Below, in pieces: positions 1 through 64,000 of a DNA stretch of 64,000 nucleotides. The notes beneath the pieces were generated by a model that had not been told where the DNA came from, made no database searches, and saw nothing but the letters and a program-made list of their open reading frames with translations. The position numbers and the translations under genes are program-made. Source of the stretch: Takakia lepidozioides (lineage: Eukaryota; Plantae; Bryophyta); contig CM060733.1 of assembly GCA_030704615.1 (NCBI GenBank), positions 20,088,001 through 20,152,000 on the forward strand, given 5' to 3'. Within the stretch, counting starts at the first letter, position 1, and the number at the start of each line of letters is the position of its first letter.

Positions 1-1329
1 AAGACAATAACTGGCTTTGTTGTGGACCAAGCCTTGGAGACTCGAATGAAACTACAAGTATCACCTCGTGCACACCTTGTCACCAGAGAGAAGTGAAGAG
101 CTGGTGGAAATACGACCAAAAACATCAACAAACAGGCATTGACATCATACCACCAACATGCTGCTGATTCTGACAGAGAGAAAAAAAGCTATATAACAAA
201 CCTGGCATCTCTAGCATTGGTTTGAGCTTCCCGGGCAGCTCCTACATGACGTTGGGCAACAGCTTTGGACTCCTGTATACGAATCTGACGGCTCTCTCCA
301 ACAGAGCTGTTGGCAATGGCTTCCACTATTATAAATGGAACTGCAGAGAAATAGTACCACGCCTGCCAGCTACCCCACACCACCCACAACACTACTAGAT
401 CAGCTTTTTTTTACAGCTATGCAACGAGCACATATAGAAACGCCCCCACTTCTCTCTCTCTCTCACACACACTTCTGTACAGTCGGAATCAGAATTTGGT
501 CTAGGCATATCCGTACGTTGTCCATATGGCCCCTCAGAACCATATGCTCGCTTTCATTTCATCTAGAGTTTGTAAGGAACAGGTCAATCTGGCATCAGCA
601 TTATGCAGTGAATTTCTCTGAAAGCAGCTATGCAGTGCACTATCTCTGAAACCTAGATCGGCATACACCCACTGGCAACATAGGTCCTCATAAACTACCT
701 ACCTCTTGCCAAGCTGCTCGACATAGACGTGGGAAACTAAAACCTGGGAAGAGAATCACTGGCAAAATGATGCGAGAGAGATCATGGAGAGAGAGAGGGG
801 GGAGACAGAGGGTGGAGAAGAGGAAGGAGGAGACCAGACCATGGCGCTACAACCACGCTACAAATCACGCAACTACGCAACCAGACAACCACGCAAGTTC
901 CACAGGGACAGTTGAGTCAACGCTTCACTTCAAAGAACAGAAAGCCAAATATTTTATTGACTAGGCGTTATCACAGATCATGCTCTCTCAGAGCAGACGG
1001 TTCTCCATCTCTCTGACTCTCGCTCTGTGCCTTTCTTTTGTGCCTCTCTTGTCTATGGAGAAGACCTCTCCCATACATATACTTCCAGAACACCCTTAGT
1101 CGTCTCTAGGCATATTCGTATTTCTCTGAGTTGACTGCTCGCATTCACTCTCTGAAGGGAGACTGAGATAATAAATGTTCATTCATCAGTTACAGGGATT
1201 CTCTCCGAAAAGATCTCGGAAATATCTGTAAACAATCTGCTGCAGAATTTGAACCGAAATCATAGGATTGAGTATGTCGTTCGAACTAAATGCAAGCCAT
1301 CCTGCAGGTTTATCTGGCAACAACAAACT

Positions 1330-3285
1330 CTACTCATACATATGGGCAGGCAACCTTGGGTGTGCAACAGCAAGCAATGCTTTTGCTCTGGGAAGTGTCA
1401 GTCCGAAGTGCTCTGACATGTCCAAAGTGGTGGGGTCCTGCCCATTTGGAAGAGACCAATCAAAGCTCTGAATAAGGCGAGCAAGCACTATCTGAACCAT
1501 GATAAGTGCCAGCGGCATTCCCGGGCATCCCCTTCTCCCGGCTCCAAAAGGCAGAAGCTCGAAGTCTTGGCCTTTCACATCAATCTCAGGATGCTCCATG
1601 AATCTTTCAGGATTAAACTCAAGAGGTTTCTCCCAGGTAAGAGGATCCCGGCCTATTGCCCATAGATTCACGATCAGACGGGTGTTGGCTGGCAGAATAC
1701 AACCAGCAACTTCACATTGCTCACGAGACACATGGGGAAGCAGGAATGGACCCGCGGGGTGAAGGCGGAAGTTCTCTTTCATTACAGCTTGTAGGTACTT
1801 GAGATTTGGGAGGTCTGATTCCTGGACAAGCCGATTGGTTCCAACGACAGCATCTATTTCAGCTTGTACGCGTTTCAGAAGATGAGGCTTGCGAAGAAGC
1901 TCGGCCATTGCCCATTCTGTTGTGACCGCCGACGTATCTGTTCCAGCAGTCAACATGTCCTGCATCACGTGAACACAAGAATTTTCACCTCGAAGCCAAC
2001 TCTATACCTGAAGCCCGAAATTTAAGGAATCTTGCAATATAACATAGAACTTCACTACTATGTACAACTTATTCCCAGCTGTCGAGGACGATAGCTCAAT
2101 TGACCATAAACAAATTAGTGGACTGAATTGAAATTTGAAGACTTACCACGATCACCCCTTGTATGGTTTCATCGGAGAGATGACCAGTTCCATCTTCTGT
2201 AGGCATGGAGAGCAACACATCAACAAAGTCTTTTGGTGTATCCCTATCCTTTTCCACTGATGCAGCCTCTCTGTGCTCGTCAATCCACTGCCGAAGAAGA
2301 CTGTACAGTGCGACCTGCGTCTCCCTCATACGTGCCGCGATACCTAGCACCTTCGAAAGCCACGATAAATACGGGACGTAGTCACCAATCATGAACAGCC
2401 CAAGATAGTGAAATTGTCTGTCGACAAGTCCTTTAAACTCTTCCGCTTCTTGAGAGCTTTCCACATCAATTCCGAAGAACCTGAGATAGGCGAAGGTGGA
2501 AACTTGAATAGTAAGTGATGACAGCCCTGAAGGATATGGTCAAGATTATTGACATTGCCTAAGTTGCAAGTCTGTAGTATTCAAATGTGTCTCAAGACAG
2601 CTTATAGGTACGAGGTTTCCATGTCAAAATACAACAAAGATCTTTGTACGTTCTCATAATCTCTACTCAACAGAAAAATCAGCCGGTTTGGCTCATGTCA
2701 CCTTTTGTTGATCAGCATGCGAGTCATGTTGTTAGTAGACAGCGACGACAACTTGAAGTTGAGGTCCACCACCTTGTCCTTCTGTGACTCCTCAAGGATG
2801 ACCTTCAATGAGGCATTTATCTCCTCTGTCCTTGCAGATCGAAACGATTCCAGACGGCCTTTAGTGAAGAGCTCAACCAGGCAGATCTTGCGTAAATGAC
2901 GCCAATAAGAACCTGAAGAAAACGCAATGTTTTGGTGATCTAAAAAAAATGTATACGAAGCCAAAGTCTTTGGACGATAGGCAAACGATTGATCATGGGT
3001 CCTGAGAAACTCTTTTGCCATCTCTGCAGTCGACGCTACAACAGTATGGTATGATCCAAGGCGCAGGTACATCAGAGGCCCATATTTCTCAGCCAGGCGT
3101 GCCAATGCCTGGTTCGGAAGTTCACCCAACACGGGTAGATTGCCCACGACAGGCCATGGGCGTGGCCCTGGAGGCAAGCGACTGGGTTTTCTTAGGATGA
3201 GATAACTGTACAATGCAATGGTGACAAGAATGCCTATCGATAGAGGTACCCCAAGTTCTTCCCGAGCCCAGCGAACGATTTCCAT
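1330..3285 (-). CDS. Cytochrome P450, CYP71 clan (CYP703/92/75-like), 3 exons: 3285-2702, 2480-2147, 1959-1330; ~515 aa, apparently intact
   Basis: N-terminal membrane anchor, PPGPRPWP hinge, I-helix AGTDTS, ExxR (KENFR), PERF and heme motif FGAGRRGCPG. GT-AG introns join the exons in frame (1548 nt). Confidence 0.95.
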
Positions 3286-3399
3286 ATTCTCTACTATCCC
3301 TCTCAAACTCGTCCGAGATCCAAGTTTGCTTCCAGATGCTCCCTCTATCCCTCGAACTGGAGTAAGCTCCTTCTGCCTTCCCCTCTCCCTCTGCATCAC

Positions 3400-3406
3400 A
3401 TTTATA
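3400..3406 (-). promoter_or_regulatory. Putative TATA box of the P450 gene
   Basis: TATAAAT on the minus strand ~115 bp upstream of the ATG. The same motif and context are kept upstream of the truncated paralogue (17415-17421). Confidence 0.5.
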
Positions 3407-6400
3407 CGCAGACCCTGCCATCTTCGCCGTCAAAACCTCACTGAATTTTTCCTTCGTAAAACTGGGGACTTCACATACCGGAACATATTGGAATTCTGCC
3501 GGACAGGTCAGAAATCCACAAAAGGTTTTCACGCGACGTAAAATCCTGGCCCTTGGGTTTATCCTGGATTTCGAGCCCTATCCGGGGATCTGCCCTCGTG
3601 ACAGGCGCCCCAAATCTAGGCGCCTCAATCGAGTTAAAGCGTGGGTCCAGGACTTTATGTCCACTCGGAGAGACCCACGTGTAGGGAAACTCCACCCGTT
3701 TCCTTGGGCCAGCACTTTACCTCCTTTCGGACCAACGCAAGTGTAGGTGAATTTTCACCCCAGGAGCGGTCGGTTTTAGGGGAGTAGGAAGTATCCCAAG
3801 TGTACGACATGCTAGGTGCACAAAGGCATTTGTTTCTGATGGGACGGTTGATCTTGATGGATCAAGGATGAGCGACGGCTACGATTACATGACATAAAGA
3901 TACACCTTTTTCGAAAAGAAAAGAAATTGGAGGGTTCCAACTTGGGAATGTTTTTTGGAAACGAGCACGTGTGGCTACTAAGTTTTGCAGGAAATAGGAA
4001 TATTGTTTCTGTTCATCCACTGAAATTTGGATAGAATCATCCTCCTCTGTAGTTTCATGCATTGATATCATCCATATCTGGCGAATTCATCCGTAATTTA
4101 TTTCTTATTTAGAGAAGTTTGGAGATGTCATCGATGAAGAAACAGGGAATTTTGACGGAATATTTCATTTGCAACTTCCAAGGATTAACCGTCCAGGTAC
4201 GAAATAGGTTACAGGAAATCCCTCTGTAAAGTCGCTCCTGAAATGAAAAATAATCTGAAGGGCTTTTTTCCTGATAGGTGAAGGTCTCGAGTGGAGGGCC
4301 TTCCCCTTATCAGTGGAGAACTGCTGCCACACAGTGCCAAATTGTTGGACGTGGAAGCCTGGGGTACCTTACACTGCTGCATACACGAGTCCTTTCTTGC
4401 TTCACAACGGGGAAATAATACACATGGGGAATAATACATACTGCCAAACTCTGCAACGTGTACAATGGGATACCTTACACTGCATAAAAGCCTAAAAGAT
4501 TCACCAAGCGGAAAAATTAGAACCCACCAGCCTGCCACCCTTATTAGCTGGGCCGTACTCTGACAACTTCCAAAGGAACCGTACCTTTGCCTTTACTGTC
4601 CTTTGGCCTCTCCCCATTGAGCGCTCCATTGCTCTCCCTCTTTTTGACCAGAAATAACCCCCGCTAGATTTGGGACCCTTAGTTTACACTGCTAATATTC
4701 TGCCTGAAAGTACAAAGCAAAGATCTTGCACAGTGTTGAGCGGATAATTTTAGATTTGGTACAGATACATAAAATTTAGACGATTGTTTATCCTCAGAGT
4801 AAGGATAAATTATCTATAGGTCCACTTATTTATCCTATGTGGAAGGATAAATGAAAATTTCATGAGTTATTTTTCCTCTGGTAGAGGGTATAGGCCAAAA
4901 ACTTTCTATGGGTAAGAAATATCTAAAAGGTAAATATAAATGATTTTCTCCTCTCATTATAATTTAGTAAGAAATATCCATGCCTTTTTGTCAAACACTA
5001 TGTAAGTAAATAAATGATTTCCCTTTTACATACCCAAGATATAAATCAAGGATATATTTAAAGATAACACACACACACATATATGTTTTTGTGTGTGTAT
5101 ATGTATATATATTTATATATTTATATATATTGAAGATATAAAGATTTTTGTGTTTGTTATGCTCAACTCTATTTTGATTTTTCAAAGGTGGTCATTTTGG
5201 GTGTAAAAGTAGGGCTCATTATAGAAGGTGTGTAGGTCGACGTCTGAAGAGGAAGAAGAGACAAGAGAACCTCCACAGTTATCATTTTTCTATTTATCCT
5301 TCACTAATATATTTGAATATAGAAATGACATATTGATAAGGGTAAGCATAAATCAAAATATTTAAGCGTATGAAGGGTAGGAATAAGGGTAAATAAATAA
5401 AATTGATGCATTTATCCTTCACATTGGTAACATTGGTCTTTACCAATATTGGGTTATTCTTAATTTTCTACATACTTGGGAACGTCAGTTTCAGGACTCA
5501 TGTGGATGTAAGAGATCCGGTATGGCTGATTACTATTGTGAAATTGAGACCTTCCGCATCTGGATTAAAAGAATTTGCACTCACCTATAGGGTTATCAAT
5601 CTAATCATGGTGACCAAAGAGGAACCTTAGATTATGTGTACCTACGTTCAATTGATAACCCCCTTGATTTAGGCCTACCTATACATGACGGTTCAATAGA
5701 CAAAATGCATGCCTGATTTTAACTTCTTTTTTCTTTTTCTTTTTAAAGGGACTAAATTTCAACAGTTGAATTTAAAAAAAATGCTTTTTCCCAACTGTAT
5801 TTTTGGGTGAAATGGTCATGTGTAAGTGTGTGATGGGGTTTCACCCTACTTAAAAGGGCATGGGCCCGGGGCAAAGGGGACGCTTTTAGTAGGGCGGTTC
5901 ATGGTATCAAGCAGGTCCCACTACCCAATCGATTGGCTGTGCAGCAGGTACAGTCCGAAAGATTTTTTCTCCATGATGGGGGATCTAGAGTGGAGGTAAA
6001 GAAAAGCCTTTTCCAGAAAGATCTGCAGGATTAGGGTTTTGACATCCTCTTTTTGAAACAAGGAAAATGAATCTGAAAGGCTCTATGTAGGTATTGGAAG
6101 ACCTTCACTGCATTTCAAGAGTGTGAAATGTTTTTCTTAAGCTTTATTGGCTCCTCTTTATTCTATGAGGAGACTATGCATCAGTGTCAAAATTCGCTAA
6201 GTCCCTGTTGTGCCTTTCCCAGCTGTCACCTCCTCTCCTTTGCTGAAAACTACTTCCAAGATGTGCCTTCTCCAGATAACACCTCCCTCCAGTAACATTT
6301 TTGTTATTGAACAACTTATGAAAACTAAATTCAAGTCTAGTATGGATGAAAGTAGATCCCAGTATCCACGGAGAGGAGCCATGTGTGACTAACCACTTCT

Positions 6401-6581
6401 TTTTAGGAGCTTAGATGTCATGTGTCATGTGAGGGCATGGCCCAAGGGCAAGGTAGATAGGGAACGTTCAAGGTATCAAGTAGGTCCCACTACCCAAGCG
6501 ATGGGGTAGGAAGGATCCAAAGGGGTTTTCTCCATTAGAAGGTCCTGAGTGGAGGGTATGCTTTATTTGATGGCTTTAGAA

Positions 6582-6758
6582 AACCAGCATATAGCCCAAT
6601 GGTAATGGGCACATACCACGTTGGATGTGGTTGTGGGTTCAAACCACGGTCTGGTGTGTCATGAAGGTGTCCACCCTTCAGCTGGAAGGCAGCCCTTGTG
6701 GTGAAGCGACACCATAAGTTACGCTCCCTTGGGTAGGCGTCATATATATATATATATA
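6582..6758 (+). mobile_element. tRNA-derived SINE
   Basis: Pol III A box TAGCCCAATGG and B box GGTTCAAACC, a (TA)n tail, and flanking duplication TTTGATGGCT (6566-6575 and 6773-6782). Related copies lie at ~7100-7390 and 59236-59422. Confidence 0.75.
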
Positions 6759-7094
6759 TTTTTTAAAAACTTTTTGATGGCTCTATGGAAAATGGTCGGA
6801 TCGTATAATTAGATGAGATAAAGAAAAACATTGTCTGGAGAGGTATCGCAGGAGGTCTGTGCTGCAAGATCAAATTTTAAGATTCAGGTTGTAACTACGT
6901 CCCTTTTCAAACAAAGAAAAATCTGAAGGGGGCTTTACGTGTAGGGCCATCCCTTTACATTTCAAGAGTTGAAATGCTCTATTTTCAACTTTATTTTCAG
7001 AGTTAAATTTTCATGGGTCTTTCCCTACTTGAAATTTGCATGGGTTTGCCCCTACTTGAAAGGGCATAGGTTCAAAGGCAACGCAGGTGGGTAG

Positions 7095-7390
7095 CAATAA
7101 TAATAATATTTAACACCTCCCCAAGGAAGCATAAATTATGGTGTCTCTTCACCCAGAAGGGTTACTGCCTCCGCTATTTACGTGAAGGTCTCAAGTGGAC
7201 GGTCTTCTTGATTTGATGGATCTAGGAAAATGAAATGATATCAACGCCTCCCAAAGAAAGCGTAAATTATGGTGTCTCTTCATGATCCAGAGGAACTAGT
7301 GCATTATGTTGGAAGCTGGACATCTTGAATCCTAAATCATTTAGGTTATGCACAGTATAAGGCATAAACTCCCATCCACTTGGCTACATG
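7095..7390 (-). mobile_element. Two partial copies of the same SINE family
   Basis: The 3' motif CCTCCC(C)AAxGAAGCxTAAATTATGGTGTCTCTTCA occurs twice and matches the reverse complement of the 6582 SINE tail. An A-box-like TAGCCAAGTGG lies at ~7377-7387 on the minus strand. Confidence 0.55.
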
Positions 7391-7663
7391 CTCTAGTGCG
7401 GATGTAGGGATAATGGACGGTGACAATTAGATGAGATAAAGACAAACCTTTTCCGGAAAGATACCACACGTTGAGATCCGTAGATCAACTGATGACGCCT
7501 TCTGTATCACTCAAAGGGGCTTTAGGTGGAGGGCTGTGCCTGCATTTCAAGAGTTAAAATGCTCTTTTTTCAACTTTATTTTCTGACTTCAATTTTCATG
7601 TGTACGTGTGTAATGGAGTTTCACCTTAAAGGCAAGGCAGGTAAGGGAAGCACTTAGAGGCTA

Positions 7664-9030
7664 GAGCATCCACACCCTAGACGGAACCCAGTCCGTCAAC
7701 AGAATTGGGCGAAATACAGATTCGAACCGGGCAAAAAACGTCCACACCAATGTTGTTCTGATATCAGGTTTAGGACATACTGGACTGGTCCTGGTACTAG
7801 ACATATCACAAATTTTCATACTAGTCTTGTCTATATACTGGTGGATGTTATTTTTTCCAGATACTGGTATGAGTATGGGTATATTTATGACCACAATACT
7901 GGTATGAGATATCATGAATCAACTCTGGTATCATTCCAAAGCCATCTTGAATTACAAGTTTATCTAATAGCAAGTATCAAGTGAAAACAAATACAATACA
8001 CATAAAGAAGTAATATACATAAGTATAAGTATGTAGCATATGTACACATAAATTAGTATAATACACATACCAAAGTAAATGAGGAAATGAGAAAGACAAC
8101 GGAGTAGTGGTATTGTGGCTGGTATGAAAGGACTGATACCAGCCTTAGTCTGGTATATGACCAAGTATTCTCCCAAATGATACCAGTCTGGTCTGGTATC
8201 TAATACCAATGCATATACCAATACATATTCCAATCTTTCACCTATATAGGAGTCCAACGCTATATGGCTAGACCACACCAATGGTCCAACGCTATAACCG
8301 CCCACTGGTCCACACCCTTGCCCCTGAACCCTATATCCCATAAAGGGCTGGCATTGCATGTCATTCGGAGCTTTGAACCCTAGCGCAATGTACAGTGACC
8401 TGAACTTGCCCCTAATATCGCCGAGAGCATAATACGGCCATGTCCGAGAGCATGTTAGTGCTTCCCGCCAGTAACTAGAGACCGCGAGACGACCAGTATG
8501 GGAATGCCGAAGGGGAACGTACAAGAATGGGGTTGGGAACGGCAGAATGGGGATAGCACATACTATTCAGGAGCCAAGGGTGTGCGGGAGTCGGGGCTGC
8601 CCTACCACAAAACCCAACAGGCCTGAATCTATCACCGTATCTGTGGCGTTATGTACTAGAGAACGGGCCGCGTTGGCCGCGTTGGCCAATTCTGCCCTGT
8701 AAGCGGCCTTTGGGTGAGCCCTATGGCCACGCATAGGGCAGAGTCAGCCTTGCCATTACGTGGCGCAATATGATTGAGGTTCGATTCTCCCATATCGATT
8801 GCCCAGATTCAGAGCCCCCCAAGAGGATATAAACGGGGCGAGCCTCAGGGGCAGTGGGTGGGTCGATGGCTGATGACATGGGCCTCGGTGGTAGGTCCGC
8901 AGTCCTCTGTGAAATCGGCCATCCCTGCCTCTGCCCTTGGTTGCCGATTTGTCCTGAGAATTAAAAAGTGGCAGAATTCGCCACACCTGCTTTTAAGGGG
9001 AGCCTTTCGAGCTGAAGGGTGTGGATGCCC
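7664..9030. mobile_element. Non-autonomous PIF/Harbinger-like TIR element
   Basis: TIRs GAGCATCCACACCCT and AGGGTGTGGATGCCC with 3-bp flanks CTA/TTA. Confidence 0.6.
7748..8235 (-). mobile_element. hAT-type MITE, partial copy of the 33326-33842 family, nested in the PIF-like element
   Basis: Reverse-complement similarity to 33326-33842 throughout (TGGTAT/ATACCA-rich). The translated ORF fragments are also near-identical (LVYALVLDTRP.WY.LGEYLVIY). Confidence 0.75.
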
Positions 9031-10195
9031 TTAATACGGGCAATTTAACCCTTAAACTCCCAGCATCCAAACTCGACTTTAGAAAAATACTGACCCCCTA
9101 ATAGAAAAATAGCTTCAAAAGCTCAAAAAGTTATCACATCATGATTATGACCGGATATCACCTTGCCACCTGATTCCTGCAGCCACAGTTAAAAAAAACA
9201 GCCCAATCCGAGAAGATCCCAAACTTCTCAACCCTTGAATGTGTGGCACCTTTCTTGGTACATTTGTTTTAACCAAGATAAATCCCTATTTTCCAAGGGT
9301 TTGGATGACGAGATCCAAACCGTCCATCATGAGTTTTTGGCCATCCGTTCCTTGCCACGTGGTGCAACTACTGCCCTTCATTTCGTTAAATTTGGCCAAG
9401 ATCACCAAATGTGAGGGCTGGTCAAACGTCGTTTTTTGTTCTTTTTTGGGTCATTTTTGGCTCAATGTGTCATGAGCTCCTTGCTCTCAAACGCATGATT
9501 GCAATGCCTGACCTTCCACGGGCTAGCTGCCCTGCACTTGCCACCTCAATGATTTTGAGCCAATCAGGATTATGTAGAAGATTCCTAGATAGATGGGAAA
9601 GCCAATGGCAATCCCAGACTTTGTCATTTATACATCAATGAATTATATGGGCCCCACCGTGGGCAGGCACTAAGATATCAAGGAGGTCCCACTACCTAAG
9701 TGATTGGGGCAGCAGGTAGGATCCCACTTGAGGGGTCTTCTTCATTATAAGGAAAGGTCTTGAGTTGAGGGCCTCCTTGATTTCATGGATCTAGGAATAA
9801 TTGGCGGCTAAGATTAGATGAGATAGAGAAAAAACCTTTTTCAGACAGATACTTCACGAGGTCTATGCAGTTGCAAGATCAGGGTTTTGAGATCCATATA
9901 ACATTCCTTCTGAAACAAAGAAAAAAAATCTGAGTGGAGGCCATCCTTTTGCGTAAAAAACTGCTGCCACATAGTGCCAAATTGATCTGCCACATGACAT
10001 GGAGTACCTCACACTGCCTAAGACTCCTATCTTGGAATCAAAAAAATTATTCCTTGTGTCTAATCTTGTTTTGCTTATGTATACAGCAAAAGACAACTGC
10101 AGAAAAAACATTGATTGAATGAGGAATATTGACATATATAACCTATAGGTCCCTTTTCGTTGTTGTCTCCCCATTGCAATAGCTGATTTTCTTTC

Positions 10196-12886
10196 TTTTC
10201 TTTTTTTTGAGAATAGGGGACAGCGGCCCTGGAAAATTTTATTAATAAGGTAAGGAAAAAATAACCTTACCGAGAACCATGAAGGCAGATGATTGAGGTT
10301 CCACTCTACCAGAAACCCAAGAGAAGGAAAGAATAATGTCCAAGGAAGAGATAAAGACCAGGGAGGAAAGAAAGCCAGAGATTAAGGCATCTTGCAGTCA
10401 CTGCAAAGGGCCACATAAACTCTAAAGCTTTAGACTACATTAGCCTACACAGCAAATTATTGCAAAGGCAATGCCTAAAGAACAAAGGAGAAAGCAAATC
10501 AAACTATGAGCTAATCCTCGTTCTTTTAGGAGGCTCAAACAAAAGATAGCTTTCAACTCCCCCTTCCTGAGACTACGCTTCTGGTGTCTCCAGTTGACTT
10601 CAGCTTCATCAGACCCCAAGGGAGAAATGCGAGCGCTAACCGAGCTGCTAGCATGATGGGAGATGATTTGCCCATTAATCGATTCTAGAATCCGATATTC
10701 TCCTCCAGAATACCCCACCTTTTTCCCAAGAACTGTTGAAGGCAGAGATGAGTTGGACTCTCCTCCTACTTCCACACTTTGGCAAAGTTGTAACAATGTC
10801 AACCAACATTTACGAGCTTCAGACATGAGGTCTGAGTGAGCCAAATGTAGAAGCTGCTGCAAGCAGGGTTGAAATACTACTGAACATCTCATTTTTCATA
10901 TCTGCCACAAAATAGTACCCCTCATGGTTTCCCACACAAGGCAAGAGCAGAACTGAATACCATTTTAATGTTCAACAACACAGCAGAGGTAGAGTATGAA
11001 AGAGAGGGATTCCAATGAGAGTAGAGGGAGAAGGCTCTGGTCCAAATTGCAGCAGCACAAGGACAAGACACCAAACAGTGTTCAGTGTGTTCCGAGAGAT
11101 TGAGGCTATACATAGAAGGAGGGTCTGCAATAAAAGCACCAACAGGCACAATTCTATTCGTTATCTTCCATAGAAAGGCATAAACTTTTGCTGGCCTACG
11201 TTTTTTCCAAATATTGGTCTAGACATCTTTCCAGGACATATGCTGCTCCGAAGAGTGGGCCCATTTTTTCTGCCACTTGTTTTGAAAAGTCTATTTGGGC
11301 ATAAACAGAGAATACCCGAGCTCGACAGTGTAAGAGAAAAAATGACTGTGTTTCTTATTCATCTAGAACCACTCCCCACGGTAAAATTGTAGCAACCTAA
11401 CTGGTGCTGAAAAAACCGGATGAAAGATTCACTATAGTGTTGCAGCTCCTCAGGAGGGGTAGAGTTAATTTTACCCGAGCCAGAGCAAAAAAACTAAGGT
11501 GTCGAAAAGAGCAGTGCTGGCAGGCAGCAATTGAGGCTTTGGATTGCACAAAATGCCATTTGGTTGCACTCGAAATGTGATTCTAGAAAAAAATACGGGG
11601 CTTCTCGTGGTAGCATAGAAGGCCATGGTCACAGAACCCACAGAGAAGCCTAGTCACCGAGGCAGAGTTAAGATGACCTGCTAAGAAAGATAGGTAATCC
11701 AGGAGGCAGGGAGGTCACCCATGGGCCATAACAACGTTCCATCCACTGTTGATTCTTCTCAAGAAGCAGCAGAAGAAATGGAGATTATAGTACCCGAATC
11801 CATGTCCCAGAAGTGCGTCAAATGAGACAACCCCGCAGATTCCCAGTGCGCCCAGCAGGTAGAGCAAGGAATGAGGACCTCGGAATTTCTGTTGTAGTTT
11901 GCAAATAGGGGTTGTCTCAAAACTTCATCAAATGAAGAGAGTATGGTTTGGTACATGAATCCTCTCATTTTACACCACGCTGTCAAAACAGATTGCCAGA
12001 CTTTGGAGCCAATCCCTGGCTTCGAGTTAGACTTGCCACCTTGAACCGTCCATTTTAGCGAGGCAAGCCAGAGAGGGCTGGACTTTGTAGTAGCATTGGC
12101 AAGGTGAAATCTGACCAAATGGCTCCAAGGGCTAGACATTCGAGTAAATATTCTTGGAACCCACTTGGCAAGCAAGGCTGTAATCTGCGATTGGGGATCA
12201 ATTATCCCTAGTCCTCCATTCTTCTTCTTTAGATGACAGAGTTGTGCCCCACTTACTAAGGCTTGTTTATTCAAAGAAACCAAAATAGCGCCCTAGAGGA
12301 AATTCCTCACCATGGACCTTATCTTTTTAATGATTTGAGAATAGAAACTAGAGAGGGTCCAGCTCAAAGCAACTTTCACATTGTCTGAAGAGTTGTTTTC
12401 AATTAAGAGAGTCGTGTCGTCTACATATAGGAAGAACGAATAGAGGAGGATGGATCCAGCGCCGGTGAGTGCGGGATAGTCAGGCCCCAAGAATCATTTT
12501 CTTTTGTCCATCAGGTGACCCATGCCATCCGCAACAATTAAAAAAAAGAAATGGACTATTGGATAGCCATGCCTTATAGACTTGGAAAGAGGAAAAGGTT
12601 TGGACAAAGCTCCATTTACCATCACCCTGCTGGATGCAGAAGTCAGTAGAATCTTGAGAAAAAACCCAGAATTGCCCGCAACCTCCAAAGCACCAAAGAG
12701 ATGATCCCAACTAATGCTATCAAATGCTTTTTGGAAGTCAAGCATTAGCCTGGCAGTTGGCTGCTGGAATTTATGAGCAAAGTGAAGGACTTTGTTTGCG
12801 AGCAGAATGTTATCCAAGATCATTCTGTTCTGCAGAAAGCCTGATTGCTCCGGACGGATAAGCTTGGGCAGCATAGGCTGGATCTA
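10196..12886 (-). mobile_element. Degenerate L1-type LINE (RT through zf-RVT, poly-A end), cut at its 5' side by a Mutator-like element
   Basis: Motifs LIRPEQSGF, LDFQKAFDSISW, YVDDTTL, KKNGGLGI and EHCLVSCPCAAAIW. A-rich tail at ~10196-10208 on the minus strand. Multiple frameshifts. Confidence 0.9.
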
Positions 12887-13204
12887 GGGGCGTGCTAGAT
12901 TGTGAGCAGCTCACGTGAGCAAAAAATACTGCACGTGAGCAGAATTCTGCTCACGTTCCTCGGAATTAGAATTTAGGGTTGGGCCTATTATCGCGGTCCG
13001 TGAACTCCTAGAAGCCCTATTGCCACGGGGCTTAACCGCTGAAAATGGGAGCTTAGTATTCCTCGAGTGTGACTAAGGCTTGTCAATAAGATTGGTGAGT
13101 GGATGAATGATGGATGAATGATAGATGAATGTGATATCTATATGTCTGTCTGTTTGTCTGTTTGTGTACCTGTCTGTCTGTCTACCTATCTATCTGGGTC
13201 TGGA

Positions 13205-13981
13205 TTAAGATGGTGTTGACACCAGCTTAATCTCCACACCTCTAAGCACAAGGAAATTGACAAACATGAAATTAGAAAACACTCAAGAACCCTGTCTATC
13301 TGTCTGTCTGTCTGTCTAACTGTCTGGGTCTGGATTAAGATGGCGTTGACGCCAGCGTAATCTCCACCCCTCTAAGCAGAAGGATATTGGAAAAAAATCA
13401 AGTGTCATAAAGAAGCTCAACGGAATTTGTATGTGTTGTTTGAGTTTAAATAAGTGTATTTTAATTTGGCATAAGCTTAATTCCGGCCCAGAAGACCAGC
13501 CAGATTAAGGTGTCGTCAATTCTTGGCTGGAATTAAGCTCCAACAGGGGCTGGGAATTTAAGGTGGCGTTGACGCCACCTTAATGCCGAGCCTATTTCCC
13601 TCTACAAACATGGCTACTCGCCAAGGCTTTTATTTAGTTTTTTTTTTTTTTTAGTTTTTTTTTTTGGGGGTGAATTGTCATGTTCCAACATAGGCTGGGA
13701 ATTAAGGTGTCGTTGATGACACCTTAATCTGGCACAGTCGGGATTTTATTTTATTTTATTTTATTTTGTTCCCTTCCGAATGGTCTTCTGGACTGGAATT
13801 AAGCTCCAATAGGGGCTGGGAATTAATGTGGCGTTGACGCCACCTTAATGCCGAGCCTGTTTCCCTCTACGAACATGGCTCCTTGCAAAGGTTTTTATTT
13901 TATTTTTATTTTTATTTTTGGTTTTTGGGGTGAATTGTCATGTTCTTTGTGAGGGCTGCGGTGGCGTTGACGCCACCTTAA
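13205..13981. repeat. Array of ~26-bp palindromes, consensus TTAAGGTGGCGTTGACGCCACCTTAA
   Basis: Copies at 13205, 13335, 13558, 13702, 13823 and 13960, plus a half copy at 13505. Confidence 0.9.
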
Positions 13982-14744
13982 TGCCCAGCCTGTTTCAGTG
14001 GTAGAACATGGCTGTTCGCTTAGGTTTTGTTTTAATTTTAAATGTTTTAATTGGTCTTTGGGTTGAATTCCCATGTGTCGTTTCAATTAGGGTTACCGTT
14101 CTGGGTTTGTGGCTTCCGTTTCTGCTTTGGGGTTTGAGGTTTGGGGTTTGGGGTTTATCCTTGCGGGCATGGGTTTTCGGTATACAGTCCCAATTTTTGG
14201 TGAGCATAACACCAAAAATGATTATGTGAGCAAATTTTAGAAAATTTAGACACAATATTTTTATATGCTCACAATAATATTAACACTACACCTTAATTTG
14301 TTGTTGTTTTCATCCAAGGTCAATGGAAGGTGGGGGATAAAGTATACATATGGATAGTAATTTTTATATTTATTTTGGGTTGAAGTTTGGATCGGAATTA
14401 GGTTCGGCATCATGTGGTTCTTTGGCGAACCACACATTTTAAGTGGATTTGTTGGGTTATAAAATTGCAGATACTGCACAAAAATTTAGGCATCATTCTT
14501 TTAGTTGAAGTGGTTGCGGTTCGCTGAAGAACTACATTATTTCGATTAATGTTTAACGATTATGGGATAAACAATGTATCTATATACAAATTAAGATGAA
14601 GCAAATGAATTTCTATTTGTTGGTATAACAAAATAGAACCAAGAAAATCATTTAACTTTTTGATACCTTAGCCAAATCCAACAAAATGACAAAACCAAAT
14701 CAAAATATGTGAGGCGAAACATGGAAATTTTGTCTGATGAATTC

Positions 14745-16015
14745 TACTCACTAGCAGAATCCTCTATAGCTTCTAAATCCAAATAGCGCACCGCCTTTGG
14801 AAAAATGTGTCAAGCGTTCTTTTCCACCTTCCATTCCCTAACATTCTCCCACCTTTGTTCTTCTATATCATTATGCATATGAGCAACATATGTAGAGAGA
14901 TGATATCCTACATTTGGACTAGGAGTTAGCGTGGCCATCAAGGTGGCGATGACACCTCTTCTAGGAAGCGTAGTCATGCATTCACAAAATACATTGACTT
15001 AATTAAATACATAAAACTAATAAATCATTTGCATCAATATGGAATGAAAAAAAAAAGAGGTGTAATGGTATAGAGACTTACCCACTCCGAAAACTCAAGG
15101 ATATCATCCTGCCCATTGAATTGGTCCTTGACATCGTCAACCACTATGGTGCTAGTATCTGCACCCACCCCAAATGCTTTCATCTCGAGGCCCTTGAGAC
15201 GACTTGTGATAAGTGTTGAATCAGCCTCAAGGGCCAATAAGTTCCGACCAGAGGCAACAACGGCCAACATAGAGGCACCTGCATTTTTCAAATCGAGTCT
15301 TAAGTATATCACAAAATAAGCATGTCAATTACAAAGTATGCAAAATACTTGATTTAATATGATAACACACGTCCGAAAAAATCTAAAGCAATCAATGAAA
15401 ATGAGTATGTTTGCCTACCAGTGGATCCTGTAAAATCCACAATTCGACCACCCTCCTTGGTGCAAGTCTCAATAAGACACTGCATAAATAAAGGACTGTT
15501 CTCCTTCGAATCTCTCCAATGAACAGGAGTGGTAGGATTGGAAGAATACAAAGACTTTAACATGATTATGAAGAAAGTCCAAGTCCGCTGGGTCCAATCC
15601 ATCTTCAACCATTCGACCCCGAGGTGAGAATTCAAATGCACTATTCTCTTTGACAAGACAAAAAGCATAGAATGCAAGAGTATGCAAAACAAAATAAGAT
15701 ACATGGAATTAATCAACAATGGATGAATTGTGGATTGATTGATCATAATCAATTGACCAATTGACCAATTGATCATAATCATAGCATGCCCAATGGCACA
15801 TGGAACCCCACTCCGATCCATTGGTACTACATTCCATGAAGGCACACTACAACCCACTCCAAATACAAGGCACCCATCAGGAATGTCTGCAATGACCATG
15901 TCACAACAATAACCAACATTCTTCCATTGTAGAATATTTGACCAACCATTTGACATCTTGGTAAGAAAATTCTCAATAACCGAGAGTGAGCTTGGTCACC
16001 CTTTCACCTTTGTCT
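14745..16015 (-). pseudogene. Degraded C-terminal part of the ParB-methyltransferase cargo gene (beta-class MTase fold)
   Basis: CDMVIADIPDG, WRDSKENSPLFMQCLIETCTKEGGRIVDFTGSTG, GASMLAVVASGRNLLALEAD and RYLDLEAIEDS are collinear with the exons at 38487-39891. Contains stops and an internal deletion. Confidence 0.8.
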
Positions 16016-16043
16016 GATGCATTGTTTGTTTATCGTTGATAAG

Positions 16044-16845
16044 TTACACATAATCAATGTGTGGACACTCAACAAAAAAAATACATGCATTTTCTGCCAA
16101 AGGAGTTACTTCATACTTGGATCCACTGACTTTGACCAGTGGAGGTCTTCTATCATGCTCTCTTCTTACCACATCCTTTGCTTTGATGAGAAATGGCTTC
16201 GTCTGCCATTCATACCGTTTCCTAGCCTTGACAATGTTGTACTTTGCGAGCTCCAACAAACGTTCGCGTTCTTCCAGCACCGCTGCTGCTGCCGGTTCCT
16301 CGACGTCTTGGGCGGCCCAACTCGTCGGCACCAGAGGTGCTTTTCCATAGACCAATACAAAAGGAGAAACTCTCGTTGTGGAGTGGTTTGTGTTATTATA
16401 ACAGAATTTTGCCGCATCCAAGTGCTACACCCAGTCTGACTGGTCTGCCGACACATAATTCCACAAGATCTGTTTCACCACGGAATTCAGTCTTTCCGTT
16501 TGGGCGTCCGTTGTAGGTCGGAAAGCGGTGCTTAACTTGAGCCTCGTCCCCATTTTCTTCCAAAGTGCCCTCCAAAATTTACTTGTAAATTTGAAAACAT
16601 GGGCGAAGTAAAGTCGCCTCGTCTTATGCGTCGTTGCCGTCTCCTTGGTGAGGATGAAATGACCCATTTTACTAAACCTATCCACCACCACCATGGTTGC
16701 ATCGAATCCTTTTGATAGCGGCAAAGCAGTCATTAAATCCATCGAGACACTTTCCCAAGACCTCTCTGGAATCGGCAAGGGTTGCAACAGCCCCACTTGC
16801 TTTTTGTACTCGCTCCGGTTTTGTTGGCATGTGGTGCATGTCTTA
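16044..16845 (-). mobile_element. Ty3/Gypsy integrase fragment
   Basis: TCTTCQQNR zinc finger, GLLQPLPIPERSWESVSMD, VVVDRFSKMGHF and STAFRPTTDAQTERLN. Internally deleted and frameshifted. Confidence 0.9.
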
Positions 16846-17265
16846 AGAACTTGAAGATTGCCCAATGTTTTTTTGATTTAAAGAAAATATAGACGAAGCC
16901 AAAGACTTTGGACGATAAGCAAACGCTTGATCATGGGTCCGGAGAAACTGTTTCGCCATCTCTGCATTCGACGCTACAACAATATCACTAGATCCAAGGC
17001 GCAAGTACATCAGAGGCCCATATTTCTCGGCCAAGCGTGCCAATGCCTGGTGCGGAAGTTCACCCAACATGGGTAGGTTTCCCAAGACAGGCCATGGGCG
17101 TGGCCCTGGAGGCAAGCGAGTAGGTTTTCTTAAGAAGAGGTAACCGTACACTACAATGGTGACAATGATGCCTATCGATAGACGTAGCCCAAATTGTTCC
17201 TCAGCCCACCGAGCGATTTCTTGCAGCACCCCTGGTGTTTTCATATTTTCGACTACCCCACTCAA
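16845..17265 (-). pseudogene. Truncated paralogue of P450 exon 1, fused to the Gypsy fragment
   Basis: Near-identical to the first ~125 aa of the 1330-3285 P450 (LRKPTRLPPGPRPWPV...YRPKSLAS). Similarity ends abruptly at ~16845. Confidence 0.9.
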
Positions 17266-18916
17266 ATTCGTCGGAGATCCAAGTTTGCTTGCAGATGCTG
17301 GCTTTATTCCTTGAACTGCGTTATGCCGATCCAGAAAGTAAGAACACCCTTCCTGGGGGCTTAGCTACCTTCCACTCCGACCTCAATATCCTTCTGTCTG
17401 CCCTTCTGCCTCACATTTATACACAGACCCCGCCATTCGAAGCAACACACGAAAATTTCTCGGATGCGACTCTCTAGAGGGCGTGCGGTGTGAGGGGAGT
17501 AGCCCGATCCTACGACTCAAATACCAAGATTGCAAACTTCCTTGTGATATAGGGACTAGGGACCAGGAATTTTTTGTGCACGGCTGATGTACATGGCTCC
17601 GGGGCTAATTGACGGCCACGATTAGATGAGATAAGAAAGATCCTTTCCCGAACAGAAACGAAATTGGAGGTTGTAAGTTGTAAGTCCGGGCCCGAGATGG
17701 GTTACAGGAAATCCTGCTCTAGATTTTTTTGTATTTTTCCGGGCATTTTTGACGCAGACTTCCCCAGCATTGGTTCCACCGGGCGCGACTTGATTCCAAG
17801 TTCTGGAAATCGATAGGGAGAGATACTTAGTGGAACACATTCCTCTCCCTTCCATATTATCATCTAGGGTTGATGTCAGTGAGCCAGCTAAGGCTAGGGT
17901 TTTGATGTCAGTAGAGGTGGACCGTGGAGCCACATGAGCAGATTTTAATACACCGAAAGCGGCCTCGAAGCAACACACGAAGTTTCCAAAAGATCGCGCT
18001 CGACCTGTTGCTCGACATGCAACATGCAACGATTTAACACGAGCTCAACACTCCAAGGCAAACAGGACTTGCCATTATTGCCGTGGCAACCAGCCTGCTG
18101 ATCTTGGGTTCAATGCCTTGTATTCCCATATCATTTCTCTACTGGTATCCTTATATGAGTATATATAGTAGGAGGGACAACAATCACAATTTATTTTACG
18201 TATGCCTGTCATTTCCGACGCTTCTTGTTAGAAGATATTAGGGTCTTTAAAGGCCCACGTATGGAGTAGGGGTCATGGAGGGTGGCAGGCTTCCGACCTG
18301 GCTCGCCTGGGTCCGCCGCAGGGGAGTCCACGGTGGTAGGGCTCATGGGAGGCAAGGGGGGCCCAAGACCAGCCTAAGATTAAGAGTGACATGACTCTTA
18401 CGAAGTTGTAGGTAGTGCAATGGCTAAGAGCTGAGAGAGCTTCCTAAGAGATCTGATGAAGAAGGGTTGGTGGTGGGCTTCACACTCTCGAGTCTTATTT
18501 ATGTGTGTGGGAGAGATAGAAACAGGCCGATGTCAGTTCTGACAAGTAATTTAAGGAATGCTATATACTTGGTTTTGCATCAAGCCCTTCGTAAAAGTTT
18601 TGTGCAGTAACTAGCTTCAAGCTGAACTTCTTTCAACATATTTACGACTTCAAGCTAGCTTCTCGCCTTTTCGGAAAATCTTGGTTCAATTTTGTCAAAA
18701 AGCAGGCTAGAGATTCGAAGCCTGGCGTGAGTTTGAGGTTGAGTCTATCGTCTCCTTCATGTCATTGGACGTTGTTAACATCGTCTTCTCTCTCTACCTG
18801 GGCTCCGTCTCTCATAATCAGGCCCCGACTGACAGTCAGCAGTCATTGTTTCTATATTGAACTTGTGGGCGTCCTGTTTGAGGACGCATGAACTGCATCC
18901 CATCACACTAACACTA

Positions 18917-21900
18917 ATGGCCAATACGTCGGCTCCGTATGACAAGTCCCGCCCACATGTAGTCATAGTCCCTAGCCCCGCCTCTGGACACTCTATTCCC
19001 AGCGTACAGTATGCCAAGCTGCTGTGCAAATCCGGAATTTCCACCACCTTCGTGAGCACAGACAGTCATATTGCAAAACTGATTCAGGAAACCCATGGAA
19101 CTGCAGACTCCACATATGACGTCCCAGACCTGCGATTTATGAGCCTGCAAGACGGCATAACAAGGGCCGCCCCTTCGAGTTCTTTGGAAGAAAAGAAGGC
19201 GGAGGAAGCAACACTGGCAAAGCTCCTGGAGGCTCTGATAGTGAATATGATGGAAACCACCACAGCGAGCGGCAAGATAAATCAGCGATCACCAGGTGGC
19301 AAGCCTTGCTGCATTCTGTCAGATATGTTCGTTTTGGGTTGGACTTCACAGGTAGCCGAAAAGCTCGACATTGAAAGTCATGTCCTATTGACCTCGGGAG
19401 CGACATTTTTATCATTTGCGTTCCAGGTGTGCATTTGCTTCTAGCTCTCCTGAAATCTAACAATCTCGACTAAATTATACAAATGGGGAGTAGACATCTG
19501 CTCTCGAGAGCTGAACGAAAACTTTGACAGACGTGGTGCCAAAAGGGAGGAGTCCTTAAAATGATGAAGTAATGGTGCTTTACCCGTCCATGGCAACGTG
19601 GTATGACCGGTTCAATACTAGCAACCTGAAGTTCGAAATGGAGAACGAAACTTAGCGGGACAGGGGCAAATCCTAGTCAAATTTCTAGAGACTTGACATT
19701 TTCTTGCGAAGGGAATTGCTAACGAGGAGGGAGAGAGAAGAAACAGACCAACAAATCTCTCGTTTTGTCCCTGGGTAGAGCAAACAGCTTACGGTGCAAA
19801 GAGAGAGATCTCGAGAGAGGGAGGAACTCTGCCTAGTACTGTCGGCATGCCATAATATTGTAAAGATGGCATCGTCCGTAGCTATTAGGAACTCTCTAGA
19901 CAGGCTCGTCATGGGCAGTGTATGAGTATATATGGATGTTTATCATGCAGAATATAGCGTTTTCCTTTTCAGTAAATGACATAAGTGCAAATGTGATGGC
20001 AGCTCAGAAGGCTCGTAGATGAAGGCCTATTGCCTCCCAGCAATCAGTCCACGCCCATTTACATTCCTGGCCTGCCACCACTGAGCCCATCGGATGTTCC
20101 GAGGGGTTTGGATACAGGGAACGATGACCCCTTGTTCATCTATATTCTTCGCCATTTTTTCCCTCTCACACAGGTTTCAGTGTTGCTAATCAACACTTTT
20201 CATGAGCTCGAAGGTAGGGTGTTTCATGCCCTGCAGACCCAAGTCATTGGCACACCGAGTGTGAAGGTCAGACACTTTCCTTGGTTGTGGATTTTGGCTT
20301 GTCAAGTTTGTTGCTTGCACATGATTGTGATTGCATTCAGAAACATTGCCACATTGGCCAATCAGGTTTAGCTGCACTGCGCAGTGGCATCACCATGGAT
20401 TACATTTTGGTCCCAAGGTCAACTCTTTAAAAGAAACAAGACTCTTTGAAACAAGGGCAATGATATAACCCCTCCCTTATTCACAAGTCCTGATCATGAG
20501 TGCATTTGAAGCCGCCCTTGCGAGCTGGATTGATTTATGGTTGAGGTCATTGGTGGCCGGTTTCAGAGGCATCAAATATTCCCAAACTCCCTGGATACAC
20601 GAGACCAACTACCAGTGAGGGTGTCGATCTGCCGGGCAGCAGGCTCTCTGATGCAGGGGTGTCTCTCCAAAAGAGATTTGCCAGGAGTTCTTGATACCCT
20701 CTCAGTAAACTTGAGTTGACATTGTTAGGACTGCCTAGAGATGACTGAATATCACCACTTCCAAGAAGTTCAAGAGCAACACCATAATGTGTTAGTTAAG
20801 AACAATAACATTTCATAATGTTCGGTTGTCACAGTGCTTGGTACATGTGGAACAAAAGGTTCACGTTCTTCTCATGTTGGATGCTCCAGCCTGGGGGACA
20901 GGCTGCTTTGTTTATTAGTTCTGAGTTTCAGGTGCCATGTGCAGGCTCGATCTGTTTTGCCCATTGGTCCGTTGCTTCTGACAGAAGGCAAAGCCTTCCA
21001 AAGCCACAAAAAGCTCGATCTGGACATTGTACAAGGAGAAGAAACTCGGAGTGACCCATGTTTGCTATGGTTAAACACACAGGTTCCTTCTTCAGTTGTG
21101 TACATTTCATTTGGAAGTGAGCCAGGACGATTGACACGACCACAAATCCTTGAGCTGGCACAGGGGCTTGAGGCTAGCGAGCAACCTTTCTTGTGGATCC
21201 TACGGCCCCCCAATACAGCTCCCCCCTCGGCTTCAGAGTTGCCGCCATCGGTCTCTGAATTGCTCCCTCCAGGTCAGAATGGGCCGTAATCCTGGACAAT
21301 GATTTAGGATGTTACATCTGACAAACTTATCAGTCACAAACAGGGACAGAACTTTCACATGTTAGCATATCATAGAAGCTTCAAGTACTGGTTATAGTAT
21401 GAAGGAATGCTCCCATTGATGTACCAAGTGGGACAATCCCTTGGTCATTGTATACACATTGACAGTGCTCGTCTTGGGGAAGGATGACAATAGTTCCTGC
21501 TGCTTTTGAGGATGCCAGTAATGACTAGTTTAGTCTGCATCGGTGACTATCAAACCATGAAGTGAAAGCGTTGGTTTGATTGATATAATAGTCTACTGGT
21601 GCATGGAGGTTAGATAGCCAGGATTTATGTGGCAGGTGTTTCTTAGTAGGACATGGATTAGCTCATGAGGGATTGGCCTGCACTCCAGGTTTTGAGGAGC
21701 GTGTGAAGGACCATGGTTTAATTTACTCTGGTTGGGCACCCCAGCAGCAAATTCTTAGCCACCCAGCCGTTGGTGGCTTCCTTACACACTGTGGCTGGAA
21801 TTCTACACTGGAAAGTATCTGTGCAGGTGTCCCACTGCTCACGTGGCCACTGGCGGCAGAGCAGCATATGAATGCCAGGTTAGATTCATGTGCCTCGTGG

Positions 21901-22993
21901 CCAAAGCTTCAAAACTTCTGGTTTGTTTCAGTAACCTAGAATGAGGAATGCACATCACCTTCCACTCTGACTAGACAGAGAAATTAAGAGAAATCTAGTG
22001 CATCCAAGGGACAGCCAGAGGGCCTGTGGGATAAAGTAGAACATTTGGATCCTATGGCTGAACGCCTCCGAGAGAGAGTGGAGAGAGGTGGCTGGGTAGG
22101 TCAACTGTGGAACTTGTAGAGGATAAAAGAAGAAGAAAGAAAGAAATGTTTGTTATAATGCTTCCCCTACCACTTGTAGCCTTCCGTGTTGAAAACAGGT
22201 AATCCAGAATTCCCCAACATTGTGTGGATCAAGAGTCAAAACTTGACCTCCCTAAGATTTTGGTCAACCCAAGGAAAGCAAGGGTTTGAACTTGTGGGTG
22301 TCCCTGTTGTTGACATGGTCTGAATTGAAAGCATGGTTGGTTATCTTGGCCTTTGTTATGTACTAACAAATTTCTACAAGTATACTGTAGTGTTATTATT
22401 GATAGCTTATTCTGAACTCAAATTGGTTAGGGTGAGCAGAAATCAACACCAGATTTAGGTTTTCTTCCCTACAGAAAATAAGGGAGGGATAGAGTCATGC
22501 CACAGTCATGCCCACTTACTGCTGGGCTAATGTAGGTGGGATGTGTTGTACATGAGTGGGGAATGAACCTTGGCTGGAGTGTTTGTTATTTAACTAACTT
22601 TTACCAACTACTCATGTCATCAGAGTTAATGCTATTTCCCATAGGGGAGAATTAACGGTGTGAAGAGAGTAGACCTTTGTCAATTATGAATCCCAGCGTT
22701 GCATTGAAAGTACGTTTTGACTGGTTTGATGATACACTTTCCTGTGCTACAGATTTCTTGTGGATACAGCCAAACTGGGAATGGAGATGCAACAGGGAGA
22801 GAGTGGATTGTATGAGAAGGCAGAAATTGAGAGGGCAGTGAGGGTTCTGATGAGAGAGGATGAAGGACTGGTCATCAGAAGCAGGATGAAAGCTATGGGA
22901 GACGCGGCATGGACAGCCTTTGCTGATGGAGGATCTTCCAACAGGAATTTAAAGGCATATGTGAATGAACTCAAGTCGAACATCCCCATCTGA
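18917..22993 (+). CDS. Family-1 UDP-glycosyltransferase, copy A; exons 18917-19426, 20003-20266, 20945-21272, 21689-21878, 22753-22993; 510 aa
   Basis: N-terminal [16 protein letters not shown] (catalytic His), [17 protein letters not shown], and a complete PSPG box [48 protein letters not shown] introns give an in-frame 1533 nt. Confidence 0.95.
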
Positions 22994-23151
22994 CATCTCT
23001 TCGCAAGCAAAGTAGTGTAAGGCATCAGCAGCCGCAATTGTTGAGATTAGGGAGAAGAGGAGGTGTTGCACTGGATATTGTCTGAGTTGATAGGCAGCCT
23101 TAGCGAGCGCTGGGTATTGACAGCTTGGGAGGCTGAACAATTGAGTAACAT

Positions 23152-23214
23152 GAGTGGTGTCCACGTAGTTTAGGTCAAATACGTAGTGTCAAATACACTA
23201 CGTGGACACCACTC
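23152..23214. repeat. Perfect 18-bp stem hairpin beside a 17-bp direct duplication
   Basis: GAGTGGTGTCCACGTAGT ... ACTACGTGGACACCACTC; AATTGAGTAACATGAGT occurs at 23139 and 23224. Confidence 0.7.
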
Positions 23215-26200
23215 AAGTATTGGAATTGAGTAACATGAGTTGGAAATTACTGGCCTCATAGAGAGCCAGCGAATCTGAGTAGCTTGTGAACGAGGAATCT
23301 AGAATGTGGTGACTGATTTATACTTGAGAGATAGCATGCGATAGAGTACTGAAGGTTGGGACGAGAGGCCCATTGTACAGAAATTATATTGGAATTGGAG
23401 TAAGGATGTGGTGTAGTGCCACAGAGAGATTAGTAAATTTGCATAAGATTTAGGAGGTGCATCGTACTCAGGTAGCTAGAAATGGAAGCCAACAAATATA
23501 ATGACCTGTAGCAGGGAAGTGTTGTGGTGCCAGTGAGACTATACGAGCATAAGTCAGCATTCCTTTGTGAGCTAACTTTAAAAGATGCAAGAGCAAGTGT
23601 ATCGGAGGTGGTAGGCTGTAGGTAAATGAGGAGAACAAATATAGACTTGGGGGTGTCGGATAATTGAGACGTAGACAGTATATTGCAGATGTAACATACA
23701 GTTGCAGAATGGAGGAAACCTTCCCTGAGACTAAGCATTATGTGAGTTGGCTGGAGTGGCCGCCGCAGGTCTGATTGACCGACTGGGAGCTCTGTGTGCA
23801 GTAGTTGGCAGGTATCAGTGTGTTGGGAAGTCGAGTCTTTATCCGATGCATGTCCATGGGGTTTTGAGTAATTGAGCCTACACGAGGTGGATACACCATA
23901 GGTAAGAATTTGGTAAGCGCACTTCACTTTCCCATCGATCATTGAAAGACAACATAGGAAAAAGCCAGTATGGTCTTGTTGCGAAATTGATAGAGAGAGA
24001 CAGACACAAATCAGAAGGATAGGAGGGTTCCCTGTAGATCATGGAGTAGTAGAAGATGTTATGGGCTGGCAGAATAGAAACAATTGTGAGAATCTCATCG
24101 CTGCAGCCCAAGTCCACGTCCCTTGGTGGTTTGTTTGGGTGGGTTGATGTAGGATAAGTTGCATGCGTGCTAGTATTTGTTGTCCGATGAGCTCCACATA
24201 CAGATGCAGACATGGACGTCAGTCTGGCAAGGAACCTGAGATCCAGCTTAGCAGCCCCAGTACTCCCACCAAACAATTCCATCAAGTTAGGATCTGAAGC
24301 ATTAGTGTTCGGGGGCCAGTCTGTAAATGACATAGTGTAGGGGGGGGATTCTAAAATAGCTGCAATATATATAGGCGTTAAGAGAGGCATGTTGGTTGGA
24401 ACATCAACAGATACAATGTGTTGGAAGGGTGATACAGAGGTATTTTTGAGAGTTTGTCGATCATAAATGAACTTGTTAGGGGCTCACTTACAAAGAGCAA
24501 GCTGCTTGGAGGCGCGCGTGAAATTGTCCTCAAAGAAAACAATGGGCAGAAGATGAACCATACAAAGATTATTCAAGAGATTATCAGCAATGAGCACTAT
24601 GCCTGGTGAAGAGAGCACCTTGCAAGTGGCTATTGAGAAGTCATCCGCGGCACTGAACATAATGCATAGGAAGGGGTTGGCAGCAGTAGAGCTCATGTCT
24701 TGTAAATTTGTGGGGTGGGTAATGCTGAACAGAGGTTCCACTGAAGTGGCTTCCATGAGAAGAGGGGACGACAACTTACTTGTGTGAAGGGAGTGGCAAG
24801 AGGGGAGTAGTGCACTGTCTTTTGAACAGGTCAGGTTGAATTGTCACATTGCTGTTAGCGGGTGTAGCATACTTTCCCAGCTGCTTCTGAACAGGGTATT
24901 GCACACCAGATTCCAACGGGCTACTGACTTGACGAATTGCCTCCAAGCTCGCAGTTACAGAGTTACGTAGCTCAAAACAAAATTCATCAGGCTGGGTGCA
25001 TTGCCAAAAAGGCTCAACAACTAGCCCCTGTCCATTAATAAGTGGCAATGCGGCGCAAAACATAGGCCCTTGGGTAGTATATGTCTTAAAAGAACTCTGG
25101 GGACAGGTTTCGTTGCAAATTCCAGATATGAGAGCTCCCTTGGTGTACTCAAAATCTGCAGGTTCATACCTTTCCATTCCTGCACCTGCCTCCCGTCATT
25201 TTTTCTAGAACTTTCCCCTATTTCTACGCAGGGACCTACACCTGCCCTCATTACTCCCTAACTTGCACACTTTATCTTCAGCATTCACTTCCATCCATTG
25301 TCATCCATGAAAGTTAGATCGTGGTTAAAAACTGACACGACCCGATTCTGCCCGTCGTCTTCAAGGGGCCAATAAATTAGCAAGCCACAAACCGAGTCTC
25401 TGTCCATTGAAGAAACAATTTTGACAAGCTGACACGTTGTTATACTTAAGACCTTTTTTAGACCAATCATACTCTTGACACGGTGTAAGGTCCGTTGACT
25501 ACAGATTCTCCAAAGTCTCTGCCCTGAAGGGACAGAGCCAAATAACACAAGGGGACTAAGTTACTGCCTACCGTTGGAACGGTGGACATCTAGGTTACAT
25601 ACTTTGGAACGATCCCTGAGATCGCCCGGGATCGTCCCGGGCGTTAAGGGCGAGTTGATGTAGATCTGGCCCTTCATTCTTGAAACGTGGCGATATCCGT
25701 AAGAGGTAAAGCCCTCGCCCCGGGCGGAGCACGAGGGCAGGGGTCGGAAATCCAGGAAAGTCCAAGGGCGAGGGCTTTAGCTTTCGTAAAAAACGAAGCT
25801 GCCCGTTTTCGAGTCTCCTATCCGTTGCCACTAGGGTTTCATTGTCACGTCATTGTAGCTCGCTGCCCAAGTTTGAAAATCGTCTGCCCACTATTAAGAA
25901 TAATAGATCCATAAAATATGCCAGCCTGTCAGGGGACAGATTCCATAATCTGGGGTTACAGCCCCCGTCCCGGGGCAAAAACTGTAATCTCGTGCGAGGG
26001 AAAATTCCTGTCAGGGAAGCCCTACTTTTAACAAAGCCAAAAAATCTGAAGGTTTTTACGGAGTAGGGGGTGCATAACATGCAGTAGGGAGCGCGTAATA
26101 TGGACCAGGCAGGCGTGGAAGCGTGGGTAGGAGGGATTCTGCGATTTATGCTTGCAGCTGTGTATGAAGTACCGTACTTTGCATCAACTGACTACGCATA

Positions 26201-26526
26201 GGAAACACTCAACCATGGGCCCCTGCTCGAGTACGAAACCAATCAATAGTCTGACACCGAGAGGGAGCACAGGAAAGCGGAACCTGAGGACAAGCAGCTT
26301 GGGCAGGACCGGAGCCCACCAGGAGAGAAGCTTCATGGAGTCCAGTGACACAGTCTGCTTACGGCCGTTTCGCATCTATCGTGGCAACACCCACTTTACG
26401 CAGGGCAATGAAAAAGTTGCAAGGGCTGACGGGGATACGGGCTCATCAATTCCGATGCCTGGCCCCGAATTGGGGAATTTTCATAAGAAAGAAAGAAAGG
26501 ACTTTATGACTGCCGCTGATATGTAA

Positions 26527-29500
26527 GATGAAGAAGGGTTGGTGTGGGCTTCACTCTTTCGAGTCTTAATTCTGTGTGTGGGAGAGATAGAAACAGGCCG
26601 ATGTTAGTTCTGACAAGTAATTTAAGGAATGCATGTCACTACATACTTGGTTTTGCATCAAGCCCTTCTTAAAAGTTTTGTGAAGTAACTACTTGTCTTC
26701 AAGCGACACCAAGCTCCATGCTGAACTTCTTTCAACATATTTACGACTTGAAGCTAGCTTCTCGCCTTTTCGCAAAGTCTTGGTTCAATTTTGTCAAAAA
26801 GCAGGCTGGAGATTCGAAGCCTGGAGTCTGAGTGTGAGGTTGAGTCTATCGTCTCCTTCATGTCATTGGACGTTGTTAACATCGTCTTCTCTCTCTACCT
26901 GGGCTCCTCCTCTCAAAATTAGGCCCCGAATGATAGTCAGCAGTCACTGTTTCTATATTGAATTTGTTTAGAAGGCGTACTGATCGAGGACGCATAAACT
27001 GCATCCATCACACTAACACTGATGGCCAATACGTCGGCTCCGTATGGCAAGTTCCGCCCACATGTAGTCATGGTCCCTAGCCCCACCTCTGGACACTCTA
27101 TTCCCTGCCTACAATATGCCAAGCTGCTGTGCAAATCCGGAATTACCACCACCTTCGTGAGCACTGACAGTCATATTGCAAAACTGATTCAGGAAAACCA
27201 TGGAACTGCGAACTCCACATGTGACGCCCCAGACCTGCGATTTGTGAGCCTGCAAGATGGCATAACAAGGGCCGCCGCTTGGAATTCTTTGGAAGAAAAG
27301 AAGGTGGAGGAAGCAACACTGGCAAAGCTCCTGGAGGCTCTGATAGTGAATATGATGGAAACCACCACCACAGCGAGCTGCAAGATAAATCAGCCATCAG
27401 TACCCCCAGGTGGCAAGCCTTGCTGCATTCTGTCAGATATGTTCGTTTTGGGTTGGACTTCAAAGGTAGCCCAAAAGCTCGACATCGAAAGTCATGTCCT
27501 ATTCACCTCGCCAGCGGCATTATTATCCCTTCTGTTGCAGGTGTGCATTCGCTTCTAGCTCTCTTGAAACCTAACAATCTCGATCTAAATAATCCAAAGG
27601 GGGAGTAGACTTGACAGACGCGGTGCCAAAAGGGAGGAAACCTTAACATGATGAAGTAATGGTGCTTTACCCGTCCAGGCAACACGGGCACGGAAACAGG
27701 TCTTATCATGTTTTCACACTGTTCTGAGTATGATCGGTTCAATACTAGCAACCTGAAATTCGAAATGGAGAACGAAACTTAGCGGGACAGGGGTATTCCT
27801 AGTCAAATTTCTAGAGACTTGGCATTTTCTTGTGATGGGCATTGCTAACGAGGAGGGAGAGAGAAGAAACAGACCAACAAATCTCTCGTATTGTCCCCGG
27901 GTAGAGCAAACAGCTTACGGTGCAAAGAGAGAGATCTCGAGAGAGGGAGGAACCCTGCCGAGTACTGTTGGCATGCCATAATATTGTAAACATGGCATCG
28001 TCCGTAGCTATTAGGAACTCTCTAGACAGGCTCGTCAGGGGCAGTGCATGAGTATATATGGATGTTTATCATGCAGAATATAGTGTTTTCCTTTTCAGTA
28101 AATGACACACGTCTGTGATGGCAGCTCAGAAGGCTCCTAGATGAAGGCCTATTGCCTCCCAGCAATCAGTCCATTTGCATTCCTGGCCTGCCACCACTGA
28201 GCCCATCGGATGTTCCGAGGGGTTTGGATGCAGGGAACGATGAACCCTTGTTCATCTATTTTCTTCGCCATCTTTTACTTCTCACACAGGTTTCGGTGTT
28301 GCTAATCAACACTTTTCATGAGCTCGAAGGTAGGGTGTTTGATGCCCTGCAGACCCAAGTCATTGGCACACCGAGTGTGAAGGTCAGACACTTTCCTTGG
28401 TTGTGGATTTTTGTTTTTCAAGTTTGTTGCTTGCACATGAATTTGTTCACATGTGGATATGGGGGGAGAATTGGACTGTGGGTTCATCCTGAGAAAAGTG
28501 TTTTTTGGGTGGCCAAACATTGCCACATTGGCCAATCAGGTTTAGCTGCACTGCGCAGTGGCACCACATACATGAATTACATTTTGGTCCCAAGATTAAC
28601 TCTTTAAAAGAAACAAGACTGTTAAAATAAGGGCAATGATATAACCCCTCCCCTTATTCACAAGTCCTGATCATGAGTGCATTTGAAGCCGCCCTTGTCC
28701 GCTGGATTGAGTCATGGTTGAGTCATTGGTGTCTGGTTTCAGAGGCATCAAATATGGATACACTAGACCAACTCCCAGTGAGGGTGTCGATCTGACGGCA
28801 GCAAGCTCTCAGATGCAGGGGTGTCTCTCCAAAAGAGATTGCTAGGAATAATTTGATACCCTCTCAGTCAACTTGAGTTGACATTGTTAGGACTGCCTAG
28901 AGATGACTGAATATCACCACTTCCAAGAAGTGTGAGAGCAACACCATCTTGTGTTGGTTAAGAACAATAACATTTCATAATGTTCGGTTGTCACAGTGCT
29001 TTGGTACATGTGGAACAACAGGTTCACGTTCTTCTCATGTTGGATGCTCCAGCCTGGGGGACAGGCTGTTTTGTTTGTTAGTTCTGAGTTGCAGGTGCTA
29101 TGTGCAGGCCCGATCTGTTTTGCCCATTGGTCCGTTGCTTCTGACAGAAGGGCAAGCCTTCCAAAGCCACAAAAAGTTCGATCTGGACATTGTACAAGGA
29201 GAAGAAACTCGGAGTGACCCATGTTTGCTATGGTTAAACACACAGGTTCCTTCTTCAGTTGTGTACATTTCATTTGGAAGTGAGCCAGGAGCTTTGACAG
29301 GACCACAAATCCTTGAGCTGGCACAGGGGCTTGAGGCTAGCGAGCAACCTTTCTTGTGGATCCTACGGCCCCCCAATGCAGCTCCCCCCTCGGCTTCAGA
29401 GTTACCGCCATCGGTCTCTGAATTGCTCCCTCCAGGTCAGAATGGGCCGTAATCCTGGACAATGACTTACGATTTTACGTCTGACAAACTTATAAGTCAC

Positions 29501-31097
29501 AAACAGGGACAGAACATTCACATGTTAGCATATCATAGAAGCTTCAAGTACCGGTTATAGTATGAAGGAATGCTCCCATTGACACAGGGACAAAAACAAA
29601 CAGGGTTGAAAGTGAAAGTGATAGTGAAAGTGTTGGTTTGATGGATATAATAGTCTACTGGTGCATGGCAGGTTAGTTAGCCAGGATTTATGTGGCAGGT
29701 GTTTCTTAGTAGGACATGGATTAGCTCATGAGGGATTGGCCTGCACTCCAGGTTGTGAGGAGCGTGTGAAGCACCACGGTTTAATTTACTCTGGTTGGGC
29801 ACCCCAGCAGCAAATTCTTAGCCACCCAGCCGTTGGTGGCTTCCTTACACACTGTGGCTGGAATTCTACACTGGAAAGTATCTGTGCAGGTGTCCCACTG
29901 CTCACGTGGCCACTGGCGGCAGAGCAGCATATGAATGCCAGGTTAGATTCATGTGCCTCTTGGCCAAAGCTTCAAAACTTCTGGTTTGTTTCAGTAAGCT
30001 GGGCACATCACCTTCCACTCTGACTAGACAGAAAAATTAGGAGAAATCTAGTGCATCCAAGGGACAGCCAGAGGGCCTGTGGGATAAAGTAGAACATTTG
30101 GATCCTATGGCTGGACGCCTCCGAGAGAGAGTGGAGAGAGGTGGCTGGGTATAGCACATTAGGTCAACTGTGGATGGGGAACTTGTAGGTGGAAAAAAGA
30201 AGAAAGAAAGAACTGTGTGTTATAATGCTTTCCCTACCACTTGTAGCCTTCCATGTGGAGGACAGGTAATCCAGGATTCCCCGACATTGTGTGGATCAAG
30301 AGGAAGGGGGCAAAACTTGACCTCCCTAAGATTTTGGTCAACCCAACAAAGGCAAGGGTTTGAACTTGTTGGTGTCCCTTTTGTTGACATGGTCCGAATG
30401 GAAAGCATGGTTGGTTATCTTGGCCTTTGTTATGTATTAGCGTATTCCTACTAGCAAACTGTAGTGTAATTGATAGAATATTCTGAACTCAAATTGGTTT
30501 GGGTGAGCAGAAATCGACACCAGATTTACTTGAGAGGTTGTCTACTTCCCTACGGGAAATAAGGGAGGCTTTGCGTCAGGGCTAATGTAGGTGGGATGTG
30601 TTGTGTCATGATTGGGGAATGAACCTTTGGCTGGAGTGTTTGCTATTTAACAAACTTTTAGCAACTACTCATGTCATCAGAGTAAATGCACATACCTATT
30701 GGGGAGAGTTAATGGTGTGAAGCAAGTAGAGCTTTGTCAATTGTGAAACCCAGTGTTGCATTGAAATTACGTTTTGACTGGTTTGATGATACACTTTCCT
30801 GTGCTACAGATTTCTTGTGGATACAGCAAAACTGGGAATGGAGATGCAACAGGGAGAGAGTGGATTGTATGAGAAGGCAGAAATTGAGAGGGCAGTGAGG
30901 GTTCTGATGAGAGAGGATGAAGGACTGGTCATCAGAAGCAGGATGAATGCTATGGGAGACGCCGCATGGACAGCCTTTGCTGATGGAGGATCCTCCAACA
31001 GGAATTTAAAGGCATATGTGAATGAACTCAAGTCCAACATCCCCATCTAACATCTCTTCGCAAGCAGAGTAGTGTAAGGCATCAGTAGCCGCAATTA
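26527..31097 (+). repeat. Segmental tandem duplication of ~18455-23039 (UGT gene with promoter and introns)
   Basis: High identity by eye from GATGAAGAAGGGTTGGTG through GCCGCAATT, including introns. Confidence 0.95.
27022..31050 (+). CDS. Family-1 UDP-glycosyltransferase, copy B; exons 27022-27540, 28125-28382, 29108-29435, 29752-29941, 30810-31050; 511 aa
   Basis: Same exon structure and PSPG box as copy A; in-frame 1536 nt. Confidence 0.95.
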
Positions 31098-33325
31098 TTG
31101 TATGCGTGCTTAAGTGTGTACCTTGGTGTTCATGAGAGTGTTATTACGAGGGCAGATCGTGGGCCTCGGGGATAGATTCCATACGGCTGGCTAAGCACTA
31201 CTTCTATGAGCTACCCCCACATACGTGACAATACCTGCAGAGGAGTCGTATCTACTGTAGGAACAGGAATATTGGTGGAGATGGAGGGTTGAATAAAGTC
31301 CTCGGAGATTGCTAGGAAGTTGTCTCTGTGTGAGGCTAAGGAGAGGTTGTTGAGAGGGGAGAGGCTGAGTTGGGCTGAGTTGGGTGTACCACTATTCACC
31401 ATTGCGGGTGAAATCGCTACTGAACTAGGTAGTTTTAAATTTTTTCTGACAAACCCGACACACTGTGCATGTGGTTTCTCAAGGGTGGTAGCTCCTTGGT
31501 TTAGCAAATCTGTGTCCAGAATGGAAGCTGCCACAACATAATGCTTGATTTAGCTGGTACCAGGGGTGGCAGTAGGTAAGTCTAAACACTCAGAGGGTGT
31601 ATTTCCGGGGTCCAACTTTAGATTGGAGAGGGTTAGGAGATCGCTTTGTGGATTACCGAGCATACCTTGATCGCAAAGGAGAAATTGGTACAGCCTCCTT
31701 GTCATTCTCAGGTAAAACCATGTGTTGTGTTTTGGCTCAAAGTGGATGCCAACTTGTGGCACTATTTCCGTTAAGCTGTGTATTTTATACACAAGTAGTG
31801 CTACATCAGCTCCTACTACTGTGTTGCGAATTGGGATTTGCAACTATAACCTGTCGTGGGAAGGTAAATCTTGCATAGAAAGAGTCAGTCTGGGAGCATT
31901 AATGCCCGTCAATACGCGGTCTCGCCTGGACCCAGATTCATTGAAAATCTTACTTAGAAGATATCAGAGCCAAAGTAAGGAGTGAACAAGAGGAGGTGAT
32001 ACCTAAATCTATGTGTGAGTCCTTGTCTCGGGATACGACATCTGTGCCAGATTTGACCGAAGCCCCTATAGGCCCCTATAGGCAACGCCCAGGCAACCGA
32101 TGTGCAGGGCTTGTGTGAGGCAATGAATGCACTATCCAATTGTTCGGCCCTCATGCAACAGTTTCAGTTTCAGTTTTGATGCCCGACATTAGCCAGAAGC
32201 ACCTAAGGTTTGAGACTGAGTCCACCAAACAGAATCACAAGCAGCCTTCCCAGAGTATGAGGCAGGTGAGGATTTTGAAGTATTTTTGAACCTCTTTGAG
32301 ATGAGTATTGAAATGAACCTAATGCGCCCCCAGAGAGACATGATCACTTAAAGCTTTCGTTTTTGTCTCAAAGGTAATGCTTGGACGCTGTTTGAAGTAT
32401 AAAACACAAGGGGAATCTGATCACTTGGGATTGGGGACGACCATTGGTGTTCAGAGCGGAGGAGATAAAATCAGTCTGTGCCTGACCGAGTCTACCAAGA
32501 AGGTGAGGGAGTGTATTACGCGGAGTATGTAAGGCAATGCCCATAGCTGCTGAGCGTCCAGTCATTCTCAAAATGTGCTTTATTAAAAAGAATTGCCGCC
32601 AGCCGAACAAGTCTACCTACAAAAGCATCCTTACAAGGACGAGCAAGACATGGTATAGTTGATTGAGGAAAGAATGCGCTTGAGAGTAACAACAAAAGGG
32701 GAAGTGAGGTAAAGATGACTCAAAAGGGTTTGTAGATCTTTGATGGGGAGATGGGTATCTCTAATATGGACATGAAAGGGATCAAGAGTGGTGTTGCACA
32801 GGTGGTGCCCTCTCTGCTGGATGAGATTATCACTACGCAGAAAGAGCTTCACATTGAGCTCACGCAGGCGTTCAATGGTCGAGCAAGTGAGTCTGGTGAC
32901 ACTGGCAGCTCGTATCAAGTAAAAGGTAAGGCGGCCTCCGTCTGAAGGCGGCGAAAAGATTATCGTCATCTGCAAAAGGTAGTAGGGTTCATCCAAACCC
33001 CGCGACTATAGTGGCCCGTTTGCACCTAGGGTCCATTTTGCACCACCGACACGTGCCAAGTTAATGAAAGAGTGCAAACTGGTGGCCCGTTTGCACCTAG
33101 TTCAATTAATGACATCACCCGACCATTCACAGGTTGTCCCCCTTCTGCCCCACATACCGTGAGATATTCCTTGGTCTGTTTCCAGTAATATCCCGGGAAA
33201 TGACTATGTTTACATCCATTTCTGGAGGGCAGCACACATGCATGGCCCGCATGCATGACATGCACTGCATTCATAGTATGCTACCACATGTATGTGATGA
33301 CAATGTATGTAGAGATGGTCCGTAC

Positions 33326-33842
33326 CAGGGTTGTACCAGTATATAGGGTATTGCCTGGTATATGCACTGGTATTAGATACCAGACCAGTCTGGTATAATT
33401 TGGGAGAATACTTGGTCATCTACGAGGACCAGGCTGGTATCAATTTTTTCATACCAGCCACAATACCAGTACTCCCCCAGTGTCTTCCTCATTTAGTCTC
33501 TTCCTCATTTAGTCTGGTATGTATACTATACTAATCTATGTGTACATATGCCTACATATTTGTACTTATGTATATTTATTTCCTTATTGTATTCTATTTG
33601 TTTTCACTTGATACTTGCTATTTGATGAACTTGTTATTCAATGATGGCTTTGGAATGATACCAGAATTGATATCTCATACCAGCTGGTATTGTGGTCAGG
33701 ATACTCATACTCATACCAGTATCTGGAAAAAGATACATCTATTATTATATAGACCAGACTGGTATGAAAGTTTTGCGATAAGTCTGGTACTGGTACCAGG
33801 ACCGGTCTTTTATGTCCTAAAACTGACACCAGTACAACACTG
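33326..33842 (+). mobile_element. hAT-type MITE
   Basis: TIRs CAGGGTTGTAC and GTACAACACTG with 8-bp TSD GTCCGTAC/GTCCATAC. It is absent from the matching position in the right arm (~52575). Confidence 0.85.
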
Positions 33843-34590
33843 GTCCATACTATGACAATGGTCCATCTCCGTTTATGGCATCATCTGCATGAGAGATGAT
33901 ACGATGGTATTGATCTACCATACACTATTTGGTGAATATCTCTTTCTTGAACTCGCTATTTATCAATTTGAAGTTCTTCTTTTCATCATATTTTAGCCAT
34001 GTTTTAATTTTTTAATATAAACATATTATTGATATTTTAAATCATTCTAGTGCTTTCAAAACATTAATTTGTCATCCTAAAAATATTTGATATATATATA
34101 TATGGAGGAATAAAATGGTCATGCTTACTATTTAATTGAATATAATATAGAATGATGATAAGAAATGTCCTTCAAGGATTGAATATTTTCCCTATAAATC
34201 TATCTCTATTGAGCAATGTTTTGAGTGGCTCAAAACATTGTTTTCGGTGAATACATGAAATAGATACTATTGGTAGTTTTACTACCATGTGTATTAGTAT
34301 AGAAGGGCGACTACTCATGAATCTTCCTCGCACCTTTTATAGGTTCCCAATCCGCTTTGTACAAATATATCCACCATTCTCTATACCTAGGATATAATAT
34401 AAATTATTAAATACCAAAATAACTTGAAAATATTTCAGAAGCATAATTTGCTAGAAAAAGTAGAAAATGTATATCTCAAAAGGTTTTAGTAATTTTTAGC
34501 TACTCAAAACATACATAACAGGGCTGTGGCCTGATTGTGTAATGACCAGCGGTTAGTCTCTCTGCCTTCGGGCTAAGCTCTGCCCCTGTA

Positions 34591-34960
34591 GGGTAAAACA
34601 CCCTATGACCGTTATAGTTCCTATGACCGTTCACCTCATAATTGCTTGGGTCAGGCCTGCATGAGCGACCATGGCTGGGCCCAAGACTTGCTCATTTTTG
34701 CCACTTGGCAAACAGTTGTTTGATAGAACCCCCAAGAAATATGAGTGGTCATAGGGCTCAAACTTCACACAAGCATTCGGATTGGTTCAACTTTGAAACC
34801 CCATAACTTTGTGTGGATTTCATGAAATCATGCACTTCCAAATGTGTTGGGATGCCCCAGATGTGGGGCATCTTATCAATTTATCCGGGGTAAAAACGAC
34901 AAAAATTCACCGTTAGATCTTCCGCCATCATTAGATGAACGGTCATAGGGTGTTCTACCC
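34591..34960. mobile_element. Tc1/mariner-type MITE
   Basis: TIRs GGGTAAAACACCCTATGACCGTT and AACGGTCATAGGGTGTTCTACCC, flanked by TA. Confidence 0.8.
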
Positions 34961-35049
34961 TAATGCCTCCACAGCTTTGCTAGTGTTTTCCTTGGAAACC
35001 AAAAACAAAAAAAACATGTTTTTAAATGGGCAACTGTCATAAAAATACT

Positions 35050-37020
35050 ATATGACAGATTTACTGGAAAGATTGTTAGGCCTTATAGGACATCTCTTAT
35101 TGTCATTTCACAAATACCGGAATGACCTAAATATATGTGGGAAGCTTAATTTTCTTTTTAAAAAAACATTTACTTGAAAGATTGTTAGTCCTTAAAAGAC
35201 ATCTCTTATTGTCATTTCACAATACCATGGGCCTTTCAAGTACTTAAATAGTATATATATGATTGAAATTAAAATAAAATCCCAAAATGACCTAAAAATA
35301 TTTGGGAGGCTTAATTTTCTTTTTAAAAACAACATTTACTGGAAAGATTGTTAGTCCTTAAAGGACATCTCTTAATGTGATTTCACAATACCATGGGCCT
35401 TTAAAAAATATAGGATTGAAATTAAAATATTTTTGAAACTCCAAAATGACCTAAATATGTTTGGAAGGCTTAATTGTTTTTTAAGAAAAACATTTACTGG
35501 AAAGATTGTTAGTCCTCAAAGGACATTTCTTCTTGTCATTTCTCAATACCATGGGCCTTTCAAGTACTTAAATAGTATATATATGATTGAAATTAAAATG
35601 TTTGCCATAAGGCTTAGACACACGGAGAACGTGCAGGAGATTCCTGAGAACAATGACAAAGATTAAACATCTCTTAATCCCGCCAATGGCAGAGAACCAC
35701 TAGGGAGATATCCCAGCAAAGAGGGGAGGGAGCGATACCCTCCATCCACCATGTCCCAATAGGAGGGGGGCCTAGCCTGACCTAGCGCTCGACCAAAACC
35801 AAGTAAGAGAACTAAGAGACCAGAATCAGCATAATGCACTTCTATTATGAAGGTGACGTTTCGATTCCAGTTTATATCCAATCTCTCGAACTCAGGGGAG
35901 GCTGAAGATGGGGTATCTGCGGTGCTGCCATAAATGAGGGATCGCGTTCTTGGCGGCCAAGAATGGGAGTCAGATCCTGTGCAGCTGCAAATAATTCCCA
36001 CAATTCCCACAGTGGAATTGGCTCATTTTTTGATATGTTGTGCATAAATGAGTTGGGCCCACTTCTATATGGCAGGAATCTATGGATGATTTTTGGTAGG
36101 TTTCTGCGGGCAATTTACTGCAACTCGGTACCCAAATTTGTTAAAAACTCCAAAAAGAGCATGGAAAATTAACACAATATCATGGGCCTTTCAAGACTTA
36201 AATAGTAATGATTGAAACTAAAATGTTTTTGAAATTCCAAAATGACCTAAAAATATTGGGGATGCTTAGTTTTCTTTAAAAAAATATTTATTGGAAAGAT
36301 TGTTAGTCCTTAAAGGACATCTCTTATTGTCATTTCACAATACCACTAGGGTAGCCTGTGCCGTTGGCCCAAGTGTGCAGTGTCATCTAAGTCCCAGTGC
36401 AATCCCATATGTATCCAAGTGCCATATGTATCCAAGTGCGTCTCCTATGTTGAGGCCCATGTGTGAAAAATTGAAATCTAAGACCAAGTGCAATTTCCTC
36501 TATATCCAAGTGTGTCTCCTATGTCTAGGCCCATCTAAGCCCAGTGCATTCTTCTATTCATGTATCCAAGTACATCTCCCATGTAGACGCCCGAGTGTCC
36601 AATGTCATCTAAGTCTAATCATTTTTTTTCCACAGAGCCTACGACCAGATTTGAACCGGAGATCTTTTCCTTGATATCTCTCCGGTCGAGGCTCCAACCA
36701 TTGTATCAGGAGAGCCCACTTTGCTATTTTTCCCGAATTTCCAGCGACCCAAAGTACTTGAAATTTCACATCTCCCACACCGCAAGTCCAAAAATCATGA
36801 GACCAAGTTGGTGCACCCCTCCTCATCGAAGGCTTTCCAACGGTACCAAGCACTCAGGGTGGGCCCCGTAGTTTGGGACATCTCAAATCTACAAAACAAA
36901 ACAAACGTCTCGATTCATATATTGATGCTTTCAAGTACTTAAAATAGTATATATTTGATTGAAATTTAAAAAAAATCGAAATTCCAAAATGACCTTAAAA
37001 TATTTGGGAGGTCTAATAAA
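35050..37020. repeat. AT-rich tandem repeat (~110-165 bp unit), interrupted by insertions; inverted copy at 51449-51680
   Basis: The unit TTTACTGGAAAGATTGTTAGTCCTTAAAGGACATCTCTTATTGTCATTTCACAATACCATGGGCC recurs at ~35060, 35169, 35335, 35493 and 36287. Confidence 0.85.
36346..36925 (-). mobile_element. Non-autonomous Helitron
   Basis: On the minus strand it starts TC(AATATATG) and ends with a degenerate GC hairpin then CTAG. It is inserted between A and T in the CCA|TGG of the tandem repeat, with no TSD. Confidence 0.7.
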
Positions 37021-38486
37021 TTGCCTCTCATTTTAGATTAATTGGGTCTTTAATGCCTCACGTATGAGCTAGGCAGCAAGGCCCAAGCACGGATGGGGGG
37101 TCGCCTCCCCCCTCTCCCTCCCCCGACCGGCGAGCCACGCAACGTGGCCCCAACGCGGTCGCAGCCGCGCAATCCCCCGCCCGCGGCCGCCGGCCCCCGC
37201 GGTCCGCCCACACCCCGCCCATGACACAGTCCCCTCGTGGCTGCTGCAGGGTCCGCCTACGGCGGGGTCCACCCTCGTCGCTGTGGTAGACCACACCTGC
37301 AAGGTCCCCAGGCCCCTCACCAGACCCACCACGTTGTGCGCATCCGGCTGTCCAACCACGGCCCTATCCAGACCATCTGGATTTAGGGCATCGCATTGCA
37401 GCCGCCGATTGATCCCTCTTCCCCCTTTGCTCTTTTCTGTTCCCGTCTCCTTCCCGTCTAGACTCGCTCCTAGCAAGAACATAACGTGTCTATTGTCATT
37501 CTTCTCTTCCACCATTGCTACTGTATCAATGCAGGTCGTATTGCAGGTTCTAAAGCATGCGTGAAGGGGTACTGTAGATCAGTACATCGCAGCGACCGTC
37601 GATGCCAAACCTGAAAGTTTTCTTATACGTCTACTTCAACAATGTCTGCAAACACCAAAAGATGGGCCATTTTCTTGTGAAGATCTTTACTGAAAGAATG
37701 AAACCCGCTTTGGATACATGGGCTCACAAGTGCTAGTCCAAACAGCTTGTATTCCTTGGGAGAGAGTGGGCGACTTTGTGCTTGGAGAGGAGAGTAGAGT
37801 AGAGACGGGTGTTCCACTCAATTTTATATAAATGCGCATGTTTCCGCGAAGCCTAGTACATAGACAGCTCCAAGAACTAACACATACCTAACCTCTGTCA
37901 TGTCTGCACCATCAGATTCTTGCACTTCCGGTCCATTTTCTTTCTATGCTCGCACCACATCTTATATGTTTGCTACGATGTAGATATGGTTCATATTGTG
38001 CTTACATGCTTCCAGGACTCCATGGGTATCGATGGGGGAATGCTTGCGCGTGAGCCTGGCCACGTGAGCCTGTGAGCCTGTGAGCCTGGCTAGGCTCACG
38101 CCACGTCAGCAAGCTTCCACGTGTTCAGGCCGTAATTTCGTGCTTACCCCCCCTATTACCGCGGATCAGCTGTCGCCTATGTCCTAATTTTTTATCCCTC
38201 TTCAAGGCCCCCACATGAATATTCTTTGTGGCCGAGAACAATGGCAGGTTTGCGGATGAATTATGATTGAGGTCATGACTTTGGAATGAGGAGATCGTCC
38301 ACTAGAGAACTGAATATTAAAAGCAAACATTTTTTTTGGGCAAAGCAGTACATTCATTCCAACACACAATCATTTTTCAATTCCGCAATCCGAAGACCTA
38401 TTTTAGGCAATCCCCAACTGTACTTACGGGAACGCGCAAAGAACTTGAAAAACAGTTTGGAGATGGAAGCAAAACCAAAATACAAT

Positions 38487-41400
38487 TTATTGAGCCTCGG
38501 TACTTGAACCTAAAGAAATATTGGAGGTTTCAGAGGAACCACTTCCAGAGTGTACAGCAATATCATCTATGAATACAGCAGCACATCCATGACGTTTTTT
38601 TTTTCCTCGACCTTCATGGAGATGCGAGTACAGTGTTTGTTCGGATAATACCCGTGCGCAAGCTTCCGCGTAAACCGGCAAGCGGTTGGATCTAGGGGGG
38701 CTCGGGGACATGTAGTATCCTTGGAAACCGAAAGGCGTCTGCTGATTCGATGACTGGTGCTGAACTCTGCAAAGCAAGAAGAGGAATGGTGGTATATGTT
38801 AACATCCAGATATAGACAACGAAAGCCACTATTTCTCGAATGGGAACGACACAAGGAAATGCAACATATTTTGCACGAGTACACAAGAACTTACTCACAC
38901 TCAAAATCGGAGTCCACGTCCAGATCCTCGTCAGGCGCTTCGGGCTCCTCCAGAAGTCCCTCTGTGGATGGGGCAGAAGTAGTGCCCGACTCAAGCTGAC
39001 GAAGCTCGCTTGAGAAGAGCTCTGTATCAGCTTCCATGCCGAAGAAGTGCCTTCCAGCGCTCTTGCAAGCATGAAAACATGCTCCTGCAAATCCAAGAAG
39101 AACGAGAAATAAAAACCGGGTTTCCCTAAGGTCACTGCCCATATGTCAAACACAATGTGAAGGGCCCCACCTGTGCCCATAGACAAGTCAACCACTCGCC
39201 CACCATGACGGCTGCATGTCTCCACCAAAGTCTGCATGAAAGCTGGAGATTTCTCCCGTGCACCTCTCCAAGGGACACCATTCGTCCTTTTCATAGTCCG
39301 ACCCGAGTCGACGTAATTGAAGATAACATCATCCTCCACAGGCTCGCAGGTGGGGTCAATGTGAGCTGCAAGGTCCCTCAACTGAAACTCAGCAACACCA
39401 GCAGGAAGAGTGTCCGTCCGCCTCACCAGGCACAAAGCTTCGAACACTCGTGTCTGTCATTAATCACGAAGACAGAATGAGACAGAAGACATAACCCACC
39501 ATTTTGATTTACCGGAAAACCACGAAACATCAATTGAAAGGAACCAACTCACTTTCTGCCCCGGGAACTCGCCCTTCGTAAGAGGCAGAGTATTGATGCA
39601 TGTCCAAGTTTTGATGACACGAAACCCGGAAGCTTTCATGTAGCTGAAAAGAGTTCTTCGAGCCGACATGTCCTTTGACTGCATGAGAAGAAGAGCCCCC
39701 GAGTCCGAAAGGAACTTGTTGCTGAACGAGAAAGCCCACTGCCAGTAACGAGAATCCGATTTGTTCCAAGTCGGGGTCGAATTGGAAGGAAACACATCAG
39801 GGACAGGAAAACCGTCAGGAATGTCCAGCACCACAAGGTCAGTCGCGTATGCCTGTTGAACTCCATTCACCCATTCCGGACTTTTTGTGACCTACAGCCA
39901 AAAACATGAGACATTGTAAGAAGCCAAATCCAAATCTAACAGGAGATCAATCCCCTGGACAAGCCACAACAAGCTGCCAAACACAATTATTCATACAACA
40001 GTTTAGACATAAGTTTTCACCTGAGTGAGGAACGAAACAAGCATGTCCCACGATTTCGAGGGCACCCCTTTGAATGTGGACTTCCTTGACTCCATCATTG
40101 AAAGAAAACTTTCATTCAGCACCTTACGATTGAACTGGCCCAAAACCCTGGAGGGATGTTCTCTCGCCTCGAAAACTTGCTCCCTGGACTTTGAAGTTCT
40201 CCTATCCCTCCTTGCGGGAGAAGGCTGTCTTTCAGGAACCTCTGACGGTCCCTGTCCTTGCGGAGCTGCACTTTTCCCCTTCCCCTTCGGATCCCCGACA
40301 ACCTTCCCCTTTCGTTTTGGAGTAGCAGTTTTCTCGGGCTCTTTTGCAGCCAGAGCCGAAATGATTCTGTCCTGGATGTCTTTCTCAGCCAATGGGGCAA
40401 TCGCTGCGGCATTGTCGTTCAGGTTTCTCAAAACAACTTCATCGAATGGGGTGTCCTGTTTTGGCAGGTCGAGGTACCACCCACAGTCTCGGAAGTGCGC
40501 CCTGCTCCAGTCTTTGGCAATACCAGCCGTGTACATTGTCTTGTCATTGGAGGGGTCAGCCCATGAATAGATGAAATCTGGGTCATCGCTAAGGTACTTT
40601 CCCGGTATGAGGATATGATACATATACCTGAATCACATACAAAAAACGCAGACAGTCATTCGATCAGAAAACGAAATAGAACACACATCCGGAAAAAGAT
40701 ATTGAAATGCAGGAATGCAAAACTGAGAATTCTACTTTTGAAATCCCGAATTAACCTTGCGTTGACGCAATGTTCATTCTAGCAGAAATGGGGAACACCA
40801 AATGATAATGTTGTATTGATAGAGACAACGAATGGAAGCGCGATTCAACATTGCTTCAACGCAAGGTTGTTTTAGGGTTGAGAGGAAATGGAAAACACTG
40901 CATGAAAACTACCATCAGACTATGTACTGGTGCGGATATTCAACATTGCGTTGGCGCAATGTTGAAATCCTCTGTTGAAACACATGTCAATGGTATCTGA
41001 TAATCATAAGTTTCCTACAATTGTATTGAAATAGGTGGATGGCTGCGGGAAATTTGCAACAAACCATACCGCCAAACAACCTTGCGTCAACGCAAGTCTG
41101 TTTGTTGGTACACTTAAAGTTGAAAATAGCATTTCAAACCGACTAAAAACAGACTTATGTTCATCTTGGCAGCATTGGAACTGGATTTGAACTGCCCAAA
41201 ACCACAGGAAAAGCTACATAGCCTGACACTTCATCAACCTTGCGTTGACGCAAGGCTGATTTTCCAGTCAGTTTATCCCTTTCACATTGAGAAAAACGGA
41301 ATTATGGGATACCCAGGTATAGGTAAGTGAAACCAGAACAATGGGAATCAACCTTGCGTTAACGCAATGTTGCTCGACTGCACATGCAGAGCCCTCAGAG

Positions 41401-44287
41401 ATATCGCAAAGCACTGCAAATTCGCAATTCCTTATGGAAAGAACGACACAAGATTGCAGAAACATGCCCTTCAAGCACCAATTTTGATTCAAGGAGGTCA
41501 CACCTGTACAACACTCGCTTCATTGCTTGCTCGCTGTTGTACTGGTTTTTGAATTCGTAAGACCTGGAGATTCCTTTCTCTTTCTCAAACTCCCTGAAGA
41601 AGCAGTTGTTCCAGACAGCGAGCTTCCATCTCCTGATATAGGCCTCCAGTGTGATCCGGGGGCAAGCCATCTGGATTTTGTAGTCTGCCATCGACTCAGC
41701 AAGTGCAGCCACTGCACGTTTTTCTAACTGCAACAAGAAAGCTCGTAAGAATTTTGAAGAGGTTACGGAGCATCAAAAATGTCTGAAAATGGTTTGGTTC
41801 AAACCTTACCTGGCTCCAGAATGTGGCTTTGTGTAGCCACTGGTCGAATGTGTGGTCGCTAACAACTCTTATTGCTTGTGTCTTCGGGTCCCTCTCTGGA
41901 GTTGGGAACATGTTCGTGTCTCTCACAAGAGGATCCGAATTCCATATCTCCAACCACCTGATTTTGGTTGCATTGTCCACCATTGAAATGGAAAGGCGAT
42001 GTAGTTTCTCTTGAGTCATTTCTGGCTTGGAGCCATACTTATCATAGTGTGCTTTCACCTGTTCCAGAAATTCCGTGCCAAGACCTGGGTCTGCTATCCG
42101 GATCTGTTTGTCGAATGCACTCATGAGGTTCTTCCTTTGATTTTTCATCTCGAACTTCATAATGTCCTCAAGCCCAGTTGCAGACCGCTGCTCTTCTGTG
42201 TGGGAATCATAGTACTCTGCTTTCGCCTTCAATCCAGTTTCTGCTATTTCTTGCTGCATACATAACAGGTAAAAAGAATCAAAGACTGCAATTTCATCAC
42301 AAAATTTGCAGTATTAACAGGCAAAAGGTGTCAAAAAGCTTACAGTGTACATGTACTCAAGAAAAGCCTCCCTTGTCAAGCTGTACCATGTGCTTGTCTT
42401 CTTCTCAGCACACCTCTTCATCTGCTGAGGACTGAGCACGTTCGTGAATGACTCCAGTGGCATCAGCCCTACCTTCTGGATGCGGAATAGAGTGTGGCAC
42501 AGATTGGTCGTCACATGAGATGTTTCATTGGACCTGGAAAAACCTTCAACTCATAAGATGATTTCAAATTGTCGAAACAAGTAACAGACACAAAGTTGGA
42601 AACTTACTTGTTTATGTCGTGCATGGCTGTCAAGAGCTGCGTGACACGTCCTTTGTGATCGAGAACCATGGAAACCACGCTCCAGTGCCATTCGATGTCG
42701 TCCGAGTGCAAGCTTGAAATGTAATCCATCCAGGCAAGCAGTCTGTGGTTCCCATCCCAGACAAAAAACATCTTTCCCATGAATGCTTTTGTGGAGGCCT
42801 TTTTGGACAGCTTGAACTCGAACTCCCTGTTTACATCCCGCCAGCATGCATCCCAACCTTGCTCAATGTCTCTGTTACAAGACACTCCTCTCCTTTCGTG
42901 TTCATAGTGGATACGTAGAACACTGCTGATCCCTTGACATAGCCGTGAACAAAGTCGTTCTTCAACTTCGTTATATCGTTCCTCAAAGCCGGTCGAACAG
43001 CGGGCATGGAGATCATCCTGCACAGCGGAATGACCAGGTTTCCTCCCGGAACCTCCATCGACAAAATCACCTTCGACGAGTTCACTTTTTGCCCACCAAT
43101 TATCTCCTCGGCCTTGTCTTCATAGTTTCCCTCCAATGCATCTTCCTCACCTTCACCTTCTGACGCGGCCAAATCTTCCCCCTCGGATTTCTTTTTTCTT
43201 TTCCTCTGCACAGAATGAATTATCTGTGAGTGACAGATTGAGCACCCATGGATCAACATTGCTTTGACGCAAGGTTGATTGATGGGGATGTAGTTTAGAC
43301 TGAAAAGCATACAGGAAAGACTTTTCAAGCAAAAAAGTGCTTTGCGTTGACGCAGGGTTCTTTTGGGAGCTTCAACTAATCAACTTTCCCTACCTTACAT
43401 TTCAGGATATGAGAGATCGGACGCCTCCATTGAACAAAAAACTCATCAAAACAGCCTTGCGTCAACGCAATGTTGATTCATGTGCGGCATCTGTTCGTTT
43501 CACTAGAAGTTCTATCATACACAATGGAGGTAGGCATCAACCTTGCGTTGACGCAAGGTTGATTGCGAGCTCTCGGATCGGTGTTGAACAAACACAAAAG
43601 CTACAGGAAAAGTTGACTGTTGTCTCTTCTTCTTCTTCAAACTTGATGATGCGTCGCAAGCATCCATGTCTGTCTAGCTTGATTGTAGAGCAGCATCTGC
43701 ACTGTTTTCATGCACAATATATACGCTTGGGAGGTCGACTTCAACCTTGCGTTGACGCAAGGTTGATGTCGACCTCAATGCTTAGCAAGAACCAAAAGAA
43801 TCAGAGAGAGAGAAAGAGAGTTCATAGCCACCTCCGGTTTCTTCTTTGCACTTGATGATGCTCCTGACGCATTCAATCTTTCCATTTCGTCTGGAGGTAG
43901 CATGCTTCCAAGGAGGTCCCGATGGTGCGAAACAAGGGCAGACGGCATCGTTTCCGCGTCCGTTTGTTCTCCCTGCTCTTTGAAGACCTGTTTCTCTACT
44001 CGCAGTGCTTCCTCCCTAGCCCAGCTCACTTCCTCGTCCTCCCCCCCTTCTATTGGAGGTTGCTCATCGGTCGCCTCCGGGATCACTTCAAGACCTTCCT
44101 CTCCACACTGCGGTTGCAGAATCCTGTTCTGCCCTTCGTCTTCCTCTACGCCGGATGTTTCTTCTCCCATTCTAAGTTCCCGTCTCGCCTTCCTCATCCT
44201 CTCCTTAGAGCGTGCCCTTTGCTTCTTTGATGTGAAATAAAGTGTTCTTCGACGCTTGCTTCTCCCTCGGAATGGGGTCACCGTCTC
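38487..44287 (-). CDS. TE cargo gene, ~1200 aa: basic/acidic N-terminus, ParB/Srx-like domain, beta-class N6A/N4C DNA methyltransferase fold. Exons 44287-43832, 43205-42608, 42533-42344, 42253-41810, 41727-41504, 40627-40021, 39891-39553, 39453-39171, 39084-38895, 38766-38487. Start exon unresolved; one frameshift at ~42870
   Basis: Nine GT-AG introns with consistent phases. ParB-like motifs VRPALRNDITKLKNDF...FFVWDGNHRLLAW. MTase motifs in beta order: DLVVLDIPDG (IV), REKSPAFMQTLVETCSRHGGRVVDLSMGTG (X-I), ACKSAGRHFFGMEAD (II). Confidence 0.8.
40753..41372. repeat. Intronic palindrome array 1, consensus CAACCTTGCGTTGACGCAAGGTTG
   Basis: Six copies at ~40753, 40846, 40939, 41077, 41233 and 41349, all inside intron 40628-41503. 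Confidence 0.9.
43252..43776. repeat. Intronic palindrome array 2, same consensus
   Basis: Five copies at ~43252, 43340, 43452, 43536 and 43731 (the last is a 46-bp near-perfect palindrome), all inside intron 43206-43831. Confidence 0.9.
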
Positions 44288-44920
44288 TGCAGAATCCAGG
44301 GTTGCAAAGACAATAACGAGAAGAGGGAAAAAAGAGGACTATGGGAGGTTCATCGCAAGGCCTTCAACGCCAAGATGTTCGCTCGCAACGTTCAGTGCGC
44401 CACTGACTCATTCCACATGCATGGCGAACACGTGTCCATCTAATCGTTATGAAATATCGGCGGAGATCATTGGATCCTCATCCATTCAAAAACCGTTGGG
44501 GTCTAATCACCTCCCATCTGAAAAAGTTCGTTATTCTGGCATGTTCCAGAGGAATGTCAAGTGTGTACAGTTGTACAGCGGTGTAGGTGCCGTTAAAATT
44601 AAATGGAAATGGGCATCTCTTCTGGCCTCTCTGACATGACAACCAAACGGCGGCTCTGTCAGTCAATCTGTCAACGAATGCACTGGTGGGGCACTTGTGA
44701 AAAAACAGTTGGATTCTAGGATTAGGGCTGACATTATGACCATGCGCTTGGTTTGCATGGGGAGACATTTCACAGAAGTGGAAACCCGCGTTAGGAGATC
44801 TGCAAGCCGGAGCGATACCTGCAATTCTCTGTGAGGACGCCAAAAACTCCGCTCCCACACAATTTGCATTCACAAGCACGGTCGGACTGTGAACTCTACT
44901 TTCTGAAGCAACATCGACAT

Positions 44921-47900
44921 ATGGCCTCCCAGGCCATGGGCTCCCTTGATGCGGACTTCTTCAGTGAGGACCACCCTGTGCCATTTTCTTACGAGGTGGA
45001 AGATGATGGTTTTGCGCTGGTGCATGAACACGTCCTCGCAACGCAGTTTCGGTTGGAAAATGGAACTCTATTCCTTCAAAGGGAAGTGTACGATGCCAAT
45101 GGAAAACTGCTCAAGTACGTGTTCCAGAAACCTTCGCATACTGCACCAGCCACACAATGGAGAGTGCCTCCAGGCAGATACAGGGTGCTCAGTGCCCCTC
45201 TGAGACAGTCTGCAGGATCTTTCGTTACTCCTGGCACGGCAGCATCAGTGGCCCAGGAGAAAACACCCGTGGTTGTCAAGAAGGAGACGAGTACCGTTAA
45301 CACTGTAGTTGAGCTTTCGGACTCATCCTCCGATGACACATGTGCAATACCGCCCGTGGATCAGCCATGTCCACCTGTAGAAGCAGATGTGGAGGAGATC
45401 ACCAGTGTCATTCCTAAACTGAAAGCCATGGGAGGGATGGCAGGATTCAAGAGTGAGTTGAGGGGGATAGACTGGAGCACTTTCAATATTCAGAGGGTGG
45501 CATTCTTGCCGGAATCTTTTGATGGTAATATTGTTTTCGAGCTCCCTCCTCCTGGTCGCTTGGGGGGCATTTCTAGTCTCCTGGAAGGAATGGACAAAAA
45601 GCACGATGGGCACCCTTGGTGCCGCACAAAAACCTCCAATATTCACAACAACGACAAACTCATATTCAGGCGAACAGTCTGTAATGGGCACCTGAAATGC
45701 GAGAACATGAAATGCAGACACTTCGCATTGTCAGGTGTGCAAAACCAAAGCGAATGGGATGGTGTCAGTGAGAATCCATTCAAGCCTGGGGTGACACCAC
45801 CATACAGTAACACTTTTGTGTGCAAGTTCTGTAGGGTACCACCTTGCTGCCTTGCTTTGTGTGGCGCCAGAATGTATTATGTGGTGCATCGATTCAAAAC
45901 CCTGACTAGAGCCTGTGTCCATTTCGGTTTTCACAACCACCCTGTGTCCAAGGGGGATTATAGGGAGAGCGTTGACACAGTCTCGCGTCTGATAAGGCAA
46001 GAGTTGGATACCAATCCAACTGGAACCACATCTGCAATTGCCATGGGGGCGAGCAAGTCCTTTCTGGAAAGCCGTATTCTGTGTGCATCAAATTCGGTTG
46101 GAGGAATACTGGAGGGATCGGCTTTGGACACTGTTATGGACCATTTCTCAACTTTGACTTCTCCAAACATTAGGAATCAGGTGAACGCTTTAAGAATGGG
46201 CTCTGGGAGCCGAGGTTATATGGACAATATTATGGATTTGAAGAAAAGGAGCATGTATGACTACATCCAAGACAGCGTTTTCCCGGGACAAGGAGCCAGG
46301 AAAGTGTTCTTGTTCAAAATGTCCACAAAAGGTGAGGGCAGCGGGGTCAGCCTGGTTAAACGTATGCAGAAGGGTGGTGATCTTGGCAACTGTTTCCTTA
46401 TGTTCGATCATGTCAAGAGGGTTAAAGACTGGACCACAATGGCATGTCATGTTTACGACCCTGTGTACCAGCGGGTCATGACAATTGCAGTGTGTGACAT
46501 GCAGTCAGAGGACACAATTCACAACAGCTCATGTGGGAAGCTCTCATTCGAGTTATGGCCTCCAATGGTCTCCCATCTCCCAATTTCGTTGGTTTCATGG
46601 CCGATAGTGCTCAAGCTAACTTCAACGCTGTCCGCATTGTGTTCGGGACGGGAGACCCAAAAGTGCCAATGCCTGGAAGAGAACGTACATGTCTTTTCCA
46701 TTGGACACAATCCCTGGACAAACACACAAAGACATACATCAAGCCAGATATGCAGACTATGCATCGCCAACTGTGCAACCAGTACAAGGACGCCATGGGG
46801 GAAGCGAATACATTGTTCCAGACAATTCGTGCCTGGTGGTACTCATCTGGAGCGGCATCGGAGGACAGCATGAGGGCACTGCAAGACTGGTTCGCATTTT
46901 GGCACTTCCGTTACCGACAGTGGGGAGCGGCCATGACAACGGTGAGTGGTTTGTATTCACCTTCGTTTGGGTGCTTCGGATATATCTTTCAGGGTCCAAT
47001 CCTAATATCGGGTTTCTGTTTTTTTTCCTTGCAGCATATGTCCATTGAGGAGATGGCGGACATGCCTTCTTGCAATCTTGCAGAGACAGTGCACAATGCC
47101 TGGTTGCAGCAATCCGGCAAAAAAGGGAGAGATTTGTATGCGGCGACGGCCGATGACCTCATTCGTGCTCTACAGCAGCAAACCAGATATAGGTCATTCT
47201 TGAGGGGTGGCCTTGGTGGCAAAGGTCCGGACAGGAGCGAGTTGATGTTGCGGGCAGCTGGAAGATCAGGGGATCCCAGCAAAATAGCGCGGGCAGTGAG
47301 CATATGTGCAGATGGCACCCCTCTCGTGGGAAGAGTTCCCCATCTGGAAGGCGAAGAGAGATTCGGGTCTTGCAAACGGAAATTGGACACCCCTCCCGGA
47401 TCAGATGCAGATTCCCATAGGCCGGACAGGGTGAACTTCTCAACGCCACGTGTTCACTTGGATCAGAGATGGAATTGCGGAACATCACAGGTGAGGGCTA
47501 CTCTGGCCCAGACCGGACCCCTGCATCAAGCATTGTCACTGCAATGGTTGAAGACCACAACGTGGTGCCGCATATAATCGAGTCCATGGGCTTGGACGAG
47601 GTTTGGCATATAGAACGCACAAGTGCTGGATCTCGTGTGAAATGCGCGGCGATCAGGGCCACCAATCATGAAAAATGTACATCATTAATCTCCAGAGGGA
47701 AAGAACGCACTGCAGCTCCTACATTCACGGGTTTGTTTCTCCCTTACGGACAAGGCGAGGCAAAGAACCACAAGTTCTGGTTCTGCGCTGACGATTGTGG
47801 GAGATGTGTGCATGGTACAGTGAGGCCTTCCGTGGTAAGGAAGCCTACTCCACCAACCGTGTGGCCTGTGAAGATGGGCACAGGTCTCACTCACCGAGAG

Positions 47901-48414
47901 ATTGCAATGCTGGAAGAGGCGGGTTTCTCCCTAGCCAGACATTCCATTGCACGTGAAGGTGCTTCAAGTGGAAGCGGTTCACGGGTACCTCCCCTGACGC
48001 TCACTTGTGGCCAACCAGACGGAACGGGAAGCTTGTTCGACGATTCCCTCCAACCGCAGAACATACGGCAAAATTGAGTCCGCCAGAATGCTTCACGCTC
48101 GTGTTGCGGGAACAATGGAAGTGCCTGATCCAGGGTATGGTCGGGTCTTCACCATGATCTCATCCGCATCTACGCTGCAGGACAGGACGTACGAAATCAC
48201 TGTTTCCAATTTTCCCAATTGTACATGTCCAGATTTTGTTGGTATGCTTTCAAGTAGTTTGGGAAAGAGAGGGAAGTTCATACCGTGCAAACACCTTTAC
48301 TTCGTCTTCTTGAGAAGGATGGTTTGTGATCCAAAGCGCGACTTCTTCATTCACCAAGCCACTATGAGTTTCAACGAAGTCAACACACTTCTACAGCGGG
48401 ATACAAGCCCATAA
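44921..48414 (+). CDS. MULE-type DDE transposase with WRKY/GCM1-like N-terminal zinc domain and C-terminal SWIM finger; intron 46942-47034; frameshifts at ~46515, ~47465 and ~48000
   Basis: DGHPW...CNGHLKCEN...HNHP (WRKY/GCM1-like), FLMFDH (D1), FMADSAQANFNAV (D2), CLFHW (CxxH), SCNLAETVH (E), and YEITVSNFPNCTCPDF...PCKH (SWIM). Confidence 0.85.
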
Positions 48415-48596
48415 AAATCGGTGTTTTCCTTGACTACAACTTGTAATGGAATGACTATTCAAGTCCAGTGACTCTCAATGTATGACGTCAAACATCTTTG
48501 CTATGCGTGGGTCAATGCATTTGTCGCATTGGTTTGTCATTCTCTTTTCATTAGCAAACAAAAGAAACTACCTTCAGATAGACAGATGATTAAATC

Positions 48597-48828
48597 AACC
48601 TCGTCTCAACACGAGGTTTACTTGAAGTTCTCCAAATCCTCCTTGTGTTGACACAAGGATGATTTTAGTTCTCAGAAAACAACATCGTGTCAACACGAAG
48701 TTCATTTTTGTTCCAGGAAAACAACCTTGTGTTAACACGAGGTTTTGTTGAAGTTCTCCAAATCCCCCTTGTGTTGACACGAGGTTCATTTCAGTTCTAC
48801 GAAATGAAGCTCCTGTTAACAGAAGGTT
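48597..48828. repeat. 42-bp-period palindrome array, consensus AACCTYGTGTYRACACRAGGTT
   Basis: Copies start at 48597, 48639, 48681, 48723 and 48765, with a degenerate one at ~48807. Confidence 0.85.
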
Positions 48829-49077
48829 GAACTCCAGAAGCCCAAAACCCTCATCCGTTTCACCTTCATGTGGTGAAATCAGCAGTTCGGGGCTCCACGG
48901 TTATAGGCCCACCTTCTTTGTGGTGACGTGGCATAACCTGGACCAGGCTCACGCCACGTCAGCATCAGCGCCATGTCAGCAGCATGAGCGTAGGCTCACG
49001 CCACGTCATCATTGTGTGAGCGTACGCTCACACGCTCACGCGCCAGGCTCACGCGGTAGCGTCGTTGGGTATCGATG

Positions 49078-50200
49078 ACATCTTCCAATACCAACCTGTC
49101 CAGGTATCAGTGAGCAAGTACAATAGAATATCGGACTAAGCATACATTCCACTGTTGAGTCTCCCGGCGGTTCTCATCATATTTTTGAGGTTTCTTGTAC
49201 TGGTAATACTCTCGGCAGTGCAACAGTTTCTCCGCAAACGTGGAGTCGTACAGATTCTCCTTGTTTGGTTTGTTGAGCACTTTCGAGAGTGTCACCAGCC
49301 GTAGCTCATCTGTTGAGTAGATGATCTTGGCAGGCCAGGTCTCCAAAAATGCTATGTGATGAAATGATTAGGGACTAACAGAATGACAACAATCGAAGAG
49401 CTTATCATGTTGATGACCACCCTCTTCCATACACATTGGCCGGGTTGGTCGAATCTCTTGGCAGAAGGTACACTGGCACTTTGAAGTCAATTAGATGGTA
49501 CGAAACAAGCCGAGCCTTTATCTCCTGCTTGTGTCTCTCCGACAGCGGACGATAGACCTTGTGGCTGGGAGCTAGGAAGCACTTGCGCACGTCAATAATC
49601 CAAATGGAAAAATATCTTTATAATCTTGGACCAAGATTTCCTCGAGAGCCTTGGCATCTTTCATGTCAAATGTTTCGTCAGCCTTCTGCCGCTTCTTTTC
49701 CTGATTGTTGACAATGTCCAAAGGTTTGCCTTGCTTTTGACCTCCCGCCTCCTTACCATCCCCTTTCCCAGTATCATTTGTACTTGGTTTCCTTCCCTTC
49801 TTCGGCGCCGGTTGCCTTTCCTCCAACGTCAATCTAGTCAAGACATTGTTGTACAGGGTGTTGTCGAGAAATTGCCAACTCCTCAAAACCTCTACCTCGA
49901 CGTCTTCCGCATCCCTAGGAATCTTGAAACCTAGCTGCACCGCGTTTGGCATAAGATCGGAATTAATCGACATCACATCGAGCGAAAAACCCAACACCTT
50001 CTCTCCAGATCTTCTTCTCTCTTTGATGAACACTGCGAGGCCTATCTTATTGTCCTCAACGGAGTCCTCTATTACAATCGTGTAGAATTGAAGCGTTTCA
50101 ATTTGTCCTCCAATCTGGTAACGGAAGACGGCATTCTCTGGGGCATTCAATGACTCCACCTCTATACCCCAGAATATAATCTATTCAGCTCATAGAATCC
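49078..50200 (-). pseudogene. Degraded ORF inside the long-inverted-repeat element, disrupted by the MULE and continuing at 38034 leftwards
   Basis: Consecutive frameshifted ORFs (195, 61 and 79 aa). Removing the MULE and one TSD gives an open ...WYWKMSSIPMESWKH followed by GTAAGC. Confidence 0.55.
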
Positions 50201-51152
50201 ATGGTGCTTTGTTTTGAATCCGGCAATAGTTTCGTGTTCCTGCAATTGGAGAGGACATCATGGCAACAGCTCCAGTTGGAATTATTTGTCTGAAAGAAAT
50301 GAATGAAACAATGAGACAAAAGATCAGTGACAGAGAGATGAAATTGATAAAGATCCTCAATTTATTTCAAAATATCAATCAGATGATCTGCATAACGAGT
50401 ACATTTTTGTGTAAACAGGAAGGACGGGAGACCTCCCGTCCTTGCCTACGTTTCCCCAGTTCTGAAGTCCCAAATCTAAGCCAGGTCCCAACTAGTCTAT
50501 GCAGGAGTTCACTCCTATGAAATCACCTATAGACACACCAGGGAGAAAAGGGCTATCAAGTCAATTCTGATACGCATTGCTCGTCTGGGATCTCAATCAT
50601 CTCTTGCATTGGATCTCTTCTAGAGGTCTCTAGAGAGTATACTGGAGGTGTCAATGTCGGATACCCAGTCTGGGAAAATTTACAATATGTCATCCTGATC
50701 ATCATTCTTACCAGGTGTACACACCGGTGAACTGGGGATGTATCTTGGGGATGCCCGCGAGTACCCAGGTGATCTGGGGACATAAGTGTGGTATTGGGGT
50801 GAATAGCTAGGTGATCCAGGAACGTATGTAGGGGATCCTGGTATGTATTCAGGTGATCCCTATGCAAGATAGCCCCAATAGTATTATGGGGACTCCGGTG
50901 TGTACCCAGGAGACAAATGAATGGATTCTATACAAGCTGGTGACCCGAGTACGTATCGTGGTGAGATCGATTTGTATGGCGACTCTGGTGCGTATCCTAG
51001 ATACTCTTCTGACACTTCCGGGGGTCCCTGGAGTGGTGTCAAGCGGCTTTTACTCACCCATCCCTTAGCTATCCGAGGTGGAAACTCCAAGATAGAAGAG
51101 TTGGAAATCTCTAAGTACTCAGCCCGCTCAGAACAATCAGTCATGACCTACA

Positions 51153-51448
51153 ACTAGTGTTGGTACCGTTGGAAAGCCCTTGACGAGGATTTTTGGACCT
51201 GCGGTGTGGGAGATGTGGAATTTCAAGTATTTTGGGTCGCTGGAAATTCACAAAAAATAGCAAAGTGGGCATTCCTGGCCAATGGTTGGAGCCTCGGCAG
51301 GAGAGATATTAAGGGAAAGGTCACTGGTTCAAATTTGGTCGTAGGCTCTGTGGAATTTTTTTTTTCTAGATATGGTATGCTTCGTGTATTGATGCACTTG
51401 GACTTAGATGACATTGGACACTTGGGCCAACGGCATAGGCTACCCTAG
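51153..51448 (+). mobile_element. 3' part of the same Helitron, in the right inverted arm
   Basis: Reverse complement of 36346-36850 (with deletions), ending in CTAG|T at the identical site of the tandem repeat. Confidence 0.7.
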
Positions 51449-53299
51449 TGGTATTGTGAAATGACAATAAGAGATGTCCTTTAAGGACTTACAATCTTTC
51501 CAGTAAATGATTTCTTAAAAAGAAAATTAAGCCTCCCAAATATTTTTAGGTCATTTTGGTATTCAAAAATATTTAATTTCAATCATATATACACTATTTA
51601 AGTACTTGAAAGGCCCATGGTGTTGTTAAATGACAATATGAGAGGTCTTTTCAGGACTAATAATCTTTCCAGTAAATGGTTGATCCCTTTCCTTATATAT
51701 ATATATATTGGTTGTATTATTCATGTACCTTTCTTCTCACACAAACTTGTCCTTGATTCCCAATCCACCGCCCTTTTACAAACATAATTGCCCTTCAATA
51801 CCAATACACCTAGTAAACCCGTTTGAATATCTATTTCATGTATTCACTCATAGCAATATTTTCAGCAACTCAAAACAATGTAGACATAAATACTGTTGAT
51901 TTGTTAGAAAAATAGTCAGTTGTTAAAGGACATTTCTTTTGGACCTTTCTACAATACTAGATATGGGTCTGTCAATAAATAGTAAGCATGATACCATCCA
52001 TTATATATACATATATGAGTAGGTATCTGCAGGTGGAAAATTAAATTATTTGTGAAAATATGGATATTAGTTATAGAGACTTTGCTCCTTTTTTAAGAAA
52101 CCTCCATTTCTCTAAATGGTCAGCGTGAATGCAATAAATGCATGGAATTCATGCTAGCCCTGCCCTATAGTAATTATGAATAGGTAGTAAAAATCTGGAA
52201 GATCACATAATTAGTCTATTAATAAATATCAAGGTAACAGGATTTGAGCCCTGAATCACCCAGGTGGCAGGCAGGTAATAGCTAATAGACTTTCATTTAT
52301 GGCATGCACAAGAAGTTGACCAGATGTCATTCATTAGAAGACAAAATATTCTCTTGACAACTGTCTCGATCCAATTGGAAGTCTAATCGAAAGTATTGGT
52401 GCTAAAGCAACTGAAACCCTTTGCGTAGTCCTGCCTTAGGACGGTAGGGCCAAAAATTGATAAAGAGCAAGTTTAGAAGAACTAAAAGATATCAGACAGC
52501 GGATGCTACACCAATACCATCATATCATCAGTGATCGGGATGATGCCATAAGAGGATATGGACTTGTCATAACATGGACCATCTCTCTCTGTATACATTG
52601 TCCACACATACATACACATGCAACATCATCTTATCATGTAGTGTATGTAAGGCATGTGCATGTACGCCACTAGAGAGGATGTAGGTATGTTGAGACTTTC
52701 AACTGGCAAGGTTAAGTTACCAGCAAACACGCACCAGCCATTGACATCAGAGACGGTACAGGCAACTGGCAAGGGGTCACCCGGGAATACAACAGGTGAA
52801 AATAGAACTGCAGAGAAATGAAGAATGTGCAAACCGTCCACCGGACTAGTTTTTCACATTTCCAGCGTTTTCATGTGCGATTCGCACTTGAAAAGTGCAA
52901 AATGGACGTTTTTCACACAGGTGCAAACGGGACGCCATACCATACACGTTTCGTCGCGTAGGCGGGTTAACATCCAGCCTTGTTTTCTTCAAAGGGAAAC
53001 CTGACCCCAGGTCGGGCGGTATAGCTTAAAACACTTTGTGGTTCGACAACAGCAATGGTGGAAAATTTTGAAGAGGAGCTGCCCTCTTTCTATGATCTGC
53101 TGGATCGCTTCTCTCTCTTTGCTACATCCGCTTCCTCATGTGACACCCAGGTCTTTCTCTCACTCGGTCTCACTCTTGGGTCTGCCCAGATTATTCAATC
53201 TTTTGGTATTGGGATCCTCCGGTTGCTGGGTTTATGTGTGAAACCAAGAGGGTTTCGCTTCGTGCGAACGAAAAATATTAGAACAAAAGCTTTGGAGCT

Positions 53300-55900
53300 T
53301 CCAAGGCGGACTGTGGTGATCCCGTGACAAAACCAAAAGACAATTTGGTAAGGTAGGATGTAAGATCCAACATCCAACAAGTATCGTGTGCTCGAGGGCC
53401 CATGAGATATTTTCAGGTAGTCTGTGCACCCAGAGAGGCAAGGCTGCTCCTGTGGATGCTGTTTTATCTGTAATATACTGTGCTAAACTATGTGGGGTTG
53501 CCCTCTGCTTGTTAGAACTGCAGAATGGTTTGGTTTTCAAGAACCTTAACTCCTCAATTGTTGGGCAATTGATGGATTAGGATTTATCATTGCGCAGGCC
53601 CCTGAAACATAAAAGTGAATTCTGATGACACCACCTTTGTGAGGGGCTCACTCCAGTAGTGGGAATTACCTTCATAAACAATTAGTTCGGGGTTCTTTAG
53701 AAAGCCTTTCACACAAGCATCAATCTGCTGTATGTGAGCTGCCCAGCAATTAGACCCATCCAGCCAAGGCTTTAGGACCAGCCTCGAGATTTTGACAGTT
53801 GGTGAACAGAGGTGCAGGGACTATGTTCTTCATGGTCGAGAAGAGGGTTGATCTGTGATGAGAATACCCCGGACATTGTATTAGAAATGGATATTGCCTT
53901 CAGGCCACCCGCACATTTGGCGTTGGCAATCTCCCTTTCCTCTCTGCATCTGTTTATTGTTCAAAGGTAGACTCCCCGCCCTGAGTTTCATTTCAGTCTA
54001 GTGCATGGGTAGGTAGGTCCCAGGTCATCCTGAAAGTCCTCACCTGGCTTCTAAAGTCTTAGCATGGTTGGAGTTACCCTCCCAACACGGCAGATGTGTA
54101 CTGCATGGTAGGCTTAATAACATTGCAATGCATGGTCCTTTGAACTTCAGTATTAATCCTCTGTAGTGGAAAAATTGAGTGAGACGGAAAGCTTTGCGTT
54201 TAGCTGTTTGAACCAATTTTTGTATATGCGCATCCTAGTTACAACTGGAGAAAAACTCTACACCAAGATATTGTAGGAAGGGAGCACAGGGATCTCTTTA
54301 CTGGCTCATGTGCATTTGAGATCCCCCCCTCCCTCCCCGCAATCACTGAAGGCCACCCCACATTTACTAACATTGGCTTCTAGCCTCCATAGTACCTCTT
54401 CTCACAATCAATCAACCCTTGAAGATTGGATGCGGTATCCCCTAGGCCCATGAAGTCATCCACAAACGTAAGAGCTGGTATGGTGGCATCACCCACCTTT
54501 AACCCAACTCCCTTGCTTTCCACATCTTTAAGGAGCTGATTAATGATAACATCGAAGAGCAGCGGGGAGAGGGTACAGTGTAGCTCAATGTCAAAGAAAT
54601 GAGACTTCTGGCTATTGCCCATTACACATATTTTGTGTATGAACCTTCTTTCACGGTGTGGTCCTGCTGGGCTGGGCAACACTGTTGATCCTGGATCACT
54701 CCAACACAACCACTTTAGAGACCCAAAAAAGTAATCTAGTATTAATGTCTATTCATGTTTCCCTGGAGCCAGGGGATCACTTTTGCAAGATTCTGGGCCA
54801 GAAAATTTTCTTGCTATTGCATGTAATTCTCCAAGTAGTATCTGTGATGCTTCCAACCCCTTAGATCCACCTGTGTTCGCATACAGGTTGTGAACCATCT
54901 TCCGCATTTTCCCCTTCACCCCAGAGGACCACAGTCGAAGACAGACCCCGTTGTGCCATACCGTTTCATAAGCCTTTTTTACATCCAGAGACAAAGGTTC
55001 TATTCTTTCCCTGGATAGTCTGGCTGAGGGTAAAGATATGGTTGACGCAGTATTTCTCGGGAAGCCCGCCTGACCTTCATGGAAAGTACTTGTAGACTTC
55101 AAATCGACCTTGAGACGGGTGCTTATTATCCTACAATACAGCTTGCCAACTGTGCTAAGAAGTGTAATGCCCAGGCTCTTCTCTGTCGCCTTTCTTATAC
55201 ATATTGGAAATGACACCCTCTCTCCAGTGAAAGGGTTTCCAAATAAGGTTAAAGAGGAAGGCAAGGGCCTCCATTGTAGGATCGCCACCATGCTTAATTA
55301 GCTCATTACAATCCCATCACATCCACCAGCATTATAGCCCTTTAGACGTTCTATTGCTTCAGCAATCTCAGAAGAACTAATGGGCGCGTTGTATCCCTTT
55401 GTACTCCTGTTCATCAGGGCTGTCTTGGATCGTAGGAACAGTTCCTTCCATTAATTTCGAAATCCTCTACAATTAGAGTTGGATTCAAGGCCAAGAAGGC
55501 TGTAGTGTGTTTCAGAGGTTCTCACAATCTCAACCAGCGTGTTCTTCCTGATCATTTTTTGGCGTGTACAAATGCTGTAAGGCACTCAGAATCTCTTACC
55601 ACTACCTCTGTGGGGGTCCAAGTAATGTCACGGTAAAACTCTTCCCAATACATTTTCTTCTGAGCCTTTACTAGCTGATGTACATCTTTTAGAGTTGGTT
55701 ATACTAGACCACAGCTATCTGTCATCTTTGATATTACAGCAGCACCTATAAAGTGCCAGCCTCTCTGTGATCTTAAGCTTCATCTCATTGGTCCACACTG
55801 CTCTTCCTCATACAATTTAGTTTCCTTCCAATGATTTTATCAGACACAGAAGTTAGGAAAGCCTCCAGAGTTCACAGCTCCTTCGAGCTCACTTCTTGCA
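53300..55900 (-). mobile_element. Degenerate LINE (non-LTR reverse transcriptase); boundaries approximate
   Basis: ITLLSTVGKLYCRIISTRL, HEGQAGF, LDVKKAYETVWH, LSPLLFDVII and LTFVDDF. Confidence 0.85.
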
Positions 55901-58900
55901 TCACCCAAGCAACAAGGAGATCTTAGAGCGATTGGATAAAGGGTGGGAGAGCCTCTTTCCATATTCTATCTTGACGTTTTCCTCTGGAAATTTTCTATGC
56001 GTCGCTTTCAAATTGAATGTTTCACAGATCTGTTGGTGTGATAGTCTCTTGATGGATAGTGACCATCCTCTATTTCAATTAAGCATGGAAACTAAAGTGT
56101 TTGCTGGCTAGAAAAGCTGCGGTCAAGCTAAATGGAAGCACCAACTTGCAACTAGCAGAGGTAAACCAGAGAATAGCATGTAACTCACATTTTCTTTGTT
56201 GGCCGATAGATTGGAGAGGATGGCTCTCTGAGCTGCACTTGTGAAGGCTGCATGGAGTGGCAGGGCTTCCTAGAAGGCTGTGGGTCAGTTCATAAGGAAG
56301 TGAAGTATGAAGTTTTTACTCGTGAACATGTCAGTGGTTTGGCACACTATCTGCGGTAAGTCTCGGTAGTTTACGTCTCGGTAGTTAACTTCTTGAGTGC
56401 CTTGACCTTCATGTTTTGCCTCTTCTTAAGATCGAGGATATTGTTGACGTTTCTTAGTTGTTTGACCATCCCACTTGTTAGATTGTGTCTGACATCACAG
56501 GTGCATGTGGCAGCTGCAGGGCAAGAGAGTATGAGCTCCCAGTCATGGAAGTTCTCGAGGTACGAAAGTCCTTTTTGCCTTCCTTTGTTTCACGTATCTT
56601 CCTCTTCCACAAGTAAAGCTAGTTATGCCAAGCACCCTGAGCTGTTAGCCACTTTTCACAAATACGGACTGTGGAGGGCAATACGATCTGAAATGTTTTT
56701 GTATGGATTTATACTTTTTGAAGCCATGCATGATGTGGTATTCAAGCAATTTTGTGCTATTTAGTAAACCTTGCTCACTTTTAAAAGGGCAGGTGGGTGC
56801 AGGCAGCGGGCGCTTGTCTTTTCATCTCAATCAGCTCCTAGCCCAGTTTTACACTGGTCACCAGGTTTCACTCTCCCTTCTCGGGCTTTCCCTCATACCT
56901 CCACCTGTGACTCATTAAGGTGTGGGAACAATTATGTAAAGGTCAAGCTCACATCTGAGACTTCGTTGACTTACCGCCTGGTTAGTTGGTCATCTGACTA
57001 TCAGTCTCTAGCATTTTTAAGAGATCCAGTGTAATATCAAACTTAAGGTGACTCTTCTCAAGAGGCTGTCAGGTGCAGGTAGAAGAGTTGGTATCCATAC
57101 TTTCTGTCCGTTCTTCAAGTTTTATGGTTACAAAGTTGTTCTGAGGCACTTTCCATTTTTTCCCAAAGAGGGAGAGAGGGGGCTAGGAGAGGGGGATATC
57201 CATGTAAGTGTAACCCTATCCATGATATGAATCCTGTAGCCTTGCTGTCATGGCCTCGGTGAGAAACGACCCCTCCTGTTGTAAGCTAATCCCAGCATTG
57301 AACTCCTAGAGGAATTGGAAAGGGTTAAAGAGAGTTGAGGTGCTGATCCTAGACCACATGAACATGCAGGGGCCTGTGGTGAAGGTGACTGCAACTGATA
57401 GTGGAGTGCGAGGTCTAAATGGCCCATCTGTCCAGAAACAGGATGCTCTGCTTGCCATTAGGAGTGCAAAGCCCCATTGTGTGATTGCCTGCTGGATGGT
57501 ATTCGGCTCCAACCTCCCTCTCTCCACATATGTTGGTTAATATTCTATATTTCAGTTAAAGTTTTTTGTGAGAAACTGTGGAAGTGAAAATACCAAACTG
57601 TGTAGGGTTTGGTATAGTTTCTTTGGTGAATATAATATGGTCTATGTGCATCCATGGCTCAGCCTGTAGGTATTGACCCCCTGATTGCCTCAAATGCCGA
57701 CTCATTCTCAGCAGTGAGCAGCTAATAAGTCTTATGAGTATGACTTTTAAACAAACTTCCCTTTGGAATGTATTTTTAGATGAGGTTCCTGTTCATCTGT
57801 CAGGTAGGCCAAACGCACAAGCCTCCACCACCTGACAAGCATCATATAAACCTCTCAGCAACAATACTGCACATGCAAGATGGTTGTACGGCATAGCTGC
57901 TTGATTGTAAAGAGGTTTCTTTTGTGTTGTGTGCCGATGGATGGCAGCCGATGAAAGTTGATTGGACTCATCAGATGCGAGCCACGTCTTCAGTTCATGA
58001 GTATATTCTCATTGGAGAAATGGTATGTTTGTTTGGTCCACGTCTTCTCTCTTTAAAAGTTGATTAGAATCGTCAGATGGGTTGTCACATAAGTTTGTGT
58101 GGTCTGGGTCTTCTTTTCACCTTCCATTTGCAGTTCATTTTGGCTGACAGTTATGTCATAGTTCAACACAGTGGATCTCAGAAAGGCATAGACTTGATGA
58201 CACACGAGAGACAGAGGGATGTACTCAGTAGAAGAAGGTTTTAAGAGTTGAAAGAGGGGAAGATTTGTTTTGGTATTGATGATCCTATTTGGCAGGATGA
58301 TGGAATATGTGGAGACCCATGGCTGACATGGGGCTACTCCCCTCCATTTGACTCCAGCAGTGACAGCGACAGTGACAATGGCAGTGGAAATGAGCCCGAC
58401 AGTAGAATCAAAGCAAGCTCCTTCCACCCTTCCACTCACCTCCAAGACAACAAGTTTCAAAAACTTAAGGCTTGCAGACAACTGAGAGTAGGAGAGGGAG
58501 ACTGTAGTTCAGTCAGCGGTCCTAGACAGGAGAGACCCTCTCGCAAAGAGCCTCAAGAGGGTCAAGAGATGTTGACTCTAATCTCTCAGCTAGGCAGATG
58601 CAAAAGTACCAACATTCTGGGTGACCCTCACCATGAAAGCAGTTCGCAAATATTAGAGAGGAATAGTGTTCCACCTGGGGAGTCTTCACCGAGGAAAAGA
58701 TTTCGAGTGGACTCTGCAGTTATGGACAGGGAAGTCCAGTGCGGTATGCTTGAAATTGAGAAGGGGCAGCAAAATGATAGACTCCACAAAGTGCACAGGT
58801 TGCCAACCGTAAGCAAAGTGTCACAAAGTGAACCGCATTTGTGTGATCGGCTTGAGAAGGCAAGAGGAAAATCTCAATTGACTAAACAAGTTGATCTAGT

Positions 58901-59235
58901 ATGCGACAGAGTGGGTCAGCAATGTGAACCTGTAGATGAAGCTCTGTACAGTGTGAAGCAAAAGTCTCCACATGAGATGGATGGCTGGAAAAGAGTGGAG
59001 TTGAAGAGCCTCGGTAGAGTCCAAATTTGCCGAACAGACGAGCGGTGGTCCACTTGCAGGCACTCCCATACTGTGTCGTTCAGACGCAATTAGGGAAAGT
59101 GTTCCTAATCAAATCACACATTCTGGCTTTGAATAATAAAATTAGACTAGGATTACACCTGCAGCTCCGGTCGCAATCTAATCCCAATTCCATCCATTCC
59201 AATCTGAGTTGTGGTTTTAGACCAAGGATATGTAT

Positions 59236-59422
59236 ACATATATATATATGGCGCCTCCCAAAGGAAGCGCAAATTATGGTGCCTTTTGATCCTGAATGGC
59301 TACTTGCCTTCCGGTAGAGGTGGACACTGGACATCCATGCGACATGCCACCAACCGGTGGATTGAACCCATTGACACTTCCGAGGTGGTATGTGCCCATT
59401 ACCACTCGGCCGCAACTTGGTT
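59236..59422 (-). mobile_element. tRNA-derived SINE, same family as 6582-6758
   Basis: Minus strand reads AACCAAGTTGCGGCCGAGTGGTAATGGGCACATACCAC...GGGTTCAATCC...GGCGCC(AT)n. Confidence 0.75.
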
Positions 59423-60086
59423 ATCAACCCAGGATACATTTAACATCCTTCTTACTACTTAACTGCGATTGGGGACAAGAGTGCACACACTTTGGTAATG
59501 GGCCCATGGTATTCTTAAATATACCGGAGCATGTTAGGTGGTTGTGATTTCTTCCCAAAGATGCCCATTATCGGGCCGTAGACCGCCTTACCTCCAGTAA
59601 CAAAACCCACTTAATATCAATCAAGGTGGGTGTTTCGTTTAAATTCTGAATTGTTGCTCCATTCGCGAATGCGCATGGCCAATACACTGTGATTAAAAAA
59701 AAAACTGTGATCATATGTTCAAATTTGTTGTGCAAGCATGCCATGTTTCACAAGAAGGCCTAGAAATACTCTGCAGAGAATCATTTGGGGGAAGATCCGG
59801 ATCTGCGAGAAGGCCATGTTTGGAGAGAGAGGACTAGGGGACAAAGGTGCAGGCAGCCAATGGCAAAGCGCCAGGTAGACGTCCAGCGAGAGGGAAGAAC
59901 CGCGGTTGTTTTGATGCCTTCTTCTCGGTCTGCCCGACCAAGTCTGACTGTCATCGTCGCCACCCCACTCTAGGGCCCCGAGCTCGCGTGCTCATACTTT
60001 CTTTACAGATTTTCGATTGCGGTGTGGGAGAGGATCGACCTGTGTGGTGGTAGCAGATTAGGGAAGAAGCTAGGTGAGGGGAAGCC

Positions 60087-64000
<3,914 letters not shown>

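What the first reader, a model, noticed from the sequence alone, without database searches (positions are those of the whole stretch)
38895..39891. Methyltransferase catalytic motif reads DIPD(G) instead of DPPY/SPPY in both family members
Motif IV is DLVVLDIPDG here and DMVIADIPDG in the diverged copy at ~15880. Motif I is DLSMGTG and DFTGSTG, against canonical DPFxGSG. The aromatic residue that stacks on the flipped base is missing in both, so this is a family trait and not decay. The domain may be a pseudoenzyme or reader, or may have different chemistry or substrate.
Basis: partly seen in the sequence, partly recalled or inferred. Interest (0 to 1): 0.75.

Follow-up and report, generated by a model that had tools for sequence, protein, structure and literature searches.

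The report
Transposon methyltransferase missing its stacking tyrosine
A multi-copy jumping gene of a likely moss carries a conserved, spliced extra gene whose predicted bacterial-type DNA-methyltransferase domain lacks the base-holding tyrosine in all 34 relatives scored, so the protein likely binds the element's own palindromic repeats to protect it rather than writing an ordinary methyl mark.

Summary
The motifs are real: DLVVLDIPDG (39840-39811) and DLSMGTG (from 39189) lie in the last three exons of a spliced minus-strand gene. The gene sits in an 11-kb, multi-copy, MULE-like DNA transposon (38035-49065). The domain is predicted to be a beta-class N6/N4 amino-methyltransferase (model of a Ceratodon relative, Z 16.3 to M.MboIIA). 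Loss of the aromatic residue is family-wide: 0 of 34 relatives scored have it, 31 have Asp/Glu. The exons are under purifying selection among copies (24 synonymous, 13 replacement differences).

A phage subfamily has D[ILV]PYG and D[FN]TMGSG, and a related, validated m6A enzyme (M.Phi145I) reads DLPYG/DNCAGS. The derived changes are Tyr to Asp/Glu in motif IV and HPTQK to G[APS]REK in motif X. Upstream exons encode a ParB-like DGNHR segment, and 17 palindrome copies lie only in the element's non-coding DNA. ParB plus amino-methyltransferase accessory genes are already reported in algal transposons; I did not find this motif variant in print.

Best reading (0.45): a self-targeting pseudo-methyltransferase. 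Altered chemistry 0.30; ordinary activity kept 0.20. No activity was tested.

The parts
39553..39891 (-). Methyltransferase-like exon with motif IV DLVVLDIPDG (39840-39811) and conserved PxWN (39777-39763)
39171..39453 (-). Exon with motif X equivalent WRGAREK (39270-39250) and motif I DLSMGT(G) (from 39189)
38891..39084 (-). Last exon: motif II acid (GMEAD, 39040-39026), acidic tail, stop
   Evidence: spliced contig
40021..40627 (-). Exon: conserved aromatic segment, then a low-complexity linker
41504..42533 (-). Three exons (42533-42344, 42253-41810, 41727-41504) of a conserved middle region of unknown fold; candidate DNA-binding part (inferred)
   Evidence: 31-53% identity to L003/L004; Ceratodon P0065/P0066 match 42115-41756
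42608..43230 (-). ParB/Srx-like segment with WDGNHRL; one frameshift at about 42869 in this copy; start codon not determined
   Evidence: (motif and flanks conserved in L003); identity rests on the motif, fold test inconclusive
40752..43765 (.). 11 copies of a ~24-bp palindrome (core CAACCTTGCGTTGACGCAAGGTTG): 6 in the 876-nt intron, 5 upstream of the ParB-like segment
   Evidence: none outside the element, 0 in 5 shuffles
48597..48828 (.). 6 variant palindromes at 42-bp spacing near the right end
44831..48411 (+). Divergently oriented MULE-like transposase gene: Cys/His-rich N-terminal region, CxxH, C-terminal SWIM; frameshifts near 46516, 47485, 47992, 48063
   Evidence: SWIM PF04434 E 1.5e-5; translation; other contigs carry the missing bases
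38035..49065 (.). Whole element; subterminal inverted similarity 28 of 31 nt; termini themselves not inverted repeats
   Evidence: contigs break off at 38035 and summed depth drops outside the element
38023..38034 (+). Left 12-bp direct repeat (likely target-site duplication)
49066..49077 (+). Right 12-bp direct repeat, identical to the left
15123..15995 (-). Decayed relic of a distant family member (DMVIADIPDG 15902-15873, DFTGSTG 15437-15417)

Best explanation
This is the C-terminal domain of a spliced accessory gene in a MULE-like DNA transposon; the domain is predicted to have the beta-class amino-methyltransferase fold, and it is likely a pseudo-methyltransferase that binds the element's own DNA rather than writing 6mA or 4mC. 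Shown: the gene structure, the element, its palindromes, the family-wide Tyr-to-Asp/Glu change and purifying selection. Predicted: the fold. Inferred: the ParB-like and middle regions would load the protein on the palindrome arrays; the methyltransferase fold would serve as a DNA-contact or dimer module, possibly still binding SAM; the outcome would be to keep the transposase gene, which shares the upstream region, from being silenced, as VANC does for VANDAL elements.
For: The Tyr that stacks on the target base in beta-class enzymes (Tyr110 of N4CMT, PMC10406627 passages) is never aromatic here: D16, E15, S2, N1 of 34. All 3 full-domain relatives found through the other exon, so without selecting on motif IV, also lack it (DVPEG, DIPEG, DAPEG). 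The first, amine-accepting residue is Glu in 13 of 34 and the second position varies freely (Y12, A10, I5, V5, T1, N1), which is loose for a catalytic centre. The SAM-contacting His of HPTQK aligns with Gly (52 of 56), and the N-terminal GD/DC segment of the phage enzymes has no clear counterpart. The exons are conserved: 24 synonymous versus 13 replacement differences where 23% synonymous is expected, p about 1e-7. Palindromes are confined to non-coding parts of the element. Precedent: DIRS1 retrotransposons carry N6A-methyltransferase domains judged inactive, and METTL14 has a disrupted motif (PMC4738411 passages).
Against: An acid is kept at both ends of motif IV (33 and 31 of 34), with Pro in 32 of 34, rather than drifting. 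Motif I (D 52, T 44, G 42 of 54) and the motif II acid are kept. The other departures occur in the active M.Phi145I (PMC4190342), so the site differs from an active enzyme at few positions. New conserved Trp/Arg residues in WRGxREK (50 and 52 of 56) could replace the stacking role. No binding, SAM or activity data exist, and the ParB fold was not confirmed here.
Confidence: 0.45

Rival explanations
1. Active enzyme with changed chemistry or substrate. The acidic D-x-P-[DE] pocket would stabilise a product that becomes positively charged, such as a ring-nitrogen methylated base (1mA, 3mC), or would accept a non-DNA amine; ParB-like targeting would put the mark on the element.
For: The Tyr position is fixed as an acid (31 of 34), which looks selected. 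SAM-site motifs I and II are conserved. The m1A58 enzyme TrmI has a negatively charged adenine cleft and a motif IV starting Asp-Leu (PMC2952851 passages); its fuller D-L-P-D/E motif is recalled, and a motif search in the papers did not confirm it.
Against: The fold and motif order are those of exocyclic-amine DNA methyltransferases (top 11 rows); TrmI is not among the 50 rows shown. 1mA and 3mC block base pairing (established knowledge), which would harm a replicating element. Asp/Glu exchange at position 1 (20 versus 13) is loose.
Confidence: 0.3
2. Ordinary N6-adenine or N4-cytosine methyltransferase that compensates for the lost Tyr with another aromatic residue or the partner subunit, and marks its own element, as proposed for the algal ParB-methyltransferase proteins.
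For: Asp and Pro of motif IV are kept, and position 2 contributes only a backbone carbonyl (PMC10406627 passage). D-L-P-Y with a non-canonical motif I is active in M.Phi145I. Invariant W-N after motif IV and the W of WRGxREK are candidates for stacking. PMC12477816 (passage) predicts 4mC or 6mA for the Ectocarpus protein.
Against: All 15 annotated phage enzymes and 76 of 77 scored viral relatives keep Tyr. The W after motif IV also exists in Tyr-bearing phage enzymes, so it is not a replacement. Tyr or Phe mutants of motif IV strongly reduce activity in bacterial enzymes (recalled; the search gave no direct paper).
Confidence: 0.2
3. Neutral decay of a captured methyltransferase gene carried along by the transposon.
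For: This copy has a frameshift upstream and four in the transposase; the ~15880 copy is a relic.
Against: The spliced frame from 42867 is open for 846 codons with seven GT-AG introns. pN/pS is about 0.17. The same variant motif occurs in relatives only 26-40% identical, including annotated Ceratodon genes. Spliced contigs come from two RNA-labelled studies.
Confidence: 0.03

Closest known systems
ParB-like plus N4C/N6A methyltransferase accessory protein of Ectocarpus Sola1-1_Ec32 (PMC12477816; passages and supplement rows seen)
   Same: Transposon accessory gene on the strand opposite the transposase, about 1000-1100 aa, ParB-like domain plus amino-methyltransferase domain; self-binding proposed.
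   Different: Brown alga, Sola-1 element with 4-bp TSD, versus a likely moss MULE-like element with a 12-bp direct repeat. The paper predicts an active 4mC/6mA writer. The passages seen give no motif, and homology between the two proteins was not tested.
Plavaka accessory genes PAG2/PAG3 of Bostrychia (bioRxiv 10.1101/2025.02.11.637652; passages seen, supplements closed)
   Same: ParB-like protein next to tandem inverted repeats; a PF01555 methylase in the same elements; homologues also in Mutator elements of Chondrus.
   Different: There ParB is fused to a 2OG oxygenase and the methylase to a SET domain, in separate genes.
Phage beta-class methyltransferases of the D[ILV]PYG / D[FN]TMGSG type (PHROG 67), including M.Phi145I (PMC4190342; passages seen)
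   Same: Motif order IV-X-I-II, non-Pro second residue, Gly after motif IV, W-D/N downstream, motif I without the Phe at the canonical place.
   Different: They keep Tyr and HPTQK; the plant family has Asp/Glu and G[APS]REK. Descent from this subfamily is only weakly favoured (93/98, alternative not rejected, p-AU 0.51).
M.MboIIA, CcrM, M1.HpyAVI, M.PvuII, rotifer N4CMT (solved beta-class enzymes)
   Same: Predicted fold: Z 16.3, 15.9, 15.2, 15.1, 15.1; rmsd 3.1-4.0 over 192-213 residues.
   Different: 10-16% identity; they have DPPY or SPPY.
VANDAL/VANC of Arabidopsis (PMC5735166; abstract and section list seen)
   Same: MULE accessory protein that binds repeated motifs in non-coding parts of its own element and counters silencing: a functional analogy.
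   Different: No ParB or methyltransferase fold is mentioned in what I saw; anti-silencing is untested here.
Marchantia MpDN4MT1 (bioRxiv 10.1101/2021.02.12.428880; passages seen)
   Same: Beta-class amino-methyltransferase in a bryophyte.
   Different: Host gene with TSPPY and proven 4mC activity in sperm; not described there as a transposon gene.

Membership tests
Beta-class N6A/N4C amino-methyltransferases (PF01555) | Permuted Rossmann fold, motif order IV-X-I-II | tested here: met
   on the Ceratodon relative P0065; motif order
Beta-class N6A/N4C amino-methyltransferases (PF01555) | Profile match at the curated cut-off | tested here: not met
   best 15.7 bits against 26.7; window exons no match; PHROG DNA-methyltransferase matches E 2.5e-5
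Beta-class N6A/N4C amino-methyltransferases (PF01555) | Motif IV (D/S/N)-x-P-(Y/F/W) | tested here: not met
   0 of 34 aromatic at position 4; D or E at position 1 in 33 of 34
Beta-class N6A/N4C amino-methyltransferases (PF01555) | SAM-site motifs I, II and X | tested here: inconclusive
   D-x-[TS]-x-[SG]-T-G and motif II Glu kept, His of HPTQK replaced by Gly
Beta-class N6A/N4C amino-methyltransferases (PF01555) | SAM-dependent methylation of an exocyclic amine | not testable with these tools
   needs an assay
ParB/Srx fold | DGxHR-type NTP-binding signature | tested here: met
   WDGNHRL in the window and in L003; compare DGQHR/DGQQR in PMC4619093 (passages)
ParB/Srx fold | Profile or structural match | tested here: inconclusive
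   no Pfam, NCBIfam or PDB match for the pieces; single-sequence model of an 86-aa piece unreliable, pTM 0.49
MULE/Mutator DNA transposons | Transposase with C-terminal SWIM | tested here: met
   SWIM above cut-off; architecture as in PMC1702500 (passages)
MULE/Mutator DNA transposons | MULE DDE or WRKY-GCM1 profile match | tested here: inconclusive
   no Pfam match; DDE and CxxH read by eye, motif knowledge recalled
MULE/Mutator DNA transposons | 8-11 bp TSD; long TIRs or non-TIR ends (PMC6446971 passages) | tested here: inconclusive
   12-bp direct repeat, one base over the range unless a flank matches by chance; only subterminal inverted similarity
Transposon ParB-methyltransferase accessory proteins (Sola1-1_Ec32 type) | ParB-like plus amino-methyltransferase in one gene opposite the transposase | tested here: met
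   with the ParB caveat above
Transposon ParB-methyltransferase accessory proteins (Sola1-1_Ec32 type) | Sequence homology to the algal protein | not tested
   protein sequence not found in the supplement rows seen

The most novel reading that the evidence does not exclude
Bryophyte transposons carry a ParB-guided enzyme, derived from a phage-type DNA amino-methyltransferase, in which a Tyr-to-Asp/Glu swap has changed the chemistry, so that it writes a base mark unknown in plant DNA (for example a ring-nitrogen methyl) at the element's own palindromes to block host silencing.
Probability: 0.15. Interest if true: 0.85.

Novelty: new variant of a known kind. Interest (0 to 1): 0.5.

Why it matters
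Papers on the algal ParB-methyltransferase accessory genes propose that they mark their own transposon, and none of the passages I read reports a test. This land-plant branch has kept the fold under selection for a long time while fixing an acid where the base-stacking tyrosine should be. It therefore gives a one-residue experiment (D/E versus Y) that separates three models: writer of 6mA/4mC, writer of a different mark, or catalytically dead reader. The likely target sites, the palindromes, lie in the same element, and annotated Ceratodon purpureus relatives give a tractable host. A dead reader would be a second, unrelated VANC-like solution; a new mark would be a new plant DNA modification.

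Tried and rejected
A search of exon 1 against longer proteins found nothing. Sequence searches of the PDB with single exons or exon profiles gave no significant match (at E 0.53, 68, 121). No prokaryotic or viral relative with the D-x-P-[DE]-G pattern was confirmed: 92 pattern stretches in genome contigs and 25 in viral contigs, none confirmed by tblastn. The exon-2 alignment was too variable for locus searches. ParB-like piece: no useful phage or plasmid match; its single-sequence model was not used for a fold search. The tree could not settle the donor subfamily; its phage rows were chosen by similarity to one hit, so they are not a fair sample. No run was listed as an RNA holder. L001-L005 were found with the motif pattern itself and were left out of the motif counts. 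Rejected: that motif I is uniquely degenerate (matched by phage enzymes); that the relic at ~15880 is an intact member; that the larger inverted repeats at 35-36.8 kb and 51.2-51.7 kb are this element's ends (the junction contigs and direct repeat place the ends at 38035 and 49065). An RsmB/NSUN-like DAPC motif (recalled) was considered and dropped, as there is no Cys and the topology is permuted. Literature searches that did not return this motif variant or a land-plant description. Subscription papers, the 2011 book chapter cited as ref. 50 in PMC12477816, and bioRxiv supplements were not seen and may describe it. No complex prediction was run.

Full report
Observation. Six-frame translation shows DLVVLDIPDG at 39840-39811 and DLSMGTG from 39189 on the minus strand. 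The second copy has DMVIADIPDG at 15902-15873 and DFTGSTG at 15437-15417. The window is eukaryotic. Joining eight predicted exon pieces from 42867 to 38891 gives 846 codons with no internal stop and seven GT-AG introns. A contig from an RNA-labelled run joins 39083 to 39170 (table 8, record 30), and contigs of both RNA-labelled runs laid have loose ends at 39170 that match the next exon. The tool calls the RNA label a guess, and these contigs come from related copies. The copy at ~15880 lacks the stretch after PSWN and changes frame: it is a relic.

Context. The gene lies in an element from 38035 to 49065, flanked by an identical 12-bp direct repeat. Contigs of other copies break off at 38035, and 25,119 contigs of one DNA run lay on the 19.5-kb stretch examined, with summed depth far higher inside the element than just outside (depth is not a copy number). 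On the opposite strand, 44831-48411 encodes a transposase-like protein with a C-terminal SWIM finger (E 1.5e-5), an arrangement described for MULE transposases (PMC1702500, passages). No MULE profile matched, so I call it MULE-like. This copy has one-base gaps at about 42869, 46516, 47485, 47992 and 48063 relative to other contigs; these may be decay or assembly error. The upstream exon carries WDGNHRL, conserved together with all following exons in the distant locus L003. It resembles the DGQHR/DGQQR signature of the ParB/Srx fold (PMC4619093, passages), but no profile or model confirmed the fold. Eleven copies of a ~24-bp palindrome lie in the large intron and upstream region, and six variants lie at 42-bp spacing near the right end. 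All are in non-coding parts of the element (41% of its length), with none elsewhere in the window and none in 5 shuffles. The only relatives with an organism name are Ceratodon purpureus proteins, so the host is likely a moss.

Is the motif a family trait? A search with the motif X/I exon gave 61 hits. Three of them also contain motif IV and were found without reference to it: DVPEG, DIPEG and DAPEG. A profile search for the motif IV exon gave 29 more; this profile was built from Tyr-less sequences, which is a possible bias. Of 35 representatives, including the window's own exon, 34 could be scored. Position 1 is D20, E13, Y1; position 2 is Y12, A10, I5, V5, T1, N1; position 3 is P32, L2; position 4 is D16, E15, S2, N1, never aromatic. 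For the other exon I dropped P0047 (an unrelated repetitive protein) before counting. Motif I could be parsed in 54 of 60, one of them wrongly: D52, T/S 43 at the usual Phe position, T44, G42. The motif X equivalent, matched in 56 of 60, is W50-R52-G52-[APS]-R40-E51-K52.

Selection. Laying four runs on 39160-39900 listed 40 of 44 differences. Of these, 24 are synonymous, 13 replacement and 3 intronic, against 23% synonymous expected: pN/pS about 0.17, p about 1e-7. None of the listed rows falls in motif IV or motif I. The estimate is crude: it has no tree, no correction for transition bias, and treats sites in one codon separately.

Fold. AlphaFold2 on the Ceratodon P0065 domain with a 77-row alignment gave pLDDT 77 and pTM 0.77, with Asp45 at the end of strand 39-45. 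The first 30 residues are below 62. Foldseek ranks CcrM first (E 5.5e-12). VIA-align over 48,161 chains gives M.MboIIA Z 16.3 (rmsd 3.4, 205 aligned), CcrM 15.9, M1.HpyAVI 15.2, M.PvuII 15.1 and N4CMT 15.1; MT-A70 enzymes score 8-10 and other folds under 7. The window's own spliced protein was not folded.

What is actually unusual. Weak phage hits led to beta-class enzymes with DIPYG or DLPYG and DFTMGSG or DNTMGSG. Among 80 viral loci fetched, 77 were parsed and 76 read D[ILV]PYG; they were selected as close relatives of one enzyme. M.Phi145I, a validated beta-group m6A methyltransferase (PMC4190342, passages), reads DMILCDLPYG and DNCAGS. So the non-Pro second residue and the odd motif I are compatible with activity. 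The derived changes in the plant family are Tyr to Asp/Glu, HPTQK to G[APS]REK, and the apparent loss of the N-terminal GD/DC segment. In N4CMT the Tyr is modelled as stacking on the base, the first Pro gives a backbone carbonyl, the second Pro and the motif X His contact the cofactor (PMC10406627, passages; equating its His253 with the His of HPTQK is my inference). A 21-row tree puts the plant family beside this phage subfamily at 93/98, but the alternative is not rejected (p-AU 0.51), so the donor is a lead only.

Mechanism. I commit to a self-targeting pseudo-methyltransferase (0.45). The protein would dock on the element's palindromes through its ParB-like and middle regions, and the methyltransferase fold would act as a DNA-contact or dimer module that helps keep the element expressed. 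For this: loss of the stacking aromatic and the His, free Asp/Glu exchange at the catalytic position, and precedent in DIRS1 and METTL14 (PMC4738411, passages and section 8). Against it: the replacement is a fixed acid, motifs I and II persist, and few changes separate the site from an active enzyme. Altered chemistry (0.30) draws on the acidic cleft of the m1A enzyme TrmI (PMC2952851, passages; its full motif is recalled and was not confirmed). Ordinary activity through a substitute aromatic residue gets 0.20 and neutral decay 0.03. Binding, SAM use and anti-silencing are all untested.

What is known. A ParB-like plus 4mC/6mA methyltransferase gene opposite the transposase is described in Ectocarpus Sola1-1_Ec32, with similar proteins cited for green and red algae (PMC12477816, passages and supplement rows). 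ParB-like genes beside inverted-repeat arrays are described in Bostrychia Plavaka elements (bioRxiv 2025.02.11.637652, passages). VANC is the functional analogy (PMC5735166, abstract and section list). Unreviewed notes from this scan describe like elements in other plant genomes, some read as active and some as inactive; they pointed me to the Ectocarpus passage and are not independent support. My searches found no description of a land-plant version or of the D-x-P-[DE]-G motif; the library lacks most subscription papers.

Verdict. This is a new variant of a known but untested kind of transposon accessory protein. Interest 0.5.

Noticed in passing
P0103-P0116: A subfamily has E-Y-P-D-G in motif IV (10 exact, 13 with Glu first): Glu for Asp and a Tyr moved to position 2. 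It may be a separate remodelling of the pocket.
   Followed up: partly
window 39170-39220 (records 17 and 22): RNA-labelled contigs in both RNA runs (depth 48 and 91) share only about 51 nt around motif I, are spliced to the next exon, then diverge: a more distant family member that appears expressed, perhaps domesticated.
   Followed up: no
window 33861-36801 and 51188-52563: A second, very high-copy repeat with tandem subunits forms long inverted arms around the element: a possible outer TIR element into which this one inserted.
   Followed up: no
window 18455-23043 and 26527-31100: A ~4.6-kb stretch is duplicated at ~8.1-kb spacing with 88-89% identity.
   Followed up: no
window 16017-17318 (-) and 2906-3359: Upstream of the relic copy lie a Ty3/gypsy-like integrase fragment and a cytochrome P450-like N-terminal fragment (both read by eye, recalled); the latter is repeated at 2906-3359 (82%).
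   Followed up: no
window 42869, 43451, 43796, 46516, 47485, 47992, 48063: All are single-base gaps in the window relative to other contigs. If they are long-read assembly errors, this copy may be intact.
   Followed up: partly
P0045, P0064, P0065, P0066: Four annotated Ceratodon purpureus proteins begin at the middle region, without the DGNHR segment; the gene models may be split or the ParB-like part lost.
   Followed up: no
same genome, other windows: Unreviewed notes report an abundant gypsy retrotransposon with its own DNMT3-like methyltransferase in this genome, so two unrelated elements here may carry methyltransferase cargo.
   Followed up: no
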